From positions 1-64,000 of IMG/VR virus record IMGVR_UViG_3300021255_000128: a stretch of DNA of 64,000 nt. The stretch is one strand, 5' to 3'. The notes beneath the pieces were generated by a model. The model was not told where the DNA came from, did no database searches, and was given only the letters and a program-made list of their open reading frames with translations. This stretch comes from a virus (lineage: Duplodnaviria; Heunggongvirae; Uroviricota; Caudoviricetes). Below, piece after piece: positions 1 through 64,000 of the stretch. How positions within the stretch are numbered: position 1 is the stretch's first letter; the number at the start of each line of letters is the position of its first letter. The position numbers and the translations under genes were made by a program.

Positions 1-435
1 GCCTTTACGCAGGATAGAGGCGAAACCTTTGAATTCTTCGATGGAGAAGTATTCGAACTTGTTCCTCAGAACAAGGTCAGATTCGCTCCTAAGAAGTTTG
101 ATGGAGGTGTGGCATTGTCAATGTCCATCATTCGTGGTGGAATGATTGACTGGATGCCAATCGCCATATTGCGTAGGACTACTGGTCTCGTCGAGGAGAG
201 AGAACTTCTCTCCAAAGAGAATGAGATTGGTAATCCGCTTCGTGCACAGATGAGTGATATTGCCCGTATCACTCTTCTGTACGAACTCGTTGGTGCGAAG
301 AAAATCCGCGCCAATGTAGTCAACGGTCTCCATCAGAACCGTTATGAGCGTGGCAAGTCTCCGATCTACGATTCTCCTAACATGGAGGAGAAGGATCGCA
401 GACCTCTGCGTGCATACAGATTCAATCTGGTTTAA
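1..435 (+). CDS. C-terminal part of a gene entering from upstream; hypothetical, possibly abundant or structural protein
   Basis: Open frame from base 1 (frame of ORF 109..435). GC clearly higher than the surroundings. Strong intrinsic terminator follows directly. Confidence 0.5.
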   Translation, partial: AFTQDRGETFEFFDGEVFELVPQNKVRFAPKKFDGGVALSMSIIRGGMIDWMPIAILRRTTGLVEERELLSKENEIGNPLRAQMSDIARITLLYELVGAKKIRANVVNGLHQNRYERGKSPIYDSPNMEEKDRRPLRAYRFNLV

Positions 436-444
436 TTAGATAAG

Positions 445-476
445 AGCCCTGTGTAAAAGCAGGGCTTTTATTTTTC
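445..476 (+). terminator. rho-independent terminator
   Basis: GCCCTG-N8-CAGGGC hairpin followed by a T-run. Confidence 0.7.
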
Positions 477-528
477 CTTTGGGAACTAAGACCCTAACAA
501 ACAATTAACAACAAATACTAAAAGAAAA

Positions 529-1098
529 ATGGCAAAAAATGTAAAAATTAACAATCTTCCGGAGCTGTATCAGGCTAATATCCGTAAACCGGAAGTTGTG
601 ACGTTGGATCAGCTTAAGGAGGTCAACGTCATTTTTGAGGGATACACTCCGCAGGTTGGAGATATCTATCGTTTCCCTGTACTTGAGGAAATGAAGTTCA
701 TGTCTCAGCCTGTCCGTACCGATGGTAACGGTAAGGTGTATTTCGTGAGCGCTCAGCTTGAGCGTGGTGGTGTTGTCACCGACACTTGGTTCAATCTTGG
801 TTTCCTTGCCAAGCGTGATGTCAATCAGGTTCCTGTCAACCCGACTTGGTACGCTCTCGGCAATGCTCAGGCTCGTGCTGCAGCTCTCGCCAAGATGGGT
901 GAGATCAAGGCCACCGGTTCCGTTGAGATCAATGTGCCTGTGTTCGACCGTGTAGCCAATCGCAACAAGGTTGTTCCCACGCTGGATCCTGCTACCGGTC
1001 TGCAGATGATTGACGAGTTCGGTACTGCGATGACTCATGTTGAGACTCGCAAGCAGAACTGCGTCGTTATCACGCCGTATGCTCCGGAGGGCAAGTAA
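529..1098 (+). CDS. hypothetical protein (higher-GC, likely highly expressed)
   Basis: 189-aa ORF with an atypically high-GC codon style and TGG tryptophans. An 11-bp perfect hairpin terminator follows. Confidence 0.6.
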   Translation: MAKNVKINNLPELYQANIRKPEVVTLDQLKEVNVIFEGYTPQVGDIYRFPVLEEMKFMSQPVRTDGNGKVYFVSAQLERGGVVTDTWFNLGFLAKRDVNQVPVNPTWYALGNAQARAAALAKMGEIKATGSVEINVPVFDRVANRNKVVPTLDPATGLQMIDEFGTAMTHVETRKQNCVVITPYAPEGK

Positions 1099-1107
1099 TC
1101 TTCCAAA

Positions 1108-1150
1108 TATAGTCACCGTGTACGGGCAATTACGCGGTGACTATATTTAT
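1108..1150 (+). terminator. rho-independent terminator
   Basis: TATAGTCACCG ... CGGTGACTATA 11-bp stem followed by a T-rich tract. Confidence 0.65.
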
Positions 1151-1537
1151 TGATTCCTTGGTTCTACAATTAAAGTCTCAAATCCCAATTCATTTAAGGC
1201 AGGTAAAGGGTATTGAGTACTTGAAACTGATGGAGTAAACTTCGGAATCGTGGATAAATTTCCAATCCCATAAAGAGTGAAATCGATATGGGGTTCTCAT
1301 AAAAACGTACAATAGTGTTTCTTTGTTCGCCATATTGGTTATTAGTCAGTTAGTTAGTAGTAACTCCAGTTTGTACGTTCTGGAGTTTTATAATTTGGCA
1401 TTTTGTGTTTAATTCGTTTTTTATAGGTTTGGGATTTAATTCATTTTTTTATAGATCCAATTCTGTCGTGAGATAAAATTGGATAAAATGCTCGTGTCGT
1501 CTAGCGATCTAGGACATCTGTCTCTCCGACCGATAAC

Positions 1538-1562
1538 TGTGGTTTGAATCCACACGCGAGTA
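1538..1562 (+). other. tRNA-like 3' fragment (T-arm plus acceptor strand) without a foldable anticodon arm
   Basis: TGTGG-TTTGAAT-CCACA T-arm followed by CGCGAGT-A. The upstream GCTCGTG can pair as an acceptor strand, but no anticodon stem forms. Confidence 0.3.
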
Positions 1563-1629
1563 CTAGTTTGTGTTAGTTGTGTATTGCAAAAAAACCCACA
1601 GCCTTATTCGGGTTGTGGGTTTTGATTTT

Positions 1630-2259
1630 CTAAAATTCAAAACTAACTTTTTCTTCTTTTCCTTCTTTGATATCAAGACGTCTTCTAAGTTCTTTAACTT
1701 CTTTTTGTAAGTCATTATAATTAGCACGAAGCTCTTGAATATCATCCGTATTGGATACAACTTGTTCAGTGATCTTTTTGGCCCATAAACCAAATTGTCC
1801 AAGTTTTTGCATATCGAAAGACATTTCTCGAATAGTAAGTCCTGCATCATCTTTGTAATGAGTTAATGATGTTGATAAATATCCAGATTCTTCAAGAATT
1901 CTATTATATTTTTTAACAGTAGGTCTACTAAGTCCTGTTAATTCAGCTAGTTCTGAATCAGAATAATGTGTGATTGCAACTTGTTGATCTTTATCATATA
2001 AAGTTTTTTGGATTTTCATAAAATATTCTTTAACTTTGGGAGGAAGTTTCATATCTAAAAATTCTTCACTGAACATTTCAAATTGATCTGTTTCAGGTGG
2101 GAAATAATATAGATTAGATGTTCCGATCCTTCGAGTTACTTGAATTAATCCAAAACTCTCTAAACGGTGTAGAGAATCATTAATAAAAGTTGTAGATAGA
2201 CCAGTAAGATCTTTCAGAGTAACCATTGATGGATAGCAAGTTCTAGTTTTCTTATTCAT
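1630..2259 (-). CDS. winged-helix DNA-binding protein (RepA-like initiator or transcription regulator)
   Basis: Only convincing minus-strand gene. Two HTH-like segments (for example LAELTGLSRPTVKKYNRILEESGYL). Faces the iteron array at 2429-2521. Confidence 0.5.
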   Translation of the reverse strand: MNKKTRTCYPSMVTLKDLTGLSTTFINDSLHRLESFGLIQVTRRIGTSNLYYFPPETDQFEMFSEEFLDMKLPPKVKEYFMKIQKTLYDKDQQVAITHYSDSELAELTGLSRPTVKKYNRILEESGYLSTSLTHYKDDAGLTIREMSFDMQKLGQFGLWAKKITEQVVSNTDDIQELRANYNDLQKEVKELRRRLDIKEGKEEKVSFEF

Positions 2260-2428
2260 GTGTCTTTTGACCTGTGCAAAGACTAGTTGATCACACCATT
2301 CTAATTTGGTTCAATCAAAATTTTGAGGAATTTCTGTATGTTTCATAAGCATTAAAAATTTTTGTTTAACATTATAATGCAAAGTTATAAAATATTTTTC
2401 AAATAAACAAAAAGTTAAACAAAAAAAT

Positions 2429-2521
2429 TCGCGTAATGCCCCTAAAAAATGGCGGTATGCCTATGAAAAATGGCGCAATACCCCTGAAAAATCGCGTAAT
2501 GCCTATGAAAAATCACGGTAT
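2429..2521. repeat. iteron array: four ~21-bp direct repeats (AAAAATGGCGGTATGCCTATG-like), followed by an AT-rich tract with TTTATAAAGA x2
   Basis: Direct repeats read from the sequence. They lie next to the 5' end of the minus-strand wHTH gene. Confidence 0.6.
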
Positions 2522-3299
2522 ATAACTATATTTATATATATTTATAAAGATTTATAAAGATTTAACTCAAACTATATTTATGCGCGAGGCGCAAAATTAA
2601 AAATCCAATATACTCAAAACATTTAAAACACAACTAACAATGAGCAAGAAATCTGCTTGGAAACAGTTTTGCCAAGACTGTGCAAATCATTTTGACAGAA
2701 AAACCCTTATAATGGGGTTACCACAATCCTCCAATCCATTTAAGATGAAGAAACACGCTAAAACTACTGGGAATTCTCCCAGTCCGAACAAGTTTTAGTA
2801 TTAACCTATATAATTATACGCGCGCGTAAGAAACAATTCTAGTATATGAAAACACGTTTTATTAACATTCAGCGGTGGGAAACCATCGTCACCGAAGAAG
2901 GTAAAGAGAAAAAGCAGAAAATTAATCTGCGAGTCAGAATTAATAATGCCATTCCGTTCTCACATTTTATGTGTGAAGGAAATAGAAGGGGCTAGGTTCT
3001 AAAATTTTTGGGTTGATTGGTAGAACGAGGGAGAGCGGAGTCTCCCATTCCCTCGGGATTCCTACAGTCGGTATTCAATGTTGAAATCTCGCTACAAAAC
3101 GCGGATACATTGTTTAGCTGTATTCTATCCAATCAATCCAAAAATAATCATTCTATAATCCATTTAAGAGTGAATTTATCATTTATATTCCCCATTTTTC
3201 CAGTATTTTTAAAATACTTCATAGTTCTCTCTTTATTTGGATATCTTATACAATTATATACAAAAGACATATTACTATAAGTTTAACATTTAAAAAATT

Positions 3300-3680
3300 G
3301 GTAAAATTGAGTTTGTTGCAAAATTATATTGTCTTTTGTATAGGGTCTTGTTAATCCAGATGTACCAACGTACACAAAATGAAGTGCAGAGCTGTGCGCT
3401 ATCATTAAACTGAGTTCTTTTATATACTGTTATAAAGTTGAAATAGCTTTACTTCGAAGATTTCAACTTTCATTCTCAATGCTAAACCGAGCGCAGAAAA
3501 CTACTACCTGGTATTTGATACTATCGGACTAGAGTAGGACCTCATTGAATCTAATGGAGAGTGGCGATAAGTCCAAGTTGAGTGCCATTGTAACAAACTT
3601 GGTTAGTAAGTAGATGAGAAAATCCTTGATGTTACGTATGAGTCAGGTCATTGAGAATTTTTAATTCCCATTGGAGTGAA
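3300..3680 (+). ncRNA. structured RNA with group-I-intron-like P7 (R-like TCGGACTAGAG, S-like GCGATAAGTCCAAG)
   Basis: GGACT/AGTCC can pair as P7. The region is non-coding and hairpin-rich. Boundaries are approximate. Confidence 0.35.
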
Positions 3681-3900
3681 ATCCTTTGGGAGTTCTAATT
3701 TAAAACAATTTATTATGTGTGCAACAGAAGAAGATATCAAAATGCTCGCTGAACTGAGAGCACAACTCGATCCCTCAAAAGAAATCTCTATTCCCAGGTC
3801 TGTACTTGAAGATGTTTGTGAGTATTGTGAATGTATGGGAATTTATGATGACCTTGGAAATTATGGAGATTTCTATTACAAAATTAAACAGCTCTTGTAA
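3676..3900 (+). CDS. hypothetical small protein
   Basis: 74-aa ORF with a TAA stop. Confidence 0.35.
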   Translation: MKSFGSSNLKQFIMCATEEDIKMLAELRAQLDPSKEISIPRSVLEDVCEYCECMGIYDDLGNYGDFYYKIKQLL

Positions 3901-3911
3901 AACTATTAGGT

Positions 3912-4346
3912 ATGAAATTTATTAAACAACTTTCTGAAGATGAGTTTGTTGTCAAGATGGGACCTGAGGATGGTAATAGAACGCGTAGAATTATTCTTGC
4001 TCATGATTATCTTCAACTCCAAGGCTTGGATTGGTATTGTACTGATTTGAGTAACTTGGATGCTCCTTGGGCATTTGGTAACGTAATTAATGTACAATCC
4101 AATATTCAGATTCCCATACGAATGGCACAAGATATGCTTGAAAAGGTTCTTACTTCAAATCGTAAGTATCTTAAGAAAGAGCATCTAATTTGTGATGGAA
4201 AACCTAATTATCGAGATCCAAATGGATTGTCATACTGTTATATTGACGATAATGGTAAAAAGATGATTGCGTTTTTCAATAGAGAAACATGTGAATATAT
4301 ACACATGGAGCAATCTATATATAATGCAATTAAAAATCCAGAATAA
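3912..4346 (+). CDS. hypothetical protein
   Basis: 144-aa ORF. Confidence 0.45.
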   Translation: MKFIKQLSEDEFVVKMGPEDGNRTRRIILAHDYLQLQGLDWYCTDLSNLDAPWAFGNVINVQSNIQIPIRMAQDMLEKVLTSNRKYLKKEHLICDGKPNYRDPNGLSYCYIDDNGKKMIAFFNRETCEYIHMEQSIYNAIKNPE

Positions 4347-4440
4347 ATCAACTCTGTAATAATAAATAAAAATCCAAAGACTGAGTTTTCAGAATCTTGG
4401 TGATGATCAATAGAGGTGTACAACTCTACAAAACATTTGT

Positions 4441-4500
4441 TCCTTGGCTTGATAACCAAGGCTCCTGCTAAGCATGATGCAGGCTAACATGATTGGAGTA
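4441..4500 (+). ncRNA. conserved two-hairpin RNA element, copy 1
   Basis: CCTTGG-CTTGATAA-CCAAGG then CTGCTAAGCATGATGCAG-GCTAACA. Copy 2 at 5842-5900 has compensatory changes in both stems. Confidence 0.5.
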
Positions 4501-4692
4501 ATATTGCAGTAATAATATCAAGAGATGAGCGTCAGTAGCATAAGTTGCACATAAATATTGGAATTGCGATTTGGAAAGTCCAATAATGCGCTTGATATTA
4601 GCTAGGCTAGGGGTAACCGATTAACAACCCTATTATTTAACTCTAGAAAGAGTGATATCAATCTAGAGTTCCAATATTAAAATATTATTACT

Positions 4693-5127
4693 ATGATTAA
4701 GTTGACTATTGAAGGTAAAGTTTATAACAAATTTGAATGTATTCTTAATAATAGTTATAGAGCAACTGACCTCTTGAGAATGTTATCCTCAATTCCCACA
4801 AACGAAACTTATTCAGTGAAAACTATCAAAATCGAAACTGATGTTGATCTTGTAGGAAAAGAGTATGATGTTTGTGACAATAGTTATTGTATCAATCTTG
4901 CCAATGGAAAGAGTGCTCAATTAATACAGAAAGTTGGACATTATTATAGTCCCGATGAAAATGAAAAGGGTGCAAGGTTTTTCATTGTCAAAGAACCTTA
5001 TATTGCAAAGGTAGATGTACCTTTAATTGGTGGTTTTTATATTATTTTTGTTAATGTGGTATCCACAAAAACAGGAAATATTTATAGAGTTATCTATAGT
5101 GAAGGTTGTGTTTATCATGAAAATTGA
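4693..5127 (+). CDS. hypothetical protein
   Basis: 144-aa ORF ending in TGA. It may read through 8 codons to TAA if TGA is decoded. Confidence 0.45.
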   Translation: MIKLTIEGKVYNKFECILNNSYRATDLLRMLSSIPTNETYSVKTIKIETDVDLVGKEYDVCDNSYCINLANGKSAQLIQKVGHYYSPDENEKGARFFIVKEPYIAKVDVPLIGGFYIIFVNVVSTKTGNIYRVIYSEGCVYHEN

Positions 5128-5147
5128 TTTAATAATCAAAAGATAAG

Positions 5148-5510
5148 ATGTGCTTAACAATTCATCCCAAACACAAACATTTTGGTTTATATATTGCCAA
5201 AAGAGCAAAAAGAGACATTGTTGTATACAAAGTTTTAAATAATAACAATACTTCTGATTGTAGAGAATATCAATATAAAAAGGGTTATAATTATCCTGAA
5301 AAGAAAGGATCAATTATTCAAAGAAACCCAGAAATTGGTGAAGGATTTTTGCATGCTCTTGTAGAAGATAAATATTGTATATATCTTTGGCTTGAAAGCG
5401 GTGAAAAGGTTGTAAGAATGGTAATTCCAAAAGGTACTTGGTACTTTGCAGGAATTTCTACATATTTAGGAACACATGATGTTTGTGCAACCTGTTTGAG
5501 ATACGATTAA
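5148..5510 (+). CDS. small protein, paralogue family A (with 6307..6687 and 8780..9208)
   Basis: Shared MC- start, basic N-terminus, G.GFLHA and IP.G motifs across the three ORFs. Confidence 0.5.
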   Translation: MCLTIHPKHKHFGLYIAKRAKRDIVVYKVLNNNNTSDCREYQYKKGYNYPEKKGSIIQRNPEIGEGFLHALVEDKYCIYLWLESGEKVVRMVIPKGTWYFAGISTYLGTHDVCATCLRYD

Positions 5511-5841
5511 TTTAAAATTTTATTCTTAACCACAACTCATTGAAACAAAGTGGAGCTTCATCACCTCGACTTGGAATACATAAGTGTGAAATGTGTAAAA
5601 AATGAAGGCTGTTAAAGCTACAATAATTGGGTGATTCCCATGCGGTTAAGAATTTTTTTAAGTAATAGGCTCACTATTTGTTTAATGGCTGTTCGTAAGT
5701 AGGGCACTTGTTGCTAACCATTAATATAAATAGTAGAATCCCTATTTTAAATCCAGAGCCGCTCTGATGTCTTATCAGGAGGCGGAGAACTGGTGGTGGT
5801 CAAAATAGTGTCGCATCCAGACATAAGTACTATTTGCAACA

Positions 5842-5900
5842 CCTTATTTCCTTAGCTTGACAACTAAGGCTCTCACTAGGCATTGATGTGAGCTAACAGT
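5842..5900 (+). ncRNA. conserved two-hairpin RNA element, copy 2
   Basis: CCTTAG-CTTGACAA-CTAAGG then CTCACTAGGCATTGATGTGAG-GCTAACA. Covaries with copy 1. Confidence 0.5.
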
Positions 5901-6211
5901 GTTGTATCATACATGCAGTAACGGATTCTTTATAGTTCTGCGGAACGATGATTAAAGATGATGGCTAGGTTGGTAACCAAATAACCATAAATAATATAAA
6001 ACAAATCAAAGGGCACTCAGGAATGAAGATTCCTTGCAAATACTCGCTTAAAGCCACTATCACGGTTTGCGCAATAGATGATAGTTGAATTATTTAGTGA
6101 AGGACATATAACTATAAAGATAGTGATCATATGCTTTATAGGAAGTTGTTCGGAAGAGTAGAAAAATAATCCGTAAAAAGCTACTTGAGAGTTGATTTGT
6201 TTTATATTTTT

Positions 6212-6285
6212 GCTCGGTTCGAATAGTGGTTTAATTCCCAGCCCTTTCAAGGCTGAAACGTTGGGTCCGATTCCCACACCGAGTA
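6212..6285 (+). tRNA. tRNA-Glu (anticodon TTC)
   Basis: Hand-folded cloverleaf: acceptor GCTCGGT/ACCGAGT, D GAAT/ATTC, anticodon stem CAGCC/GGCTG with loop CTTTCAA. One mismatch in the T stem. Confidence 0.65.
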
Positions 6286-6306
6286 CTAATTTTAAAATAT
6301 AACAAT

Positions 6307-6687
6307 ATGTGCTTTTTCAGTAAAACAAAGAAATTAAAAAGAGCTATAAGACCTATAAGAGTCTATAAATGGCTTAATAGTCGTAATCAATCGCCTTTTT
6401 ATGATTATGAGTATCAAAAAGGACTAAATGTTGCAAAAGGAAAAATACTTGAAATAGAGAAATATCCATATTATTCCTTTGGACAAGGAATGCTTCATGC
6501 ATTTAAAGATGATGATCATTTCGATATAATTAAGATGTATATTCCAATTGGTGCAAAATATAATGATAATGGTGCAATGGTAGTCGGTGATGTTGATTGT
6601 AGAGATCAAATCATATCTACAAAACTTTATTGGCCTAAAAACAAATTTGAAAAATGGTGGTATAATTTAATTAGCAAAAAATATTAA
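6307..6687 (+). CDS. small protein, paralogue family A
   Basis: See 5148..5510. Confidence 0.5.
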   Translation: MCFFSKTKKLKRAIRPIRVYKWLNSRNQSPFYDYEYQKGLNVAKGKILEIEKYPYYSFGQGMLHAFKDDDHFDIIKMYIPIGAKYNDNGAMVVGDVDCRDQIISTKLYWPKNKFEKWWYNLISKKY

Positions 6688-6689
6688 TT

Positions 6690-6965
6690 ATGGTACTATT
6701 AATAATCCTATTAGTTTTATCACTATTTGCAGTTATTTTCTGTTCTATTATGTTACATAACGAACCGGAAAATAATAGTTGGGTTGCACCAATCGTTGTA
6801 GCAGCTTTTATTATTGGAGTAACATTTTCATTAATTGCTTATGAAATAACGCCCCATAATCAGTTTAAAACAGATATTCTTCCACAAGTAGATACTGTAA
6901 TTACATACACATCATTAACAAAACAGTTCGATACAACTTATATTTATACATTTAAAAATGAGTAA
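6690..6965 (+). CDS. small membrane protein
   Basis: Hydrophobic N-terminal helix. Confidence 0.45.
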   Translation: MVLLIILLVLSLFAVIFCSIMLHNEPENNSWVAPIVVAAFIIGVTFSLIAYEITPHNQFKTDILPQVDTVITYTSLTKQFDTTYIYTFKNE

Positions 6966-7383
6966 GTTTTATTCAAGTCTTGATAAGACTCATATCAAAT
7001 TAAAAATTAAAAAAGAATCTACAATCGTCGATGAAAAGAATCATCGAGTAATTCACATTATTGATTGGGAGCTTGATATTTCTGATTTAATAAATATCCT
7101 ATTTTGGGGTATTCATAAGGATGAAGTGAATCTTTATGGTAGAGCAAAAGGTGTAGCTGTTTGTCATCCTGAAGATAAATTCGATCCTGAAATTGGTAAG
7201 AAATTAGCTCGTGCAATTGCAGAATCTAATGCTTACCATAATGCTGCTACAAGAATTCGTAAGCGTTTACGACAGCTTAATAAAATCGTTAATCAAATTT
7301 CCAATATTGGAGCGGATTTTATCATCAAAGCAAAAGATATTGAAATTCATAACAAAGAGTATCAAGATTCATTAATCAAATAA
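6958..7383 (+). CDS. hypothetical protein
   Basis: 141-aa ORF. Confidence 0.5.
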   Translation: MSKFYSSLDKTHIKLKIKKESTIVDEKNHRVIHIIDWELDISDLINILFWGIHKDEVNLYGRAKGVAVCHPEDKFDPEIGKKLARAIAESNAYHNAATRIRKRLRQLNKIVNQISNIGADFIIKAKDIEIHNKEYQDSLIK

Positions 7384-7384
7384 T

Positions 7385-8203
7385 ATGAAAAAGTTTATTT
7401 TCTTCATTGCAGCGATTTTCGTTGCACTTTCTGTAAGCAGTTGTGCTTGCTCTGTTATCGACAATTCAGAAGTCGGTATTAAGTTTAACAAGTTCAGTCT
7501 TACTGATCAGGGTAAGCTTCAGGCAGAGCCTGTAACAGGATGGATTTTCTATAATGGAATTACCCAGAAGGTTTTCAAGTATCCGGTTTTTATCCAGCGA
7601 GTGGATTATGATCCTTTTACTGTAACTACCAAGGATGCTGCTATTTTCTCAATGGATCCTGTTCTTGCATATCAGCTTAATCGTGATAAGGCCACTGATG
7701 TATTTACAAAGTATCGTAAGCCTCTTCGTGATATTGAAGCAGGTTATATGCGTACTTGTATTTATGACGCATATCGTATTACAGCAAATAATTATACTTC
7801 AGACGAATTAATGGCGTCACGTGCTAAATTTGAATCAGAAGTACGTGCAATGCTTGATAAGAGTCTTGGAGATGAAGGATTCATTGTTCAGGAATTTACT
7901 TCACAGATTGATCCTCCAGAATCTCTTCGTAGGATGATTGACTCCAAGAATGAGGCAGTACAAGCCAGTCTTAAGGCTGAAAATCTAGTAAAGGAGGCAG
8001 AAGCTAATGCTAAAATCGCTGTAGCAAAAGCACGAGGAGAAGCAGATGCTATGAAGATTCAGGCAGATGGTGAAGCATATTACAATCGAACAGTTGCTGC
8101 ATCATTGAATGAACTTCTTGTTCGTCAGTATGCAATTGAAAAATGGAATGGTGAGCTTCCTACTTATAATGGAGGACAGACACCGTTTATTAGTGTAAAG
8201 TAA
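7385..8203 (+). CDS. SPFH/band-7 (prohibitin/HflKC-like) domain lipoprotein
   Basis: Signal peptide with lipobox LSVSSC. SPFH-like core followed by an Ala/Glu/Lys-rich coiled coil typical of the family. Confidence 0.7.
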   Translation: MKKFIFFIAAIFVALSVSSCACSVIDNSEVGIKFNKFSLTDQGKLQAEPVTGWIFYNGITQKVFKYPVFIQRVDYDPFTVTTKDAAIFSMDPVLAYQLNRDKATDVFTKYRKPLRDIEAGYMRTCIYDAYRITANNYTSDELMASRAKFESEVRAMLDKSLGDEGFIVQEFTSQIDPPESLRRMIDSKNEAVQASLKAENLVKEAEANAKIAVAKARGEADAMKIQADGEAYYNRTVAASLNELLVRQYAIEKWNGELPTYNGGQTPFISVK

Positions 8204-8205
8204 CT

Positions 8206-8478
8206 ATGTCTTTCTTTGATTATCTTTTGACTATCTTTGTTTGTATTCTCTTTATTTGTATGTTCGTTTTTCTTACAGAAGATGAATGGGGAGAGAAACC
8301 AAAGATTTATTCTAAAGGATACATAATCTTATTCGGATTAGCATCATTTATTCCTTATTTTAATGCATTTCTTGCTATGGCATTAATGTTCATGTATATA
8401 GTGCTTAGAGCAAGTGGTGTATTAAAGCTCAAACGTACTAAATTTACTGAAAAATGGTTTGGTGTAACCGATGATTAA
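8206..8478 (+). CDS. small integral membrane protein
   Basis: Two or three hydrophobic segments. Confidence 0.5.
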   Translation: MSFFDYLLTIFVCILFICMFVFLTEDEWGEKPKIYSKGYIILFGLASFIPYFNAFLAMALMFMYIVLRASGVLKLKRTKFTEKWFGVTDD

Positions 8479-8779
8479 CGACCACGAACCGCACTATCCG
8501 TTGGAGATCGGGAAAGTACGTTTAGGTGACTCCTAAACCTCTGTAAAATTGTCTCGTCAACAGGCCGTTAATAAAGCATGTAAACATGTCGTATACCAGA
8601 AGCGTTAGGAAGGAAAGATATAAGACTGATAGCACTCGCTTATATTGGATTAAAAGAAGTTGTAGTCTGATAATAAATAAACAGCAAATTTCATCTGCAG
8701 TGAAATGGGATTTTTAGCTCTGTCCCGGAGCATATATAGAGGTGTATCCCCTCTGTCTTATACACAGTAGAAAGGGTAA

Positions 8780-9208
8780 TTGGTCGCATGTGGGATCATT
8801 CCCCACCACCTCTACAAAAACATTAAAATTCTTATTATGTGTTTAACTATTGATTTAAAGAAACATCCAGATCTTAAGCCAATCAAATTGGATAAAGATT
8901 TGATAGTTCGTAAATATCTTTGTAATAAAAACGACGTACCTGGTTATTACAGAAAACGTTTCATGACAAAATATGTAACTCCTTTTATGTATGTACGGGT
9001 ACACTTTTTATTCGGAAAAGCTATTCTTAGAGCGAAATTAGGCGAAGTGGATTCTGAAATTTATGAAGGAATTCATTCTACGACGGTTTATATCTATTCG
9101 GATCATCTTATTGAACATAAAGCTATTATTCCTAAAGGTTCTTTAGTATACTATGGAACGAATGGAGATATAGTTTCAAATAAGTTAATAATTTTTAAAA
9201 ATAAGTAA
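8780..9208 (+). CDS. small protein, paralogue family A
   Basis: See 5148..5510. Confidence 0.5.
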   Translation: MVACGIIPHHLYKNIKILIMCLTIDLKKHPDLKPIKLDKDLIVRKYLCNKNDVPGYYRKRFMTKYVTPFMYVRVHFLFGKAILRAKLGEVDSEIYEGIHSTTVYIYSDHLIEHKAIIPKGSLVYYGTNGDIVSNKLIIFKNK

Positions 9209-9720
9209 AATAATCTTAGATTTGAAACATTAATAACTATGAGTAAGACTCACAAAAGTCCAACCATTTGAAGGGTTGCTTATTTATGTGATAATATCTT
9301 AATAAATGTCGTAGATGAAAGTAGTTTGTGCATAGTTTCAAATCTAAGATTTTAAAATAAATATAAAAAAGTATTCCGGGATTGGCGAAATAGGTAAACG
9401 CAACAGACTTTGTGGAAATAAAAGAGCTATGAGGTGATGAGCACCTAAAACGAAAGTTTTAGTGTGAATGCTGGCTAACTCGGTGAAGGTATCAGCCTTA
9501 TAAATGATAATAACGCCGAACTAAATTGAATACAAATATTCATAAATGCGTAGAGACTATACACCAGCCACCTAAGTTCATTTGAATATGGTGAAGACAT
9601 AGTCCACAAGCTGTATTGGCTCACAGCTTCGAAAATCTGTCGAATCTTAAAAGATTCTTTCGAGTTCGATTCTCGAATCCCGGACGAATTCATACCAAAA
9701 ATTATTTGGAATATTCAAAA
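9209..9720 (+). ncRNA. group-I-intron-like ribozyme core 1
   Basis: P4-like CTAACTCGGTGAAGG; R-like GCGTAGAGACTATACA; P3' CCAGCC pairing with upstream GCTGG; P8 hairpin CACC..GGTG; S-like AAGACATAGTCC (P7 GACTA/TAGTC). A 17-bp inverted repeat lies at 9213-9229 / 9334-9350. Confidence 0.5.
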
Positions 9721-9839
9721 TTTTTAACTATCTTTGTGTATTAAAAATAAGTTTAATTTGAAAATGATTTGGTATGAAACAATGAAAAAATTTAGAAGAA
9801 TTAAAACAATGAGTTAGTGAATGCGATACAATCGCAGAA

Positions 9840-10781
9840 TTGTGTAGAAAATTAGAATTACAACCAAAAGGGGGTAATTATAATACTGTAAAAGCAATTA
9901 TTGAAGAAAACGGATTAGATATTTCTCATTTTAAAGGAAAGCATTCAGTTGTAAGAAAAAAGGGCATTTCTAGAATTAATTTATCTGATGTTTTAGAGGG
10001 AAACGTTGTATATGGTAATTCTAACGCACTTAAGGAAAGATTAATTAAAACAGAAGTAAAAGAAAGAAAGTGTGAGTGCTGTGGAAATACAATGTGATTA
10101 GGTCTACCAATTCCATTAGAACTCCATCATAAAAATGGAGATCATTATGATAATCACTTACAAAATTTAGAGTTACTTTGTCCTAACTGTCATGCACTTA
10201 CAGATTCATATCGTGGTAGAAAAATAGATAAAGAACTAGAAGATATAACAGAAGATGTTCAAGAATCCATAAATAAGTTAAAGGAAAAAGAACGTATTAG
10301 AGCTGAAGAAGTTTATAAGAATCATCTAAAAAATGGTGATATTGCAAAACCAAAAGCTACAATGAAAATCAAAAAACCTAAGTATTGTGAATATTGTGGT
10401 AAAGAAATTATCGGTAGAGGATCTAAATATTGCTCACACGAATGTGCATCAAATGCTGCTAAACAAAATATTGTATATGACGCAGATACATTATTAGAAC
10501 AAAGTAAAACTGTACAATCATTAATAGCATTAGCTAAATTATACAATATTACAGATAATGCTCTTAAAAAACATCTTGTTCGATTAAATATTTATGATGA
10601 AATTCGTGCAAATTTTAAATCTAAAACGAAAACTGTTTTGCAATTTGATTCTGATAACAATTTTATAAAAGAATGGGTCTCTGCAAAAGAAGCAGCAGAA
10701 GAGTTAAATCTTCAAAAAAGTAAAATTTTAGCTACGTGCAGAGGTGAACAAAAATCATCTGGTGGATTTGTTTGAAAATAT
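9840..10781 (+). CDS. HNH homing endonuclease with in-frame TGA read as Trp
   Basis: ORFs 9840..10097 and 10362..10775 share a frame and are separated only by TGA. No other stop lies between them. Contains HHKNG...LLCPNCH (HNH), C-terminal CxxC and DNA-binding-like modules. Confidence 0.75.
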
Positions 10782-10789
10782 AAAGAATA

Positions 10790-11450
10790 ATATAATATAA
10801 ACCATTAAGAAAACTAGTAAACAAGACGGTAGCTGTAATCAAGCTTATAGTTCAAATAACAAGAGAACAAAATGTTGCTAGAATTTGAAAGTGCACAACT
10901 TAATGGTTATTTGACTTCGTAGCATAATGGATAATGCAACAGACTTCTTAAAAGGAGTGCTATAGTTGAAAGATTATAGTAGAACCTCCCTAATTCGGTG
11001 AAAGCTAAGTGAATGATGAAAGCAAGATTGTACAGCCAACTCCCAGAAATGGGGAACTATGAAGCAGTTCTTAATGTGTGTACACTCATTTATATGCCAA
11101 TACCGAGCCAATGTTATTAGCAAGGATGACATCTCGAAAGAGTTCAGAAAATAAAAGTCGGAGCTATAGACAGTGTGTAGAGACTATACAGGAGGAATCT
11201 AAGTTGAAATTATTTTATTGTAATTGCAGCCGCCTATTCAATTAGGATAAAACGGAAACGAAGAACAATAAAGTATCTTGCAAGATTTCAATATGGTTAA
11301 GATAGAGTCCAGACCACAAACAGGTATGTAGATATAGGGCTAAACTCCTTATTTGCAACTGGTAGTGAAAACTATAGTGGTAAGCTAATCTGTAGATTGC
11401 GCGTTCGAGTCGCGCCGAAGTCACTAATAACAACTAATAACAATTAATAA
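10790..11450 (+). ncRNA. group-I-intron-like ribozyme core 2 (homologous to core 1)
   Basis: CCTCC-CTAATTCGGTGAAAG (P3/P4), R-like GTGTAGAGACTATACA, P3' GGAGG, S-like TTAAGATAGAGTCC. Shares the 14-nt R segment GTAGAGACTATACA exactly with core 1. Confidence 0.5.
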
Positions 11451-11469
11451 CAACTAAAAATAAACAAAA

Positions 11470-12282
11470 ATGAATAGAGAAGAAGCAATTAAGATACTTA
11501 AATATCGACACGACATTTCGCTACCTTTCGAGAGGGAAGCCCTTGAAACCCTCATTCCTGAATTCAAGGAGAGCGAAGATGAGAGAATAAGAAAAGAACT
11601 GGTGGTTGAATTTCAATGTTGGGAAGGTATTCCAGAAACTAAAAGAAGACAATATCTTGCTTACCTCGAAAAGCAGAAAGAGCAGAAGCCCGCAGATGAG
11701 CAATTCCCTCCGCTTGAAGGATTAGATGCAATTAAGGCTAAATACTACGATGATGGCTTCAAAAACGGATTTGATGAGGGTGTAGCATCCGTAAAGCCCA
11801 CTTGGAGCGTGGAGGATGAAAGTATGCACACAAGAATTATGGGTATTCTTGGAAAATGCTTAATTGGTGAGTTACCAAAAGAATGTAAAGAGGAACTTAA
11901 CTGGTTAAGAGACCTGCCAATCCGTTTAAATCTTCAACCAAAGCAGGAATGGAACGAAGAAAAAGAAAGAGCTTATCAAAAAGAAATATCCTATTTTCCA
12001 AAGATTACAAAAAACATTCCCCAGTCTCATTGGGAGCCCAGTGAGGAAGAACTTGTTGCATTAAAGCGTGTAGGAGGTATACTTCGTGATTATGGACATT
12101 CTGAGTTAGCAAAAATGGTCTTTATGATTGAAGGGAAATTAGCAAATCTGGCTGTTCTCAATAAATCAATATGGAAATCAAGTAAGGAACAATTAGAAGC
12201 ATTGAGAATTGCTATGGATAGAAACGACAGTGTCGGTTATAATTTAAATCAACTCTACGAACAACTCAAGAAACTGATGTAA
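11470..12282 (+). CDS. hypothetical protein
   Basis: 270-aa ORF rich in charged residues. Confidence 0.55.
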   Translation: MNREEAIKILKYRHDISLPFEREALETLIPEFKESEDERIRKELVVEFQCWEGIPETKRRQYLAYLEKQKEQKPADEQFPPLEGLDAIKAKYYDDGFKNGFDEGVASVKPTWSVEDESMHTRIMGILGKCLIGELPKECKEELNWLRDLPIRLNLQPKQEWNEEKERAYQKEISYFPKITKNIPQSHWEPSEEELVALKRVGGILRDYGHSELAKMVFMIEGKLANLAVLNKSIWKSSKEQLEALRIAMDRNDSVGYNLNQLYEQLKKLM

Positions 12283-12577
12283 AACCATAGGGTGTGGAAA
12301 ATTGAGGAGGAGCAGAAAACGTCCGAGATGGCGCTCACCGTGAGTACACACCCTCTTAATTGATTTATATATGATAGTAAACATTCAAAAGATATACAGA
12401 GTTGTTTGTGACGATAACTATCAAAGGACAACTCCAGAGACTTATTGGACTAAAGACAAGCAAGAGTGCGAGTCTTATATTCAAAATAGTTATTATAAAC
12501 ATTGTTTACGTATTGAAGAAGCGGTATTAACCGACAAGGTATTACCAGTAAATGGAATACGTTAAACGAGCTTTGAT

Positions 12578-12853
12578 ATGAAATATATTGATGTAGATAA
12601 ACTGAAAGAAGTAGTTGATAGGGTTTATAATCAGTATGTATATGATTATGGTCTATCTGCTGCTGGTTCAAATATGAGGTGGATATATAATGCTATCGAC
12701 TCTCTCCAGCAAGAAATGTGGAAACCAAGCGAGGAGCAGATCACCGCAGCAAAATCAGCTTATTCTGTCTTAAAATCACACGATACCTGGGGTGAAGATG
12801 AGCATCTTCCAATACTAATGTCACTTATTAACGACCTTCAAAAACTACTTTAG
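12578..12853 (+). CDS. small protein, paralogue family B (IDSLQQE motif)
   Basis: NAIDSLQQE motif shared with 12856..13209. Confidence 0.45.
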   Translation: MKYIDVDKLKEVVDRVYNQYVYDYGLSAAGSNMRWIYNAIDSLQQEMWKPSEEQITAAKSAYSVLKSHDTWGEDEHLPILMSLINDLQKLL

Positions 12854-12855
12854 TC

Positions 12856-13209
12856 ATGATAAGATACATTCCCGCAAAAAAACTGATTGAATATATAAAA
12901 AGCCGAAGAGATGGCGCACTCGAGAGACAAAAAAATCTTGAAAGGATAGGGCAGGAGACTGTCCTAAATGAAATGATTGCAGCAGAACTTAATAGGCTCA
13001 TTTCTTTCATCGACTCTCTCCAGCAGGAGCAGCCGGAGGTGGACTTGGAAAAATTCACCGAAAAGATAAAGACTTTCCAAGGAAGATATAAGCATCCCGA
13101 AATCGTATCAATAAAAGGCGCTATGTCGTTTATGGCAAGGATGTTCTATCAGTATCCTAATGTGGCAAGGCGGTGGTACGAGCAACTACCAAAAGTAACA
13201 ATGGACTAA
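12856..13209 (+). CDS. small protein, paralogue family B
   Basis: SFIDSLQQE motif. Confidence 0.45.
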   Translation: MIRYIPAKKLIEYIKSRRDGALERQKNLERIGQETVLNEMIAAELNRLISFIDSLQQEQPEVDLEKFTEKIKTFQGRYKHPEIVSIKGAMSFMARMFYQYPNVARRWYEQLPKVTMD

Positions 13210-13231
13210 CACAAGAAATGAGGACAAGTAA

Positions 13232-13477
13232 ATGGAACAAGAAACATTATTCAATCTTCTCACGGGACAATATGGTGAAATCCTCGAAACCCATGCAATG
13301 TGGGAGTGCATTTCCGCTCTTGGTATAAAGCCGTTCAAAGATGGGAATCAGTGGTGCTTCCTTTACGGTGAGAACATTCAAGAAGGCATCTGTGGCTTTG
13401 GCGACACTATATTCAAAGCCGCATGGGATTTTTACACAAATATCAAAACGGAAGAAGCAAGGAGGGAGGACAAGTAA
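13232..13477 (+). CDS. small protein ending ..REDK (tandem EDK array, member 1)
   Basis: Preceded by GAGGACAAGTAAATG. Its own end is ...AGGGAGGACAAGTAAATG, overlapping the next start. Confidence 0.45.
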   Translation: MEQETLFNLLTGQYGEILETHAMWECISALGIKPFKDGNQWCFLYGENIQEGICGFGDTIFKAAWDFYTNIKTEEARREDK

Positions 13478-13813
13478 ATGGGAAAAAGATTGATCATAAT
13501 AATTATCGCGACAGTATTTATTGCTGCATGCATTTGTGCGAATTTCGTGAACAGAACGGAACAGCCGCACAAAGTTTTATCAATCGACAAGATTGAAGCA
13601 ACAGAAGGAAATTCGGATGGATTCAACACAAGAATATACTACCAGGTCTCTACGGATAAAGGCGCATTCCATATTAGAACAGAAGGACTAAACGCGGCAC
13701 CACAATGCGCTGGTATAAAAAAAGATTCGACCTATGTCCTTGTAACAAGAGGAATAAGTGTGCCTATTATTGGTGTTTATCCTTGTATCATAGAAATCAA
13801 AGAGGACAAGTAA
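13478..13813 (+). CDS. small secreted or membrane protein ending ..KEDK (member 2)
   Basis: N-terminal hydrophobic segment. Same 3' junction motif. Confidence 0.45.
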   Translation: MGKRLIIIIIATVFIAACICANFVNRTEQPHKVLSIDKIEATEGNSDGFNTRIYYQVSTDKGAFHIRTEGLNAAPQCAGIKKDSTYVLVTRGISVPIIGVYPCIIEIKEDK

Positions 13814-14029
13814 ATGAGTTGGTATTGGATTGTTTTATTGGTGATATTCTACATAGTGATGTGGACTATTACGTCTACTATATTTTCACGGGTGTTCGAA
13901 AATTCTGATGAGGAAAGAATGTTAGTGGGTCTATTCTGGCCTTTAGCCTTACTTATTAGTCCTATTTTTATTATATACATTATTGTTGAAAAAATTGTTG
14001 ATATATACGGATATAGGGAGGACAAGTAA
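13814..14029 (+). CDS. small membrane protein ending ..REDK (member 3)
   Basis: Two hydrophobic helices. Same junction motif. Confidence 0.45.
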   Translation: MSWYWIVLLVIFYIVMWTITSTIFSRVFENSDEERMLVGLFWPLALLISPIFIIYIIVEKIVDIYGYREDK

Positions 14030-14221
14030 ATGAATGGATGGAGATTTACAAAAGTATGGCAGGTTGACCATAAACTTGTTATTGCTGATACTGTCGATGA
14101 GGCAGTAGAATTATTCAAGGCCTATATGGGGAAAGATTATTCTGATGAGCCTTATGAGATAAGGCGTATTGGAACAAATACAGCAATGTGTGACCATAAT
14201 GCTTTAATAAATGAAGACTAA
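14030..14221 (+). CDS. small protein (member 4)
   Basis: 63-aa ORF ending in TAA. Confidence 0.4.
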   Translation: MNGWRFTKVWQVDHKLVIADTVDEAVELFKAYMGKDYSDEPYEIRRIGTNTAMCDHNALINED

Positions 14222-14223
14222 GT

Positions 14224-14397
14224 ATGGCATATTTTCCAGCACATTGTGACTATAATTGCATAGAATGTTCGCAGAACAAATGTGGATGGTGTATATTTCG
14301 TGACTGCCCAACAGGAGGTGAATCGGTAACAGTTACAACTCATCCAGCAACTATAAACCCTTACAATTATTCGACAACAATAAAAGAGGACAAATAA
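14224..14397 (+). CDS. small Cys-rich (zinc-ribbon-like) protein ending ..KEDK (member 5)
   Basis: Below the ORF-track size cutoff. CDYNCIECSQNKCGWCIFRDC. Ends GAGGACAAATAAATG. Confidence 0.4.
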   Translation: MAYFPAHCDYNCIECSQNKCGWCIFRDCPTGGESVTVTTHPATINPYNYSTTIKEDK

Positions 14398-14688
14398 ATG
14401 GAAGCGCCGGATAAGATTTATGTAGCAGAATCACTTATAAAGACACCATATGGAAATGAGTGGTCTCCTACATCTTACGTATCAAGAGAAAACACTGAAT
14501 ACATCCGCAAGGATGTGGTTGATGAAACGATCAAGACTGCTGAAGATCACGCGTATTTTGCAGGACAAGAAAAACTGCGAGAGAAACTGATGGAATGGGC
14601 AAAATCCGAAAAAGAAAAATGTTCTAGTGAAACACATCCTTATGCCATGTTTATGAATGCATTAATTAAAAAACTTAATTCGGTTTAA
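14398..14688 (+). CDS. small protein (member 6)
   Basis: 96-aa ORF. Confidence 0.45.
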   Translation: MEAPDKIYVAESLIKTPYGNEWSPTSYVSRENTEYIRKDVVDETIKTAEDHAYFAGQEKLREKLMEWAKSEKEKCSSETHPYAMFMNALIKKLNSV

Positions 14689-15253
14689 ATGATATGGTTA
14701 GTATGTGGAGTAATAATTTTAATTATTGGATTAATAATTAATTATTATCGCTGTTATATTGAAAAATAATGGAACCTTATGAAATATTAGCGCTTATTCT
14801 CGGTTTAATTGTTTGTATCGGATTAGATAGAGTTTATCGTTTATTTAAAGATATTAAAGAAAACGGAATATTAAACCAAATAGAATATACAATAACTGAT
14901 GATAATATTCAGAATATTGTTGGAATTGTATTAACAGAATTAGAAAAGAAGAAAAATGTTAACAATGCAACAGAGGAGAAGTTACAATCTCCAGATTCTT
15001 AATGCATTACATGGCATTGTAGAAACATATCCAGATCTTAGATTTGGACAGATAATAGAGTGCTTTGCTAAAGATAAAGATATTGATTTCTTTAATGAAG
15101 AACCCGATTCTATTTATACTCGAATTATAAATAAATTAAATGAAACCAGATATTAAAGATCCAGATGTCATTGGATGGCAGGTAATTAATATGATGTTTC
15201 CTCCTGATGATCAACCAAATCTTGCTGAAATTGATGATCAAGAGGAAAATAAT

Positions 15254-15328
15254 GGGAGCGTAGCGTAGTTGGTTTAGCGCATCTGACTTACATTCAGAGG
15301 GTCACGTGTTCGAATCACGTCGTTCCCA
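15254..15328 (+). tRNA. tRNA-Val (anticodon TAC)
   Basis: Acceptor GGGAGCG/CGTTCCC (one G-U), D GCGT/GCGC, anticodon stem TCTGA/TCAGA with loop CTTACAT, T ACGTG-TTCGAAT-CACGT. Confidence 0.8.
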
Positions 15329-15480
15329 CAAAATTATTTTAATCATGAAAGAAAAAATATATGCTTTAGTTGCTCAAGGAGTTTTAACTAAAGAACAAGC
15401 TGATGCTGTATGGGATGTAATATGGCATTATGACCAAGATGATGAAGAAATATTAATTTCATTATCAGAATGTATATAAT

Positions 15481-15672
15481 ATGGAAGATAAAGAATTTTC
15501 TTTTGATACTAATATTATTTTAGCATCTTTTATTATCCTATTAGTTGCAAAACTTGTAGGATGGATTAGTTGGTCTTGGTGGTGGATATTTGCTCCATTT
15601 TGGCTTCTAGCTTTAATTTCTATTATTATTGTAGTTGTTCACAAATTCATCTTTTTTATTAAAAATAAATGA
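15481..15672 (+). CDS. small Trp-rich membrane protein
   Basis: WISWSWWWIF motif. Its TGA stop overlaps the ATG of the next paralogue (ATGA). Confidence 0.45.
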   Translation: MEDKEFSFDTNIILASFIILLVAKLVGWISWSWWWIFAPFWLLALISIIIVVVHKFIFFIKNK

Positions 15673-15833
15673 ATTTTGGTTTATGTGATATATTAGTTTT
15701 AATATTTATAATATTAAGATTATGTAATATTATTGACTGGGCATGGTATTGGATAATATCTCCATATTGGATATATTATTTTTTAGTATTACTGTCTGGT
15801 GCAATTAAAGCTATCTTTGACTGGTTTAAATAA
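15669..15833 (+). CDS. small Trp-rich membrane protein (paralogue of 15481)
   Basis: WAWYWIISPYW motif. Below the track cutoff. Confidence 0.4.
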   Translation: MNFGLCDILVLIFIILRLCNIIDWAWYWIISPYWIYYFLVLLSGAIKAIFDWFK

Positions 15834-16260
15834 AATTTCCATTGTATTTTTATTAAAGTACATGTTCCAAATTGTTAAAATTATGCAATCCTACGAACGT
15901 AGAATGAAACGTGGTACTCTTGGTGCAAAGCACAAGACTACCAAAAATCGTAAAGGTCAGCAGTATCGTATGCAGCTGATTACAATGTCCAATGTAGCTT
16001 CTGATGCAAATCAGAAACTTAACAAAACTCTATTCCACTATAATCCCGATTTTTAATATGGAAAAGCTTTATGGACTTTATTGTGTGATTTCTAACAAGA
16101 CTGTTAGAAGGAACGAAAAGAAATATAAGCGTTTCAAAAAGGATGGTGTTCCTGGAACTCTTGTAAAGACCAATCGTGGTTATTTTATCGATGGAAGAGA
16201 AGTCGATAAGAAATCCGTAGATACTTTCTTTGCTTTGTATAAAGCAAAGTAAATAATATT

Positions 16261-16375
16261 TGGGCAGTCGTCTAATGGTTAGGACACGTAAGTTTAGTAA
16301 TGATTCATTACTTACAATCTCGTTAACTGTTATCCTGTGGAGATCGTGATTTAGGTTCGAATCCTAGCTGCCCGA
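16261..16375 (+). ncRNA. tRNA-like gene with oversized central region (~115 nt)
   Basis: Good acceptor (TGGGCAG/CTGCCCG), D arm (GTCT-AATGGTTA-GGAC) and T arm (TTAGG-TTCGAAT-CCTAG). Between them lie two 5-bp stems, each enclosing 18 nt (GTAAG..CTTAC and ATCTC..GAGAT), instead of a 7-nt anticodon loop. Confidence 0.4.
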
Positions 16376-16623
16376 CTAATTTTAAAACAAATAATTATGA
16401 TTATATTTATTACAATAATATTACTTTTAATAGCGTGGCTATTATTATATATCGCATTATATCCAAGAGTCGGATATACTTATAAAGATGATTATCAGAA
16501 TTTAGTTAGAATAACTAATGTAAATGGATTTATTGTTACACTTGTTTACATTTTAGATGATGGACAAGAAGTAACAAGTCCTCAAAACTGGGATCTAATT
16601 GAATTTATAAAAACTTTTAGTCT

Positions 16624-17340
16624 ATGGAAGACATATTAATATGTCCTGATGTTCATTGTCGTAACTTCTATAAGCCTGTTTTAGAAATTAAAGATAAATA
16701 TATTATATTTCTTGGAGATTATCTTGATCCTTATCCTCAGGAAGGTTTTTCTTTTGAGAATGGATTAGCTAATCTTGAAGAGATTATTGATTTTAAAAAG
16801 CAAAGTCCTGATAGAGTTACATTGTTATTAGGAAATCACGATTTTAACGCATTATGGAAAATGAACTGGGCTTCTAGGCATAACTATAAGTTTCAGAACG
16901 ATTCTCATGTACTGTTTGAAGATAATTTAGATCTATTCGAACCCTATAAAGTCATAGGAAATATTTTATTTACTCATGCTGGAGTTTCTGAAGGATGGTA
17001 CAAAGAACATAATATTAGCAATATTATTGATTTCCTTGATAATCAGTGGAATTTATTCATTAATGGACCATTAGGTCCTTTTGAAGAATCATATCTTCCA
17101 ATTTTTGATTGTGGTCGTTCTAGAGGAGGATATGCTCCTTATGGAGGTATTTTCTGGCATGATGAATATGAATCGTATTGGACCAATCCAATAGATTATA
17201 CCCAGATCTATGGACATACGCAATTAGAAAGACCTGGAAAGATTGTAAACTATGTACAAGAAGGTAAACCAATGTATTGTTGTGATTCCAGAGCTATATT
17301 TGAATATAAAAATAATCAATTAACACGATATGAAAATTAA
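16624..17340 (+). CDS. calcineurin-like metallophosphoesterase
   Basis: PDVHC, GDYLD and GNHD motifs. Confidence 0.7.
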   Translation: MEDILICPDVHCRNFYKPVLEIKDKYIIFLGDYLDPYPQEGFSFENGLANLEEIIDFKKQSPDRVTLLLGNHDFNALWKMNWASRHNYKFQNDSHVLFEDNLDLFEPYKVIGNILFTHAGVSEGWYKEHNISNIIDFLDNQWNLFINGPLGPFEESYLPIFDCGRSRGGYAPYGGIFWHDEYESYWTNPIDYTQIYGHTQLERPGKIVNYVQEGKPMYCCDSRAIFEYKNNQLTRYEN

Positions 17341-17755
17341 TTTTACAAAAGAACACCTCGCTCAACTCAAGGCAAATATTGCTGAGTTAGTTCTTAATGG
17401 AACTATTATTACGGGTCCTTATGGACAGAATTATGATATTTTTAATATCGTAAATACGCTTTCTATTGCGTCTCTTCGTACAATTTCTGGATTTCTTCAG
17501 AAGAAGAAAGCAAGTCTTTCTGCTGATGACGAATGGGTAGAAAATCCTCATAAAGCAGAAGTTGAAGAACTCACGTTTATCACTGATACAATCTCTCTTG
17601 TTATAGGCTATAAGCTTAAGAATATTGAGATTGAAGACAATCGTCGTGAGAAAGCTCGTCTTGAGAAACAGCTTAATGAGCTTAAGGAATCTCAGAAGAG
17701 TCCTGCAGAACTCATTGCTGAACTCGAGGCAAAGATCACTGCAATTGATGCATAA
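17330..17755 (+). CDS. coiled-coil protein
   Basis: C-terminal heptad-like charged repeats. Confidence 0.45.
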   Translation: MKINFTKEHLAQLKANIAELVLNGTIITGPYGQNYDIFNIVNTLSIASLRTISGFLQKKKASLSADDEWVENPHKAEVEELTFITDTISLVIGYKLKNIEIEDNRREKARLEKQLNELKESQKSPAELIAELEAKITAIDA

Positions 17756-17785
17756 TATTTATTGTAGATACATTTAATGTAACTT

Positions 17786-19606
17786 ATGGTACAAGTAGAA
17801 TTTAATAAGAAGCAAGAAAATCCTTTCTATAAGCTTCAACATTGTCTTTCTATCTTCCAAGGAACTTCAATTACTGAAGGTTTACTTGATCGAGCCTGGC
17901 TTGAGGTTAGAGATGACAAAATAAAGAAAGAGATGTTTTATTCTCTTCTGTTTTCTATTGGAGATATTACCAATCGAGAGCATAATATCTTCCATAATAA
18001 GAAGATAGATTCTGGTGGTCAGGCAAGACGTTCAGAATTCTTTACTATTATGAATTGGATGATTAAAACAGATTACGAACAATTCAAGAAATTCCTTTTT
18101 GCAGGATTGTTTGATGAATATACTTGTTTTGATCATCTTTTCAAGAATAGAGTTCAAACCGCTCCAAAGACAAATCGAATAATTGCTGTTTATTCGATGC
18201 TTTCTAACGAGAAATATCGTCATGATCTTTCTGATTATGTGGTTAGCATTGTAAATGGCAAGAATCCATTTAAGAAGCAGCTTGTTGCAAAGTTTTTGAC
18301 GCTTCCTCGATTGGGCAAAAGAAGTAATCACAAGCAAATGATGGAGCCGACATTTAAGGCAATGAAGGATAAAGCATTGTTCTTAAAGGAAGTTTCTGAT
18401 AAGCTTGGATGGGAATATATCTTTACTAACAATTTCTGCAATTTTATTGGTTATCGTCACTGGAGAAAGGATTATAATTCTGATCTCGAGTCCGTTCTTT
18501 TCTCTACTGGAAAGATTAATGACTTTGATCAGGTAAGCTTTGTAGAATGGCTTGATAAACTTCCATCTCAGGCAAGATTCCGGGTTAAGAATCGTATATT
18601 CTATTCAAAGGATGCAAATGAAAACCTTAAGTGGAAGAAATTCCAGGATTGGTATACATCTTGGGAGAAATCTAAGGAATGTGCTCAAGCTGAACAGCGA
18701 GTTCTTCAGGAGAAGGTGAGACAGGGAATTGCTTCTATTGAAGATAAGGTCCGCCTAGAACAAGTAAAGAAAGAGGCAAAGGTTAATACTGGCGCTACTA
18801 ACTTTGATTCACTTTATCAGGAAATTCTTCGCGGAAATCCTGATAAATTGAAACTAGAAGCATTTGTTCAGAATAAGGTTAATCTTCCTTTCAATTTCTT
18901 AACTATTGTTGATGAGTCTGGTTCAATGCAGGGTGCACCATTCAATTTTGCAACATTCTTGGCTTCTGTACTTTTGTATAAGAATCCCGATGATATTGCG
19001 AGGAATTTGATTGGATTATTTGCTAATGAATCTAGATTTGTTTCAGCAATTGATAAAAGAGCATCAAGTATGCCTAATTCTTTCTGGACAAGAGCTACTG
19101 TAGCAGATATAGTTCCTGAACCATTTATTGTTCCAGAGATGAGTTTCTACGACAATTATCGGAGAATTTCAACATATCTCAGAACAATTTTTAGAAGTGG
19201 TGGAACTCATATTAATTCATTAGCTACAAGACTTAAAGAAATTTACTCAAGTAATCCTGAACTTATAGATGAACTTGCTAATTATCCTGTGTGGGTAATT
19301 TGTAGTGATGGAGACTTAAATAATAGTTTCTATGCTAGAGATTCAATTCTTGAACTTCAGCACGCTTGTAAGCAATACTTAGGTTTTGTTCCTTATCTTG
19401 TGATTATTGAGATTCAAAATTGGAATAACTATAATATCAATCATTTTGCAGATCTTGATCAGGTAATGTATATTCCTGGAAAGGTTGAACTGATTGAGCA
19501 AATGTTATCTAATTTTAGAGATATTGATGTCTTTGATGTCTATACTCCACTTCTCTCAATTTACCGAAGTAATAGATACGAATTAGTTAGAAATAATGTA
19601 ATTTAA
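17786..19606 (+). CDS. large vWA-domain protein
   Basis: MIDAS-like LTIVDESGSMQG. 606 aa. Confidence 0.55.
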   Translation: MVQVEFNKKQENPFYKLQHCLSIFQGTSITEGLLDRAWLEVRDDKIKKEMFYSLLFSIGDITNREHNIFHNKKIDSGGQARRSEFFTIMNWMIKTDYEQFKKFLFAGLFDEYTCFDHLFKNRVQTAPKTNRIIAVYSMLSNEKYRHDLSDYVVSIVNGKNPFKKQLVAKFLTLPRLGKRSNHKQMMEPTFKAMKDKALFLKEVSDKLGWEYIFTNNFCNFIGYRHWRKDYNSDLESVLFSTGKINDFDQVSFVEWLDKLPSQARFRVKNRIFYSKDANENLKWKKFQDWYTSWEKSKECAQAEQRVLQEKVRQGIASIEDKVRLEQVKKEAKVNTGATNFDSLYQEILRGNPDKLKLEAFVQNKVNLPFNFLTIVDESGSMQGAPFNFATFLASVLLYKNPDDIARNLIGLFANESRFVSAIDKRASSMPNSFWTRATVADIVPEPFIVPEMSFYDNYRRISTYLRTIFRSGGTHINSLATRLKEIYSSNPELIDELANYPVWVICSDGDLNNSFYARDSILELQHACKQYLGFVPYLVIIEIQNWNNYNINHFADLDQVMYIPGKVELIEQMLSNFRDIDVFDVYTPLLSIYRSNRYELVRNNVI

Positions 19607-19702
19607 TTTGCATTATTAAAAATTAATTTTTATCTTTGCAATCTTAATCCTCTGTTGTGTGATAATAGCAGAGGGTTCCATAAGACACTTACAACGTTTT
19701 AT

Positions 19703-19790
19703 AATTTTTTACACGAGTTCGAGTCTCGTATTGTTCACCATTTTTTCGAACGATTCGCCTAGTGGTTTTGGCAAAATTATAAGTGTCTTT
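19703..19790 (+). ncRNA. candidate permuted/split tRNA: 3' half (anticodon 3' strand, T arm, acceptor 3' strand, CCA) upstream of 5' half (acceptor 5' strand, D arm, anticodon 5' strand)
   Basis: 3' half: AATTT, ACGAG-TTCGAGT-CTCGT, ATTGTTC-A-CCA (19703-19740). After TTTTTT, the 5' half: GAACGAT-TC-GCC-TAGTGGTTTT-GGC-A-AAATT (19748-19778). The acceptor strands pair 7/7 (one G-U) and AAATT/AATTT pair 5/5. Confidence 0.4.
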
Positions 19791-19919
19791 TTATTTTTGA
19801 TTTAAGCCCTACTATTCCCTGGTTAATGTAAAAGATTATTCTTCACAAGCGCGCAGTCTAAGATTAATCATTTTAATCAAAGTAGTAGGTAGAAATATAA
19901 TATGTCACATACAATACTA

Positions 19920-19992
19920 ACTGTTTTAGCTCATTAGGTAGAGCGTCCGACTTATAATCAGAATGCAGTTGGTTCGATTCCAACAAACACTT
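19920..19992 (+). tRNA. tRNA-like, anticodon TAT (Ile-AUA type), imperfect
   Basis: D GCTC/GAGC and T GTTGG-TTCGATT-CCAAC are good. There is one C-C mismatch in the acceptor stem and one C-A in the anticodon stem. Loop is CTTATAA. Confidence 0.4.
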
Positions 19993-20318
19993 ATTTTGTG
20001 ACATAGACTTATAAAGGAGGGTGAGGGAGTGGCAAATCCCATCTATTGTAATGGGTCAGAAGTTGATCGCGGGTGACCGAATAATAAAGGATTAACGCCA
20101 TTGAACGATAGGAAAGTAGGTATGTAGCTACGATATAAAATGAATCCTACACTCACGGACTTCCGGGTTTCTTAAAGTCTTTCCTCCGGCTGATGAAATA
20201 AGACTTTTTAAGACCTTTCTTCCATTTTATATAAAATGTAACTTACAACTGTAAAACGTTCGCTGAATCGTATATCAGCTCCATGAAATTAGTATTACTT
20301 TTAAGTTACATTTAAAAT

Positions 20319-20390
20319 TGAGGCGTCATATAAAGGTTAATATACAGGATTTTGGTTCCTGGAATGTTGGTTCGATTCCAGCCGCCTCAA
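20319..20390 (+). tRNA. tRNA-Gln (anticodon TTG)
   Basis: Acceptor TGAGGCG/CGCCTCA, D ATAT/ATAT, anticodon stem CAGGA/TCCTG with loop TTTTGGT, T GTTGG-TTCGATT-CCAGC. Confidence 0.7.
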
Positions 20391-20398
20391 CTAAACAT

Positions 20399-20577
20399 AG
20401 CGGGATGATAGCAGTGGTAGCTAGACAGTCTCAATACAGTTTAACTCACTGTAACGAGTTAGTCTAATAGGTGCAAGTAGTGGACACCGGTGAATGGGTA
20501 ATTTGCCGAGCGTAGGTGCAAGTCCTACATTAGACTCTAAGCTGTAGGTCCCTGGTTCGATCCCAGGTCCCGCTACC
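20399..20577 (+). ncRNA. tRNA-like gene with ~100-nt central insertion and encoded CCA
   Basis: Acceptor AGCGGGA/TCCCGCT-A-CCA, D arm TAGC-AGTGGTA-GCTA, T arm CCTGG-TTCGATC-CCAGG. The middle contains ACAGT[18 nt]ACTGT and a long helix AGTCTAATAGG/CCTACATTAGACT. Confidence 0.4.
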
Positions 20578-20791
20578 ATTATGATACTTATAATACTATA
20601 TTAAAACAATAATCTTTTAAATTATGTAGTTGAAACAAGTATCATTGAAACTTAATATTTTAATGTGAAACAAAGTATCTAAAGACGTTTAGAGAAACGA
20701 AGTAACCGGGTTTGGCTACAACCACACTGGAAGAAACCAAAAAGCACAGTGTTTAAAGAGGTACCTGGGAACAGAAACCCTCTTTATTTAT

Positions 20792-20865
20792 GGGCCAGTA
20801 GCTCCAATTGGTAGAGCGCTAGATTTGCATTCTAGTTGTTGTGGGTTCGAATCCCATCCGGTCCA
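20792..20865 (+). tRNA. tRNA-Ala (anticodon TGC)
   Basis: G3-U70 pair present. Anticodon stem CTAGA/TCTAG with loop TTTGCAT. T GTGGG-TTCGAAT-CCCAT. Confidence 0.75.
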
Positions 20866-20869
20866 CAAT

Positions 20870-20943
20870 GGAGGTATGGTTTGAATGGTTACAATGCCGG
20901 CTTGTCACGCCGTGCGGTACGGGTTCGAATCCCGTTATCTCCG
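20870..20943 (+). tRNA. tRNA-Asp (anticodon GTC)
   Basis: Acceptor GGAGGTA/TATCTCC. Anticodon loop TTGTCAC. T ACGGG-TTCGAAT-CCCGT. Confidence 0.7.
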
Positions 20944-20950
20944 CTGGAAA

Positions 20951-21025
20951 GCGTTCATGGCGCAATTGGTTTAGCGCAACAGATTTTTAATCTGTGGGTT
21001 TCGGGTTCAAGTCCCGATGAACGCA
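20951..21025 (+). tRNA. tRNA-Lys (anticodon TTT)
   Basis: Acceptor GCGTTCA/TGAACGC, D GCGC-AATTGGTTTA-GCGC, anticodon stem ACAGA/TCTGT with loop TTTTTAA, T TCGGG-TTCAAGT-CCCGA. Confidence 0.85.
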
Positions 21026-21049
21026 CTATTTAATAAATAATAAAACAAA

Positions 21050-21535
21050 ATGAAGAATTTTTCTATTAAAATTGGTTCTCGCGAACACTGGATTAGCCGT
21101 TCTATGGCAGTTGTTGGATTTATAATCTGTGTTACTCGTAATACGATTTATGTTCTTGCAAATAAACGTGGTAATGGTGCACCTGATTATCAAGGTTTAT
21201 GGAATTGTCCTTGTGGATACCTTGATTATAACGAAACCTTAAAAGAAGGATGTGCACGAGAAATATACGAGGAAACTAACTTTAAAATTGATCCAGAACT
21301 ATTAAATCTTTGGAGTATTAATGATGATCCAAAAGATAGTTCTCGTCAAAATGTTACTTTTAGGTTTTTTGCTAAAGTTAATGATTCTGCATTAATTCAA
21401 CATATTTATGCTAAAGGACAAGAACAAGATGAAGTAGCAGATTGTATGTGGATCAATGTAAATGATATTGATAAGTATGAATGGGCATTTAATCATAAAC
21501 AACTTATCAAAGATTTACTATGTTATTTTAAATAA
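21050..21535 (+). CDS. NUDIX hydrolase
   Basis: Nudix box GYLDYNETLKEGCAREIYEETN (G.5E.7REUxEExGU pattern). Confidence 0.75.
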   Translation: MKNFSIKIGSREHWISRSMAVVGFIICVTRNTIYVLANKRGNGAPDYQGLWNCPCGYLDYNETLKEGCAREIYEETNFKIDPELLNLWSINDDPKDSSRQNVTFRFFAKVNDSALIQHIYAKGQEQDEVADCMWINVNDIDKYEWAFNHKQLIKDLLCYFK

Positions 21536-21542
21536 AAGTATA

Positions 21543-21749
21543 ATGATTACAATAATTATAATAATATTACTTGCAGTAATTGCCTGTATCGTAACATATA
21601 AAGAGGGTGAACTTCATGAACTTCATAAAACAAGAGCTGCTTTCGAGCATTATCTTGAAGCGCATGAATCCCTTAAAGAAGTTCTTGGTCCCGGTATAGA
21701 AGCTGCAAAAAATCTTGTCGATCAACTGGAAGAAGACGATAAAATATAA
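21543..21749 (+). CDS. small membrane protein
   Basis: Hydrophobic N-terminus. Start refined from track ORF 21462..21749. Confidence 0.4.
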   Translation: MITIIIIILLAVIACIVTYKEGELHELHKTRAAFEHYLEAHESLKEVLGPGIEAAKNLVDQLEEDDKI

Positions 21750-22335
21750 TATCTTTGGGCCTGACTAGAATTGAACGATATGAGATTGATAGAATAACAT
21801 GTACGAGCTGAACAACTCGTTTATCAACTATTCAAACAAATAAATTCCAAAAATCTTATTTCCGAAATTCGTAACAAGGTTATGGATTTCTGCAATAGTA
21901 TTGTAAATTTCTTTGCTCCTGAAGCAAGTTTTGCAATAGCTATCGCCTAGTTTCTTAATTCTATAAAAATTAAGTGGTGGAGATGGGGTGTCAAACTCCG
22001 TTAAATAATGCTGGGAACTCGCTAAACTGCTACCAGGGAAGATGAATGATGAGAATAGCCTTTTTTGCTGAGTATATTTATACTATCGTTTTACAAGGAA
22101 TGTTAAAACCAGCTAAACATGTAAATAATTATTCTATTGATACGTAGACGTGACTGAAGTGCGAATCTTCACAGGTCCACTATATTGGGATGTCGTATAA
22201 AGGTAATTACGATTGGCTGTTAACCAATTTATCACAGTTCAAGTCTGTGCGTCCCAGCAAATATGGAGGTATAGCAAAGATGGTCTATGCGGTGGACTGA
22301 AAATAAAAAGATTTTATTTATCGATTAATTAAAAA
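21750..22335 (+). ncRNA. possible group-I-like structured RNA upstream of an HNH gene
   Basis: GTCCAC / GTGGAC potential P7 (ACAGGTCCACTATA ... AAGATGGTCTATGCGGTGGAC). Weak. Confidence 0.25.
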
Positions 22336-22338
22336 ATT

Positions 22339-22809
22339 ATGCCAAACGCTTATTATAAATTAAAAACTAAAGAAGAACTTCAAGATTTGCTTGACAAATG
22401 TAATACACTTGCAGAATTTATGCGGGAATTAGGTTATTCTGGAAATAGAGGAAATTCAATTAATGGTTTAAAATTGTACTTAGACAAATTGGGTTTGGAT
22501 TATTCAAAATACTCTGTTCATAGTATTTATGCACATGAACATCCCAAATGAAAACTTGAAGACCTATTAACAGAAAACTGTTCTTATTCAAATCATACTA
22601 GATTAAAGGAACGACTTATTAAAGCAAATCTTTTGGAAACAAAATGTGCGATTTGTGGTATTAGTGAGTGATTAGGACAACCATTAGTTTTACAATTAGA
22701 TCATATTAATGGTAATAATAGAGATAATCGAATAGAAAATTTAAGATTACTTTGTCCTAATTGTCATTCTCAGACTGAAACATTTTGTCATAAAAATAGA
22801 AATATTTAA
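22339..22809 (+). CDS. HNH homing endonuclease with in-frame TGA codons
   Basis: Track ORF 22339..22551 ends in TGA and the frame continues to TAA at 22807. CAICGISE(W)LGQP...LDHINGNNRDNRIENLRLLCPNCH. N-terminal domain resembles that of the 9840 gene. Confidence 0.7.
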
Positions 22810-22859
22810 TTTATAATAATATATGATTCACTGCCTCCACAATTTTTAATATTTAAAAT

Positions 22860-23192
22860 ATGACTCTAAAATTATATAAGAAACTTACAAGATGGTACTT
22901 TAAATATCATAATGTTGAGTATTTTATCAATATGCCAAATACATTAAATACTTTAGAAGAAATAATGAATAAGACTAAAGTATTATATGTTAAACTTAAT
23001 TTTAATGATTCGTTTTGTGAGAATATTATAGGATTACACAAATGGGACGATTTATATTATACAAATTATCCTTTACATTTACTAATATTAATGTTTAATA
23101 AAGGATGTGAAGACGAACGTTTTTATGTTCCTTATGATTTAAGAGATTTACTTTCAAAATGTAATAGTATAATAATAGAAGCTGTTCATTAA
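22860..23192 (+). CDS. hypothetical protein
   Basis: 110-aa ORF. Confidence 0.4.
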   Translation: MTLKLYKKLTRWYFKYHNVEYFINMPNTLNTLEEIMNKTKVLYVKLNFNDSFCENIIGLHKWDDLYYTNYPLHLLILMFNKGCEDERFYVPYDLRDLLSKCNSIIIEAVH

Positions 23193-23286
23193 AGCTTAAA
23201 GTTATCTATATTTTACCTATATAGAGACAGTATGACATAGAGGTAAACATGTGATCATACAAGGCCCGTTAGCTTTGCGGGTGTGA

Positions 23287-23359
23287 GGATTCTTAGCTCA
23301 GTTGGTAGAGCACTTGACTGAAGATCAAGGTGTGCGTAGTTCGATTCTGCGAGAATCCG
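23287..23359 (+). tRNA. tRNA-Phe (anticodon GAA)
   Basis: Acceptor GGATTCT/AGAATCC, D GCTC-AGTTGGTA-GAGC, anticodon stem CTTGA/TCAAG with loop CTGAAGA. Confidence 0.85.
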
Positions 23360-23375
23360 CAAAAATTAGAAGATT

Positions 23376-23467
23376 GGGAATGTAACGGCGCAGGTCTGTA
23401 AAATCTGTCCTTTATAATCTGCCGTATTGGTTTAAGGTAAAGCGGTTCGAATCCACTCATTCCCACA
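23376..23467 (+). ncRNA. atypical tRNA-like element with Tyr-type anticodon hairpin (loop CTGTAAA) but no normal D arm
   Basis: Acceptor GGGAATG/CATTCCC-A, T AGCGG-TTCGAAT-CCACT (one mismatch), hairpin CAGGT-CTGTAAA-ATCTG directly after pos 9. An extra ~33 nt precedes the T arm. Confidence 0.35.
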
Positions 23468-23487
23468 AACAATTAAATTATTTATGA

Positions 23488-23889
23488 ATGACTAATAAGC
23501 AACTAGGAAGAATTGGATTAAGTATGGCCATAAACTATTTTACAATTGCCGGTTATACTGTTTCTTTACCAATTAATGATACGCAATGATATGATTTAAT
23601 TATAGAAAAAGATGGAGTTATCGAAACAGTTCAATGTAAATGTACAGATACTGATGAGGGAAGTATTGATTTAAGAAGTAAAGGAGGAACAAATGGAGGT
23701 GTTTATGACAATGTTATAGAACATGAACAATTAAATTGATTATTTTGTGTTGATAAAAATAGAAAATGCTTTTTAATTCCGGTTAAAGATTTAATTGGTA
23801 ATAATGTCCACCATTCCATTCGTTTAAGATATGAAAAAACTGTAAACGGACAGGGTTTTCAAACATTTCCTTATTTATTAAATATTTAA
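23488..23889 (+). CDS. putative PD-(D/E)XK-type endonuclease with two in-frame TGA codons
   Basis: WYDLIIEKDG...ETVQCK reads as a D-E-K motif. Sits between tRNA-like elements. Trp fits at both TGA positions. Confidence 0.45.
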
Positions 23890-23907
23890 TAAATCCTCAA
23901 CAGGACT

Positions 23908-23932
23908 GGGAGTTCGATTCTCTCTCTTCCCA
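23908..23932 (+). other. orphan tRNA 3' fragment (T arm plus acceptor strand)
   Basis: GGGAG-TTCGATT-CTCTC-TCTTCCC-A directly after the endonuclease ORF. No matching 5' half was found. Confidence 0.35.
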
Positions 23933-23941
23933 CAGATAATT

Positions 23942-24028
23942 GGAGAGTTGGCCGAGTGGTTGATGGCACCAGTCTTGAAAACTGGCTTACTCTTAGGGGT
24001 AACGGGGGTTCAAATCCCTCACTCTCCG
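23942..24028 (+). tRNA. tRNA-Ser (anticodon TGA), type II
   Basis: Acceptor GGAGAGT/ACTCTCC-G, D GCC-GAGTGGTTGAT-GGC, anticodon stem CCAGT/ACTGG with loop CTTGAAA, long variable arm, T GGGGG-TTCAAAT-CCCTC. Confidence 0.85.
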
Positions 24029-24047
24029 CAAAAATAATTTAATATGT

Positions 24048-24314
24048 ATGAAAGGAATAGATTTAATTAGAGAAGAGAGAGAAAAACAAATTGTTAAACA
24101 CAATTATGATAGAAATCATGACAACTCTCACAGAAATAAAGAACTTTTATTTGGGGCTCTTGCCTATTTAAAATCTTCAATTTATGGTACTGAAGTAGGC
24201 CGTAAAGATTGGCCTTTTGAAAATAAATATTGGCATCCTGAAGGATACATTGACTGCTTGAAAAAAGCAGGTGCATTTATTGCTGCTGAATTAGATAGAT
24301 TAGATTGTAATTAA
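24048..24314 (+). CDS. hypothetical protein
   Basis: 88-aa ORF. Confidence 0.4.
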   Translation: MKGIDLIREEREKQIVKHNYDRNHDNSHRNKELLFGALAYLKSSIYGTEVGRKDWPFENKYWHPEGYIDCLKKAGAFIAAELDRLDCN

Positions 24315-24315
24315 T

Positions 24316-25431
24316 ATGAAACAACCTACAAGAACTTTACCACAAACTGTAAAGTTATTTCCTAAATCTTGGTCAGAAGTTCTTCATGACAATATTCCTG
24401 ATAATTTTTATAATTTATCTTGGGAACAAAAATATAAAAATTGTAAATCATATAATAGTACATATTATTGTTCCAATAAAGATGGTAGAATTTTCTTTGG
24501 ATTGCGAACAAAAACAATATGTAGAGCTGGAACCAAATTTTATCCAAAAATTGATTGGGCCGATACCATTGTAATAGATGGAAGGAAAATATCGATTCAC
24601 AAATTAACTTTTGCTGGAATATCTAAGTTTGTATCTATTATTGGAATAAATTTAGAATTTGCTCACAATCTTCCTGTAAATTTAAGAAGGTACTTATTCA
24701 AAGAATGTGTTATTGCAGACATTCTTCGTAAAAAAGTCTATAATGAAGAAACTTTATGTAAATGTGTTCTTTCCAAAATATATCATTTAAAGGGATTTGA
24801 TTGGAAACTATTTTTCCATTATAACAACTGTATAAATTATTTATCAATTCCTGATCTTCAAGCGTTTACAAAAGATTTAGCAAAAAGTATAAGTGTTCTA
24901 GTTCATGAAGGGGAATATTATAATCCAGCTTACAGAGATTTATTGGATTGTGCTGTTCAATTAAATGAAATTGTAGATTTTACTTGGTCTCAAAAGAGAA
25001 TTAAAGAAGAACATCAACGGCAAATCAACGAGTTAAATCGTAAAGAAATTGAAGCAAAAGAACAAGTTCCTGTATTTGATGTATGTTTAGATGAACCACA
25101 TATTCATATGTTAAATACGGAAAAAGAAGTATTTCTTGAAGGAACTAATATGCACCATTGTCTATATAAGTGTTATTGGAATCGAATCAAATCTAAAGAT
25201 TATATAGCTTTCCATATGTCTGTTCCGCAAGATTGTACATTTAGTTTTAAAGTACTTAATAATAAAGTTGTATTAGATCAAGCATTTCTTGCCTACGATA
25301 GACAAATTTCAGACATAACTAAAGCAGCAATTGTAGATTTCCAGAACAGAAATGAAGCAGATTTATACAAATTACTTACTGGAGAATACAAAGCTTGTTG
25401 GCCACCTGAAGAAATAGATTTACCTTACTGA
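24316..25431 (+). CDS. hypothetical protein
   Basis: 371-aa ORF. Ends in TGA, with TAA nine codons further on overlapping the next start. Confidence 0.5.
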   Translation: MKQPTRTLPQTVKLFPKSWSEVLHDNIPDNFYNLSWEQKYKNCKSYNSTYYCSNKDGRIFFGLRTKTICRAGTKFYPKIDWADTIVIDGRKISIHKLTFAGISKFVSIIGINLEFAHNLPVNLRRYLFKECVIADILRKKVYNEETLCKCVLSKIYHLKGFDWKLFFHYNNCINYLSIPDLQAFTKDLAKSISVLVHEGEYYNPAYRDLLDCAVQLNEIVDFTWSQKRIKEEHQRQINELNRKEIEAKEQVPVFDVCLDEPHIHMLNTEKEVFLEGTNMHHCLYKCYWNRIKSKDYIAFHMSVPQDCTFSFKVLNNKVVLDQAFLAYDRQISDITKAAIVDFQNRNEADLYKLLTGEYKACWPPEEIDLPY

Positions 25432-25447
25432 ACATTAGAAATTAACC

Positions 25448-25711
25448 ATGATTAATGCAGAACAAGCGCATCAAATGGCCCAGATGAGAAATCGTGATTT
25501 ATGGGTTAATGATGAAATAAACAAAATATTTAAATTAATTGAAGAATCTGCCAAAAAAGGTTTACATGAATGTAAAATTAATATAACTTTTAAAGGTGCA
25601 GAAGATCTTTACGAAGTATCTACTATGCTTTGCATGATTGCAAATGTATTAGAAGATAATGGGTTTGAGCATTATGTTACCTTGGAAGGTGAATTAGTCA
25701 TTCAATGGTAA
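25448..25711 (+). CDS. hypothetical protein
   Basis: 87-aa ORF. Confidence 0.45.
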   Translation: MINAEQAHQMAQMRNRDLWVNDEINKIFKLIEESAKKGLHECKINITFKGAEDLYEVSTMLCMIANVLEDNGFEHYVTLEGELVIQW

Positions 25712-25723
25712 TATAAACGGAAT

Positions 25724-25799
25724 AGGGTAGTGCGGTAGTTGGTCACCGGCCACATTTGGGATGTGGACATTCACGCAGGTTCGAGTCCTGTCTACCCTA
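25724..25799 (+). tRNA. tRNA-Pro (anticodon TGG)
   Basis: Acceptor AGGGTAG/CTACCCT, D CGGT/ACCG, anticodon stem CCACA/TGTGG with loop TTTGGGA, T GCAGG-TTCGAGT-CCTGT. Confidence 0.7.
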
Positions 25800-25937
25800 C
25801 AGTAAATGCACAATTTTTGGCGCTTTACCAGAGAAATCTAAGGTAGAAGACGTTTTAAACGGGTAGGCTAACCGTCCTGCGAGGGTCGAAATTGTATTAA
25901 ATTTAAAGTTAATGATACTTACAATGCTATAAAACAA

Positions 25938-26008
25938 TATAAATTCGTCTAGTGGTTGGACACAATTTTTGGGTAATTGCAACATAGGTTCGATTCCTAT
26001 ATTTATTA
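25938..26008 (+). tRNA. second tRNA-like with anticodon TGG; weak all-AT acceptor stem
   Basis: D GTC-TAGTGGTTG-GAC, anticodon stem CAATT/AATTG with loop TTTGGGT, T ATAGG-TTCGATT-CCTAT. Mismatch at acceptor pair 1-72. Confidence 0.35.
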
Positions 26009-26025
26009 GTTAAGTATCATATAAT

Positions 26026-26097
26026 AGAGCTATCATCTAATGGTTAGGATCCCACGCTGATAACGTGGACATTCTGGTTCAAATCCAGGTGGCTCTA
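26026..26097 (+). tRNA. tRNA-Ile (anticodon GAT)
   Basis: Acceptor AGAGCTA/TGGCTCT, anticodon stem CCACG/CGTGG with loop CTGATAA, T TCTGG-TTCAAAT-CCAGG. Confidence 0.7.
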
Positions 26098-26150
26098 CAA
26101 TTATAAAGCATATTCTGAAGAAAAAAACTCCATTTGTAATTTAAAATTAT

Positions 26151-26222
26151 GCCCCATTAGTATAAAGGTTATTATAAGTGATTTGTAATCTCTAGATGAT
26201 CGTTCGATTCGGTCATGGGGCT
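26151..26222 (+). tRNA. tRNA-Thr (anticodon TGT)
   Basis: Acceptor GCCCCAT/ATGGGGC perfect. Anticodon stem AGTGA/TCTCT (one U-U) with loop TTTGTAA. T GATCG-TTCGATT-CGGTC. Confidence 0.6.
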
Positions 26223-26411
26223 CAAAAAATTATGGTTTATATTAAACGAAATAAAGATAAAAGATTCAATGCCAAATGGATTGTTGTAAATAGTAAGCTT
26301 AAAAGTAGAGATTTAGTTGAAACTTTTGGTGATGCTATTCGATTCTTTCTTTGGCATTTAGGTGTTCCTGCAAGAATTATATTTAAAAAAATCTACTCTG
26401 CAACACAATAA
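26196..26411 (+). CDS. hypothetical small protein (overlaps the 3' end of tRNA-Thr; start uncertain)
   Basis: 71-aa ORF from the track. Confidence 0.3.
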   Translation: MIVRFGHGAQKIMVYIKRNKDKRFNAKWIVVNSKLKSRDLVETFGDAIRFFLWHLGVPARIIFKKIYSATQ

Positions 26412-26552
26412 TAAGCCCTAAGTACATGGGAACGAAGATAGGAAGGCCTCTTCAAGAATGCTTACTTTCCTCCAAATCGTAGGTTGGCACAGTTACGTCT
26501 CTGAGGTTATTCTAAAAGACGATTTTAATTTTAACTTTTAATTTTATTTATT

Positions 26553-27263
26553 ATGGCAAAATTAGACAAAATTGATTCAAACTTAATTAAAGAAATTATT
26601 AAAAGAAGTAAAAGTTGAGAAAACGTTTGTACTAACTTAGGATTATGTAATAATTCATACAATAATAAGTGACTAAAATCATTTGTAGAAAGAGAAAATT
26701 TAAATGTGTCTCATTTTATAAAAAGATTAACAAAACGTCAATATGAATTAAATCCTAAAGTGTGTAAGAATTGTGGTAAAATAATACCGTGAGAGCATAG
26801 AGAAAATGAATATTGTTCTAGTAGTTGCGCGGCACAAATTACAAACTTAGGTCAACGAAGAGTTCATTCTAATAGATTTTGTAAAAATTGTGGTAAAGAA
26901 TTACTTTCGTCACAAAAGAAATATTGTTCAATGGATTGTCAGCAAGAGTTTGAACAGAAAGAATATATTCAACGATGAAAAGATGGATTAGAAACTGGAT
27001 TATCTGGTAAGTACGGAATAAGTGAAAGACTTAGAAGATATTTCTTTGATAAATATAATTGTAAATGTCAAAACTGTGGATGAGGAGAAGAAAACCCCAT
27101 AACACATAAAATACCATTACAGTTACATCATATTGATGGAGATTGTACAAACAATAGAGAGGAAAATCTTAAATTACTTTGCCCCAATTGTCATGCATTA
27201 ACTGAAAATTTTGGTAGCTTAAATAAAAACGCTACTCGTATTGATAATAGAAAAAGGTATTAA
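26553..27263 (+). CDS. HNH homing endonuclease with 5 in-frame TGA codons
   Basis: Continuous frame if TGA is sense. Repeated CxxC zinc-finger pairs and C-terminal LQLHHIDGDCTNNREENLKLLCPNCH. Confidence 0.7.
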
Positions 27264-27270
27264 AAGTATT

Positions 27271-27348
27271 GCGGTATTAGTGTAGTTGCTGGTGCACGTC
27301 AGATTTCCAATCTGAAGGCTTGCGTGGGTTGGAATCCCACATACCGCT
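27271..27348 (+). tRNA. tRNA-Gly (anticodon TCC)
   Basis: Acceptor GCGGTAT/ATACCGC, D GTGT/GCAC, anticodon stem TCAGA/TCTGA with loop TTTCCAA, T GTGGG-TTGGAAT-CCCAC. Confidence 0.75.
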
Positions 27349-27424
27349 CAAAGTAGTAATTTTACTACAATCAATTTTGTCTTAAACAGCGTTGTCGTGA
27401 GATACCGCTGTTATTTTTATTTAT

Positions 27425-27513
27425 GTCGAGGTGTCCGAATGGTAAGGGCCAGGTCTGCAAAACCTAGGAGAGTAGTGAATACTTTGGAGGTTCGAATCCT
27501 CTTCTCGACTCCA
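27425..27513 (+). tRNA. type II (long variable arm) tRNA with anticodon GCA by my fold; isotype uncertain; CCA encoded
   Basis: Acceptor GTCGAGG/TCTCGAC-T-CCA, D TCC-GAATGGTAA-GGG, anticodon stem (C)AGGT/ACCT(A) with loop CTGCAAA, variable arm with AGTA/TACT stem, T GGAGG-TTCGAAT-CCTCT. Confidence 0.55.
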
Positions 27514-27541
27514 ACTACAGCACATTTAAATTAATTAATTT

Positions 27542-28564
27542 ATGAACAAGATTTTAGTTTACACTTCAAACCTCAAAAGTAAGCCTAAGAGTCTTACTGA
27601 TGTTATTAATTTCGCAAAAGAGAACGATAAGTTCCGTATTTGCAATGTTGGGCTTAATGCTCATCTTGGAAACGTTAAGCCTGGTGATAATATTATCACA
27701 GGTAAAGGCAATTCCATTTATGTAATTAAGGCTTTTGATCAGGAGATTGAGAATCTCTCTGGCGAAGATCGTAATTACATTGATAATCTTACTCGCAATT
27801 ATGATATCAAGAAGGTTGGTATCACGAGTGTTTCTGCCGTTATTAAGTACGGTGATTGGTGCAAATTTGCAAAACCGCTTCTCAATGAAGCAAATAATAA
27901 CAAAACAACGATGAATAATAATTCTATTAAGGGTTTCTCCGCCCGTCTTAAGGAGATGTTTATGCCTTCTGAGGCAAAGGATGTTCGTATTGCAACTGAT
28001 GGTAACATCTGTGTAGCTACTTCTAATGGTTATGTTGCCATTGGCGCTGATAATACTCTGGTTTCTTATCCTGAGGAGTTGACTCTGGATCTGCCCGTGT
28101 TTATCGTAAGTAAGCCTATTGATCAGCTTAAGGTTGGTGACGTTATTGCTCGTGACCGTAGCTATGCTAAGGTTAAGTCTATCGCTGATAACAAGATTGG
28201 TGTTATTAGTTATAGCGGTAACGGTTCTCAGGTTTATCCGATCAAGGACTTCCTTCTTGGCCAGTCTGTAGTACGTGTTGTTATATCCCTTGCCGGTTCT
28301 ATCAACGGTTCTATCAATCCTATGGTACTTCTTGCCCTGAGCCAGGATAAGAAGCAAGATTCTTTGCTCCCTCTTCTGCTTATGAGTCAGAATGGTGGTG
28401 CCCTTGGTGCTAACCCTATGCTTATGTATGCAATGATGGGAGATGGTGAGATGGATATGAAGAGTCTCTTCATGATGTCCGCTCTTTCTGGTGGTGCAAA
28501 TCCGTTTGCAAACCTCTTTGGTCAACCTGCTGCTCAGGTTGCAGAACCTGGTGCAAAGGCCTAA
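27542..28564 (+). CDS. hypothetical protein (higher GC, Met/Leu/Gly-rich low-complexity C-terminus)
   Basis: 340-aa ORF. Codon style like the other high-GC genes. Strong terminator follows. Confidence 0.6.
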   Translation: MNKILVYTSNLKSKPKSLTDVINFAKENDKFRICNVGLNAHLGNVKPGDNIITGKGNSIYVIKAFDQEIENLSGEDRNYIDNLTRNYDIKKVGITSVSAVIKYGDWCKFAKPLLNEANNNKTTMNNNSIKGFSARLKEMFMPSEAKDVRIATDGNICVATSNGYVAIGADNTLVSYPEELTLDLPVFIVSKPIDQLKVGDVIARDRSYAKVKSIADNKIGVISYSGNGSQVYPIKDFLLGQSVVRVVISLAGSINGSINPMVLLALSQDKKQDSLLPLLLMSQNGGALGANPMLMYAMMGDGEMDMKSLFMMSALSGGANPFANLFGQPAAQVAEPGAKA

Positions 28565-28576
28565 ATATAATACAAA

Positions 28577-28619
28577 TCCCCTGAGAGAAAGCTGTAGTTC
28601 TTTCAGGGGATTTTTTTTA
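28577..28619 (+). terminator. rho-independent terminator
   Basis: CCCCTGA ... TCAGGGG hairpin followed by T9. Confidence 0.7.
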
Positions 28620-28625
28620 TTTATT

Positions 28626-29345
28626 ATGGAACTAAAATATTTGAATTACGATACTACGTATTCTGTAAATGTAAACGGACGCCAATACAATTTTAACCAC
28701 GAAGCGTGTTTTAGTGATGTATTCAAAAGAATAACTATTACATGTAATGATTTGTGTGTTTATACAATTTGGATAAACCGTTCAGAAGAATATGTAAGAA
28801 GTAGTAACCATGATAATTATTGTTTTCTTACTCCAGAAGAACTTCGTAATCATATTAAAATAGTAAAAAGGCTTTTTGATTTTAAGTATTCTATTAAAGC
28901 TTTTGAAGATCATTATGAAGTAACGATAACAATACAAGGTCCAAAAATACGACATAAATATCTACTTACTTGGATTAGATATACGTACGAATGTCCAATG
29001 AATGTAATGTTTGTTGATATAAATCTACTTAAAAAGGAAAAATTATTTAAGTTTACATCTAAGGCAAACTTATTCTTATTACTTTCTTATGCAAGTGGAA
29101 GTTGGCACCATTATAGAGACATTCATTGTATACCAGAAGGTAATTCTGGTAGATTTTTAACCAATGACGAATTGGCAAATCGTCTTTTCAAGAAGATTTG
29201 TTTAAATGACATTTATACTGGTTCATATAATTTTAGATTTAATGTTCCTGCAGTCTATGACACGGATATAAACAAAATTATTAATACTTATCCAGAACGT
29301 CGTAGTATTTACATAGATAAATATTTAAAATATATAAAGAAATGA
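28626..29345 (+). CDS. hypothetical protein
   Basis: Start refined to the ATG at 28626. TGA stop overlaps the next start (ATGA). Confidence 0.5.
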   Translation: MELKYLNYDTTYSVNVNGRQYNFNHEACFSDVFKRITITCNDLCVYTIWINRSEEYVRSSNHDNYCFLTPEELRNHIKIVKRLFDFKYSIKAFEDHYEVTITIQGPKIRHKYLLTWIRYTYECPMNVMFVDINLLKKEKLFKFTSKANLFLLLSYASGSWHHYRDIHCIPEGNSGRFLTNDELANRLFKKICLNDIYTGSYNFRFNVPAVYDTDINKIINTYPERRSIYIDKYLKYIKK

Positions 29346-29956
29346 AAGTTTATGTAGTTGGTCCTGCAACACACTATACAAACTTTATGTCGAATGTAGA
29401 ATTAACAGACGATATAAAAAAGGCAAAAGTAATTCTTTTTACAGGTGGAGAAGATGTAGATCCATCTATCTACGGTAAAAGAAAACATCCAGAAACGCAT
29501 AGTAATCTTAAACGAGATCTTAAAGAAAAAGAAATCTTTGAAAAGATTCGTCCTGATCAACTAGCTGTGGGAGTCTGCCGTGGATCTCAGCTTCTCTGTG
29601 CTTTAAATGGTGGAAATCTTGTTCAGGATTGTAGTGGACACGCACTATATACAACACACCCTATCTATAGTTTTGAAGGAGACATGGTCTATGAAATAAC
29701 GTCTACACATCATCAGATGCAATATCCTTTTGATTTACCTAATAATGAATATCAAATTTTGTATTATGGTGTAGATGGAAGAGATTTTCGAGGTGATGGT
29801 ATTGACAGTAGATATTTAAATGGATGTAATCCCGAAATTGTTTTATACAAAAGACCTGGATTACCTAAATGTCTTGCAATTCAAGGACATCCTGAAATGA
29901 TTCCAAATAGTCCTGTTGCAAAAATGTTAGATAAATTAATCAAATCATTATGTTAA
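29342..29956 (+). CDS. class-I glutamine amidotransferase-like / peptidase C26 (gamma-glutamyl hydrolase-like)
   Basis: Nucleophile elbow GVCRGSQLL and C-terminal QGHPE (His-Glu) motif typical of GATase1/C26. Confidence 0.65.
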   Translation: MKVYVVGPATHYTNFMSNVELTDDIKKAKVILFTGGEDVDPSIYGKRKHPETHSNLKRDLKEKEIFEKIRPDQLAVGVCRGSQLLCALNGGNLVQDCSGHALYTTHPIYSFEGDMVYEITSTHHQMQYPFDLPNNEYQILYYGVDGRDFRGDGIDSRYLNGCNPEIVLYKRPGLPKCLAIQGHPEMIPNSPVAKMLDKLIKSLC

Positions 29957-30741
29957 TTACAGATTTTACAATTGGAGCTGATCCAGAATTATTTATTGTT
30001 AATTCTAAAACTGGAAAGGTTGTATCATCAATTGGATTGATTCCTGGTGTTAAGGGAGATCCTTATGTTGATGAATGTATGCCTAGAGGATTTGGCCTTG
30101 AAACAGATAATATTCTTGCAGAATTTAACATCCCTGTTTGTAAGACTAAAGAAGAATTTGTCAATAGTATAGAGTGGATGAAGAATTATATTCGTAGTTT
30201 CATTCAAGCTAAAGATCCAGATCTTGATATTAAATGTTCTGCAAGTGAAATAGTTGATGATGATCAACTTCAGAGTGATGAGGCAAAACTTTTTGGATGT
30301 TCTATAGATTATAATGTTTATACAGAGTCTGCAAATCCTAAACCGAAGGGCGAAACAACTAATCTTAGAAGTGCAGGAATGCATATTCATTGTGGGTATG
30401 ATGGATATAATACGAATACATCATTAGAGTTAATTAGGTTATTTGATTTGTTTATTGGAGTCCCTTCTGTACTTTTTGATGAAGATAAACGAAGAAGAGA
30501 TCTTTATGGAAAAGCTGGAGCATTTAGACTTACACCATATGGGTTTGAATATCGAGTACTTTCTAGTTACATGATGTCTTCTGTAGAACTTCTGGAGAAA
30601 GTATGGGCTCAAATTATTCATGCACTATATGCATTTAATCATGGAATTAGATGTAGAGATACTAATTCTGTAATTAATGCAATAAATAATAGTGATAAAA
30701 AATTAGCAAAATTACTTTGCACAAAATATAATCTTTTATAA
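29950..30741 (+). CDS. putative amidoligase-like protein (GS/GCS2-like fold)
   Basis: IGADPELF, GLETDN..AEFNIP, AGMHIHCG and GFEYRV motifs parallel those of the 32003 gene. Confidence 0.4.
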   Translation: MLITDFTIGADPELFIVNSKTGKVVSSIGLIPGVKGDPYVDECMPRGFGLETDNILAEFNIPVCKTKEEFVNSIEWMKNYIRSFIQAKDPDLDIKCSASEIVDDDQLQSDEAKLFGCSIDYNVYTESANPKPKGETTNLRSAGMHIHCGYDGYNTNTSLELIRLFDLFIGVPSVLFDEDKRRRDLYGKAGAFRLTPYGFEYRVLSSYMMSSVELLEKVWAQIIHALYAFNHGIRCRDTNSVINAINNSDKKLAKLLCTKYNLL

Positions 30742-30743
30742 AA

Positions 30744-32015
30744 ATGTGTGGAATATTTGGTATTGTTAGAGAACATCCTGCACAATTTGATTATTCTACG
30801 TTTTGCACACTAGGTATTGCCAACGATTCAAGAGGTGGTGATTCATGTGGTGTATTTATTGATGGAAGTGTTGAGTATGGTATAAAAGATGAGAAGTTAT
30901 TTCAAGACTTTTTTACAAAGAGTGTAGTTTTACAAAATACACATTATTCAACAATTGCATTAGGCCATTGTAGAAAAGCTTCGATCGGAGCAATTAATAT
31001 GAGCACCGCTCAACCAGTTGTAATACAAAATGAAAATAATGAAACTGAATTTGTAGTTCTTCATAATGGAACTATTCATAACTATCAAGATCTTGCTGAA
31101 AAGTATATTCCTGATGTAGACATTAAAGGAATGACTGATAGTCAAGTAATGGCTAGGATCTTCTATTATAAAGGTTATGATGTTCTTGAAGAATATACAG
31201 GTGGTGCTGTATTTTTCATTGTAGATTATCGTGAAGATAAGCCGAGAATAATGTTCTTTAAAGGTGCTTCTAAGAAATACATTAGTGATTTGGAGCTTAC
31301 TGAAGAACGTCCATTATACTTCTGTATTACAGATGATGAAATGGTGTTTTCATCAATTCCCTCATACTTATTAGCACTTCGACCTGATGCAATTTTGTAT
31401 ACTCCTGCAGAAAATGTTCTTGGCGAATTCAAAAACGGAAAACCTGTTGCTATTAAAAAGTATGATCGTAGTGACTGTTTACAACAGAAACTAGGAGGTT
31501 ATTATAATACAACACCTGTAGCAAAATATATGGATTATTTGATGTATAATGCTAATGGATGTTTTCATACAGTTTCCTTCAAAAGAATTAGTGGTGAATA
31601 CTTTATATCAAGTTGGGGTGGTGTATATGAAGGTAAACCTGGTTATTTAGCAACTGAAAAGTTATATCTATTTAACGGTATTCCATTTTTTGATAAGAAA
31701 TATTATGATTTTGTATGTAAATATTTCAGGAAGTCAAATAAAGATATAGATGAATTTACAAAAGACAATGAATACTTAATTAGATATTTAAGTGTTTATC
31801 GTTTATATGTAAAGGATGGAGTTTTATATCTTTTAAAGGAACCTGATATATTAGAACCGTATACGGGTGATTTATCTCCTATTGGGGGTACCAGAACAAG
31901 AAAATATAAAAACGGAACATTTGTTTGTGAGATATATGAACCATATCATCACCCAACAAATAATAGCGTTACAGAAGTAAACTTAAAAGCACTTAAAAAC
32001 TTATGGAAGCTATAA
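30744..32015 (+). CDS. class-II (Ntn) glutamine amidotransferase domain protein with unknown C-terminal domain
   Basis: N-terminal MCGIFG with catalytic Cys2 and a GAT-II-like core. No PP-loop SGGxDS seen, so not asparagine-synthase or QueC-like. Confidence 0.65.
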   Translation: MCGIFGIVREHPAQFDYSTFCTLGIANDSRGGDSCGVFIDGSVEYGIKDEKLFQDFFTKSVVLQNTHYSTIALGHCRKASIGAINMSTAQPVVIQNENNETEFVVLHNGTIHNYQDLAEKYIPDVDIKGMTDSQVMARIFYYKGYDVLEEYTGGAVFFIVDYREDKPRIMFFKGASKKYISDLELTEERPLYFCITDDEMVFSSIPSYLLALRPDAILYTPAENVLGEFKNGKPVAIKKYDRSDCLQQKLGGYYNTTPVAKYMDYLMYNANGCFHTVSFKRISGEYFISSWGGVYEGKPGYLATEKLYLFNGIPFFDKKYYDFVCKYFRKSNKDIDEFTKDNEYLIRYLSVYRLYVKDGVLYLLKEPDILEPYTGDLSPIGGTRTRKYKNGTFVCEIYEPYHHPTNNSVTEVNLKALKNLWKL

Positions 32016-33232
32016 ACGAGTTTACTGGATTAAAAATCTCTAGTCGAATTGTTCGATTTGTAACAGACATTGTAGAAAATATTCTAATTTATGGATATAC
32101 AAATTCATCTAAAGATTTAAGTGAGGGGTTGTTTATCATGGCTGATGGAAACTCTGTCACATCATATTATGATCCTAATCACTTACACTTAGATTGGAGT
32201 CCATATTTTCAGAAGTATTACTGTCTTTTATATGATTGTAAAGATAATCCCAGTTTCTTAATTGATGTATCTAAGTCATTAAAACCTGGAGTATACAGTT
32301 ATTCCTTTGAACGAAAATACGAAGCTGTTCAAAACTTTAAATTGTTTGATAATAAACAATTGAAGATTGAATCGGAAGAATTTCCTATCGCAAAGCATGT
32401 TAAACGTACAATTGGAATAGAATTTGAAACATCTTTGGGATATATTTCAGAAAGAGACTGTTTTAATTATGGATTAATTCCATTAAGAGATGGTTCTATT
32501 TCAGGAATTGAATATTCAACTGTTATATTACAAGGAAACTCCGGATTTAATCTTTTAAAGAAACAGTTAGATTTACTTCGAAATTATACTCATTTTAATA
32601 AAGAGTGCTCACTTCATATTCATTTTGGTAATTTCCCTCTTGATGTAACCAAGATATCTCGACTTTACTCAATATTGTTGAGAATTCAAGACCAGATGGA
32701 ATGGTATGTTCCAGCATTAACATTCCGTACAAATGAATATAAAGCAAATGGAAAATCTTATTGTAAGAAATTGCCTGAATTTGCTAGCTTTGATCAAATG
32801 TTTTATAATTTTACAAGTATGGCATTTTTCGGGAGTTTTGTACAACCACATCCAGATGATTTAACTAGAACTCATAAGTGGAATGTTCACTCTCGTTATT
32901 ATTGGTGTAATTTTGTAAATCTTCTGTGCTACAATGTTAATAAGACAGTAGAGTTTAGATTTTTACGTCCAACTTATAATCTTGAGAAGATATTGACTTG
33001 GATTTATATTCTTAATGGTATTTTAACTTATGCGGAAGGTAACGGTAAAATACAGGGTATTGATTTAAAATATATCTTGAATTCTGTTTATCCTACTGAT
33101 ACTGCAAACATACTACATTATGAATGTACAAAGTTAGTATCTCTTCAGAAAGCTCAATATGATAATGGCGATTTGATTGGTGCAGATCTTACGTTAGAGA
33201 ATAGATTTTTTGAATCTAATAAAATTATTTAA
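32003..33232 (+). CDS. putative amidoligase (Amidoligase_2/GCS2-like)
   Basis: TIGIEFET, RDGSISGIEYST, ECSLHIHFG and TVEFRFL motifs resemble glutamine-synthetase-like COOH-NH2 ligases. Confidence 0.5.
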   Translation: MEAINEFTGLKISSRIVRFVTDIVENILIYGYTNSSKDLSEGLFIMADGNSVTSYYDPNHLHLDWSPYFQKYYCLLYDCKDNPSFLIDVSKSLKPGVYSYSFERKYEAVQNFKLFDNKQLKIESEEFPIAKHVKRTIGIEFETSLGYISERDCFNYGLIPLRDGSISGIEYSTVILQGNSGFNLLKKQLDLLRNYTHFNKECSLHIHFGNFPLDVTKISRLYSILLRIQDQMEWYVPALTFRTNEYKANGKSYCKKLPEFASFDQMFYNFTSMAFFGSFVQPHPDDLTRTHKWNVHSRYYWCNFVNLLCYNVNKTVEFRFLRPTYNLEKILTWIYILNGILTYAEGNGKIQGIDLKYILNSVYPTDTANILHYECTKLVSLQKAQYDNGDLIGADLTLENRFFESNKII

Positions 33233-33254
33233 TATGTACTGATTTTGATAGTAT

Positions 33255-33305
33255 AGCGCATCGTTTTATGGTAACTTTAAGAGGTTCGAATCCTTTGATG
33301 CGCTC
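33255..33305 (+). ncRNA. mini tRNA-like element (acceptor-like stem enclosing a T-arm-like hairpin; no anticodon arm)
   Basis: AGCGCATC ... GATGCGCT 8-bp stem. Internal AGAGG-TTCGAAT-CCTTT. Confidence 0.35.
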
Positions 33306-33322
33306 TAATTTATTTTATAATT

Positions 33323-33592
33323 ATGGAAAAAAGTATGTTTTTTAAAGCGGGACTTATAATAGTCTTACTTTTGGTAATTTGTTATTGTATTGCAATCCCT
33401 ATTGTAAAAGAAAGAGAAAAAGCTTCTCAATTTTATAACGTTGTATATCATACCGGTGATATAAGTATTGAATACAACGATGTAACAAACCTATATTATG
33501 ATAAAGTTGGAATATATTTTACAACTTGTGATAGTACAACTGTTATATTAAGTGGAGGAGCTGTTGAGATTATACCTTTAGATTTAGATTAA
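33323..33592 (+). CDS. small membrane-anchored protein
   Basis: N-terminal hydrophobic helix. Confidence 0.4.
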   Translation: MEKSMFFKAGLIIVLLLVICYCIAIPIVKEREKASQFYNVVYHTGDISIEYNDVTNLYYDKVGIYFTTCDSTTVILSGGAVEIIPLDLD

Positions 33593-33594
33593 TT

Positions 33595-34209
33595 ATGATA
33601 ACAAAATTTAGTGGAAATAATTTATTTCTGACTTCAGATACACATTTCGGACATCAAAATATCCTTAGATTATGCGAACGTCCGTTTGATACAATAGAAG
33701 AACACGATCAAAAACTTATTGAAAATTGGAATTCTGTTGTAGGTCCAGAAGATACTGTATTCCATCTTGGAGATTTCTGTTTTGGTGGAGCTCAAAAATG
33801 GAAAGAGATACGTGACCAATTAAATGGTCATATAATTCTTATCTTGGGTAATCACGACATTAAGAATGCATCTCAAGGTATGTTAACGATGTTTGATTAT
33901 GTGTCCCAACAAATGCGAATTCAAATAGATGGTAGGAATGTTTATTTGAATCATTTTCCGTTTCTAACATTTGCTCATTGGAATCCAGAGGTGTATCAAC
34001 GTGATGCATTAACTTTTGCACTTTCTGGACATACTCATATTCGTAAGGGTAATACCGGATTTGATGCACAATTCACTTCTTTATATAAACCTACGCAATA
34101 TGATGTAGGTGTTGATTTAAATGATTACAAACCTGTTCCTTGGAAAGAGGTTAATAGGCGAATTCAATATCAAATAGATCATCATTGTAATTTGACTAAT
34201 TGGATGTAA
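33595..34209 (+). CDS. calcineurin-like metallophosphoesterase
   Basis: SDTHFGH, GDF and GNHD motifs. Confidence 0.7.
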   Translation: MITKFSGNNLFLTSDTHFGHQNILRLCERPFDTIEEHDQKLIENWNSVVGPEDTVFHLGDFCFGGAQKWKEIRDQLNGHIILILGNHDIKNASQGMLTMFDYVSQQMRIQIDGRNVYLNHFPFLTFAHWNPEVYQRDALTFALSGHTHIRKGNTGFDAQFTSLYKPTQYDVGVDLNDYKPVPWKEVNRRIQYQIDHHCNLTNWM

Positions 34210-34646
34210 TTATGACCCAAGAAGAGAAAGAATTATTATTTAAAGATCTTTGTGCAAGATTACCTTATGGAGCTAAAGGATTACATAGAGGACAGGTTCA
34301 TGAACTTTTTACTATTGATGGTAGAGAAGTAAATAGTGCTTGTATACAAGTGGACGGTTATGATGCCTGGTTTCCTGTAGAAACATTCATACCATATCTT
34401 CGTCCAATGTCAAGTATGACTGAGGAAGAAAGAAAAGAATATGAATCATTTTTTAGTATTGGTGAATATTCTTGTGGAGGCTCTCTTTATGGAGAAGAAT
34501 ACGAATACATCAATGATGATTATGACGATATAATGCAATCAGTATCCTTGATAGATTGGCTTAATGCTCATCATTTCGACTATCGTGGATTGATTGAGAA
34601 ATCGTTGGCTATAATTGCTCCAGTAGATATATATAAAACTGAATAG
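34200..34646 (+). CDS. hypothetical acidic protein
   Basis: 148-aa ORF. Confidence 0.45.
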   Translation: MDVIMTQEEKELLFKDLCARLPYGAKGLHRGQVHELFTIDGREVNSACIQVDGYDAWFPVETFIPYLRPMSSMTEEERKEYESFFSIGEYSCGGSLYGEEYEYINDDYDDIMQSVSLIDWLNAHHFDYRGLIEKSLAIIAPVDIYKTE

Positions 34647-34648
34647 CT

Positions 34649-34864
34649 ATGATTAATAAGTTAACTCAAAGACACTGTTATGATAGTGTTGAGGATTACA
34701 AAAACTATGTAATCAAATGCCCATGTTGTGAAACTATCATGAATTTTGGAAAAGATGATGTATATAAAGATGAAGATGATATGTGTATTCATCATGAATA
34801 TATAGATTGTCCAGAATGTAATGAAAAGATTCAATTGGATGATGATTTTTATTTTGGATATTAG
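34649..34864 (+). CDS. small zinc-ribbon protein
   Basis: CPCC ... CPEC Cys pairs. Confidence 0.45.
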   Translation: MINKLTQRHCYDSVEDYKNYVIKCPCCETIMNFGKDDVYKDEDDMCIHHEYIDCPECNEKIQLDDDFYFGY

Positions 34865-34866
34865 AT

Positions 34867-35280
34867 ATGATTGTCGAAGATTACGTCTCTTTTGAAACCG
34901 CCAAATTATTGAAAGAGAAAGGGTTTGACTCTGAAAATGTAAGCGAGTTTGGCGGTTACTATTTTGATTACAATCATAACGGACAAAATGTGGGAATTGT
35001 TAATGAATCAATGATGCTTAATAAAACCCTTGAAGATTGGGAGTATTTACGTCCCACTCTCCAAATGGCAATGAAATGGTTGAGAGAAGTGTACAATGTC
35101 TTTATTGATATATCATCACGATTTTCTAAAAATGCAGATAAGGATGTGTGCTTCTCATATAGTTGTAAAAAACTTATAAGCACATATAAAAGCTCTTATG
35201 AAATTGGAGATGGAGAATGGCCGAATTATGAAGAAGCTTGTGAAGCTGCGATTAAATATTGTCTTGAAAAATTAATTTAG
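34867..35280 (+). CDS. hypothetical protein
   Basis: 137-aa ORF. Confidence 0.45.
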   Translation: MIVEDYVSFETAKLLKEKGFDSENVSEFGGYYFDYNHNGQNVGIVNESMMLNKTLEDWEYLRPTLQMAMKWLREVYNVFIDISSRFSKNADKDVCFSYSCKKLISTYKSSYEIGDGEWPNYEEACEAAIKYCLEKLI

Positions 35281-35282
35281 TT

Positions 35283-35654
35283 ATGACACGAGAAGAAGCA
35301 AGAAAACATCTTATAGACTGGATTAACTATGTTAATGATCCGAGCCTAGTAGCATTTATAAACGAACCGTGTAGTAGTGAGGAAATTTTAGAAGCTATGA
35401 TAATCGATGCAGAAGCTCTCTCTCAATATTCCCTTCCTGAAGATCTTGATGAAGCGGCAAATAGTTATGCTTCCAAAACAGAGTGTGCTGTTGTTGCGTG
35501 TAGAGGTTTTAAAGCTGGAGCTAAGTGGATGGCGTGGCAGGGATATATAAAAGAAGGAATTGCACGTCCAGATGATCGCGAAATCTGGGTTGATCTTACT
35601 GATACCGATATTAAAGATGGTGATAAAGTAATAGTTCAAATCCGAAAGAAATAA
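35283..35654 (+). CDS. hypothetical protein
   Basis: 123-aa ORF. Confidence 0.45.
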   Translation: MTREEARKHLIDWINYVNDPSLVAFINEPCSSEEILEAMIIDAEALSQYSLPEDLDEAANSYASKTECAVVACRGFKAGAKWMAWQGYIKEGIARPDDREIWVDLTDTDIKDGDKVIVQIRKK

Positions 35655-35656
35655 GC

Positions 35657-35839
35657 TATGAGTAACAATCCATACAAAGACTACTATGATGCTATGTCCA
35701 GCGGTGATGAATGGGCCGGCATTCGGGCAGTAAAAGCATCAAAAAGAATTAAGGAAATTAAAGAAATTGCTTCATGGAATGGTATCTCCGAAGAAGCAGT
35801 AATGGCCCAAATGTCAAACAACGAAATGGGAGGATAATA
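35657..35839 (+). CDS. hypothetical small protein
   Basis: 60-aa ORF (MSNNPYKDYYDAM...) found by hand translation. Not in the ORF track. Confidence 0.35.
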
Positions 35840-36453
35840 TGAAAATACCATTTGATATCAAATACCGTGACAAGATTGAGTCCGGTAAGTATAAGGTGAA
35901 GACCAGAGATGGATGTCCAGTAAGGATTATTTGTTGGGACAGAGTAGACGTTCAACCTGTTGTTGCCCTAATTAGTGGCAAAGACGGAACAGAATTTACC
36001 GGTGAATTCACGATAGAAGGAAACTATTGGCTAAGCAAAATGGAATCTCATAAAGATCTTTTCGTCGTAATCCAAGATCCTGAGATGAGCAAGTTTGAGA
36101 AGGCAGTATCAAAATATCGTCCTCAGTCAGATACTTTGGAAACCATTCAACGCATTGCCGCTGAACTTCTTTCCCTTGCACGGAATGAATTTAATAAACA
36201 GATAGAGAACGATTATCGAGAAATTATTCACAATGCCTATGAAAAAGGTAAAACTGATACCTTGAGGGACTTGCCGAGGTGGAAGATTTGGAGTAATGGT
36301 GCCTGTGGGAATAGTGAAGGGTATCCAATTGCACTTGTTCATCGAGGTTGTGGATTTAATTTAGTCAGTACCCTTGGTATTGACGGAGAGAAGTACATAA
36401 TGCTTTCTGATCTTGAGAAATTACCCGGATTTAAGGAGGAAAACCATGAGTAG
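35839..36453 (+). CDS. hypothetical protein
   Basis: 204-aa ORF. Confidence 0.5.
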   Translation: MKIPFDIKYRDKIESGKYKVKTRDGCPVRIICWDRVDVQPVVALISGKDGTEFTGEFTIEGNYWLSKMESHKDLFVVIQDPEMSKFEKAVSKYRPQSDTLETIQRIAAELLSLARNEFNKQIENDYREIIHNAYEKGKTDTLRDLPRWKIWSNGACGNSEGYPIALVHRGCGFNLVSTLGIDGEKYIMLSDLEKLPGFKEENHE

Positions 36454-36664
36454 AGCAGAAGACGCAGCATTTAAGGCTGAATCTGGAACATCTTATAGCG
36501 AACGTGTTTATCGCGATGCTTTTCTTGATGGCTATGAGCAGTCCAATAAAGACGTCATATCCCTCATCGAATCCCGCATCGGAGAAATCCTGGGGGATGC
36601 CCAGCCAGCTCCGGTCTTAAGAGCAGAATTAAGAGAACTGATCAATAAAATCAAAGAGAAATGA
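36450..36664 (+). CDS. hypothetical small protein
   Basis: Start refined to MSRAEDAA. Confidence 0.4.
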
Positions 36665-37089
36665 AAGCAAAATTATTAAACCATCTCACTGTTGGCATGC
36701 TCAATATAGTTGGCGACTATGGACATGTTATTCCAGACGAAGAAGTCGAGGTGTTGTGTGGTCCGTTCATATCGACAATCGGTAATTCTCCGATGCTTGC
36801 TTGGTGTCTTTGCGAAGCGAAAGATGGACGTAAATACTACATAGAAGCGACAAATCTTCAAAAGTTAGAACCTTCACTGGAAGATTGGACAAAAGGTGTC
36901 GGGAAGATATTCTCCACACCTGTCGATTTGGACGCTTTTCGCAGGGAGGCGGCTAAAGACATACTTGCAGGATTTGCCGGATCAGTAATGAGGGATGATG
37001 AAATTCTTGAAGATAAAACGGTCAAAGACCTCGTTAAAACTGCGGTAATGTGGACCGACGAACTAATCAAACAGCTTAAAGAAAAATAA
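36661..37089 (+). CDS. hypothetical protein
   Basis: 142-aa ORF. Confidence 0.45.
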   Translation: MKAKLLNHLTVGMLNIVGDYGHVIPDEEVEVLCGPFISTIGNSPMLAWCLCEAKDGRKYYIEATNLQKLEPSLEDWTKGVGKIFSTPVDLDAFRREAAKDILAGFAGSVMRDDEILEDKTVKDLVKTAVMWTDELIKQLKEK

Positions 37090-37597
37090 TTTTTTTATTT
37101 CAATCTTTTTAGTTATATTTGTATGAATTTTTCAACGTTTTCTAAATCGTCATTAATAGCATACCTTAAATATTTTACAACAATGCTATGTCATAAAGAA
37201 GACAAAAATGTAATTAACTTTTTAGAAGATTGTAAAAAAGAATTAAGTAAAAGAAATTAACCTGGCAAGGTTGCATACGTTCAATAGCGTATTATGTTTA
37301 AAACCATTCCGTAGTATAATCAACACAATATTGTTGAGGACGTAAGCCAGACAACGGAAAAAAGGGCTATAATAAGAGTAGAAACCTGAGCCCTTGAACC
37401 TGACTCGCTGGAGGGAGTACGTACGGGAAACCTCAAAACTTTAATCCAGTTGAAAGGTGACAGACCACGGGGTAATTCCCTAGGAGTGCAGTAGACTACT
37501 AAACGTTTTAACTGGTGTGTATGGGACTGGGTAGACCATACTCCGTAATTATTGTAAATCGGACGTAATATCAGACCGCGTAAGAGTCTGGTTTTAA

Positions 37598-37682
37598 CTC
37601 CCAGTGGCGCAATTGGCGAGACGCGCATGTCTTAGGAACATGTACATTAGAAACACTGTAAGTCCGAATCTTACCTGGGAGA
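37598..37682 (+). tRNA. tRNA-Leu (anticodon TAG), type II
   Basis: Acceptor CTCCCAG/CTGGGAG-A, D GCG-CAATTGGCGAGA-CGC, anticodon stem CATGT/ACATG with loop CTTAGGA, long variable arm, T GTAAG-TCCGAAT-CTTAC. Confidence 0.7.
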
Positions 37683-37697
37683 CAAATATTTAATAAT

Positions 37698-38318
37698 ATG
37701 AAAATAGTTGATAATTTTGATCTCTTTCGAGAGAAAATGAATTGGAATTCACCCGATGAATTCTATTTCGTACAAATTCTTATTAGAGGAAAAGATGGAC
37801 ATACGGAACCAGGAGTAAATGGGAATAATAAGAATAGATTGATTAAGATTTATACGGTTAGATCTTTAGAGGATTTAAATAAGTTTGAACCTGAAATTAA
37901 ATCTATTTGTGAAGCCATTAATGGGAGAGCGTATATCCATCCTACTAAAAGGAGTTTTAATGAAGTTGCAGATGAATGTTTACGTGTAACTACTGATGTT
38001 TATCTTTCTAAAACAAATAATGTAGGATTAAAAGCAGCATATTCTACAGCTTGCGGAAAATCATTTATATCATCTGATAAGAAATTTATTATTGATTTGG
38101 ATGACGACGATGTTAATAAAAAAGATGAAATTATTGAATTTATAGAATATCATTGTGAACCATTTAATTGTATAAAATATCAATATGATGTTCCAACTGC
38201 ACACGGTATTCATTTAATAACGCGTGCGTTTAATCGTCAGAAATTTTGTGAGCATTTTCCAGGAATAGATGTTCATACAAATAATCCGACATTGCTATAC
38301 TTTAAATGTTTAAATTAA
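37698..38318 (+). CDS. hypothetical protein
   Basis: 206-aa ORF. Confidence 0.5.
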   Translation: MKIVDNFDLFREKMNWNSPDEFYFVQILIRGKDGHTEPGVNGNNKNRLIKIYTVRSLEDLNKFEPEIKSICEAINGRAYIHPTKRSFNEVADECLRVTTDVYLSKTNNVGLKAAYSTACGKSFISSDKKFIIDLDDDDVNKKDEIIEFIEYHCEPFNCIKYQYDVPTAHGIHLITRAFNRQKFCEHFPGIDVHTNNPTLLYFKCLN

Positions 38319-38759
38319 TCTCCTAACAATATAAGGCACTTACAATACAAAATTGCTATTGATTCGATCAATTACTTAATATTTAACAACTCTATGCTGG
38401 TCATAGCGTGCGACACGCGTTAGTTTCCGTATCTAAAATACGTTATTTAAGTGGCTTGTAAGTGAAAAGTAACTTTCAGTGCCTTTTTAGATTTATTTTA
38501 ACAATATTTTTAAATCAAATGCCTAAGGTATCTGATTATGAACTTGAACATTTATCTGATAATGAATCTAATTTTCAGAAAGTTCGTAGTAAAAAACCTA
38601 AATCTTTAAAAGAACCAAAATACCCGGATAAAAAGAAAAATCGGGAAAAGAAAATTGACTTTTGAGATTTAGAAGAAAAAGAGTTTTAAAAGTTAATGAT
38701 ACATACAAATAAAAATCATTTATATTGCATTAATATTACTTGATTTGTATCATAAATAT

Positions 38760-38831
38760 GTGGTTGTTACGCCAGTGGTAAGCGGACAGATTGTGGCTCT
38801 GTTGAGATCGGTTCGATTCCGATACAATCAC
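38760..38831 (+). tRNA. tRNA-His (anticodon GTG) with G-1
   Basis: Extra 5' G pairs with discriminator C. Anticodon stem ACAGA/TCTGT with loop TTGTGGC. T ATCGG-TTCGATT-CCGAT. Confidence 0.75.
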
Positions 38832-38853
38832 CCAATCATTAAATTAAAGTTAT

Positions 38854-39135
38854 ATGTTTGAAAAAATAAAAAATATATTTAAATATAAAGAACCTGTAAA
38901 ATCTACACCTCTTAAAACATTGAGAGATGTAGATTTTTTTGATACTGTTTGGGTTAAAGATAAATCTGGAATTGTTTATGAAGGTTGGATTTATGATAAG
39001 ACTAGAAAGCATCTTATCGTAACAGCTGTTACAGAGGAAGGTATATATAAAGACTATCGATTTATTACAAATAAATGTAATAGAACTGTAACAGAAATTG
39101 AACAAAATCATAATATTTTATATTTTAACAAATAA
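38854..39135 (+). CDS. hypothetical small protein
   Basis: 93-aa ORF. Confidence 0.4.
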   Translation: MFEKIKNIFKYKEPVKSTPLKTLRDVDFFDTVWVKDKSGIVYEGWIYDKTRKHLIVTAVTEEGIYKDYRFITNKCNRTVTEIEQNHNILYFNK

Positions 39136-39326
39136 TGGTTGCTGGAGACATTGTATACTTTCCATATAAAAATGGATTTATAAGATATAAAATTAGAAAA
39201 ATTATGGAAGACACTTTATTAGTACTTACATATAAAAGTGATGTAATGAATTGTATTCCTATTGATGATGTATTAACAACAGAACAATTTACAAAAATAT
39301 ATAAAAATGAAAAAATCTATGAGTAG
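39135..39326 (+). CDS. hypothetical small protein
   Basis: 63-aa ORF. Confidence 0.35.
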   Translation: MVAGDIVYFPYKNGFIRYKIRKIMEDTLLVLTYKSDVMNCIPIDDVLTTEQFTKIYKNEKIYE

Positions 39327-40407
39327 TTTTGATAGGTATTACATATCTCCTGCATTAGTTTCTGATATAGAACATCGCTCAGAGTGTGTACCTTATTATA
39401 ACGCTTTTTATTCTGATGAACAAGGTGGTTGGTGTTTAAGTGGAGCTCATCTTCCAATCTTTGTTGCACCAATGGCATGTATTATTGATGAACATAATTA
39501 CATGAAATTTGATAATGAAGGATTAAATCCAATTATTCCAAGAACTGTTGATTTTCAGAAGAGACTTGAAATAATGAAACAGATGATTTGGATTGCTGTT
39601 GGATTAGATGAATTGGATTGGATTATTGATAATTATGAGCATTTTGATTCAGAGGTTTATATTTGTGTGGACATTGCAAATGGGCACATGAGAAAACTTC
39701 TTGATAAATGTAAGCAAGCAAAGCTTAAATTTGGACAAAATCTAAATTTAATGGCTGGTAATATTGCAAATCCATATACATATATAGAATATGCGAAAGC
39801 TGGCATTGATTATGTTAGATGCACTATTGGTGATGGACAAGCTTGTGCTACTGCTGATCTAACAGGAATTAGTCAGAATACACCAGAATTTATTAATGTT
39901 ATTAAAAAAATTAAAACATCGATTACAGAAAATTTTATAGAAAATAAAGAATATCTTTCTATTCCTAAAATTGTAATTGATGGCGGTATTTCTAAAATTA
40001 GAGACATTGTTATTGCCCTTGCCCTTGGTGCTGATTATGTAATGTGTGGAAAGATTTTTGCTCAATCTGAAGAAGCTTGTGGAGAAATCTTTGAAAAATT
40101 AATACCTGTAACAAGAGAGGAAATTTGTGATACATGTATTCCGAAAAAGATTAATACAGTAACTGTATCAGAATGGATTCCTGGAAGAATGTATTATGGA
40201 ATGTCTACACAGCGCGCTCAAAAAGAAATGGGAAACAAGCGATTAAAATCTTCTGAAGGTTATGAATATTGGGTTCCTATTGAATATAAACTTTCGGATT
40301 GGGTAAAACAATTTGTTGATGTGATAGCTTCTACAATGAGTTATTGTAATTGTACTCAACTTGGAGAATTTATTGGAAAAGTCGCTTGGCTTGAATATAA
40401 AAAATAA
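39307..40407 (+). CDS. IMP dehydrogenase/GMP reductase family TIM-barrel protein (GuaC-like)
   Basis: VDIANGH (cf. DTAHGH), catalytic-loop-like TIGDGQACATADLTG, and IVIDGGISKIRDIVIALALGADYVMCG (cf. IADGGI..GDI.KALAAGA..VM.G). Confidence 0.6.
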   Translation: MKKSMSSFDRYYISPALVSDIEHRSECVPYYNAFYSDEQGGWCLSGAHLPIFVAPMACIIDEHNYMKFDNEGLNPIIPRTVDFQKRLEIMKQMIWIAVGLDELDWIIDNYEHFDSEVYICVDIANGHMRKLLDKCKQAKLKFGQNLNLMAGNIANPYTYIEYAKAGIDYVRCTIGDGQACATADLTGISQNTPEFINVIKKIKTSITENFIENKEYLSIPKIVIDGGISKIRDIVIALALGADYVMCGKIFAQSEEACGEIFEKLIPVTREEICDTCIPKKINTVTVSEWIPGRMYYGMSTQRAQKEMGNKRLKSSEGYEYWVPIEYKLSDWVKQFVDVIASTMSYCNCTQLGEFIGKVAWLEYKK

Positions 40408-40464
40408 ATTTGGAAAATTAAAATATTTTTCGTAACTTTGTTTTATGATACTTATAATCCTAAT

Positions 40465-40544
40465 TAATTGTTGGTTCGAATCCAACTTCTGCTTTATCTT
40501 AGCTGAATGGCGAAATTGGTTTACGCGAATGACTTGAAATCATT
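40465..40544 (+). ncRNA. second candidate permuted/split tRNA (T arm plus acceptor 3' strand, then acceptor 5' strand, D arm and anticodon arm with loop CTTGAAA)
   Basis: GTTGG-TTCGAAT-CCAAC-TTCTGCT-T (40470-40494), a 6-nt spacer, then AGCTGAA-TG-GCG-AAATTGGTTTA-CGC-G-AATGA-CTTGAAA-TCATT. The acceptor strands pair 6/7. No T arm follows the 5' half and no 5' half precedes the 3' half. Confidence 0.35.
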
Positions 40545-40620
40545 TTTTATTAATAAGTATCATTTAAAAATAACTGTTTGTCTCAACAGTAAAATGAGAT
40601 GTTAGCATTCATAGTGTTCC

Positions 40621-40660
40621 TCAACGCAATGCGCATTAAAGCGTTGAGGAATTTTCTATG
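40621..40660 (+). other. strong hairpin (9-bp stem CCTCAACGC/GCGTTGAGG) upstream of an HNH gene
   Basis: Inverted repeat read from the sequence. Terminator or processing-site candidate. Confidence 0.4.
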
Positions 40661-40699
40661 AAGAAGAAAGAGACTTATTAAATAATTAAATTGTTATGA

Positions 40700-41563
40700 A
40701 TGTTAACAAAAGATGATTTAACTCCAGAATTATTACAAAAAGAATTTGATTCTGGACTTTGACACATTGAAATAGGAGAAAAATATCATGTGTCATCAAG
40801 AACTATTTATGATTACGTTAAGAAATGAAATCTAAACGTTCCTCGTAAAAATAAAAAGAAAGAGGTTATAAAATTTGTATGTAAAAATTGTGGCAAAGAA
40901 TTTACTAAACTTGAACCAGAGGGTATTTGTTGAAACTGTAAACAAAAAAGAGATACTTTAGTAAACCAAGTACCTATTGAAAATAATAGTAATAGTAAAT
41001 ATCTTACAAATGTTTTAAAATTAAGAGCTGAAGGTTTATCTTATAAAAAGATTGCTGAAAAACTTGGGTGTAGTACATCAACGATATCTTATTTGTTATC
41101 AGATAAAACTAGAGAAAAACGCAAAGTACGATTAGAAAAATATAAAGACAATTGATATTTTTATTTAAAAAGACGTTTATCTGATTTTAGAACTAGAACT
41201 CCTGGCAATAATGTGACAATTAAGTGTGTCGATTGAAAAATAAAATTACAAAAAGGAATACAACGATTTAAAAATAGAAATAATATTATGCCTACGACAA
41301 ATTTTACATACAAAGATGTTCTTGATAAATTTGGAACAGTTGTTCAATGTGAACTAACCGGTAGAACAATTGATTTAACCAAAGATGATTACAATATTGA
41401 TCATATTATACCAGTTTCAAAAGGTGGTACAAATAATTTAGATAATTTAGCTTTTACCACTCCTGAAGCAAATGCTGCCAAAAATGGGCTTACCAATGAA
41501 GAGTTTGTAGCATTATGTAAAGAGGTTTGTGAACATTTTGGGTATACGGTAGTAAAAAATTAA
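40700..41563 (+). CDS. HNH endonuclease with HTH domain and 6 in-frame TGA codons
   Basis: LuxR/sigma-like HTH LSYKKIAEKLGCSTSTISYLL. HNH DHIIPVSKGGTNNLDNLAFTTPEANAAKNG. The frame is continuous only if TGA is sense. Confidence 0.7.
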
Positions 41564-41580
41564 TATAACATAAAAATATT

Positions 41581-41657
41581 CGTCTTGTCGTCCAATGGAA
41601 TTAGGACAGCTGTCTTCAAAATAGCCAATCAGGGTTTGAGTCCTTGCAAGACGACCA
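41581..41657 (+). tRNA. opal suppressor tRNA (anticodon TCA, reads UGA); Trp-like; CCA encoded
   Basis: Acceptor CGTCTTG/CAAGACG-A-CCA, D GTCC-AATGGAATTA-GGAC, anticodon stem GCTGT/ATAGC (one G-U) with loop CTTCAAA, T CAGGG-TTTGAGT-CCTTG. Confidence 0.75.
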
Positions 41658-41670
41658 TTAAAGTAATAAT

Positions 41671-42141
41671 ATGCCTGTAAATTACGATCAAAAATATAAA
41701 GAATTAACGAGTGGTCTTTTAAAATGTGTAGAACCATTGTCGGATAAATATTCCGAACTGTCTGGATTTGAGAAATGTGTTATAGTACTTAGATTAAATG
41801 AATATTCATACAGGGATATTCAATTAAAATTAGGAATGCCCGCTAAAAAATTAATTCGAGAAGTATTATTGAAAGTAAATCCAGAATTAATTAATACAGA
41901 ACAATTAAGAAAAATAAGAACTACTCCTGAATTACGAATCAAAGGAATTCTTGAAGCAAATAATGTTTGGGAATTTGATTTGGATGAATTTGGTGAATCT
42001 GTATTTGAAATAAAAAATGGTGAATTGTGGTTCACTGATGAATCAGGTTATTCATCTAAAATTAAAGGATATGATGAAAGAACTCAAAGGAGTATTCTAA
42101 AAAATATTAGTGATATTTTACATCTTGGAATTGAAGTTTAA
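41671..42141 (+). CDS. hypothetical protein
   Basis: 156-aa ORF. Confidence 0.5.
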   Translation: MPVNYDQKYKELTSGLLKCVEPLSDKYSELSGFEKCVIVLRLNEYSYRDIQLKLGMPAKKLIREVLLKVNPELINTEQLRKIRTTPELRIKGILEANNVWEFDLDEFGESVFEIKNGELWFTDESGYSSKIKGYDERTQRSILKNISDILHLGIEV

Positions 42142-42316
42142 TATGGAAATTTTATTTATTTATTCGATTCCTTGTATCATAAGTTTTTTACTTATGAATC
42201 AATGTTATAAGAAAAAATTGTTAGATTATCCAATGCTTTCTGCATTAAGTTGTATTATTCCTTTTGTAAATTGGATTGGATTAATATGTTTTATATGTAA
42301 ATTAATAAATGGTTAA
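42110..42316 (+). CDS. small membrane protein
   Basis: Hydrophobic. Confidence 0.4.
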   Translation: MIFYILELKFNMEILFIYSIPCIISFLLMNQCYKKKLLDYPMLSALSCIIPFVNWIGLICFICKLING

Positions 42317-43895
42317 TGAATTAAAGTTTGGGAAATATGCGAAAGATTCTCTTCTAGCAGGAATGTCAAAAATTGCTGAAGCAGTTGGATCAACTCTTGG
42401 TCCAAAAGGAAAATGTGTAATTCTCGATAATTATTCTAACGGTCTTCCACATGTGACTAAAGATGGAGTCACAGTTGCAAAAAATATTTTTCTTGAAAAT
42501 AAATTTGAAAATGTTGGTGCAACTTTACTAAAACAAGCTGCATTAAATACCGTACGCTCTGTTGGTGATGCAACTACATCTTCAACAGTTTTAGCATATA
42601 AGATGGTAGCTAATGCATACCCAATGCTTGAAGGACACAATTTGTCGTTAATTAAAAAAGGTATATCTAAAGCAGCAACCCACGTTCAAGAAACTATTCA
42701 AAATTCTTCAATGCCTGTTAATTGGGAGGAATTAGAAAAAATTGCAACAATTTCTGCAAATAATGATATAGAAATAGGAAAAATTGTAGCAGATGCTTTT
42801 AATAAAGTTGGATTGGATGGTGTAATTACGGTTGAAGAATCTCCAAACAATAAAACAACAATTGATATTATTAATGGTATGCAATTTGATCGAGGGTTTG
42901 AATCACACTGGTTTATTACAGATAAATCTAAGGGCGAATGTGTTCTTGAAAATCCATTAATTCTTATAACTGATCAAAAAGTACAATTAACTAGAGAAAT
43001 TCTTCCTGCTGCAGAATATTGTGCAAAAAATGGCAGAGCCATGTTAATTATTGCACAAGATTTCGATGATGAAGTTGTTCAAAATCTTCGAATAAATCAT
43101 CTTCAAGGAAATATTAAATGTTGTCTTGTAAAAGCACCATCGTTTGGAGATTATAGAAAATATGTTTTAGATGATTTAGCATTACTTACAAATGCAAAAT
43201 TAGCTACATATGACAATGGAATCGAACTACAAAAAGTAGACGGTTCTATGCTTGGATCTTGTGGTAAAGTAGTAATTACTAAAGATTCTACTACAATTTT
43301 AAACGGTGCTGGTGATGCAAAACTTATAGCAGAACGAGTTTCAGAAATTAAAACTCTTTTATCAACACTTCAATCTGGAGAAGAAGTTTTACAAAAATTT
43401 CATAAAGAACGTATTGCTCGTTTAGTTGGTGGAATTTGTTCAATTAAAGTTGGAGCTACTTCTGAACTTGAAATGAAAGAAAAGAAAGATAGAGTTGATG
43501 ATGCTGTTTGTGCAACAAGAGCTGCTTGTGAAGAAGGTATTGTTCCTGGTGGAGGAATTACATTTATGAAGGCATTTTTAACTATGCCTACAAGTGATGT
43601 TCGTGATGAACAGATTGGAATAGATATTATTAAAAACGCATTAACATCTGTATTTGATAAGATTGTTGATAACGCAGGTTACAATCCAAGAGAAATTGGA
43701 CAACAAGTATATCCTGAAGATAATATATCTTGGAATGCTGATACAGAAAAATATGAAAACTTCCTTGATGCTGGAATAATTAATCCTGCTAAGGCTGACA
43801 GACTTGCATTTGAAAATGCAATAGGTGTACTAAATATGTTTATTTCTACTAATTGTATAATTACAGAAAAAGATGTGTTTGCAGAAATTAAATAA
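42309..43895 (+). CDS. groEL-like: GroEL-like chaperonin (Cpn60 family)
   Basis: N-terminus aligns motif-for-motif with GroEL (KFG..A..LL.G...AEAVGSTLGPKG..V.LD......P.VTKDGVTVAK.I.LE.KFEN.GA.LLK). Length 528 aa. Confidence 0.85.
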   Translation: MVNELKFGKYAKDSLLAGMSKIAEAVGSTLGPKGKCVILDNYSNGLPHVTKDGVTVAKNIFLENKFENVGATLLKQAALNTVRSVGDATTSSTVLAYKMVANAYPMLEGHNLSLIKKGISKAATHVQETIQNSSMPVNWEELEKIATISANNDIEIGKIVADAFNKVGLDGVITVEESPNNKTTIDIINGMQFDRGFESHWFITDKSKGECVLENPLILITDQKVQLTREILPAAEYCAKNGRAMLIIAQDFDDEVVQNLRINHLQGNIKCCLVKAPSFGDYRKYVLDDLALLTNAKLATYDNGIELQKVDGSMLGSCGKVVITKDSTTILNGAGDAKLIAERVSEIKTLLSTLQSGEEVLQKFHKERIARLVGGICSIKVGATSELEMKEKKDRVDDAVCATRAACEEGIVPGGGITFMKAFLTMPTSDVRDEQIGIDIIKNALTSVFDKIVDNAGYNPREIGQQVYPEDNISWNADTEKYENFLDAGIINPAKADRLAFENAIGVLNMFISTNCIITEKDVFAEIK

Positions 43896-44604
43896 ATACG
43901 ATGTTTATGCAACATCGGATTTACATGGAATTCTACCAAAAATAGATACTCCTTTTGATTTATTACTTCTTGCAGGAGATTTAGTGAATCTTTATATGCA
44001 AAGAGATATGGGAGATACTATAGAATGGTATGAAGGTCCATTTGTAAATTGGATTAATACTCTTCCATTTAAAGATGAAAGCGGTAAAGTTCTTTGGATT
44101 GCGGGAAATCATGAAGTTGGTTGGGAAAAACTTGTTCCAGAAGGAAGAAGAAAAATTGCAAACCATATGACAGAATTAACTAATGGTAGAGCAATTTATC
44201 TTGAAGACGATTTATACGATTTTAATGGTATAAAAGTGTATGGAACACCATGGTGTAAAATCTTTGGAAATTGGGCATTTATGAAAAATGAGGACGGTTT
44301 AAAAGAAGTTTATTCTCAAATTCCAGAGGATGTAGATATTCTTTTAACACATGATGCTCCATACGGAACTTCAGATTTATGTTTTGAATGGATAGCTTGG
44401 GGAAAAACTCCATATCACATAGGTAATAAACCACTAAGAGATATAATTATTGAAAAATGTCCTGATTTTAATTTACATGGACATCTTCATTCAGCAAATC
44501 ATGCTGAAGAAGTACTTAATAATACTAAAGTTTTTAACGTTAGTTTAGTTGATGAAGCTTATAAGGAGGCATATTCTCCTTTATATCTAGAAATAATAAA
44601 ATAA
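43873..44604 (+). CDS. calcineurin-like metallophosphoesterase
   Basis: SDLHG, AGDLV, GNHE and GHLH motifs. Confidence 0.7.
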   Translation: MCLQKLNKYDVYATSDLHGILPKIDTPFDLLLLAGDLVNLYMQRDMGDTIEWYEGPFVNWINTLPFKDESGKVLWIAGNHEVGWEKLVPEGRRKIANHMTELTNGRAIYLEDDLYDFNGIKVYGTPWCKIFGNWAFMKNEDGLKEVYSQIPEDVDILLTHDAPYGTSDLCFEWIAWGKTPYHIGNKPLRDIIIEKCPDFNLHGHLHSANHAEEVLNNTKVFNVSLVDEAYKEAYSPLYLEIIK

Positions 44605-44609
44605 AAATT

Positions 44610-44966
44610 ATGGGTATTAAGTATTATTATTCCGCTCCGACACAGATTCGGTGCGGATTTTTTATCGCAGATGCAGAAGGTAATTGGCTTAATGATCTTC
44701 CCATTAAGTCCATGTTAGTGAAAAACCTTCCTAGAGTTGTTATTTGTAGCATTCTTGATGGAAATAAGCTTTCCTTTGGATTTGCTACATGTTCAAGTAA
44801 AGAACAATATTGTAAGAAACGTGGGCAACGTATTGCTTATGCACGTGCTATTGGAAAACCTTACAAAGTTGTAGAACTTGAAGACATTAAAACAATTCAC
44901 GATGTTTCTGCTCAAGTAATAGATGAGATTTTTGATCTCGAAACAAAGCGCATTTACGGAGTTTAA
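44610..44966 (+). CDS. hypothetical protein
   Basis: 118-aa ORF. Confidence 0.5.
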   Translation: MGIKYYYSAPTQIRCGFFIADAEGNWLNDLPIKSMLVKNLPRVVICSILDGNKLSFGFATCSSKEQYCKKRGQRIAYARAIGKPYKVVELEDIKTIHDVSAQVIDEIFDLETKRIYGV

Positions 44967-45104
44967 TGTTTCACATAATAATTCGTGGTAAAATTGAATC
45001 TGAAAATAAAGAATTTGCAGAAGAATTAGATAAATTTATATCTGAACATAATAAACTTGATGGAAAGATATATGTTTATGAAATATCTAAAATAAAATCA
45101 GAAA

Positions 45105-45497
45105 ATGATTAAAATTGAAGAGAGATATATACCTATTTACCATCAATTAGTTTATTTTATATTAGGTGATCCGTATGAGGTTCAAGATTATCTTACAGAT
45201 GTGTATAGGGATAATTTTGAATTTAATCCTCAAACAGCCAATGCTGTAGTATTACATAATCATTTAACCAGTTGAATTTGATTTGATCATAAGAATATTA
45301 CAGTTCCTATAATAGCTCATGAATTAGATCATGCTGTATTTGATTTAATGATAGATCTTGGCTTAGAGTTAACAGATCAAGAAGCATTTTGCTATTTAGA
45401 TGAATGATTAATGGAACAATGTGTAGATATATTTGTTATACAGATGGCTCCTATCAATCTAGTAGAGGATCAGGAGGATGAGCAAGCATCATCTTAG
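45105..45497 (+). CDS. putative zinc metallopeptidase (HExxH) with 3 in-frame TGA codons
   Basis: IIAHELDHAVFDL. ORF is continuous only with TGA as sense. Ends at TAG. Confidence 0.45.
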
Positions 45498-45871
45498 ATG
45501 AAAATGAACAAGTTATAACAAAATTATATCAGGGTAAAACCCATACAACAAATAATCGTATGGAATTAACAGCTGTTCTTGAAACATTAAAATATTTTAA
45601 AGAGCCAACTGATATAACAATTGTTTCAGATTCACAATATGTAATCGGAGGAATTAATGGTTCTGCTAAAAAATGAATCGAAGATTCTGATTTAACTAAA
45701 AAGAATTTAGATCTTTGGTTTCAAGTTGTTGAATTACTTGAAAAACACAAAGTTACAACAATTTGAACCAAAGGTCATATTGGAAACAAATGAAACGAAG
45801 AAGCGGATCGTTTGTGTGTGTTTGCAGCACAATGTTATAATTTAGAGAGAGATGTATGAACTATCGAATAA
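45419..45871 (+). CDS. rnh: ribonuclease H (RNase HI-like), 4-5 in-frame TGA codons
   Basis: MCRYICYTDGS...GSGG(W)ASII, TAVLETL, SDSQYV, DLWF, TTI(W)TKGH, NEEADRL. TGA falls where E. coli RNase HI has aromatic or Trp residues. Confidence 0.8.
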
Positions 45872-46227
45872 GATTTAAAAAATTAGGATCAAATTGGTAT
45901 CCTGATATAGAGCACAATGATCCATATTCTTTAATATTGGATGAAAAGATTGAAAAAACTTTAGATTTGTTTAATAAAAGTAAATCTGGAGTAATAGACA
46001 TTAATTTTTGGGAAACATATACTGTAATAGATAATGCTACCATCATATTTAATGATTCAGATATATTGCGTTATCTAACAACAGATGATGATTTTGATAT
46101 TGAGTTTTATGTTGATGATCATCAATATGTAATATCTTCTAATTTATTTTATTTATTAGAAGCAAATTATAATTTTAATTTCCATAAATCTTTTTATAGA
46201 ATTGAAATACTTGATAGAGCAATTTAG
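45856..46227 (+). CDS. hypothetical protein
   Basis: 123-aa ORF. Confidence 0.4.
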   Translation: MNYRIRFKKLGSNWYPDIEHNDPYSLILDEKIEKTLDLFNKSKSGVIDINFWETYTVIDNATIIFNDSDILRYLTTDDDFDIEFYVDDHQYVISSNLFYLLEANYNFNFHKSFYRIEILDRAI

Positions 46228-46346
46228 ATGGGAAGGTAAAAGTTACTACCATCTTATTAATAGTAAGATTTTTAATTCTGATAAATTTATTAAAGAACGA
46301 TCTTATTCTAAAGGAAATTCATACTTTAAGATAACAAAATTAGAGG

Positions 46347-46862
46347 ATGAAGTTCAAAAACCAAGAAGAAAAAGAGGATAAAGTATTAATTTCTAAAGAA
46401 CTATATTCTGCTTTTTCAGATATTTTACAAATTGAGGAAGAAAAACTTGCACTTGTTGAAGCTGCAAAAATGTATTCTTTTATACATGGAAACATGAATG
46501 AAAAGAAATTCTTTAAATACTTGTTTGAAAAGTGTTTAGAAAATAAGTACTGTATTCTTGCTCATTTATACATGAATGAAGCACCTTCTCCAGAAAGAAC
46601 TATACATTCTATTAATTTGAAGAATTTTGAAAACTCCGAGAAATTCTTTGAATTGTTAGCATCAGCAGAAGATGATTATGTAAATATTTTAACTTCTGCT
46701 ATAAATATAGCATATAAAGATTATAATTGGGAGATGCTTATATATCTATTAAAGAAACTTGAATCTGTTGATCATTTGTGTTGTAGAGCATATGAAGCTG
46801 TTAAAAATGGAAATGATCCACTAACTTTAATTCCATGCGAACAACATTCTTCGGAGAAGTAG
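46347..46862 (+). CDS. hypothetical protein
   Basis: 171-aa ORF with TAG stop. Confidence 0.5.
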   Translation: MKFKNQEEKEDKVLISKELYSAFSDILQIEEEKLALVEAAKMYSFIHGNMNEKKFFKYLFEKCLENKYCILAHLYMNEAPSPERTIHSINLKNFENSEKFFELLASAEDDYVNILTSAINIAYKDYNWEMLIYLLKKLESVDHLCCRAYEAVKNGNDPLTLIPCEQHSSEK

Positions 46863-47151
46863 TTGCTACACAACCAGGGCAATATAAGATGTACGTGTTT
46901 AAAAATTTGGATGAACAGGATAGCAGTTTATTAAGATATTTTACTGTTACACAACCTCCAAATTGAAATATAGAAGATCTTGATATTGGTGACAAAGGTT
47001 ATGTAGAATGTGAATATGTTAATGCTGGAGATTCATATTATCAAGTTTCTACTCAGGAAATACAAACGTATAATTATACCGTTTGTTATTTATTAAATTT
47101 TATAAAACAAAAACCTAAAATAACTAATAAAGATTTTAAATTTTAAAGATT

Positions 47152-48003
47152 ATGAGTGATTTACAAGAAAAGTTGACACAGGCATTTGACGATCGAGATA
47201 AAGATATCAATCGTTGAACTTGAAAAATGTCTAATGGTACGGAAATAAAAATGGTTGACATGACATACGATCAACTTCAAAGAGCATATTGACATGTAAT
47301 TGATATGCTTTATAATAAAGATCCGTATCATCCTGGTGTACAACGTAAAAGAGATCAAGTAAGACGAATGTGGGATTGTGCTAATACAGAATTACTACTT
47401 CGTTATATTCTGCATGAATGTAGAGTTGATATTCTTAAAACAAATAAAGATTTACTTGATTTTATAAGTGCTCATAAAAGAGAGCATGGACTGAAAAATT
47501 CAGATACTGTTGATAAGATTTTTACTGGATTACCTGATGTATTTAGTTCTGTTACAATAGATATGTTGTTATCAGCTTGTCTAGATTCTTTAGATGCTTT
47601 TAATAGAAGATTGATTTCTGATAAATTTATTTTATCTTTAGGAATTTGACTTACTGAAGATGAAAAGAAAGATTTGACAGAATATGATAGTAATGGTAGA
47701 TATCGTAGTAAAAAGGATGTTATTAAGGAAAGATTGTTTTTGAATAATAATGTCGAATTACGATTTAATCCTCAAGGTTTGTCTTATAATGAATTTAGAT
47801 CAATTGTTCGATTAGAAGGAAGACCTAAATTCTCAAACATTCCTACTAATACTATAACTTTACTTCGAGATAAACTATTGTTACTATTGGATCATGATTT
47901 GGAATATCATATTAATCGTTGAAGTGTGCTAAAGGAAAAGATTGAAGCTGTCGCAATGCAGAACAATTTTATTCTAAAGCCTAGAGATGATAATCAAAGG
48001 TAA
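47152..48003 (+). CDS. hypothetical protein with 6 in-frame TGA codons
   Basis: Track ORFs 47305..47649 and 47674..47922 and the upstream ATG at 47152 share one frame, interrupted only by TGA. Confidence 0.5.
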
Positions 48004-49891
48004 AACGGCATTTGTTTATGATATTGAAGTATTTCCTAATTTCTTTAGTGTTGCAATAAAAAATACTGAATCTGGTAACATTCGTACATTTCAAATTTCA
48101 GAATGACAAAATGATATTGGAACAATAATACAATTATTTTTAAATCAAAATATATATTGAGTTGGATATAACTCAATTCATTATGATGCTCCAATTATAT
48201 CATATATTATTCTCAATTATCAAAAATTATCATCACAACCAGTTTGATTAACAAATCAGGAATTAAAACGATTCAGTGATTTAATCATTGAATCAAAAAC
48301 ATCTGCTTCATGAAAGAAATATAAATACGCTAATTTATTTGCAAATCTTGATTTATTAACAATGATGTTTGCAGAAAAATTACGAGTTTCATTAAAAGCA
48401 CTACAAGTAACAATGGAATATCGTAATGTTGAAGAGTATGATGGTAATTTTAATGATTTTCTTCCAAAGTCAGATGTAGAAAAATTAATTAATTATAATA
48501 TTAATGATATTTTATCAACTGAAGAACTTTTAAATAGGTTAAAAGGAGAAATTGATCTTCGTTTGGGAATAGAATCAAGTCTTGGTGTAAACGTATTAAA
48601 CCAGGATGGTGTTAATCTTGGTGTAGAAGTTATTAAAAACAGTTATTTGAAAGATACTGGAAAATCTTGATATGAAATTAAGGATTTAAGAAGTCCGTGT
48701 CATGAAGTAGATTTAAAAGATATCTATTTCGATTTTATAAATTTTAAAACACCATTATTTCAAGAGTTTTATAAAGAACTTTATAATACTCATATCAATC
48801 TCGACACAGAAAAACTTAAAAAGACAGCAGAACGATGAAAGAAAACGCTTAGAGTAAATGATCTTGAAATAACATATTCTTTAGGAGGTATTCATACTAA
48901 AAATAAACCAGAAATCTATAAAACAGATGATAAATGAATTGTTGTAGATTCGGATTGTGCCTCGATGTATCCAAGTGCTATTATAAATTTTGGATTGTAT
49001 CCTCAACATCTCGGACCAGAGTTTTTAAGAACCTATAAGAAGATTCGTGAGGACAGAATTAAAGCTAAACACAATGGCGACAAAATCATGAATCAAACTT
49101 ATAAATTAGCACTTAATGGTATTTCTGGAATGCTACAAAATGAGTATAGTTGATGCTATGATCCAAAAACAGTTATAAGACTCCGATTGAATTGTCAAGC
49201 AATGTTATTAATGCTTACAGAACGTTTAATAATGCTTGGATGTCGTATTGGACAACTTAATACAGATGGTGCATTATATTTAGCTCCTAGAGACAAATTT
49301 AATGATGTAATGCAAACCTGTAAAGAGTGAGAGGAAGAAACACAATTTCAGTTAGAGCATGAATACTTTGAAGTATTTTATCAATATGCTGTAAATGATT
49401 ATATAGGCGTGTATAAAGGTTATTCTGAATCACATGATCCCAAGTTAATAAAGACAAAAGGATTATTTATTCGTGAACCAATTCTTGGCAAAGGAATGGC
49501 GCCTCAAATTATTGCGGAAGCATTAGTACAGTATTTTGTAAATAATGTTCCAGTAAATGATACGTTATATAACTGTAATGACATTAAGAAGTTTTTAACG
49601 TTTCAAAAAGTAAGTCGAGATTTTAGTGTTGAATATAATGGTCAACTTTTAACGCACATTAACCGATATTATATGTCCATTAATGGACATAAAATTCGTA
49701 AATGTAAAATCGATGAAAACGGTAAACGATATGATTATGAGGATATGTGTGCAACTTCTGGAGTTACCTTGTTTAATGTATTAGAAGATATATCTCCAAA
49801 AGACGCTAAAATTAATTATAGTTGATACCGTAATGAAATATATAAAATAATTTATGCTATTGAGGATAGCTTAAATCCAAAATTATTCTAA
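47987..49891 (+). CDS. polB: family-B DNA polymerase with 3'-5' exonuclease domain; all 10 Trp codons are TGA
   Basis: Exo motif FVYDIEVFPN, exo II-like YNSIHYDAPI, Pol motif A DSDCASMYPSAI, motif C-like QLNTDGALY. Continuous 634-codon frame only when TGA is sense. Confidence 0.8.
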
Positions 49892-50814
49892 TGAAATTAG
49901 ATTTAAACTTATTAAAGAGAGCGCTGTCAATAAATCATCCGTCTAAAAAAGAATGGCCAATGTTATCATTTATAATAAATGAATGCTATAAAATTGGAGG
50001 ACTTTCTTTTGAACAAGATGGATATTGTAATATCTTTATAACCAAAAATACATCTAACCCTGATTATTATCCTTGTGTTGTTTGTCATACAGATCACGTT
50101 GTATCTTGTGACAACAAAGAGGTTAAAATTAAAAATAATAAAATATGGGGTAGAGATAAAATAACTGGAAAACAAACGGCTCTTGGTGCAGATGATACTA
50201 ATGGTATTTGCTGTGCAATTCAGTTATTAAAAGAAATTCCTGATTTAAAAGTTTGTTTTACTACAGAAGAAGAAGTTGGATTTTTAGGAGCGGATTATGC
50301 TTCTGATAATGTAGATTTTTTCTATAATGTAGCTTATATGATACAAGCTGATAGACATGGAAAATCTGACCTTATTACTTATACAAATGGTATTTATTCT
50401 GCATCAGAAATATGGTTGCAAGAAATATCTGGTATAATGGCTGAATATGGTTATAAAGAAGAATATGGATTAGGGACAGATATTGGTGTTCTTGCTGAAA
50501 AATTGCAATTATCTGGTGTAAATATTTCTTGTGGTTATTATGAAGAACATAAAGTTACAGAATATACTATTATACCAGAACTACAGAATTGTTTAAATTT
50601 TATGGAAGCAATTCTAAAGACAGTTCCTCTTGATAAACAATATGAAATTAAGATTGATTATAAGGCGTATAATAAATACTTTGATTATGAGCCTAGTTAT
50701 AGACAACCTTCTAATAATTATTTTGATGATTATCCTAGAGATGAATATGACTATTTAGCTTGTGATCATTGTCAGTCTTATGATTGTATGAATTGTAAAA
50801 TATATCCAATGTAA
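49891..50814 (+). CDS. M42/M20-like metallopeptidase-family protein (standard code, TGG only)
   Basis: CHTDHV, LGADDTNGI and EEEVGFLGA motifs. C-terminal Cys-rich tail. Confidence 0.5.
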   Translation: MKLDLNLLKRALSINHPSKKEWPMLSFIINECYKIGGLSFEQDGYCNIFITKNTSNPDYYPCVVCHTDHVVSCDNKEVKIKNNKIWGRDKITGKQTALGADDTNGICCAIQLLKEIPDLKVCFTTEEEVGFLGADYASDNVDFFYNVAYMIQADRHGKSDLITYTNGIYSASEIWLQEISGIMAEYGYKEEYGLGTDIGVLAEKLQLSGVNISCGYYEEHKVTEYTIIPELQNCLNFMEAILKTVPLDKQYEIKIDYKAYNKYFDYEPSYRQPSNNYFDDYPRDEYDYLACDHCQSYDCMNCKIYPM

Positions 50815-52033
50815 ATGGATAGAACAGAACGACAAAAACTCTGTTTAAAACGATGATTAAACTCTGGAGGCAAAGCAAGTATTGAGGCTTGCACAGGGTT
50901 TCGGAAAAACTAGAGTAGCTTTAAATCTTATAGATGCATTTACTGCTAAAAATCCAGAAGCTCAGACATTAGTAGTTGTTCCTACTCAAATCCTCAAAGA
51001 TCAATGAATACAACAAATCGATGAAAGAGGATTAGGATTAAATGCTAGAGTTGAGATAATTAATTCAGTTATTAAATTGGATTGGATTTGTGATCTTCTT
51101 GTAGTAGATGAGGTTCATGTTTGTGGAAGTGATACTTTTCAAAGAGTGTTTCAATGTGTAAATTATAAGTTTATTCTTTGTTTAACTGGAACAATGGAAC
51201 GATTGGATATGAGACATCTTCTCATTGAAAAATTTGCTCCAATTTGTGATAGAGTTACAATTGAAGAAGCGGAACAAAATGGATGAGTGTCTCCACATAA
51301 AGAATACCTTGTACTATTAAATGTAGATCTTACTGAATATAATGAATGGACTCGTAAATTTAATAATTATTTTTCTTATATGAATTATGATTTTTCATTA
51401 GGTATGAAGTTAGCAACAGATCCAATTTTTAGAAATTCATGAGCTAAAACAATGGGATTGGATTCTAAAAAGACAGCTGCTATTGCAATGGATTGGATGA
51501 GAATGATGAAAAATCGAAAGAATTTTATTCAAAATCATCCTAAAAAGTTAGAAGTTGCAAAGAAAATAATTGAAGCAAGAAAGGATAAAAAGATAATGAC
51601 CTTTTCTGCTACAATTAAACAAGCAGAGTCTTTTGGATTTGGATATGTAGTTCATTCTGATAAAAAATCAAAAGAAAATAAGGAAACACTTGAAGCGTTT
51701 AACAATGCTGAATCTGGAGTTTTACACTCCTCAAAAGCATGTAATACTGGATTGGATTTAAAAGGAATTAACTGTGAAATCATTATGAACACAGATTCTT
51801 CCAAAATCAAAAAAGTACAAACTGTTGGAAGAAGTTTAAGATTTGAGCAAGGTAAAACCGCTGAAATTTTTACACTTGTTTTGGCAGGTACACAAGAAGT
51901 AAAATGATTTACGAATAGTAAAGCATCTAAAGTAATAACAATTAATGAAGATCAGTTAGATAAAATACTAGCTGGTGAAAATATTGAAACTCGGGAAAGA
52001 AATTATTCCGAAAATTTAACATTTAGATTTTAA
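50815..52033 (+). CDS. SF2 (DEAD/DEVH-box) helicase; needs a +1 frame change near 50897-50903 plus 4 TGA as Trp
   Basis: Frame 1 MDRTERQ...IEACTGF, then frame 2 FGKTRVAL... together give motif I ACTGFGKT across the GGGTTTC homopolymer junction. DEVH box VVDEVH. Motif VI TVGRSLR. Confidence 0.6.
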
Positions 52034-52127
52034 CAGTTTCAGCCTAAAGGTATTTAAAGTACTATGGAACGTTAAATTAATCACTTAATTTAACAATAAT
52101 TTGGAACTAGACACAATTTTAAATCTA

Positions 52128-52697
52128 ATGATATCATATAGACTCACTGCTGACGAACTCCTATTGGTTTATTTAACGTTTCTAGCCCAAGAGGAGGAAG
52201 GACATCCTGAGTTTTTAGCAAAGTGATTTTCTAATGGTGGCGGGTCTAAACTAAAAGGATTATTTGAATCCTTGAAAGAAAAAGGTATTATTCATAAAGA
52301 TTATAATCCGGAATCATATAATCCAGACGATATAGAATTTAATAAAAATTTTCTAAAAGGATGAGTTAAGAATTCTGGAGAACTTGGAAAGGAATTATTT
52401 GAAGCATACCCTCCTTTTCTAACAATACAAGGAAGAACTTATCCACTTAAAAACATCGCAAAGAAATTTAATTCTTTAGATGATTTTTTCTTCCATTATA
52501 GTAGCCAAATAAAACACAATCCGGAAAAACATAAGGAAATTATGGAAATATTAGATTGAGCAAAAGCAAATAATAAAATTACTAGTGGTATTTTAGAATT
52601 TGTTTGTAGTAATGGATGGGATAGCTTAAAATATCTTAAAGAGCATCCACAAGAGGGTCAAGTGGAAAGTACATTTAATGTATATGAAAGTATTTAA
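52128..52697 (+). CDS. hypothetical replication-module protein with 3 in-frame TGA codons
   Basis: 189-aa frame continuous with TGA as sense. Confidence 0.45.
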
Positions 52698-53830
52698 TGA
52701 CAGATCTTGATCTTCTTTGAACTCTCATAGATAAAGGTAAAAAGGGTGATAACGTAGGTATTTCTTCGGGATTATCTAAATTAGATAAATTAATAGGAGG
52801 TATTCAGCCGCACCGATATTATTTATGTGGTGCAGCTTCATCTGTAGGTAAAACAGCCTTTATTCTCTTTATTATGTATAACATTTTAAAGAATGAAGAT
52901 AAAAAACGTCCTGTATATTTTCAATATTATAGTTTGGAAATTGGAGCAGATGTTTTACTTGCAAAATTGATGGGATTGTATTGTGCAGAAGAATTTGGAA
53001 TTTATTTAACAATAAATGATATTTTATCTTTTGAACATCCGATTTCAGATGAATATTATGAATACCTAAAACAAGCTAAAAAATGACTTTCAACCGTTAC
53101 AGAATATATAGATATTGTTGATACGAATGTTAGCGCTGATGTTTTATATGCTCGCACTTGTAAATTTGCAGAAACAATTGGCCATTTCGAAGTAATTGAT
53201 GGTAAAAAAGTTTTTATAGCAGATAATCCAAATGCTATAATTATTGGAGTCATTGATCATTTTGCATTAATGAATGTACAAGCTGGAAGAACACTAAAAC
53301 AAGAAATTGATTTAGCATCTTCTTATATGGTAACTTTAAAACGAAAATTACCGTTATCTTGATTTGCATTAATGCAACAAAATAGAGCTTCATCTGATAT
53401 CGAACGTCGTAAATTAGATTTGAGCGAACCAGGTCTTAATGATTTAAAAGATAGTGGTTCACCAAGTCAGGATTCAGACGTTGTGATGCAATTATTTTAT
53501 CCATTTAGAGAGAAGCTAGCTACGTATCGCGGTTATCGAATTCTTGGTGAAAACGGAATTGGACAAAACCATAGATCCTTAATTTTAAGTAAAAATCGTT
53601 ATGGTATTGCTAATCAGGTAATAAATCTTGGTTTTTATGGTTCTGTAGGATGGTGAATTCAACTTCCACCTCCAGAAAAAATTACGGATTATACACAATT
53701 TCATTCTGAAAATGGAAACATACCTTTAAAAAATAAAAAAGAAACATTAATAGAAGATGATTCTACTCCACAACGAGTAGATGAGAAAAAGCCTATAAAA
53801 TTTAATTTTAATGGCTATCGAATTACCTAA
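52697..53830 (+). CDS. DnaB-like replicative helicase (RecA-fold C-terminal domain), 5 in-frame TGA codons
   Basis: Walker A GAASSVGKT, IGVIDHFALM and QQNRASSDIERR...DLKDSGSPSQDSDVVMQLFYPF typical of DnaB/gp4-type helicases. Confidence 0.7.
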
Positions 53831-54554
53831 AACAAAAGTTAAGGCAGAATTACAGGATCCTAAGTACTTAATTGTATTTGGGCGTCCGAAAATCGGGAAG
53901 TCAACAGCCCTTGCTGCCCTTCCAAACAATCTTATAGTTGATCTTGAAAGTGGTTATAAGTATATTGATGCTCTTAAAGTCGAAGCAAATAATTTAAATG
54001 ATTTAAAGGAAATTGCAATAGCTATAAAAGAAGCTGGTTGCCCATATAAATATCTCACACTTGATACTATTACAAAACTAGAAGAAATTGTAAAACCTTT
54101 AGCATTAAAGCTATATCTCGATACTCCAGCTGGTAGTAAATTTACCGGTAAAGATGTTTTAGATGCACCAATGGGAGCTGGATATAGTAAAATTAGAGAA
54201 GCTATTGAGATGATAATCGATATGTTTCAGAAGGTTGTACCAAATATTATTTTAGTATGCCATGTTAAAGATTCTGCCGTAGCTAACAGTGATGTAACTG
54301 CAAAAGTTATTGATTTAACTGGTAAAACTGGTAGAGTACTAGCATCTAGATCAGATGCAATTGGATATTTATATAGAGATGATTTCTCTAATTCAATTTT
54401 AAGCTTTAATAGTAATGATAAATTTGTAGAATGTGGTTCTAGACCAGAACATCTTCGCAATAAGGATATTGTTCTTGGAGAAATGCAAGATGATGGAACC
54501 ATTATTTATCATTGGGAACGTATATTCCCATCAGAATCCACTAATAATGCTTAA
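53811..54554 (+). CDS. P-loop ATPase (AAA_24 / Sak4-like recombination ATPase), standard code
   Basis: LIVFGRPKIGKST Walker A. Size and context with the exonuclease and helicases. Confidence 0.55.
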   Translation: MAIELPKTKVKAELQDPKYLIVFGRPKIGKSTALAALPNNLIVDLESGYKYIDALKVEANNLNDLKEIAIAIKEAGCPYKYLTLDTITKLEEIVKPLALKLYLDTPAGSKFTGKDVLDAPMGAGYSKIREAIEMIIDMFQKVVPNIILVCHVKDSAVANSDVTAKVIDLTGKTGRVLASRSDAIGYLYRDDFSNSILSFNSNDKFVECGSRPEHLRNKDIVLGEMQDDGTIIYHWERIFPSESTNNA

Positions 54555-54831
54555 AATATCATTTGTTTTTGATGAAACATCTGGAGCAGTATCCAATGTA
54601 AAAGTGGACGGATATAAACCAAAAATCAAGGAAGTAAATGCTCCTTGTACAGATGTTGATCTTGAAGTACAAGAAAACAAACTCAAGTTGTCTAAAAATG
54701 CATTACAAAAACTTAATGCAAAAGCAGATGACAGAATATCAATTCAGTATTGACAAGAAGGTATAGGTAAATCTGTACCTATTATTGGAAAAGCTGAAAT
54801 GTTCACCGATAGATTAGATGGTAAAAAATAA
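54547..54831 (+). CDS. small protein with one in-frame TGA
   Basis: 94-aa frame. Confidence 0.35.
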
Positions 54832-54925
54832 GAAATTAATATATTTTCTTGTAAAAATTAAAAAATTTCCGTACATTTGTAATGTAAAATATAAGATTTT
54901 AGAATAAATATGAAAATTATAATGT

Positions 54926-56047
54926 ATGGATAAAACAGAACAAATTTTAAATTTAGTAAAAACAACAGAGTTAAATATAACAGATATTGCAAAAAAAGTT
55001 GAATTATCAAAAGAAGATGTTATAAAAATTCTTATACATAACGAATATTATAGACTTGCCGATAATCCAAGAGCAAAATTTTTTTCTGTTAAGAAACTGC
55101 ATGACGCTGCTATTGATTATATAAATAATTTTAATGGAACGTTATCAATTAATACATTCATTAAAGAACGAGGTGTAGAAGCACAAGTTTTTAGGGAATA
55201 TATTAGGAAATGATATCCAGATAATCAAGCTATAAGATACAGCCGATATAATGCAACAATATTTGATAATATAGATACAGAAGAAAAAGCGTATTGACTT
55301 GGATTTATTTTTGCCGATGGATACATTACAGATCCTGAAACATCAACATCACATCGTTATAAATTTGAATTATCTTTATCAAGTAAAGATGAGGAACATT
55401 TAAGAAAATTTGCAAGATTCGTTGATTTTACTGGTGCAATTGAGCATAGAACAATTAAATCTTGTCCTACTGGAAATAAAAACTCGTATCCGACTGTAAG
55501 AATTATATTGAACGGTCAGCATTTATGAGAAACATTAAATTCTTATGGATGTACTCCAAGAAAAAGTCTTACACTTAAATTTCCAGATATATCTATATTT
55601 AAAAATATGTCTTTGATTCGACATTTTATTCGTGGATATTTTGATGGAGATGGTACAATTGGTATTTATGACTCAAAGGGCTGTTATAATGGAAAAGAGT
55701 ATAATTATAGTCATAACAAATGTCAATGTGGAATGTTGGGCACACAGGAATTTCTAAGCACTATGTGTAAGTACTTACCTTTTGATAATAAAATTTCTTT
55801 ACACGGTAATGAAAAACATCCATGCAATGCTTATAATATTCAATTTGTATGTAAAGAAGCGTTTGCTATTGCATTTTATTTATATTATAAAAGTTCTGTT
55901 TATTTAGATAGAAAATATGTCAAATTTTTAGAATATTGCCGTTTATATAAGGAATTATATAAAATATTAGAGGGCAGTATCGGGGAAGACTGTGATGTTG
56001 ATCCCGAGCTAATTAAATCTATTACGAAAGGAGATTTAATAGCGTAA
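54926..56047 (+). CDS. double-motif LAGLIDADG homing endonuclease with 3 in-frame TGA codons
   Basis: LGFIFADGYI and IRGYFDGDGTI motifs. Track ORFs 54926..55213 and 55607..56047 share a frame. Confidence 0.75.
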
Positions 56048-56153
56048 CGCGTAGGTCTTGAATAAATATAATAGACCCAAGAGTGTCCTCTACCCCAACT
56101 GAAATAAGTGGGTAAAAAGGTACGCTGAACTACGAAGAAACGAATTCGTAGAA

Positions 56154-56429
56154 ATGTGTATAAAAAGACACATGATAACAAAATTGAATCGATTAACTAA
56201 AGTCGGTACTGTTTCATTTAGAGGAGAAAAGCGTACAACGTTACTTGAGTTTGGAACGTATTTTAATTTAGAAGAATTTAAAGATGGAATTTGGAAACTT
56301 GTTTCTATTAAAATAGAAGAGAATAAAGATGATCTTTCTGAGGAACAAGAAGATGCAGAAGCTTTAAATGATTCTGAAATTGATAAAGAGATAGAAAATA
56401 TTATGGCAGACGATGATCTGCCCTTTTAA
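56154..56429 (+). CDS. small acidic protein
   Basis: 91-aa ORF. Confidence 0.4.
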   Translation: MCIKRHMITKLNRLTKVGTVSFRGEKRTTLLEFGTYFNLEEFKDGIWKLVSIKIEENKDDLSEEQEDAEALNDSEIDKEIENIMADDDLPF

Positions 56430-56448
56430 CATATAATAAAGTTATACT

Positions 56449-57138
56449 ATGGGAATGTTTAATTTAGGCTCTACCACCGGCCTTTCTGAAGGTGGTAAGT
56501 TTCTTAGTGCTGGTATTCACAATGCAAAGTTTAATGGATTGGCTTTAAGTGAAATTACATCTCAAAAAGATGGTACTGTTTATAATACTATGCAGTTAAC
56601 ACTTAATGTTGATGGTTATGGTGATTTTGTTCATAATTTCTTTGAGCCTACATCTACGGAAAGAACCCAGTCTCAATTTGGAGAAAATCCTTCACAGGTA
56701 GAACAGTTTATGGTAGCCCTTCGTCAAATTCTTGATGCTCTTGATCCTGCAATTGGTGAAGCTATTGATAACGATAACGTAGTCGTTCAGGGTAAGAAGA
56801 TTAATATTGGGAACATGGACTTTGGTCCACTTGTAAGACTCTGTGCCGTTCTTACTAAACCTTATATTGGAAAGGAAGTTGAAGTAAAGCTTGTTCCTCA
56901 GTCTAATGGATTTAACAGTATTCCTGGTTTCCCTGCAAAGATTAATCGTGCTGGTGCTCTTGGAATTGCTACTAGATTTATTGGTCACGATCTTTCTCTT
57001 TCTCAGAGCGAACAGAGAAGAATTGAACAGGCTCAGAACAATCGACCTACAAACATGGCAACATCTGTAAGTAATACAACACTTGACGGTGTAGCAGATG
57101 CTCTTGGCGTTAATACTAGTACAGATCTTCCATTTTAG
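56449..57138 (+). CDS. hypothetical protein (higher GC)
   Basis: 229-aa ORF, codon style like other high-GC genes. Confidence 0.5.
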   Translation: MGMFNLGSTTGLSEGGKFLSAGIHNAKFNGLALSEITSQKDGTVYNTMQLTLNVDGYGDFVHNFFEPTSTERTQSQFGENPSQVEQFMVALRQILDALDPAIGEAIDNDNVVVQGKKINIGNMDFGPLVRLCAVLTKPYIGKEVEVKLVPQSNGFNSIPGFPAKINRAGALGIATRFIGHDLSLSQSEQRRIEQAQNNRPTNMATSVSNTTLDGVADALGVNTSTDLPF

Positions 57139-57144
57139 TAATTA

Positions 57145-58149
57145 ATGAAATTTTCATTAGAGCCAATCACGATAACAAAGGAATTAATTTTAAATAGAAT
57201 TCCTGAAGAACAGATTATGGAACACTATTTAGGCGTAAAAATTCAAAAAGGTCTATTTAGAAGTCCCCTTAGAAAAGATCAGAAACCAACTGCGAGTTTC
57301 TATAGAGATCGACGTGGTAGGTTAATAATGAAAGATTTTTCTGGAGCATTTAGTGGCGACTGTTTTGCAGTTGTCATGGAACGATTCCAGTGTAGTTATT
57401 ATATGGCTCTTCAAATAATAGCAAATGATTTCGGAATAATTCGACGTAACGATTTAACTAAACATAAACCAAAAATCGAATATTCCGGAATCAAATTTGA
57501 AGAGAAAGAATCTGCTAAAATTCAAATAAAAACTCGTGATTTTACAGAAGATGAATTAAATTGATGGTTAAAATACGGAATCACTAAACAAACTCTTGAA
57601 AAATTTAGAGTTTATCCTGTAGATGCTGTATGATTAAACGATCAATTATTTTATCAAAATTTAGATAAAAAACCTGTATTTGGATATTATGGAGGAATAA
57701 AGAATGGACTCGAACAATGAAGAATTTATTTTCCAGGCAATACAAGATACAAGTTTATATCTAATTGAAAACAAGAACAAATTCAAGGAGCGCATATGCT
57801 TTCTAAAGAAGGTGGTGATTACATTATAATTACAAAGTCTTTAAAAGATGTTATGGCTTTATATGAATTTGGAGTACCTGCAATAGCACCATGTTCTGAA
57901 AATTTATTTGTTACTAAAGCTCAATATGAACAATTAAAAAAGCATTATAAACATATATATGTTTATTATGATAACGATTTACCTGGTGTTCAAGCCATGC
58001 GAAAAATACATAAACAGTTTCCAGAAGTAACCTGTATAATGTTACATAGAGAAGATGCAAAGGATTTTTCTGATTATAGAAAAGCCTTTGGTTATAAAAA
58101 GACTTTGGAATTGGTTAATAAAGCAAAAGAATACTATGGCGAAACGTAA
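57145..58149 (+). CDS. DnaG-like primase (zinc-binding-like N-terminus plus TOPRIM-like core), 4 in-frame TGA codons
   Basis: FRSPLRKDQKPTASFY...GDCFAVV resembles the primase zinc-binding region. ITKSLKDVMALYEFG..AIAP.SE is TOPRIM-like. Track ORFs 57145..57564 and 57796..58149 are in-frame. Confidence 0.5.
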
Positions 58150-58462
58150 AAAAGAAATCGAACTTCCAACTGAAGAAGATATTGAAAAAAAGCCAAAAAG
58201 AAGAGGAATTGGAGCGAGAAATAAGGCTAGAGGTAACGAATATGAATGTAGAATTGCAAAAGAACTTCGAGAATTAGGATTTACAGGAGTTGTTACATCA
58301 CGTAGTGAATCTAAAAGAACAGATGATAATAAAGTTGATTTAATTGATACAGAGCATCGTTTGCCTTTTAATATTCAACTTAAACGTACTCAAACTACCC
58401 CTCAATATTTTAAAATTCGAGAAGAATCTACAGTTGATCCAGAATCATTTGTTTTAATTTGA
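58136..58462 (+). CDS. small basic protein, possible nuclease; ends in TGA
   Basis: MAKRKKEIEL...RGNEYECRIAKELRELGF...DLIDTEH. Confidence 0.35.
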   Translation: MAKRKKEIELPTEEDIEKKPKRRGIGARNKARGNEYECRIAKELRELGFTGVVTSRSESKRTDDNKVDLIDTEHRLPFNIQLKRTQTTPQYFKIREESTVDPESFVLI

Positions 58463-58602
58463 AATAAACAGGAGAAAGCAAACGTGAACTTTTTATCGGT
58501 AGGTGAAGTAGTCATGCTTGATAAAAAGACATTTTATAAACTAATTAAACCTTATGCAAAATCCGAGAGCGAATAACTTTCGGATTTTTAGTATATTATC
58601 GT

Positions 58603-58797
58603 ATGAAACAATTTAAGATTGCAGTTAGCACACCTGATAGAGCAATCATTATTCCAATGGAGTATGATGATCAACAGGATGTTGTAGAAATTAAAGAATT
58701 ACAGGTAGAACCTGTTCCTGATAAAGACGAGGACCTTTCTAAGGACCCCGCATTTTTTATTGTACAAAAAATATTAAAAGCGTTTTATAATGACTAA
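58603..58797 (+). CDS. hypothetical small protein
   Basis: 64-aa ORF. Confidence 0.35.
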   Translation: MKQFKIAVSTPDRAIIIPMEYDDQQDVVEIKELQVEPVPDKDEDLSKDPAFFIVQKILKAFYND

Positions 58798-60133
58798 ATT
58801 ATATCCTTTCTTAAGTGGAACATTACGTCAGATTATTTCAGAACTTGTTCAGAAACAAAATCCTATTGCAAAAGAAATATTAAGAATTGATACGGATGTT
58901 GAGGATACATTAAGAGTTTATAATTATATACCAGCAAATCTACGTGAGAAAATCATTGAAAAAGTTATTAATCCATCTTTAACTGGAGAGGTGTCAATGA
59001 TTTCTATAAGAGTTGGAGGTGAAGATCCGAATGTGTCATTTCTTCCTAAAGATAAAGAGCCAGAATATACTCCCGATGGAACTTGGGCTAGAAGAAATAG
59101 ACAAGAAGGAAAACCAGCTCGAATATTTCAGAAGGCTATAGTAAAGGAATTTAAACAACAAGAATGGGAAATATTTTCCAATCTTTTTAAAGCAGAAGTT
59201 TGTAATTGTAATAATTTTGAATTAGTATCTGGAGAAGACATTCGTAAATGGTATTTTGAAGCAAATTATTATGATTGTAAGGGAACTCTTGGAAATAGTT
59301 GTATGCGTTATGAAAGTGCGCAAGACTATTTTGATGTCTATGTAGATAAGGCGAAAATGCTTATCACAAAGAAAGCTGGTAAATTAACCGGTCGTGCAAT
59401 TGTATGGGAAATTGATGAAAATACAACAATTCTTGATAGAGTTTATACGTGTTTTGATTATTTGTATAATTGTTTCATCGATTATGCTAAAGAAAACAAA
59501 TGGATTATCAGAGAAGATAATTCTCTTTTACATACTGGGGATGAACAATATTGGTTAGTTCCTGAAGACAATTATACTACTTCGAGACATCTTTCCTTTA
59601 AAATAAAACTAGACAAGGATTATGAATTCTTCCCTTATGTAGATTCGTTTAGATACTATAACCAAACTGGAAATTATCTAACAACAGAGCTTTCTGAATG
59701 CGCATTGGATAGTACCGATGGTGATTATTGCAGATGTTCTGTTCAATGTGATCATTGTGGAAGAACATTCTTTGGTTACGATGACGATGATTTACCTGAC
59801 GAACTTCATTGGTCTGAATGGTCTGATGAATATTTATGTGATGATTGTTGTTTTTGGTCTGATAGATTAGAACAGTATATCCCAAATTCAGTAGAACACG
59901 TCTTTGTACACACAGGATCTATAGCGGGAGACAATGTACCTCTATGTGAGATAGAATCTGATATTGTTAGTAATCCTGAAGAAGCAGAAAACATTGAAGA
60001 TCCTATTGTAATCATAGACGAAAAGTACTATTATTTAAACGAATGTAAAAATATAATTGCATTCAGTTTTGATAAAAATTGTTATGTTTTAGTATCATCT
60101 CCTCAAGGTACAAACAGACCAGCTGATATTTGA
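58790..60133 (+). CDS. hypothetical Cys-rich protein
   Basis: 447-aa ORF. C-terminal Cys clusters (CRCSVQCDHCGRTF..., CDDCCFW). Confidence 0.5.
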   Translation: MTKLYPFLSGTLRQIISELVQKQNPIAKEILRIDTDVEDTLRVYNYIPANLREKIIEKVINPSLTGEVSMISIRVGGEDPNVSFLPKDKEPEYTPDGTWARRNRQEGKPARIFQKAIVKEFKQQEWEIFSNLFKAEVCNCNNFELVSGEDIRKWYFEANYYDCKGTLGNSCMRYESAQDYFDVYVDKAKMLITKKAGKLTGRAIVWEIDENTTILDRVYTCFDYLYNCFIDYAKENKWIIREDNSLLHTGDEQYWLVPEDNYTTSRHLSFKIKLDKDYEFFPYVDSFRYYNQTGNYLTTELSECALDSTDGDYCRCSVQCDHCGRTFFGYDDDDLPDELHWSEWSDEYLCDDCCFWSDRLEQYIPNSVEHVFVHTGSIAGDNVPLCEIESDIVSNPEEAENIEDPIVIIDEKYYYLNECKNIIAFSFDKNCYVLVSSPQGTNRPADI

Positions 60134-60167
60134 GTAGATGTAGGGAACCGAATCTTTTCTTATAATT

Positions 60168-60926
60168 ATGCAGATGCGATATGATCTAATTCCAACTAGA
60201 GGAATTGAGGAAGTACACAAAGTTTTAAATTCTAAACTAGAAGATCACTGTCCAGGAGAGTGGAAACAAGGTTTATCCTGGACAAGTGTTCTTTCTAATT
60301 TAAAGAAACATTTACTTGATTTTGAAAAAGGTACTGATTTCCTACAAGACGGTACTCTTTCAATTGCACATGTTGCGGCAGATGCATTAATGCTTGCCGA
60401 ATACTTTTCTATCAATCCTGCTGGAGATGATAGACAATTTTTACCAATAAATAAACCGATTGTAGCGTTAGACATTGACGATGTTTGTTTAGATTTTATT
60501 GGTGGATTTGAAAAGAAAACCGGAATCAAATGTAATGATTACTGGAATGGTACATATGAGATGCGATCTAAGTTAGATGAACTTTCTAAAGATGAAGAGT
60601 TTTGGACAACTTTGGAAACAAAACATATGCCTACATTTGAACCAGATCTTTATATTACAAGTCGTTCTATTCCAGTAGAATGGACTAAGAAAAATCTGGA
60701 ACGAAACGGTTTTCCATGTGCACCAGTTTATTGTGTTCCTTGGAATGAAAGCAAGGTTCAATTAATGAAAGAACACAATGTTTCAATACTTATTGATGAC
60801 AAATTTGCTAATTACAAAGACGCAATTGATAACGGAGTTTTCTGCTATTTAATGGATGCTCCGCACAATAAATATTATAATGTAGGACATCGTAGAATTT
60901 ACGATTTAAATCTTTCTATAAAATAA
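60168..60926 (+). CDS. putative nucleotide-processing fusion: MazG-like N-terminal region plus HAD-type 5'(3')-deoxyribonucleotidase-like C-terminus
   Basis: HAD motif I IVALDIDDVCLDF in the C-terminal half. N-terminal helical region is MazG-like only weakly. Confidence 0.4.
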   Translation: MQMRYDLIPTRGIEEVHKVLNSKLEDHCPGEWKQGLSWTSVLSNLKKHLLDFEKGTDFLQDGTLSIAHVAADALMLAEYFSINPAGDDRQFLPINKPIVALDIDDVCLDFIGGFEKKTGIKCNDYWNGTYEMRSKLDELSKDEEFWTTLETKHMPTFEPDLYITSRSIPVEWTKKNLERNGFPCAPVYCVPWNESKVQLMKEHNVSILIDDKFANYKDAIDNGVFCYLMDAPHNKYYNVGHRRIYDLNLSIK

Positions 60927-61252
60927 TGAGTAATTTATATGAAAAGCTTATCCTTTCAAAGAATCCAAAGCTCAAAGAGGAAGATCTTGAAATGCTTGAT
61001 AAGCTGCATAAAGAATTTGATGTAATTGGAATATATGATAAAGTTTTTGACTATGATATAGAAACAATATTATCTTGGCTTATTGTGAACAAATTACCTT
61101 ATGACTGTGCTTCTCGAATGGTCACTCATAATTTTCAATTATATTATCCAATCGTATGTGTTGAAAATGGGAAAGTAAAACCTGTTTTAGACAATGATAT
61201 GATTGCACAATTAACAGTAAAAATGAATCAGTTATTGGGATATGCGAGTTAA
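60926..61252 (+). CDS. hypothetical protein
   Basis: 108-aa ORF. Confidence 0.45.
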   Translation: MSNLYEKLILSKNPKLKEEDLEMLDKLHKEFDVIGIYDKVFDYDIETILSWLIVNKLPYDCASRMVTHNFQLYYPIVCVENGKVKPVLDNDMIAQLTVKMNQLLGYAS

Positions 61253-62297
61253 ATTTTCAGATTTTGAGATTATTCCAGTAACGAGATCGATAAAACGACT
61301 GGATATTAGCGATGAAGAATATTTCAGTTCTAAGTATCGTGATTATATTAGTAATAGCCGTTTAAAATACATAAATCCAACTGAAAACGGTACACCTGGA
61401 CTTTATAAAGCTCCTCCTAGATTTACAACTCAGAGTTTAAAAATAGGAAGTGCTCTTCATGAAATGTTATTACAACCCGATTCATTTACATTGCTTCCAA
61501 AGATGGGTAGACCTACAGCAAAGTTAGGAGATGTAGTAGAAATGGTCTACAATCTTGAAAAAGATGGAATGGATAGGATTGAAGCTATTAGAAAAGCCTG
61601 TAATGATGTTGGATATTATGTGAATCAGATAGATAAGAAAATTCCTATGATTATTGAAAAAGGAATTCCGTTTTGGGAAGCACTTGATGCACCAAGATGG
61701 AAAGATGCAAGTAAGGAAGAAATTTTATTATCTGATTCCGATTATGATGTTGTATCAGGATGTTTAGAATCTTGTTACAACAACGATCAAATTATGAATA
61801 AACTTCATCCAACCAATAAATCCGGAAAGCCAATTGAATCATATAACGAAATTGCATTTTTTATTGATTTTCTTGTAATATATAAAGGAAAAGAATCTAA
61901 AAAGCTAAAATTTAAAATGAAAGCTGATAATTACACCGTTGATACAGACAGTAAAAGAATCACACTCAATGATGTAAAAACTACAGGTAAAGCAGCTAGA
62001 TGGTTTATGAATGAAGAATTCGGATCACTCGTACATTATCACTATTATCGTCAACTAGCTCTTTATTTATGGGTCTTAGAATTATATTGTTTGAATCAAT
62101 ATGGTGCAAGTAAAAATGCAGGTTGGACATCCGAATGTAATTTCCTTGTTGTTCAAACATTTCCCGATTATGAAAGTCAATGTTATAAATTAAATAGTTA
62201 TTGGCTTAAGAAAGGGAAACTTGAAGCGGAAGAGTTACTAAAACGTATTGCCGCTTATAAAATGTTTGGTTGGAATTCCAAAATAGAATTTGAATAA
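61242..62297 (+). CDS. putative PD-(D/E)XK exonuclease (YqaJ/lambda-exo/RecB-like)
   Basis: D...E.K-like pattern (FIDFLVIY..K ... LNDVKTTGK). Adjacent to the AAA_24 ATPase, as in phage recombination modules. Confidence 0.45.
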   Translation: MRVKFSDFEIIPVTRSIKRLDISDEEYFSSKYRDYISNSRLKYINPTENGTPGLYKAPPRFTTQSLKIGSALHEMLLQPDSFTLLPKMGRPTAKLGDVVEMVYNLEKDGMDRIEAIRKACNDVGYYVNQIDKKIPMIIEKGIPFWEALDAPRWKDASKEEILLSDSDYDVVSGCLESCYNNDQIMNKLHPTNKSGKPIESYNEIAFFIDFLVIYKGKESKKLKFKMKADNYTVDTDSKRITLNDVKTTGKAARWFMNEEFGSLVHYHYYRQLALYLWVLELYCLNQYGASKNAGWTSECNFLVVQTFPDYESQCYKLNSYWLKKGKLEAEELLKRIAAYKMFGWNSKIEFE

Positions 62298-62448
62298 AAA
62301 TTCAAAATATTTTTGGAAAATTCAAAAATTTGTTGTATCTTTGTATTACTGATTTCGAGAGATACATAGTTATAAAGAAATCAGAATCTCTTTACAAGGG
62401 ATAGAGATGGTAAAGAACCCTTATGGATTAATATGTTAAAAATTTTAA

Positions 62449-62979
62449 TTGATTATGAAGCGTTTTGAAATTAATGCTTTCTCTATTGAGGAAGCCAAGG
62501 CTAAGGCCGCTGAAATGGGTTTAACTGTTGTACGTAATGTTACTATGAGCTGGAAGAATGCAGGTTCTCCTGTTACCGATAAGTCTTTCAAGGAATTTGC
62601 AGTAGATTCTCTCCAGAGAAATCATCTTGCTAACGCAGAAGGTGTTGGTCTGATGGTTGTTGTTAGTGGTGGTTCCGCTGACACCCGTGAGCGTCCTTAC
62701 AAGTATGTCAACAATGTAGTTGAGGGTAAGAAGAATATCGAGCGTGTTTATGAGGTTCGTAGAAAGGATACAGGTGCTGTTCTTGCTACAGCTACCATGA
62801 AGGCTGATGCTGAGAAGAAAGCTAAGGCTCTTATGGCTGATGTAAAGACTGATCTTGAGTGCGTGATCGTTTATCATGTCACTGAGGGTAAGGATCTTGC
62901 TTTCACGCTGAATTATACTCCTTCTACTTCTACCAAGGAAGGTACGTATATCGTATTTGGTAATGAGCGTCAGTTCTAG
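62449..62979 (+). CDS. hypothetical protein (higher GC, likely highly expressed)
   Basis: 176-aa ORF. Terminator follows. Confidence 0.55.
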   Translation: MIMKRFEINAFSIEEAKAKAAEMGLTVVRNVTMSWKNAGSPVTDKSFKEFAVDSLQRNHLANAEGVGLMVVVSGGSADTRERPYKYVNNVVEGKKNIERVYEVRRKDTGAVLATATMKADAEKKAKALMADVKTDLECVIVYHVTEGKDLAFTLNYTPSTSTKEGTYIVFGNERQF

Positions 62980-63007
62980 TTTTAGTTAACGGCTAAGTAA
63001 GAAATAT

Positions 63008-63047
63008 AGGCCGGGTATCTTTGTGGTACTCGGCCTTATTTTTTTAT
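63008..63047 (+). terminator. rho-independent terminator
   Basis: GGCCGGGTATC...GTACTCGGCC hairpin followed by T8. Confidence 0.65.
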
Positions 63048-63059
63048 ATAAAGAAGAAT

Positions 63060-63584
63060 ATGGATTTTAGGCTTAAATTAAAAGACCGCTGGTGCGAATG
63101 ATATAAATGTTGAGTTACATTCAACTACCTGCGTGATACAGATCCTTTATTCAAGATAAGAGATAATTCCGTAGATGAATTCGGAAAACAAGATAGAGAT
63201 TTTTGTGTTTATTTTGTTTTTGATGGTGCTGGTAGAATTATTTATATTGGTAAGGGACGATATTGGCATTATGAAAAGTATGGATTTGATTTGTTTTGAG
63301 AATCTAGGCCATTTACACATGATGATTTTTTAGCGGATCAAATAACAAGTGATTGTAAGATTGGTATAATTCATTACGGTCTTACGGATTTAGAAGCAAA
63401 ACTACTTGAAGCATATTATATATTTGATGCTCTAATGCATGGGCGAACACTTACAAAAACAAAAGCACAAACATGAAACGGCTATTCACTCATAAATAAG
63501 AAGCGAGAAATGGTTTCAAATTTTTATGATGTGGCTAGCACATATTTAATTAATCGCTTATGGAGATCGATAGAGATCTATTAA
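63060..63584 (+). CDS. GIY-YIG homing endonuclease with 5 in-frame TGA codons
   Basis: CVYFVFDGAGRIIYIGKG (GIY ... YIG spacing). The frame is continuous only when TGA is sense. Confidence 0.6.
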
Positions 63585-64000
63585 TGAAGGGAAAGCCAAC
63601 GATTATTAAAGGTAAAGAATATTTACCAACATCGGATTATGTAAGTCCGTTCTTTGACGAAATGTCAAAATTTACTGATAAATTTATTATAAAGGTACAA
63701 ACTCCAAATCAAGTTACTGTAACGGATGGTGACGAAGATATGACCTATAATAGAGTTTGAATTCAGGCCGTAATGCCCGATAAATATTGCATTGACAATC
63801 ATGATGAAGTTTATAGCCTTTTATATGGATTGGATGTTAGAACACCCGTATATAAACTTTATCGTGGTACACTTAATAGAGCTTGTACAAACTTATGTGT
63901 TTTCTCTCCAGATTGGTTAGATGTACAACCAATTGAAGAAGGAAATACTTTTAAATATTCTATTAAGAATATGATGCAAAAGACGAGTGATATACAAGTT
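63560..64000 (+). CDS. hypothetical protein, partial (runs off the window end), contains an in-frame TGA
   Basis: The frame continues past TGA at 63758. Confidence 0.35.

Follow-up and report, generated by a model that had tools for sequence, protein, structure and literature searches.

A conserved phage cassette of amidoligase-like and glutamine amidotransferase-like genes with a possible function in amide bond formation

The window, as we call the 64-kb stretch of phage DNA analyzed here, contains a compact block of five plus-strand genes, four of which encode predicted ligases and glutamine amidotransferases (GATases; Table 1). These four open reading frames (ORFs), spanning positions 29342–33232, had been recognized in a preliminary description of the sequence. 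Their limits and all motifs quoted for them (GVCRGSQ and GHPE in GAT1, MCGIFG in GAT2, and GIEFE, DGS, LHIHFG, and EFRF in AL2) were confirmed, as was their operon-like packing: GAT1 and CNL overlap by 7 nt, CNL and GAT2 are separated by a 2-nt spacer, and GAT2 and AL2 overlap by 13 nt. In relatives, the ORFs called for GATase-II and Amidoligase_2 likewise usually overlap. The fifth conserved gene, w239, had been missed; its TGA stop codon lies on the ATG of GAT1, resulting in a 4-nt overlap (ATGA). The block w239-GAT1-CNL-GAT2-AL2 is best read as a translationally coupled five-gene operon. No in-frame TGA codon occurs in the enzyme genes. Because TAA stops bound all four, their limits are unaffected by TGA-to-Trp recoding, which is in use elsewhere within the window (in this phage, primase and helicase require TGA to be read as tryptophan). 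Reading the sequences by eye, we noticed neither an N-terminal signal peptide nor a long hydrophobic segment.

Table 1. Positions of the cassette genes, their upstream neighbors, and further genes of interest in the window.
Feature	Position	Strand	Length	Description
w340	27542..28564	+		Upstream neighbor conserved in the large-phage architecture; Met/Gly/Pro-rich C-terminal tail
Terminator-like hairpin	28574..28613	+		Consensus-scan match in the w340/w239 gap; 16-bp stem, then T-run
w239	28626..29345	+	239 aa	Family without annotation; fifth conserved member of the cassette
GAT1	29342..29956	+	204 aa	Minimal class-I glutamine amidotransferase/Peptidase_C26
CNL	29950..30741	+	263 aa	phiEco32-type COOH-NH2 ligase type 2; predicted ATP-dependent carboxylate-amine ligase
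GAT2, whole ORF	30744..32015	+	423 aa	
GAT2, N-terminal half	30744..31358	+		Class-II (Ntn) glutaminase domain, MCGIFG start
GAT2, C-terminal half	31359..32015	+	~218 aa	Orphan domain rich in beta-hairpins
AL2	32003..33232	+	409 aa	Amidoligase_2 (GS-like); predicted ATP-dependent ligase
NUDIX	21050–21535			
Metallophos proteins (three)	at 16624, 33595, 43873			
IMPDH/GMP-reductase-like protein	39307–40407			
MazZ-like protein	60168–60926			dGTP_diPhyd_N

Members of the w239 family accompany the cassette in 80 of the 89 sources examined, and w239 may be an obligate accessory protein. The next gene upstream, w340, directly precedes w239 in 36 loci and occupies the slot that holds an ATP-grasp gene in Crassvirales of about 100 kb. 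Profile searches against Pfam, PHROGs, and NCBIfam returned no family match for w340. Homologs of its residues 132–283 are encoded by cr85_1, a phage not represented among the ligase matches of the phage collection; Bacillus jumbo phages show weaker matches to roughly residues 154–327. The putative hairpin, a pattern match, would set w340 apart from the five cassette genes and argues for a w239 start at ATG 28626. Probably, w340 lies outside the functional unit of the cassette.

All four enzymes score above the curated cut-offs of their Pfam families (among them PF07722, PF13230, and PF12224), and PHROGs agrees, which bears out the assignments made earlier. GAT1 matches PF07722 (Peptidase_C26; 7.7e-13, 49.2 bits, cut-off 20.5) and PHROG 7218 (4.3e-31), but stays slightly below the cut-off of the generic model PF00117 (20.2 vs. 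22.8 bits). Its best NCBIfam match, gamma-glutamyl-CDP-amidate hydrolase, is weak (9e-5, 22.6 bits vs. a cut-off of 250). Of 71 homologs, at least 95% retain the triad Cys79-His183-Glu185 (GVC79RG, GH183PE185). With 204 aa the protein has the size typical of glutaminase subunits such as HisH, PdxT, and PabA, and its sequence fits free glutamine or a gamma-glutamyl amide as predicted substrate without separating the two. CNL, encoded by the following gene, belongs to PF14395 (1.5e-13, 51 bits, cut-off 25) and PHROG 3815 (1e-63), and a tblastn search with it yielded matches in 319 phage records. Residues invariant among 24 diverse homologs, including those of tf, phi14:2, and Lbo-JY46, comprise E13, E58, H145, H147, R182, E200, and R202, and N60 and R183 are nearly invariant. 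Neither sequence nor profile comparison detected a solved structure for CNL, and our literature search found no biochemically characterized member of PF14395; ATP-dependent amide bond formation is a predicted activity of this family.

GAT2 starts with MC2GIFG, which places the predicted catalytic Cys2 right behind the initiator methionine. The class-II GATase models tested (PF13522, PF13537, and PF13230) all matched above their cut-offs (GATase_6, 1.3e-14; GATase_7, 4.4e-09; GATase_4, 1.1e-05), and Cys2, Arg30-Gly31, Asn108-Gly109, and Asp132 are conserved. The closest solved relative of the N-terminal half is the glutaminase domain of PurF (2.3e-08); weak matches to AsnB-type and NAGGN amidotransferase models lie far under the family cut-offs. 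No synthase or acceptor module of an established kind (PRTase, SIS, PP-loop, or TIM barrel; compare PurF, GlmS, AsnB, and GltS) is recognizably fused to the glutaminase domain, and therefore the ammonia or hydrolytic activity of GAT2 must serve another protein. Its C-terminal half yielded a confident structure model, for which no structural relative was found, and has few invariant residues. Because this conservation does not look catalytic, the orphan domain probably serves as a docking site for the partner ligase or binds the substrate.

AL2 matches PF12224 (3.1e-10, 40.8 bits, cut-off 22), and a homolog search retrieved 802 proteins; no relative was found in the PDB. The GS-like motifs are represented by an E-x-E strand (E140/E142), H-x-H (H205/H207), and E-F-R (E317/R319). 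These residues are invariant, as are R162, D163, G164, S165, E170, K247, H283, D286, K292, W293, and R298. The N-terminal ~100 aa are family-specific and variable in sequence and length. In 185,579 species genomes, the AL2 subtype was found on 11 contigs only, all from metagenome bins and six of them 75–161 kb long; judged by these matches, the cassette subtype is restricted to phage-like contigs.

Far from being absent from close relatives, an outcome that the preliminary description had considered, the cassette shows an unchanged gene succession (GATase-I, ligase, GATase-II, ligase) in 77 of the 86 related loci (~40–99% identity), and at least 95% of 71–79 homologs retain the catalytic residues of the four enzymes. 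At the level of sequence, family membership, intact catalytic residues, and conserved gene order and pairing are clear. Two architectures can be distinguished. Phages of 140–350 kb resemble the window, whereas Crassvirales of ~100 kb, such as cr108_1 and phi14:2, carry an additional ATP-grasp gene and sometimes a gamma-glutamyl cyclotransferase (GGCT), both of which the window lacks. A tblastn search of the 64-kb window, which is part of the genome, found neither a RimK-like ATP-grasp nor an Aig2/GGCT protein, both are missing from all 34 loci with the window-type architecture, and none of the 80 best ATP-grasp matches in IMG/VR lies on a contig of this type.

Among Crassvirales (Steigviridae, Asinivirinae), the uncultured phage cr108_1 encodes in gp028–gp034 the same succession of GATase-I, COOH.NH2 ligase, GATase-II, and an amidoligase annotated as “hypothetical”; its ligase and Amidoligase_2 share 53 and 42% identity with the window proteins, respectively, and two w239-family paralogs (gp029 and gp030) are located directly upstream. 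Cellulophaga phage phi14:2 (g037–g041) possesses the cyclotransferase but lacks GATase-I and w239. In both phages a RimK-like ATP-grasp gene lies upstream, where the window has w340, and the crassviral cassette is placed between the primase and uracil-DNA glycosylase (UDG) genes, the latter of which is likewise missing in the window. Co-occurrence of COOH-NH2 ligase type 2, Amidoligase_2, and class-II GATase in one operon also connects the window with the phiEco32/LUZ24-like cassette of lytic phages, located there in an early/middle operon; this confirms the link to cassettes predicted by comparative genomics that had been drawn earlier. The amidoligase cassette of phiEco32/LUZ24-like phages was reportedly predicted by Iyer, Abhiman, Burroughs, and Aravind in 2009. 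Phage tf has the order ligase, tf_20, Amidoligase_2, GATase-II, ATP-grasp, GGCT. Its ligase tf_19 is a clear CNL homolog (profile E-value about 1e-81), but its amidoligase is too distant to be detected by the window-family profile, and tf_20 and two upstream proteins of ~300 aa have no detectable kinship to GATase-I or w239. In the LUZ24-like phage tf and in Cronobacter phage 009, Amidoligase_2 adjoins GATase-II in an order inverted relative to the window. The window cassette is best regarded as the crAss-lineage version, in a large gut phage, of the phiEco32/LUZ24-type “amidoligase” cassette: a known kind of cassette that is found in many phages, here in a lineage-specific form.

As to its function, we tentatively favor, with a confidence somewhat short of even, a cytoplasmic reaction in which two ligase/glutaminase pairs form amide bonds on a carboxylate substrate. 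The class-I glutaminase would be paired with the first ligase and the class-II Ntn glutaminase with the second. In each pair, the GS/GCS-fold ligase would use ATP to activate a carboxylate as acyl-phosphate, and the adjacent glutaminase would hydrolyze glutamine to provide the ligase with nitrogen. In two successive steps, the carboxylates of one glutamate-like small molecule or peptide might be converted to amides or acquire amide-linked groups. We infer here that the proteins would pair into complexes, that nitrogen would be transferred within them, and that the substrate would not be DNA. A similar logic is found in MurT/GatD, which amidates the iso-Glu of peptidoglycan, and in Ngg/AsnO of the NAGGN pathway, where a carboxylate-activating, ATP-dependent ligase and a separate glutaminase yield a carboxamide. 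However, the synthetases of these systems have Mur-ligase, PP-loop, or ATP-grasp folds, whereas the window ligases are GS-like, and we know of no GS-fold ligase that works with a glutaminase subunit.

The same two superfamilies (a GS or GCS2-fold ligase and a class-I C26 or class-II Ntn GATase-like enzyme) also act sequentially in the PuuA/PuuD (putrescine), IpuC/IpuF (isopropylamine), and EgtA/EgtC (ergothioneine) systems, in which the ligase forms a gamma-glutamyl amide that the GATase-like enzyme later hydrolyzes. By analogy, the window ligases might join the gamma-carboxyl group of glutamate to an amine (a polyamine, amino sugar, or peptide amine) and the GATase-like proteins subsequently hydrolyze the product, so that glutamate would be a protecting or carrier group instead of the nitrogen donor. 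Such transient gamma-glutamylation seems unlikely to us, albeit far from negligible. To our knowledge, all characterized pairings of the Puu/Ipu/Egt kind act in this way, and, according to the Pfam note on PF12224, amidoligases go together with GATase-like peptidases or Aig2 cyclotransferases. Moreover, GAT1 fits the gamma-glutamyl hydrolase family Peptidase_C26 better than the generic GATase model, and its weak top NCBIfam match is a gamma-glutamyl-amide hydrolase. Many relatives, among them Crassvirales, LUZ24-like phages, and a cyanophage, additionally encode a gamma-glutamyl cyclotransferase and a RimK-like ATP-grasp glutamate ligase, indicative of a route through gamma-glutamyl intermediates instead of simple amidation. 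Yet the window architecture lacks both, and the conserved GAT2 residues suit free glutamine equally well as gamma-glutamyl-X. The Puu, Ipu, and Egt ligases are true members of the GS or GCS2 families, whereas both window ligases fall into orphan families (PF14395 and PF12224). Furthermore, in the known systems ligation and hydrolysis are separated by the action of oxidizing or tailoring enzymes, but the window operon contains no oxidase, transferase, or other tailoring gene, and a ligase and a hydrolase alone would constitute a futile cycle. A distinctly unlikely proposal concerns the target and not the chemistry and therefore overlaps the other readings: stem-peptide carboxylates of peptidoglycan could be amidated or added to, or a host or phage protein tagged, to block superinfection or reprogram the host. 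Peptide or protein modification is also how citing papers portray the phiEco32 proposal from 2009 (PMC11318856; PMC10580990), and MurT/GatD, in which a glutaminase and an ATP-dependent ligase reportedly amidate lipid II (PMC3267633), offers a precedent. The ATP-grasp proteins of relatives are annotated as RimK-like, a family of ligases that attach glutamate to protein C-termini. Since the hosts of cassette-bearing phages include Pseudomonas, enterobacteria, Vibrio, Bacteroidota, and cyanobacteria, the target should be universal, like the peptidoglycan stem peptide. On the other hand, the operon lacks a membrane-associated or cell-wall-binding component, and w340 as candidate protein substrate is disfavored by the terminator-like hairpin that separates it from the operon and by its homologs in phages without the cassette.

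A role in nucleotide or DNA modification, which the preliminary description had considered worth testing in view of neighboring genes, received no specific support, and we regard it as improbable that the cassette equips a nucleotide or the phage DNA with an amide-linked adduct for restriction evasion. The neighbors named there (NUDIX, three phosphoesterases, GMP-reductase-like, and MazG-type proteins) are indeed encoded in the window, but they are not conserved neighbors of the cassette in relatives, and distances of 0.4–13 kb separate it from the NUDIX, GMP-reductase-like, and phosphoesterase genes. In the ~100 kb Crassvirales, the cassette belongs to the replication module, with the primase gene upstream and, in about half of the loci, a UDG gene directly downstream; in LUZ24-like phages it abuts the primase/helicase gene. 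In viral metagenomes, amidoligase and amidotransferase genes are associated with thymidine-hypermodification clusters (Lee et al., 2021; PMC8989533). However, no dUMP/dCMP hydroxymethylase, 5-HMUDK, aGPT-Pplase, TET/JBP, DpdA/TGT, or QueC-like protein was identified among the ORFs of at least ~110 aa in the window, which covers 64 kb of a genome of probably at least 150 kb, and the Pfam tables of three related contigs contain none of these hypermodification, deazaguanine, and base-exchange enzymes. Moreover, no cassette component has a recognizable DNA- or nucleotide-binding domain, and the virion DNA of phage tf, whose cassette is distantly related, was cut by RsaI, HpaI, EcoRV, SmaI, and HaeIII and cloned (PMC3517423). 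Overall, the earlier interpretation is partly supported, and the underlying observation is confirmed. Lastly, phage genome papers, including those on a Planctomycetes phage and OM43 phages, annotate such genes as auxiliary metabolism, which here would mean increased glutamine/glutamate turnover or nitrogen assimilation in the host. We consider this highly implausible, given the restriction of the AL2 subtype to phage-like contigs, the fact that neither ligase is near enough to host housekeeping enzymes to match any solved structure, and the constant arrangement of five genes, one of them for an orphan partner protein, which is unlike a simple metabolic booster.

In some relatives, the ligase genes are interrupted by introns or homing-endonuclease inserts that fall in catalytic motifs. 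Group I introns interrupt the AL2 gene in two of them (L062 and L067), and in L062 the CNL gene is additionally disrupted within its RSAG|HIH motif, where a 1.1-kb insert contains an ORF with LAGLIDADG-like motifs. Inserts at such positions are the pattern expected for expressed, strongly conserved genes.

The four consecutive plus-strand ORFs in which the preliminary description had recognised an amidoligase and glutamine-amidotransferase cassette lie exactly where it had placed them (see table), and the cassette it had correctly identified is real. All motifs it had quoted occur in the four ORFs, and each protein scores above the curated cut-off of the Pfam family named for it. PHROG assignments are in accord (glutamine amidotransferase, 4.3e-31; COOH.NH2 ligase, 1e-63; amidoligase, 1.2e-13), and agreement of this kind goes far beyond chance. 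The first gene overlaps the second by 7 nt, 2 nt separate the second from the third, and the third overlaps the fourth by 13 nt. All four have TAA on both sides and zero in-frame TGA codons, and their limits are therefore independent of the genetic code. Two of the products are ATP-dependent carboxylate-amine ligases of the GS/GCS superfamily and the other two are glutamine-type amidohydrolases, encoded in fixed order and in overlapping frames.

Coordinates of cassette genes and other features in the window and in related loci (L-numbers)
Source	Positions	Strand	Feature
Window	10362-10775		NUMOD/I-HmuI-like ORF
Window	27542-28564	+	w340, upstream neighbour
Window	28574-28613	+	Terminator-like hairpin
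Window	28626-29345	+	w239
Window	29342-29956	+	GATase-I, 204 aa; Peptidase_C26 7.7e-13 (Pfam)
Window	29950-30741	+	COOH-NH2 ligase, 263 aa; COOH-NH2_lig PF14395 1.5e-13 (Pfam)
Window	30744-32015	+	GATase-II, 423 aa; GATase_6, GATase_7, GATase_4 matches (Pfam)
Window	32003-33232	+	Amidoligase, 409 aa; Amidoligase_2 PF12224 3.1e-10 (Pfam)
Window	33255-33310	+	tRNA-like "top half"
Window	37089-37598		Region of somewhat higher G+C
Window	41288-41563		HNH ORF
Window	41581-41657		tRNA, UCA anticodon
Window	42309-44604	+	GroEL-like chaperonin and metallophosphoesterase
Window	50900-51907		Helicase frame
Window	51452-51907		Helicase_C ORF, 151 aa
Window	55607-56047		Weak, sub-threshold LAGLIDADG match
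Window	57145-58149		Primase frame
Window	60168-60926	+	MazZ-like protein
L029	11244-11296		tRNA-like "top half"
L062	1909-2239		tmRNA
L062	7184-8307		Insert in ligase gene
L062	7290-8162		ORF within insert
L062	10889-11173		Group I intron in amidoligase gene
L067	10888-11337		Group I intron in amidoligase gene
L074	4116-4605		tmRNA
L087 (Lbo-JY46)	3754-16512		Expanded cassette

In at least 95% of 71-79 homologues, unless stated otherwise, the conserved residues include C79, H183 and E185 in the class-I enzyme (GATase-I); E13, E58, N60, H145, H147, R182, R183, E200 and R202 in the COOH-NH2 ligase; C2 (at least 90%), R30-G31, N108-G109 and D132 in the class-II Ntn enzyme (GATase-II); and E140, E142, R162, D163, E170, H205, H207, E317 and R319 in the Amidoligase_2 protein. 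All four predicted catalytic sites are intact, and the two ligases and two glutamine-type amidohydrolases are apparently all active. No PDB relative of either ligase family is detectable by sequence or profile search. The Pfam matches of GATase-II span residues 1-210 only. A C-terminal PRTase, SIS or PP-loop synthase domain was considered and rejected, no such domain being found; GATase-II bears an orphan domain in place of a synthase domain.

A fifth cassette member, the gene of a 239-aa protein (w239) that overlaps GATase-I by 4 nt, was absent from the preliminary description. By BLAST and profile classification it is present in 80 of 89 sources and duplicated in 27. Its family, which counts 403 representatives at 50% identity and includes both gp029 and gp030 of cr108_1, has no match in Pfam, PHROG or NCBIfam. 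No kinship of w239 to tf_17, tf_18 or their Cronobacter equivalents is detectable. The gene upstream, w340, is conserved at this place only in the large-phage architecture described below and is treated as adjoining the cassette, not as part of it. Between w340 and w239 there is a strong terminator-like hairpin, made of a 16-bp stem and a T-run after it, which suggests that w340 may be transcribed separately or more abundantly. No family match was found for w340; its C-terminal tail is rich in Met, Gly and Pro and probably disordered. Residues 132-283 have homologous sequence in the crAss-like phage cr85_1, a phage that the ligase search of the phage collection did not return, and roughly residues 154-327 have weaker matches in Bacillus jumbo phages. 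A relationship of w340 to cr108_1 gp029 was discarded because the alignment, at 19%, is spurious and gp029 belongs among the paralogues of the w239 family.

Homologue searches returned 802 Amidoligase_2-type and 772 GATase-II-type proteins, the largest contigs measuring 181 kb and about 375 kb, respectively, and three contigs checked through their own gene calls carry these four genes in unchanged order. Scanning IMG/VR with a pattern from the single Amidoligase_2 protein gave no match; a scan with an amidoligase alignment retrieved 80 IMG/VR loci, whose ORFs were called and then classified by BLAST and by purpose-built profiles. The cassette is kept in related phages: in 77 of 86 sources GATase-I is followed without a gap in the series by COOH-NH2 ligase, GATase-II and Amidoligase_2. 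Most sources show one of two architectures. The large-phage type, seen in 34 sources (the window among them) that come mostly from contigs of about 140-350 kb, reads w340, w239, GATase-I, ligase, GATase-II, amidoligase. In the Crassvirales type (contigs mostly of about 70-110 kb, including cr108_1 and phi14:2 of the Steigviridae), primase is followed by an optional gamma-glutamyl cyclotransferase (GGCT), a RimK-like ATP-grasp protein, one or two w239 paralogues, the four enzymes and often a uracil-DNA glycosylase (UDG). No ATP-grasp, GGCT or UDG gene occurs within the 64-kb window. Among 185,579 species genomes only 11 contigs, all in metagenome bins, match the amidoligase subtype; six of them measure 75-161 kb, which suggests phage contigs, and on these matches the subtype appears confined to phage-like contigs.

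Several loci carry interrupted cassette genes. The amidoligase genes of L062 and L067 each contain a group I intron a few codons upstream of the invariant R298-Y299, and the L062 ligase gene is split within its HxH motif, between RSAG and HIH, by a 1.1-kb insert whose ORF has LAGLIDADG-like motifs. Split GATase-I, ligase and amidoligase genes recur in loci including L006, L030, L034, L057, L074 and L076. Homing elements usually occupy highly conserved, expressed genes, and their presence here therefore supports a functional importance of the cassette genes.

The window cassette is a member of the phage amidoligase cassettes that Iyer et al. reportedly defined in 2009 by comparative genomics, and from which the name of PF14395 derives. 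Versions from cr108_1 and phi14:2 were already deposited; what is added here is a five-gene core for the crAss lineage and the two architectures in which it comes, together with the orphan domain of GATase-II, the evidence from introns and the apparent confinement of the subtype to phage-like contigs. Compared with the phiEco32/LUZ24 archetype, the window version has neither ATP-grasp nor GGCT, arranges its genes differently, and possesses GATase-I and w239, neither of which is detectable in tf, a LUZ24-like phage with a distantly related cassette. The COOH-NH2 ligase alone matches 319 deposited phage genomes, among them LUZ24-like and crAss-like gut phages. Cassettes built on this ligase are thus common and represent a genuine, widespread and long-puzzling phage function; the literature searched holds no experimental characterisation, product or target for them, 15 or more years after the prediction. 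Were the product identified, it would account for an early function conserved in viruses that are among the most abundant of the human gut, and a new type of amidotransferase might come to light. The window phage is uncultured and adds a variant, not a new testable system; cultured carriers are phi14:2, LUZ24, tf and phiEco32.

We infer that each ligase partners with its adjacent glutaminase, because GATase-I matches a stand-alone glutaminase subunit in size, GATase-II has no acceptor domain, most examined loci show an overlap between the ORFs called for GATase-II and amidoligase, and these two genes also adjoin, in inverted order, in tf and Cronobacter phage 009. Our preferred reading, held tentatively and at somewhat short of an even chance, is that the ligases would activate carboxylates via acyl-phosphate intermediates and so, in two glutamine-dependent steps of amidation or amide ligation, modify one small molecule or peptide that bears carboxylates. 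The main rival, that the ligases form gamma-glutamyl amides which the GATase-like proteins hydrolyse later, matches what is, to our knowledge, the course of all characterised precedents (PuuA/PuuD, IpuC/IpuF, EgtA/EgtC) and fits the GGCT and RimK-like genes of relatives; both genes are, however, missing from the window, where the operon has no tailoring enzyme, and we consider this rival unlikely. A peptidoglycan or protein target, a proposal that later papers credit to Iyer et al. 2009 (PMC11318856, PMC10580990), seems distinctly improbable. Non-canonical NAD amidation, prompted by PncB and PrsA beside the cassette of Leptolyngbya phage Lbo-JY46 and by Nampt near a w340-like gene of cr85_1, was rejected: such genes are linked only sporadically, and canonical NadE is encoded by a Zeta crAss-like phage (PMC12386605 supplement). 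Beyond the preferred pair of amidation steps, it is conceivable, if rather doubtful as a whole, that GS-fold ligases fed nitrogen by dedicated glutaminases (an architecture that would have no characterised precedent), one with an orphan-fold docking domain, act with w239 to yield a phage-specific amidated metabolite or modification important for infection across the surveyed crAss-lineage phages, that is, Steigviridae and phages of 140-350 kb, including very abundant gut viruses.

The nucleotide or DNA-modification role raised in the preliminary description found no specific support and is made less likely by this analysis; we regard it as very improbable. The evidence for it is positional, as the Crassvirales cassette sits in the replication module, and Lee et al. 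(2021, PMC8989533) note that thymidine-hypermodification clusters in metagenomes are accompanied by amidoligase and amidotransferase genes. Against it, hydroxymethylase, 5-HMUDK, aGPT-Pplase, TET/JBP, DpdA and QueC-type genes are all lacking from the window ORFs (of about 110 aa or more) and from the Pfam tables of three related contigs, the nucleotide genes listed in that description are not conserved cassette neighbours, and tf virion DNA is cut by five restriction enzymes whose sites jointly contain all four bases (PMC3517423). The MazZ-like protein of the window has an N-terminal dATP/dGTP diphosphohydrolase domain (PF18909). This family is known from phages with 2-aminoadenine (Z) genomes; such a genome was considered and rejected, as the neighbouring 351-aa ORF encodes a PDDEXK protein instead of PurZ, which was not seen elsewhere in the window either.

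The window has about 31% G+C, a positive GC skew, nearly all genes on the plus strand and 19 tRNA genes. Its primase and helicase frames hold four in-frame TGA codons each, three of the four in primase at Trp-compatible positions (e.g., ELN*WLKYG, LEQ*RIYF), which together with the UCA-anticodon tRNA indicates a predicted opal-to-Trp recoding that includes replication genes. The Helicase_C ORF is a product of in-frame TGAs within the longer helicase frame. Also encoded are SPFH, a Sak4-like ATPase, homing-endonuclease domains, NUDIX, three metallophosphoesterases and an IMPDH/GMP-reductase-like protein. Genomes of 155-177 kb with 6-26 tRNAs are described for Zeta crAss-like gut phages, as are opal suppression and a forward block that holds the replication and tRNA genes (PMC12386605), and the traits of the window fit this group. 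The placement is inferred, because no deposited phage matches the window DNA: a DNA-level search of the phage collection gave only a 278-bp match, to cr108_1, and megablast gave none.

The NUMOD/I-HmuI-like, HNH and LAGLIDADG-match ORFs point to several putative homing elements in the early region. The roughly 500-bp region of higher G+C, just upstream of tRNA-Leu, has no plus-strand ORF and no Rfam match. In L062 and L074 a tmRNA lies a few kb upstream of the cassette, unlike in the window, where none was found. The Lbo-JY46 cassette, directly downstream of the PncB and PRPP synthetase genes, comprises three GATase-I paralogues, GGCT, ligase, a 536-aa ATP-grasp protein, a 729-aa GATase-II and amidoligase. 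The 528-aa GroEL-like chaperonin is directly followed by a metallophosphoesterase, a pair kept in the 168-kb contig that carries P0009. Just past the amidoligase stop lies a tRNA-like "top half", with a 7-bp acceptor-like stem (GCGCATC/GATGCGC) and a T-arm (AGAGG-TTCGAAT-CCTTT) and with the anticodon arm missing, which ARAGORN leaves uncalled and the Rfam tRNA model scores at 15.9 bits only. It is nearly identical in the window and L029, though the flanking proteins are only about 56% identical.

What the first reader, a model, noticed from the sequence alone, without database searches (positions are those of the whole stretch)
40465..40544. Second 3'-half / 5'-half tRNA pair in permuted order
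GTTGG-TTCGAAT-CCAAC-TTCTGCT is followed after 6 nt by AGCTGAA-TG-GCG-AAATTGGTTTA-CGC-G-AATGA-CTTGAAA-TCATT. The acceptor strands pair 6/7. The 5' part has a complete D arm and anticodon arm (anticodon TGA) but no T arm after it. The 3' part has no 5' partner upstream. This is the same architecture as at 19703-19790, which argues against coincidence.
Basis: seen in the sequence. Interest (0 to 1): 0.6.

Follow-up and report, generated by a model that had tools for sequence, protein, structure and literature searches.

The report
Permuted tRNA gene in a phage
A gut-type crAss-like phage carries a conserved gene in which the back half of a tRNA comes before the front half and the two RNA ends are clamped by a conserved helix, a layout known from algal and archaeal permuted tRNAs and from bacterial Ro60-bound Y RNAs but not described for phage tRNAs.

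Summary
Window 40445-40563 (+) encodes a 119-nt RNA in this order: terminal-helix strand, T arm, acceptor 3' strand, 7-nt linker, acceptor 5' strand, D arm, anticodon arm (UGA), terminal-helix strand.

A covariance model built only from distant relatives scores the unit 99.9 bits (E about 1e-17). Forty distinct relatives show 94% pairing, and 23 of 30 pairs change on both sides.

All 37 units from the structural scan that carry the flank motif have U33 and a purine at position 37, and they follow the same N36/N37 rule as 303 normal phage tRNAs.

These phages also encode a very divergent Ro60-like protein (window 17786-19606). Permuted units cluster just downstream of it, and the sibling unit 19682-19789 lies 79 nt after it. 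That is the layout of YrlA-type Y RNAs.

The same helix also brackets normal tRNAs. In closed form it interrupts others, for example 16261-16375, which suggests cut-and-join processing.

Best reading: a genuine permuted tRNA(-like) gene, opened at the acceptor loop by RNase P and CCA maturation. Whether it decodes, and whether the ends are ligated or stay as two pieces, is not settled. I rate it a new variant of a known kind.

The parts
40409..40440 (+). Bacteroidota-type promoter-like elements: TTTG (40409-40412), a 20-nt spacer, then TAACTTTG (40433-40440). This would put the transcript start at about 40445.
   Evidence: Read. The same arrangement (TTTG ... TAACTTTA) lies before the orthologue in L001. 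The consensus -33 TTTG / -7 TAnnTTTG is from my own knowledge of Bacteroides promoters. The sigma-70 scan is uninformative.
40445..40455 (+). 5' strand of the terminal helix, ATGATACTTAT. The core ACUUA is invariant across the family and the outer bases covary.
   Evidence: MFE fold. Helix pairs with changes on both sides. Predicted independently by RNAalifold.
40456..40469 (+). A/U-rich connector between the helix and the T stem. It starts AAT here, after the helix's closing T40455; relatives have CAA directly after ACUUA. The last base, T40469, occupies position 48.
   Evidence: In my reading of those parses, the base before the T stem tracks position 15: most units have A15 with T48, and two of the three units with G15 have C48, as a Levitt pair would.
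40470..40486 (+). T arm, GTTGG-TTCGAAT-CCAAC.
   Evidence: Rfam tRNA model positions 46-63. 99.5% paired in 40 relatives.
40487..40494 (+). Acceptor 3' strand TTCTGCT plus the discriminator-position T. No CCA is encoded.
   Evidence: All 7 acceptor pairs change on both sides in relatives.
40495..40500 (+). Linker TATCTT that closes the acceptor stem. This is the presumed RNase P and 3'-end maturation substrate.
   Evidence: Linkers are 2-11 nt in relatives. Cleavage is inferred from M. smegmatis YrlA (PMC4201824).
40501..40507 (+). Acceptor 5' strand, AGCTGAA.
40508..40527 (+). U8, G9, D arm GCG-AAATTGGTTTA-CGC (with GG), and G26.
   Evidence: All three D-stem pairs have changes on both sides in at least one relative.
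40528..40544 (+). Anticodon arm AATGA-CTTGAAA-TCATT: U33, anticodon UGA (40535-40537), A37.
   Evidence: 37 of 37 relatives have U33 and R37. The N36/N37 rule matches normal tRNAs.
40545..40552 (+). A/U-rich connector between the anticodon stem and the helix.
   Evidence: Length is variable (6-18 nt) and the sequence is unconserved in relatives.
40553..40563 (+). 3' strand of the terminal helix, ATAAGTATCAT.
40617..40657 (+). Terminator-like hairpin TTCCTCAACGC / GCGTTGAGGAA followed by TTTTCT.
   Evidence: Read. The simple scan missed it because the loop is 13 nt.
17786..19606 (+). Divergent Ro60-like protein (helical-repeat region plus vWA domain with a DESGSM MIDAS motif). Candidate partner of the helix-bearing RNAs.
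19682..19789 (+). Sibling permuted unit, 79 nt after the Ro60-like ORF. Same helix (AAGACACTTA / TAAGTGTCTT), T arm, 7-bp acceptor stem, encoded ACCA and D arm. The break lies in the anticodon loop.
   Evidence: Synteny is kept in L244, L245 and L246.
16261..16375 (+). Normal-order tRNA interrupted by the closed form of the same helix. Removing 16290-16332 gives a perfect CGATC-CUGUGGA-GAUCG arm (anticodon GUG).
25912..26020 (+). Normal-order tRNA-Pro(UGG) enclosed by the same helix, ATGATACTTA ... TAAGTATCAT.
   Evidence: 55 of 318 normal tRNAs in related loci are enclosed in the same way.

Best explanation
Window 40445-40563 is a genuine, selectively maintained gene for a circularly permuted tRNA-like RNA of a large crAss-like (Crassvirales) phage that reads TGA as Trp.

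Shown: the RNA folds into a complete cloverleaf. The acceptor stem is closed by a 7-nt linker. The chain ends lie in the variable region and are clamped by a 10-11 bp helix whose core (ACUUA / UAAGU, followed by CAA in relatives) is conserved across the family. The anticodon loop obeys tRNA rules.

Inferred:
- Transcription starts at the helix, from a Bacteroidota-type promoter.
- RNase P cuts before A40501. The linker is trimmed and CCA is added. This yields a tRNA body with a free acceptor end, as demonstrated for Mycobacterium smegmatis YrlA.
- The terminal helix then does one of two things. It may keep the two pieces together as a nicked tRNA. Or it may mark the place where the ends are trimmed and joined, as sibling genes would require, because in them the same helix sits inside the anticodon loop or stem.
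- The phage's own Ro60-like protein, next to which such units cluster, is the most likely helix-binding partner. That makes the system a tRNA-shaped relative of Ro60/Y-RNA particles.
For: Structure and significance:
- The independent model R2 gives 99.9 bits, E = 1e-17.
- In 40 distinct relatives 94.1% of cells pair, against 67.5% after shuffling and 38-45% with slid partners. 23 of 30 pairs change on both sides.
- RNAalifold on an unfitted alignment recovers the terminal helix, the T arm and the closed 7-bp acceptor stem.
- Orthologues found by synteny alone (L001, L002) show compensatory changes in the acceptor and D stems.

tRNA-like constraints:
- 37 of 37 units have U33 and R37.
- N37 follows N36 as in 303 normal phage tRNAs (Fisher p = 7e-4).
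- In my reading of the parses, position 48 tracks position 15.
- NCCA is encoded in 8 of 37 type-2 units and 6 of 8 type-1 units, against 18 of 310 normal tRNAs.
- In the four genomes with the fullest tRNA sets, the permuted anticodon is absent from the normal set.

Ro60 link:
- The fold matches Ro60.
- 37 of 52 Ro60-like loci have a permuted unit downstream on the same strand, 27 of them within 1 kb. There are 63 downstream hits against 3 upstream.
- All 8 large contigs with permuted units that I could check also encode the protein.

Precedent: YrlA is cut by RNase P and receives CCA, and its halves stay bound to Rsr (PMC4201824).

Cut-and-join hint: the same helix in closed form interrupts normal-order tRNAs, and removing it restores perfect cloverleaves.
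Against: - There is no RNA-level data. Transcription, RNase P cleavage, CCA addition, aminoacylation, Ro60 binding and ligation are all inferred.
- The base at the discriminator position is unlike that of normal tRNAs (T in 43% against 18%; chi-square p = 2e-4), and it often does not fit the anticodon's expected identity.
- In this lineage the anticodon duplicates a normal tRNA: Ser UGA at 23942 in the window, and His GUG in L002.
- Orthologues carry different anticodons (UGA, AGG, GUG) on a nearly constant body.
- The canonical Ro-binding motif GNCGAAN0-1G is absent.
- This unit lies 20.8 kb from the Ro60-like gene.
- No RNA ligase, RtcB or splicing endonuclease was found among about 65 window ORFs.
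- No single rule places the splice sites relative to the helix.
- Many relatives were collected with structure-aware scans, which inflates the pairing statistics somewhat.
Confidence: 0.72

Rival explanations
1. Ligated decoder. The terminal helix and the A/U-rich connectors behave like a split intron. They are cut off and the ends joined, giving a circular intermediate, and RNase P plus 3' maturation then release a contiguous tRNA(UGA) that is charged and used in translation. This is the algal and archaeal pathway with a different recognition motif.
For: - The same helix in closed form interrupts normal-order tRNAs at 28/29, about 32/33, 38/39 and in the D loop, where removal is indispensable.
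- Type-1 units are split at 33/34. If joined, they give anticodon loops with U33 and the correct N37 in 5 of 5 cases that parse.
- The connector lengths of type-2 units match those of the intron tails.
- The anticodon-loop rules are kept.
Against: - No ligase or endonuclease was found in the window.
- No BHB motif is present.
- Splice positions are not fixed relative to the helix.
- Three of the 8 type-1 units do not fit the simple 33/34 rule: two do not parse at all and one fits only after shifting the anticodon stem by one position.
- The discriminator pattern is atypical.
Confidence: 0.35
2. Two-piece tRNA. After RNase P and CCA maturation the two fragments stay base-paired through the 7-bp acceptor stem and the 11-bp terminal helix. 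The helix projects like a long variable arm, and the nicked molecule works without ligation, like two-piece tmRNA.
For: - The break lies in the variable region, the one place where an extra arm is tolerated in class II tRNAs.
- The D stem is 3 bp with a 10-11 nt loop, as in class II tRNAs.
- M. smegmatis YrlA persists as two halves (PMC4201824).
- No ligase was found.
Against: - The connectors between the core and the helix are long (6-18 and 13-24 nt), asymmetric and unconserved, so the helix is only loosely tethered to the core.
- This mechanism cannot serve the type-1 units or the interrupted genes that share the same motif.
- No unpermuted counterpart with a closed hairpin in the variable region was found.
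Confidence: 0.25
3. Pure Y-RNA-type mimic. The RNA never decodes. It binds the phage Ro60-like protein through the terminal helix and uses its tRNA shape to recruit or distract tRNA-handling proteins, for example exoribonucleases, modification enzymes or host anticodon nucleases.
For: - The architecture and the Ro60 linkage match those of YrlA.
- Discriminator bases are atypical.
- The anticodon varies among orthologues and duplicates normal tRNAs in this lineage.
- Phage phiLo Ro60 binds phage Y-like RNAs and host PNPase (PMC12135203).
Against: - U33 and R37 are universal, and the N36/N37 correlation is the signature of decoding tRNAs.
- The acceptor stems are strictly 7 bp, and NCCA is often encoded.
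- Elsewhere the permuted anticodons complement the normal set.
- The GNCGAA motif is absent.
Confidence: 0.25
4. Non-functional remnant: a decayed tandem tRNA duplication, an attP-like tRNA fragment, or a DNA-level inverted-repeat (MITE-like) element that happens to bracket tRNA pieces.
For: - The 3' half is identical to the 3' end of a tRNA-Met in unrelated IMG/VR contigs.
- The helix motif is repeated many times in these genomes, including around short inserts with no obvious content.
Against: - All five helices are conserved with compensatory changes across relatives whose Ro60-like protein is only about 50% identical to the window's.
- 37 of 37 units have U33 and R37.
- The promoter is placed exactly at the helix.
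- The motif shows a strand bias of 657 to 277.
Confidence: 0.03

Closest known systems
YrlA-type bacterial and phage Y RNAs with Ro60/Rsr (Chen et al. 2014, PMC4201824; phage phiLo Ro60, PMC12135203)
   Same: The 5' and 3' ends pair in a long stem. Inside it sit a T arm, an acceptor stem closed by a loop and a D arm, in the same permuted order. The genes lie next to a Ro60 gene on the same strand. M. smegmatis YrlA, which has a 7-bp acceptor stem, is cut by RNase P and receives CCA.
   Different: In YrlA the stem replaces the anticodon arm and a V arm is present. Here the anticodon arm is complete and tRNA-like, and the stem emerges from the variable region. The GNCGAAN0-1G Ro-binding motif is absent and is replaced by ACUUA-CAA / UAAGU. 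The Ro60-like protein is too divergent for the Pfam TROVE model. There are several units per genome with many different anticodons.
Circularly permuted tRNA genes of Cyanidioschyzon merolae and other algae, and of Thermofilum (from my own knowledge; reviewed in PMC3400036 and PMC4238349, which one search listed but I did not read)
   Same: The 3' half comes before the 5' half with a short linker. The ends of the precursor pair. The same end motif also occurs as an intron in normal-order tRNA genes of the same genome. Break points vary between genes.
   Different: Those genes use the bulge-helix-bulge motif, the splicing endonuclease and RtcB-type ligation through a circular intermediate, in eukaryotes and archaea. 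Here the host is bacterial, there is no BHB motif, no endonuclease or ligase has been identified, and ligation is unproven.
'Enigmatic' short introns in tRNAs of Prevotella Lak megaphages (Devoto et al. 2019, PMC6784885)
   Same: Short, non-group-I insertions in phage tRNA genes of Bacteroidota phages, including a tRNA-like sequence nested inside a tRNA (compare window 20398-20572).
   Different: That paper does not mention permuted genes, a shared helix motif or a Ro60 link. I did not test whether Lak introns carry the ACUUA/UAAGU helix.
Two-piece (permuted) tmRNA
   Same: The gene order is acceptor/T-arm piece first and 5' piece second. The intervening segment is cut out, and the pieces work while held together by base pairing.
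   Different: There is no tag reading frame, no pseudoknots and no G3-U70 pair. ARAGORN, which searches for permuted tmRNA, makes no call here.

Membership tests
Canonical tRNA (Rfam RF00005 / ARAGORN) | A contiguous 5'-to-3' cloverleaf that scores above the gathering threshold | tested here: not met
   The 5' part scores 20.4 bits and the T arm 13.3 bits, against a gathering score of 29. ARAGORN makes no call.
Canonical tRNA (Rfam RF00005 / ARAGORN) | Conserved tRNA nucleotides: U8, G18G19, U33, R37, T-loop TTCRA, and the 15-48 pair | tested here: met
   All are present in the window unit. U33 and R37 are present in 37 of 37 relatives. The 15/48 relationship is my reading of the parses.
Circularly permuted tRNA gene (algal/archaeal type) | The 3' half lies upstream of the 5' half on one strand with a short linker, and together they form a full cloverleaf | tested here: met
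Circularly permuted tRNA gene (algal/archaeal type) | Bulge-helix-bulge motif (3-nt bulge, 4-bp helix, 3-nt bulge) at the precursor ends | tested here: not met
   The ends form a continuous 10-11 bp helix with long, asymmetric unpaired connectors.
Circularly permuted tRNA gene (algal/archaeal type) | The same end motif is used as an intron in normal-order tRNA genes of the same genome | tested here: met
   Window 16261-16375, and at least 53 ARAGORN intron candidates in relatives that carry the motif.
Circularly permuted tRNA gene (algal/archaeal type) | A circular intermediate and a ligated mature tRNA, with a splicing endonuclease and ligase available | not testable with these tools
   No RNA data are available. 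There is no EndA, RtcB or Rnl Pfam hit among the window ORFs scanned. The rest of the genome and the host were not examined.
YrlA-type Y RNA | A terminal 5'/3' stem enclosing a tRNA-like domain with a T arm, a D arm and a loop-closed acceptor stem | tested here: met
   Definition from PMC4201824.
YrlA-type Y RNA | Encoded within about 4 kb of a Ro60/TROVE gene on the same strand | tested here: inconclusive
   At family level this is met: 36 of 52 loci have a unit within 4 kb and 27 within 1 kb. This particular unit lies 20.8 kb downstream. The sibling 19682-19789 lies 79 nt downstream.
YrlA-type Y RNA | The GNCGAAN0-1G (CGAA) Ro-binding motif in the stem region | tested here: not met
   The only CGAA is in the T loop. 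The stem consensus is aaGcUACUuaCAA ... uaAGUAgCuu.
YrlA-type Y RNA | The stem occupies the anticodon-arm position and a V arm is present | tested here: not met
   In this unit the anticodon arm is complete and the stem leaves from the variable region. The sibling at 19682 does have the stem in the anticodon position.
YrlA-type Y RNA | Physically bound by Ro60 | not testable with these tools
   This needs EMSA or co-immunoprecipitation.
Ro60/TROVE protein (for ORF 17786-19606) | A helical-repeat ring plus a C-terminal vWA domain with a MIDAS motif | tested here: met
Two-piece tmRNA | A tag reading frame, pseudoknots and the G3-U70 alanine identity pair | tested here: not met
   Pair 3-70 is C-G. 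There is no ARAGORN tmRNA call and no Rfam tmRNA hit at this locus.

The most novel reading that the evidence does not exclude
Large crAss-like phages of Bacteroidota run their own tRNA cut-and-join pathway. A conserved helix (ACUUA-CAA / UAAGU) marks the places where tRNA genes are interrupted or circularly permuted. A divergent phage Ro60 binds that helix and presents the RNA for trimming and ligation. The pathway yields working tRNAs, including this tRNA(UGA), from disrupted genes. That would be the first enzymatic-type tRNA splicing and the first permuted tRNA genes in the bacterial and phage world. It would also give Ro60/Y-RNA particles a direct role in making tRNAs.
Probability: 0.3. 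Interest if true: 0.92.

Novelty: new variant of a known kind. Interest (0 to 1): 0.8.

Why it matters
Permuted and protein-spliced tRNA genes are regarded as archaeal and eukaryotic features. Bacterial Ro60/Y-RNA particles are known tRNA mimics whose purpose is still unclear. This family sits between the two: RNAs with the Y-RNA layout and Ro60 linkage that keep every hallmark of a decoding anticodon arm.

- If they decode, standard annotation undercounts phage tRNA repertoires. ARAGORN and Rfam miss every unit, and suppressor tRNAs that other authors reported as missing in recoded crAss-like phages could be hiding in this form.
- If they are joined, bacteria-infecting viruses have a tRNA splicing route that nobody has described.
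- If they are only mimics, they are the most complete tRNA mimics known for Ro60, with anticodon loops that vary between phages. That would point to an arms race with anticodon-directed host nucleases.

Each of these outcomes can be tested directly with RNA-seq of a cultured relative.

Tried and rejected
- A conventional tRNA or a nearby partner half: ARAGORN and Rfam, at the gathering score and at E up to 10, give nothing.
- A known ribozyme or other Rfam family at 40300-40700, 19550-19900, 16200-16440 or 38300-38780: nothing credible.
- An attP or host-tRNA fragment: the exact 3'-half match to a tRNA-Met in six IMG/VR contigs covers only the T arm and acceptor strand. The contexts are unrelated, so I judged it convergence.
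- Annotated relatives in GenBank phages: there is no DNA match. Only distant protein matches appear, to crAss-like DNA polymerases at about 43% identity and to Lak or cr108 dehydrogenase-like proteins.
- The pattern GATACTTA-N80-110-TAAGTATC gave mostly chance hits and had to be filtered by content.
- ARAGORN as an oracle for splice sites was too permissive: every offset was accepted. A strict cloverleaf parser resolved only 24 of 53 genes and showed no fixed distance between the helix and the splice sites.
- My first rule, that the 5' exon ends at U33 just before AAGU, holds for 5 of 8 type-1 units, one of them only after shifting the anticodon stem by one position.
- A search for normal-order genes with the closed hairpin in the variable region found none.
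- Pfam scans of about 65 window ORFs found no RNA ligase, RtcB, CCA-adding enzyme or splicing endonuclease. They did find HNH and PD-(D/E)XK homing-type nucleases, NUDIX, metallophosphoesterases and a replication module.
- A profile search of the Ro60-like family against PDB sequences found nothing. Only fold comparison revealed Ro60.
- Ten paper searches found no report of permuted tRNA genes in bacteriophages or of Ro60 in crAss-like phages.

Full report
**Context.** The window is AT-rich (32% G+C). Almost all genes are on the + strand, and ORFs become much longer when TGA is read as Trp. It carries 19 ARAGORN tRNAs, including a UCA-anticodon suppressor at 41581. Its DNA polymerase is about 43% identical to those of crAss-like phages. 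No close relative exists among GenBank phages. Relatives are IMG/VR and ENA contigs of 95-185 kb. This fits the large, recoded, intron-rich crAss-like groups described by Yutin et al. 2021 (PMC7886860) and in PMC12386605, neither of which mentions permuted tRNAs.

**The observation.**
- T arm, 40470-40486
- acceptor 3' strand, 40487-40493
- seven unpaired bases, 40494-40500
- acceptor 5' strand, 40501-40507 (6 of 7 pairs)
- D arm, 40510-40526
- anticodon arm, 40528-40544, with loop CUUGAAA

ARAGORN and Rfam see no conventional tRNA and no conventional partner half.

The minimum-free-energy fold contains this helix together with all four arms. A Bacteroidota-type promoter (TTTG, 20 nt, TAACTTTG) ends 4 nt before the helix. 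The same promoter precedes the L001 orthologue. A terminator-like hairpin follows at 40617-40657. The promoter consensus is from my own knowledge.

**Conservation.**
- The upstream IMP-dehydrogenase-like gene led to two syntenic contigs. Both have the same permuted unit in the same place, immediately before the suppressor tRNA. In the window an HNH ORF (40682-41560) has been inserted between the unit and that tRNA.
- These orthologues show compensatory changes in acceptor pairs 1, 5 and 7 and in the D stem. Their anticodon loops differ: CUUGAAA, AUAGGGU and CUGUGGA.
- Pattern scans and a structure-aware scan then found more units: 40 distinct hits in 2.9 Mb, and none in shuffled sequence. Of the 40, 37 have ACTTA[CT]A just upstream, a feature the scan did not require.
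- A covariance model made from 42 relatives, excluding the window lineage, scores the window unit 99.9 bits (E = 1.1e-17) and the 19.7-kb locus 61.4 bits.
- On 40 distinct relatives 94.1% of cells pair. That compares with 67.5% after shuffling and 38-45% with partners slid by 1-3 columns. 23 of 30 pairs change on both sides, including all 7 acceptor pairs and all 5 anticodon-stem pairs.
- That alignment is fitted to the model. However, RNAalifold on a plain MAFFT alignment independently predicts the terminal helix, the T arm and the loop-closed 7-bp acceptor stem, and 14 of its 17 pairs are compensated.

**Is it tRNA-like beyond shape?**
- All 37 units have U33 and a purine at position 37.
- N37 depends on N36 exactly as in 303 normal tRNAs of the same loci. 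N36 = U gives A37 in 15 of 15 units, N36 = G gives G37 in 5 of 6, and N36 = A gives A37 in 11 of 14 (Fisher p = 7e-4).
- In my reading of the parses, the base before the T stem tracks position 15, as a Levitt pair would.
- Sixteen different anticodons occur. UGU and GAA are the commonest.
- In the four genomes with the most complete normal sets, the permuted anticodon is missing from the normal set. The sample is small and only suggestive.
- NCCA follows the acceptor strand in 8 of 37 units, against 18 of 310 normal tRNAs.

Against a standard decoder: the discriminator position is T in 43% of units (18% in normal tRNAs; p = 2e-4) and often does not fit the anticodon. In the window lineage the anticodon duplicates a normal tRNA.

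**The Ro60 connection.** The permuted order (stem, T arm, acceptor 3' strand, loop, acceptor 5' strand, D arm, stem) is that of YrlA-type Y RNAs (PMC4201824).
- The 606-aa ORF ending 79 nt before the sibling unit has no Pfam hit and about 1,200 unannotated homologues.
- Its AlphaFold model (pLDDT 81) has Xenopus Ro60 as its only full-length Foldseek hit (2i91_B, E = 6e-6).
- Among 52 IMG/VR loci encoding this protein, 37 have a permuted unit downstream on the same strand: 27 within 1 kb and 7 within about 105 nt. There are 63 downstream hits against 3 upstream. tRNA genes in general lie downstream, so part of this asymmetry is regional.
- All eight large contigs that hold permuted units and could be checked encode the protein.
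- In M. smegmatis, YrlA has a 7-bp acceptor stem, is cut by RNase P, receives CCA, and stays bound to Rsr as two halves. This is direct precedent for the first maturation steps proposed here.

Differences from YrlA: the GNCGAAN0-1G motif is absent, and the anticodon arm is present instead of a V arm.

**The helix is a general mark of disrupted tRNA genes.** The same helix has an invariant inner ACUUA/UAAGU and covarying outer bases, and is usually followed by CAA on the 5' strand. It appears in several settings:
- It encloses normal-order tRNAs, in 55 of 318 cases. An example is window 25912-26020.
- It encloses short inserts with no obvious tRNA content (20236-20311 and 20581-20645) and a conserved 105-nt RNA (38333-38457).
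- It also occurs in closed form (UAAGU strand, small loop, ACUUA strand, CAA tail) inside normal-order tRNA genes. Window 16261-16375 is one of these. ARAGORN finds nothing in it as it stands. After I removed a 43-nt segment (offset by a few bases from 16290-16332), ARAGORN called tRNA-His(GUG) with one mismatch. The strict cloverleaf search identifies 16290-16332 as the single best excision, which gives a perfect CGAUC-CUGUGGA-GAUCG arm. Three homologous genes in other phages are broken at the same place, 28/29, and restore Asp, His and UCA anticodon arms.
- In type-1 permuted units the 5' half ends at U33. In 5 of 5 cases that parse, the five bases before the 3' stem strand would complete loops with correct N37: UUU, UGG, GUU, GUA and UAA.

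These genes make sense only if RNA ends are joined. The same logic links BHB introns and permuted tRNAs in algae and archaea. However, splice positions are not at a fixed distance from the helix, and no ligase or endonuclease was found in the window. Devoto et al. 2019 reported "enigmatic" short introns in Lak phage tRNAs without explaining them.

**Verdict.** The finding is a real, conserved, permuted tRNA-like gene.
- The most economical mechanism for the first steps is transcription from the adjacent promoter, folding, opening of the acceptor loop by RNase P, and 3' maturation with CCA addition. These steps are inferred, with experimental precedent in YrlA.
- What happens at the terminal helix is open. 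I give about 0.35 to ligation, 0.25 to a two-piece tRNA and 0.25 to a non-decoding Ro60-bound mimic.
- I file it as a new variant of known kinds (permuted tRNA genes and YrlA-type Y RNAs), not as a member of either, because a defining feature of each was tested and not met: the BHB motif, and the GNCGAA motif with the stem in the anticodon position.

Noticed in passing
window 16261-16375: A normal-order tRNA (Rfam 33.9 bits) interrupted after position 28 by a 43-nt insert that carries the closed form of the flank helix (TAAGT..TAATGA-tt-TCATTACTTA-CAAT...). Removing 16290-16332 gives a perfect tRNA(GUG) anticodon arm. Homologues in L114, L249 and L292 are broken at the same place.
   Followed up: yes
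window 17786-19606: A 606-aa ORF with no Pfam hit whose predicted fold is Ro60-like (helical repeats plus a vWA domain with a DESGSM MIDAS motif). About 1,200 unannotated homologues occur in large phage contigs.
   Followed up: yes
window 20398-20572: An RNA of about 175 nt that looks like a tRNA (acceptor AGCGGGA/TCCCGCT, then ACCA; D arm; T arm CCTGG-TTCGATC-CCAGG). It contains a second, nested tRNA-like element at 20462-20536 (Rfam tRNA 21.8 bits). ARAGORN does not call it. A homologue is present in L002 near 4196. It recalls the 'tRNA inside a tRNA intron' of Lak phages.
   Followed up: partly
window 38333-38457 (and L001 5030-5154): A conserved 105-nt non-tRNA sequence enclosed by the same helix (AAGGCACTTA ... 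TAAGTGGCTT). It has no Rfam match at E up to 1.
   Followed up: partly
window 20236-20311 and 20581-20645: Two helix-enclosed inserts of only 56 and 45 nt with no tRNA parts. Similar 'empty' units occur in L026, L162 and L230.
   Followed up: no
window 25912-26020 and 19902-20004: The normal-order tRNA-Pro(UGG), which has an all-A/U acceptor stem, and tRNA-Ile(UAU) are each enclosed by the same type of leader-trailer helix. 55 of 318 normal tRNAs in related loci are enclosed in the same way.
   Followed up: partly
window 40682-41560: An HNH-endonuclease ORF that contains in-frame TGA sits between the permuted unit and the UCA suppressor tRNA (41581-41657). In L001 and L002 the unit and the suppressor tRNA are directly adjacent, so this is a recent mobile insertion.
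   Followed up: partly
window 40470-40493 vs L003-L008: The T arm plus acceptor 3' strand is identical over 21 nt to the 3' end of a normal tRNA-Met(CAT) in unrelated IMG/VR contigs. That tRNA's 5' acceptor strand AGCAGAA differs by one base from AGCTGAA here.
   Followed up: partly
window 20654-20785: A weak hit to the permuted (alpha-proteobacterial) tmRNA model: 17.5 bits against a gathering score of 50. Relatives L074, L083, L268 and L289 have ARAGORN tmRNA calls, but the window has none.
   Followed up: no
whole family (for example window 40445-40455): The 5' helix strand consensus GAUACUUAC contains AUACUUAC, which as I recall is the 5' end of U1 snRNA. Its partner UAAGUAUC resembles a consensus 5' splice site. 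This is probably coincidence.
   Followed up: no
window 23386-23886: A PD-(D/E)XK endonuclease ORF (PF11645, the I-Ssp6803I homing-endonuclease family) lies inside the tRNA cluster between tRNA-Phe and tRNA-Ser. An ORF of the same family occupies the same region of an NCBI relative.
   Followed up: no

Follow-up and report, generated by a model that had tools for sequence, protein, structure and literature searches.

A phage-borne tRNA gene with the anticodon UCA, located on a 64,000-nt stretch of DNA (hereafter the window), is likely to be the phage's own UGA decoder. Charged with Trp, it would serve a genome that is written in two dialects and expressed in a standard-code host, and the HNH gene lying just upstream of it would be a selfish insert. 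The window combines the hallmarks of a recoded phage: a phage-encoded tRNA with a stop anticodon, TGA codons at Trp positions and open reading frames that regain their integrity once TGA is translated. Recoding of TGA to Trp by a phage-borne opal-suppressor tRNA has been well described before, and the window is a further example. The features discussed below are collected in Table 1.

The window has a GC content of 32% and is transcribed almost entirely rightward. Proteins exactly matching its predicted products were found on a 175,784-bp ENA scaffold (ERZ28612978, SHIW14-1…scaffold_63), in a Logan assembly of SRR873598 and on a JGI contig, and IMG/VR holds many relatives of 145–177 kb. These relatives, a GroEL that matches a PHROG, a phage lysozyme and a crAss-like polymerase together place the sequence in a phage context. 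The polymerase, 40–43% identical to Crassvirales polymerases, is the only sequence link to Crassvirales; a collection of annotated phages contained neither near-identical DNA nor a close protein, and a tblastn search with DnaB gave no useful taxonomy. Phages of the Zeta group of crAss-like phages have genomes of about 145–192 kb, a GC content of about 30–35% and 20–30 tRNA genes blocked near the genome start (PMC12386605; PMC7886860). Given its scaffold of 175,784 bp, its TGA recoding and, in the window, 19 tRNA genes and six or more endonuclease-type genes, the phage is a likely member of this group; the genes for TerL, portal, MCP and the crAss-type RNA polymerase fall beyond the window and the 10 kb on each side of it. 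The source is best explained as a virulent-type phage of the sheep rumen, ~176 kb in size, that resembles the Zeta crAss-like phages.

The first-pass annotation of the window had described a clean cloverleaf with the anticodon loop CTTCAAA, a UCA anticodon and an encoded CCA, situated between an HNH gene and the next CDS; ARAGORN, Rfam and minimum-free-energy folding all agree with this description. Run on the window, ARAGORN calls a plus-strand tRNA spanning exactly 41581–41657, with the anticodon tca at position 36 (T41616, C41617 and A41618), and a search of the whole window against all Rfam families gave a match to RF00005 of 50.7 bits (E = 6.5e-8). The 77-nt sequence, CGTCTTG-TC-GTCC-AATGGAATTA-GGAC-A-GCTGT-CTTCAAA-ATAGC-CAAT-CAGGG-TTTGAGT-CCTTG-CAAGACG-A-CCA, forms stems of 7/4/5/5 bp with a variable loop of 4 nt and the anticodon loop at 41614–41620, and this cloverleaf is its minimum-free-energy fold. 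The acceptor end has C1-G72, the discriminator A73 and a CCA that is encoded in the gene. The T-loop, TTTGAGT, carries U56, and the D-loop, AATGGAATTA, contains a 3-nt insert with A20. When the tRNA was compared with five syntenic orthologs of canonical form, 15 of its 21 pairs were found to be changed on both sides with pairing retained.

The tRNA gene begins 17 nt past the stop codon of the HNH ORF and ends 13 nt before the ATG of the following ORF, and the 1301 nt between positions 40400 and 41700 are 100% identical in the ENA, Logan and JGI assemblies named above. Among the 19 tRNA genes that ARAGORN finds in the window, all of them on the plus strand, only this one has a UCA anticodon, and no second UCA tRNA was found in the window or in the 10 kb to either side. 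The proposal that this tRNA is the decoder gains from its being the sole UCA tRNA in view, in a slot where relatives also keep one; a second UGA decoder may lie elsewhere in the ~176-kb genome. Its nearest tRNAs are those of two relatives, L098 and L100, and beyond its own orthologs the next nearest are phage tRNA-Arg(UCU) genes, which are weakly similar. A group I intron that would carry the HNH gene inside the tRNA was considered and rejected, since no Intron_gpI match was obtained at the gathering or the E-value threshold and the downstream tRNA is complete. An exact search of IMG/VR with the anticodon arm returned five matches, none of them tRNAs.

Reading TGA as sense raises the plus-strand ORF content of the window from 12,602 to 16,681 aa. 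Many of its genes had been said to carry in-frame TGA at positions where Trp fits, and this was borne out by alignments of the polymerase, of RNase H and of ortholog codons. For the polymerase, the query was written with X at its ten TGA codons and compared with 116 homologs. Five columns are at least 94% Trp in these homologs, and all five are TGA in the window; at two of the TGA columns, 228 and 389, Trp is present in 116/116 homologs. The other five TGA columns hold Trp, Phe or Tyr, or are variable, position 40 is Arg in most homologs, and Gly is seen at none of the ten. Since the database homologs are perhaps themselves code-4 translations, a comparison with standard-code proteins was added: in the standard-code phage cr10_1, which lacks in-frame TGA, Trp encoded by TGG stands at three of the ten TGA sites of the polymerase and Phe or Tyr at four. 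In RNase H, three of the four TGA sites that fall within the alignment match Trp in solved structures (PDB).

Orthologs of seven replication genes gave 326 codons aligned with a TGA of the window, of which 186 are TGA, 48 TGG, 28 TTT and 21 TAT; codons for Gly, Arg, Cys and Pro lie outside the twelve commonest classes at these sites. Orthologs of the TGA-containing genes are still TGA-rich at 35–50% protein identity. The base following a sense TGA shows no bias and so gives no hint that weak termination contexts have been favoured. Taken at the level of predicted proteins, these alignments show that TGA is read as Trp.

Trp codon usage divides the genes into two classes. Most of the 94 plus-strand ORFs use TGG without TGA, and 14 are TGA-rich (59 TGA vs 11 TGG); of the 37 informative genes, 26 use one of the two codons exclusively, compared with an expectation of 8.2 and with at most 15 in any of 5000 shuffles. 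The TGA class comprises RNase H, the 283-aa conserved protein, the polymerase, two helicases, the primase and endonuclease-type genes (HNH, LAGLIDADG and others). The TGG class comprises GroEL, a peptidase, an exonuclease, phosphoesterases, an IMPDH-like enzyme and an amidoligase/GATase/COOH-NH2-ligase cluster. Class membership is kept gene by gene in relatives, down to 35–50% identity, and Trp codons of the TGG class face TGG in 96 of the 158 comparisons with orthologs, where TGA is outside the twelve commonest classes. A few genes of the TGG class contain a single TGA 4–10 codons ahead of TAA or TAG, which looks like a real TGA stop followed by a backup. Immediately upstream of the window, late/lysis-type genes on the minus strand are strongly recoded; they include the gene for a 1370-aa protein with 31 TGA codons and a phage lysozyme gene with a TGA/TGG count of 10/0. 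With 31 TGA codons in one late gene, suppression would have to be near-complete, yet no RF2 countermeasure was seen in 84 kb, which speaks against the proposed decoder.

A host in which TGA encodes Trp would scarcely account for a gene class that consistently avoids this codon, and the conserved TGA-free class, promoter motifs and published host predictions argue indirectly for a host that probably uses the standard code. The promoter consensus of Bacteroidota has TTTG near -33 and TAnnTTTG at -7 (PMC7366714). Putative copies of this motif number 10 in the window against 3.5 ± 1.9 expected, and none of 100 shuffles reaches 10; they precede the decoder slot (40409–40440), the tRNA array and several genes. 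A scan for sigma-70 promoters gave fewer hits than the shuffled expectation. The division of the genes also fits a situation in which the TGA class would be translatable only once the decoder is present.

Table 1. Features of the window, with Trp codon counts and the evidence for each feature
Feature	Position	Strand	TGA/TGG	Evidence
Code-neutral early/accessory block with 18 other tRNA genes	1–45403	+	TGG only	No internal sense TGA, except in inserted endonuclease genes
HNH/NUMOD homing-endonuclease gene, early region	9774–10790	+	4/1	Pfam I-HmuI_NUMOD-like
Endonuclease-type gene inside tRNA array	22339–22809		2/0	HNH motif in translation
TGA-class gene, no family	23488–23889		2/0	Codon counts
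Endonuclease-type gene inside tRNA array	26553–27263		5/0	HNH motif in translation
Bacteroidota-type promoter-like motif	40409–40440	+		Kept in L003 and L098
Circularly permuted tRNA-like element	40445–40563	+		Synteny, alignment, consensus fold
Putative leader of endonuclease insert	40567–40699	+		Alignment; hairpin changes compensatory between window and L003
Putative free-standing HNH homing-endonuclease gene, 287 aa	40700–41563	+	5/0	Pfam HTH_23, HNH_4/HNH
UCA-anticodon tRNA, proposed UGA decoder	41581–41657	+		ARAGORN, Rfam, MFE cloverleaf, ortholog covariation
156-aa CDS following UCA tRNA	41671–42141	+	TGG only	Exact protein on 175,784-bp scaffold
GroEL	42309–43895		TGG only	PHROG chaperonin match
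RNase H	45404–45871	+	5/1	Pfam RNase_H 5e-31
283-aa conserved gene	47152–48003	+	5/1	Codon counts
Probable family-B DNA polymerase	47987–49891	+	10/0	Motifs read by eye; no Pfam match
DEAD/ResIII helicase	50882–52033	+	4 TGA	Pfam Helicase_C
189-aa gene	52128–52697	+	3/1	ENA gene calls, translation; orthologs TGA-rich
DnaB-type helicase	52697–53830	+	4/1	Pfam DnaB_C; orthologs TGA-rich
LAGLIDADG homing-endonuclease gene	54926–56047	+	3/0	Pfam LAGLIDADG_3
Toprim primase	57145–58149	+	4/1	Pfam Toprim_2; orthologs with 3–6 TGA
GIY-YIG-like gene (by eye)	63060–63584		4/3	Codon counts

The decoder slot, which lies after the permuted tRNA-like element and before the GroEL region, holds a UCA tRNA in the relatives L001, L002, L003, L098, L193, L194, L196 and L198. 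At its upstream edge in the window stands the promoter-like motif TTTG-N20-TAACTTTG, a putative promoter from which transcription would run through the permuted element, the HNH gene and the UCA tRNA. In the permuted element (~120 nt), an outer helix, ATGATACTTA/TAAGTATCAT, encloses a T-arm, a closed acceptor-like stem, a D-arm and an anticodon-like arm. Eight of the 32 pairs of its consensus fold are compensatory, and the element matched no Rfam family. A 606-aa protein encoded beside tRNA-like RNAs gave no Pfam TROVE/Ro60 match. The UCA tRNA follows the permuted element directly in L001, L002 and L098; between the two lie the leader and the HNH gene in the window and a GIY-YIG gene in L003. 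The leader contains a 9-bp hairpin (40619–40627/40641–40649) followed by AATTTTCT and a mini-ORF at 40658–40681 (MKKKETY). It recurs before the GIY-YIG gene of L003 and is also present in L193 and L194.

The UCA tRNAs found in this one syntenic slot are of at least four different designs. That of the window, with C1-G72, A73 and CCA, is shared with L193. L098 has a canonical class I tRNA with G73, and similar UCA tRNAs occur upstream of the polymerase, outside the slot mapping, in L092, L100 and L103. In L001, L002 and 15 more contigs the slot holds a Trp-like tRNA with tandem anticodon-type arms, UCA and then CCA. The tRNAs of L003, L194, L196 and L198 are non-canonical and are mostly missed by tRNA finders.

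All five TGA codons of the HNH gene lie upstream of the HNH motif, so that its translation needs the decoder; the JGI annotation cuts the gene into products of 152 and 91 aa. The gene encodes a nuclease domain and shows presence/absence polymorphism at a single site: the slot has no endonuclease in L001, L002 and L098, a GIY-YIG endonuclease in L003, and an HNH endonuclease in the window, L193, L194, L196 and L198. A protein database search retrieved HNH homologs of 49–98% identity, all of them in the same slot with a UCA tRNA 10–60 nt downstream. The single protein, searched against IMG/VR, brought up no close match, probably because search seeds containing Trp pass over TGA codons.

The distribution of the HNH-tRNA unit is at odds with the backbone phylogeny. 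L001, whose GroEL is 87% identical to that of the window, lacks the unit, and L193 (GroEL 73%) has an HNH gene of 79% identity together with the tRNA type of the window. L193 and L194 are 92–100% identical over most of the locus, and a patch of 52–81% identity extends from the middle of the HNH gene to the 3' end of the tRNA, indicating that the 3' half of the HNH gene and the decoder were exchanged together. The segment of the HNH gene that is most conserved among the window, L193 and L194 is its 5' 200 nt. These observations fit a free-standing homing endonuclease with co-conversion, for which cleavage is putative. T4 SegB is a free-standing homing endonuclease of the GIY-YIG type within a phage tRNA cluster. 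In both cases the endonuclease lies between tRNA genes, is present or absent in relatives and has a flanking tRNA that is co-inherited; unlike SegB, the HNH gene of the window adjoins a suppressor tRNA that its own mRNA, with five TGA codons, needs, and L003 has a GIY-YIG gene in its place. A more speculative extension, which we offer tentatively and regard as rather doubtful, is that the decoder slot is a battleground in which HNH and GIY-YIG endonucleases home beside the suppressor tRNA and co-convert the tRNA(UCA) allele. If true, this would explain why one slot holds at least four very different tRNA designs and why no suppressor tRNA is detected in the majority of recoded phages, and selfish endonucleases would be a vehicle for genetic-code change between co-infecting phages.

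The acceptor identity set of bacterial tRNA-Trp consists of G73, A1-U72 and G5-C68, and the anticodon elements are C35, A36 and a pyrimidine at position 34. When the UCA tRNA is scored against this set, the Trp identity assumed in the first-pass annotation is not apparent from its acceptor end, which has A73, C1-G72 and U5-A68, while the anticodon, U34 C35 A36, conforms. A73 is also found in L193, and the canonical UCA tRNAs of L001, L002, L092, L098, L100 and L103 have G73. Because the acceptor end is unlike the bacterial Trp set, the assignment to Trp was drawn from the proteins and not from the tRNA. Bacterial TrpRS distinguishes the base at position 34 mainly by its size, and a G73A change costs only about 9-fold with the B. 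subtilis enzyme; judged from its sequence, charging of the UCA tRNA with Trp is plausible. The tRNA of L193, which belongs to the same A73/CCA type, has compensatory changes in the T-stem and a C19-G56 swap, suggesting that this type is under selection. No gene for TrpRS, RF1, an RF2-related protein or an RF2 countermeasure was found in the window and 10 kb on each side (84 of ~176 kb), and charging is presumably carried out by the host TrpRS. The earlier description of the recoding system as self-contained overreaches: the phage encodes the UCA tRNA, and neither a TrpRS nor a release factor was seen in these 84 kb.

In the mechanism that we infer, the UCA tRNA would probably be transcribed alongside the other phage tRNAs from host-type (Bacteroidota-like) promoters, and would be cut from the HNH transcript. 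The host tryptophanyl-tRNA synthetase would charge it, C35 and A36 being kept and U34 being a tolerated pyrimidine, and the charged tRNA would compete with release factor 2 at UGA. In the early and accessory genes TGA is avoided as a sense codon, and these genes would hence yield the same proteins with either code. Replication genes, late/lysis genes and all homing-endonuclease genes, in which TGA accounts for ~85% of the Trp codons, would be made only with the decoder present, and their expression may thereby be gated in time. The HNH gene would stand outside the decoding machinery, as a decoder-dependent selfish insert between the permuted tRNA-like element and the decoder.

It is unlikely, in our judgement, that the UCA tRNA inserts an amino acid other than Trp, or that it is a drifting copy with the real decoder located elsewhere. 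A20 is an arginine identity element, and A20, C35 and A73 together are Arg-like, as C1-G72/A73 is Pro-like. Such a reading would account for a tRNA that deviates from every listed bacterial Trp acceptor determinant and is weakly akin to phage tRNA-Arg(UCU), and it would agree with the Arg found in most homologs at position 40 of the polymerase; moreover, the sequence examined covers ~84 of 176 kb. For the suppressor of the Zeta phage Lera, tRNAscan-SE was undecided between Trp and Arg (PMC12386605). Arg, Pro and Gly are, however, missing from the commonest ortholog codons at TGA sites, and TGA occupies the two invariant Trp columns of the polymerase. The selected A73/CCA type of L193 and the modest cost of G73A also speak against it, as does its place in the family's decoder slot, with no further UCA tRNA found within 10 kb. 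The label tRNA-SeC that ARAGORN attaches to the gene reflects only its UCA anticodon under the bacterial code, and we give next to no credence to a selenocysteine tRNA or to a code-25 tRNA-Gly(UCA). A tRNA-Sec has a long variable arm and extended acceptor and D stems, and the discriminator of tRNA-Gly is U73. The UCA tRNA, with its 7/4/5/5 cloverleaf and 4-nt variable loop, lacks the former features, and its discriminator is A73. Both of these readings also conflict with 59 TGA codons that stand at Trp positions in 14 genes, with Gly at 0/10 of the polymerase TGA columns and with GGN codons being absent from the commonest classes in orthologs.

Quite improbable, too, is a host that itself uses code 4 (Mycoplasmatota-like), in which the UCA tRNA would be an ordinary extra tRNA-Trp and no suppressor. 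A GC content of 32% and the excess of TGA over TGG (59 vs 11, as in Mollicutes) would suit such a host, as would the lack of an RF2 countermeasure in 84 kb and the fact that most genes need no TGA stop. The tRNA-Trp(UCA) of Mycoplasma and Spiroplasma, which use code 4, resembles that of the window: it decodes UGA, and by wobble UGG, as Trp, and its genome is AT-rich with TGA favoured over TGG. It is, however, cellular and has G73, whereas the window tRNA is viral, has A73 and would work in a host that probably terminates at UGA. To our knowledge, Mycoplasma and Spiroplasma are without RF2. A code-4 host would give no reason for ~60 genes without sense TGA, which persist in relatives (158 TGG sites), and it sits poorly with the enrichment of Bacteroidota-type promoter motifs and with nearest annotated polymerases that belong to Crassvirales. 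Zeta hosts, moreover, are predicted to be standard-code Bacteroidales or Firmicutes (PMC12386605). That the TGA-containing ORFs are pseudogenes (an outcome named in the first-pass annotation as fatal to its reading) or assembly artefacts, with the tRNA being incidental, is scarcely conceivable. These genes do fragment under code 11, as in the split HNH gene of the JGI annotation. Yet they are free of TAA and TAG over 155–634 codons at 30% GC and include essential replication genes, their domains are complete (in RNase H, PolB, DnaB, the primase and HNH), and their TGA positions are kept or swapped with TGG in orthologs from independent assemblies. We therefore favour a phage-encoded UGA decoder charged with Trp.

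Zeta crAss-like phages (Lera, ct1yV3 and c815351) encode an opal tRNA-SUP-TCA and recode TGA to Trp (PMC12386605; Yutin et al. 2021, PMC7886860). The window phage is like them in size (about 155–190 kb in those phages), low GC, tRNA block, UCA suppressor, many homing endonucleases and TGA within polymerase and endonuclease ORFs; introns have been published for Zeta phages. It differs from them in coming from the rumen and not the human gut, and in a tRNA with A73/C1-G72 and an encoded CCA. Code-4 phages of gut and rumen (Agate, Jade and others) share with it a TGA suppressor tRNA and uneven recoding with strongly recoded lysis genes; a standard-code host is predicted for them (Borges et al., bioRxiv 10.1101/2021.08.26.457843) and is probable for the window phage. 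Jade phages encode TrpRS and RF1, whereas neither was seen in 84 kb of the window phage. Genomes of such phages must be annotated with code 4. Among the window and its relatives the decoder varies in structure, at times escapes standard tRNA finders and is genetically linked to a homing endonuclease, which offers testable leads on the evolution of suppressor tRNAs, on their charging (A73 vs G73, the extra CCA arm) and on their spread.

Recoding of late genes is stressed in the literature, with one example in which replication genes are unrecoded (bioRxiv 10.1101/2021.08.26.457843; PMC7886860; PMC12386605), and TGA had already been noted in one Zeta PolB (PMC12386605; PMC7886860). Unlike the late-gene stress of the Zeta papers, the whole replication module is recoded in the window phage. 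Recoded replication genes do not fit a model of late genes only, and the timing model is weaker for it. The class split is stable over long divergence, replication module included, and constrains models of recoding-timed expression. RNase H is the first recoded replication gene, 3.7 kb 3' of the UCA tRNA.

Relatives of the window's phage carry, outside the window, a Trp-like tRNA in which two anticodon-type hairpins stand in tandem. This two-armed tRNA is 93–97 nt long, often has an encoded CCA, and was found on 17 IMG/VR contigs of 13–177 kb, mostly 100–177 kb. Its first hairpin bears the loop CTTCAAA (UCA), and the second, placed in the variable region, has the loop CUCCAAA or GUCCAAA, which is the tRNA-Trp CCA loop. 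All 13 aligned sequences combine A1–U72 with G73. In the second stem the outer pairs covary; at one pair, both sides are altered in 10 of the 13. The second arm may preserve the anticodon determinant of TrpRS; alternatively, the RNA may have two folds. A limited literature search found no published description of a two-armed UCA/CCA tRNA.

A second, non-canonical type of UCA tRNA has a 7-bp acceptor, a GTTY/RAAC D-stem, discriminator C and a T-stem of only 4 bp (CCTG/CGGG, reversed to CGGG/CCTG in L194), and two additional nucleotides precede the 3′ acceptor strand. ARAGORN detected it in L194 only, and Rfam did not detect the L003 copy. This type could account for the suppressor tRNAs that appear to be ‘missing’ from recoded phages.

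Immediately 5′ of the site before the GroEL region that a UCA tRNA occupies, and 3′ of a promoter-like motif, there is always a conserved, circularly permuted tRNA-like element. Its order is T-arm, closed acceptor-like stem, D-arm and anticodon-like arm with variable loop, and an outer helix of 10 bp closes the whole element, to which no Rfam family matched. The endonuclease leader comprises a hairpin, in which changes are compensatory, together with a U-rich tail and a mini-ORF of 7 codons. In some genomes this leader stands before an HNH gene, and in L003 the gene that follows it is of the GIY-YIG type. The leader appears to be a fixed cassette, for expression or regulation, that receives interchangeable endonuclease ORFs.

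Features in the window and in related phage contigs (L numbers)
Feature	Location	Strand	Match or content
Two-armed Trp-like tRNA	L001 9725-9817; L002 8264-8357; L168-L184		
Non-canonical UCA tRNA	L003 ~8190-8275; L194 2979-3053; L196 ~4880-4965; L198 ~4870-4955		
Permuted tRNA-like element	window 40445-40563; L001 ~9596-9722; L002 ~8136-8262; also L098, L003, L193, L194		
Endonuclease leader	window 40567-40699; L003 7276-7405; L193 and L194, 5′ of HNH gene		
tRNA-like gene, 115 nt	window 16261-16375	+	Rfam tRNA, 33.9 bits
tmRNA match, sub-threshold	window 21757-22182	+	RF00023, 33 bits, E = 7e-10
Weak tRNA-like match	window 23376-23465	+	26.8 bits, below gathering
TGG-class genes with one late TGA	window 4693-5157, 15481-15696, 24316-25455, 36446-36679, 38519-38689, 58790-60199		
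Gene cluster	window 29342-33232		peptidase C26/GATase, phiEco32-like COOH-NH2 ligase, class-II-type amidotransferase, amidoligase
Bacteroidota-type promoter motifs	window 1402, 2007, 2380(-), 9705, 19607, 19767, 40409, 62312		

The 115-nt tRNA-like gene, for which ARAGORN made no call, has normal acceptor, D and T arms, G73 and ∼40 additional nucleotides around the anticodon/variable region; its D-arm is similar to that of the UCA tRNA family. The tmRNA match, below the RF00023 gathering score of 47, falls within the tRNA array, and ARAGORN reported no tmRNA in the window. The weak tRNA-like match is flanked by tRNA-Phe and a TGA-class (TGA-rich) ORF.

Six TGG-class genes, which encode Trp by TGG only, contain a lone TGA 4–10 codons 5′ of TAA/TAG (up to 22 in 58790-60199). 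This late TGA is probably the true stop and the second stop a backup, so that suppressor read-through would extend the protein by a few residues only. Every gene of the ligase/amidotransferase cluster is TGG-only; the cluster lies near two metallophosphoesterases and the phage GroEL (42309-43895).

Bacteroidota-type promoter motifs, TTTG-N18-22-TAnnTTTG, are about threefold enriched in the window, which points to a Bacteroidota host. The motifs lie mostly between genes in the correct orientation; in several of them the box extends to a common TTTGGAAAATTnAAAA.
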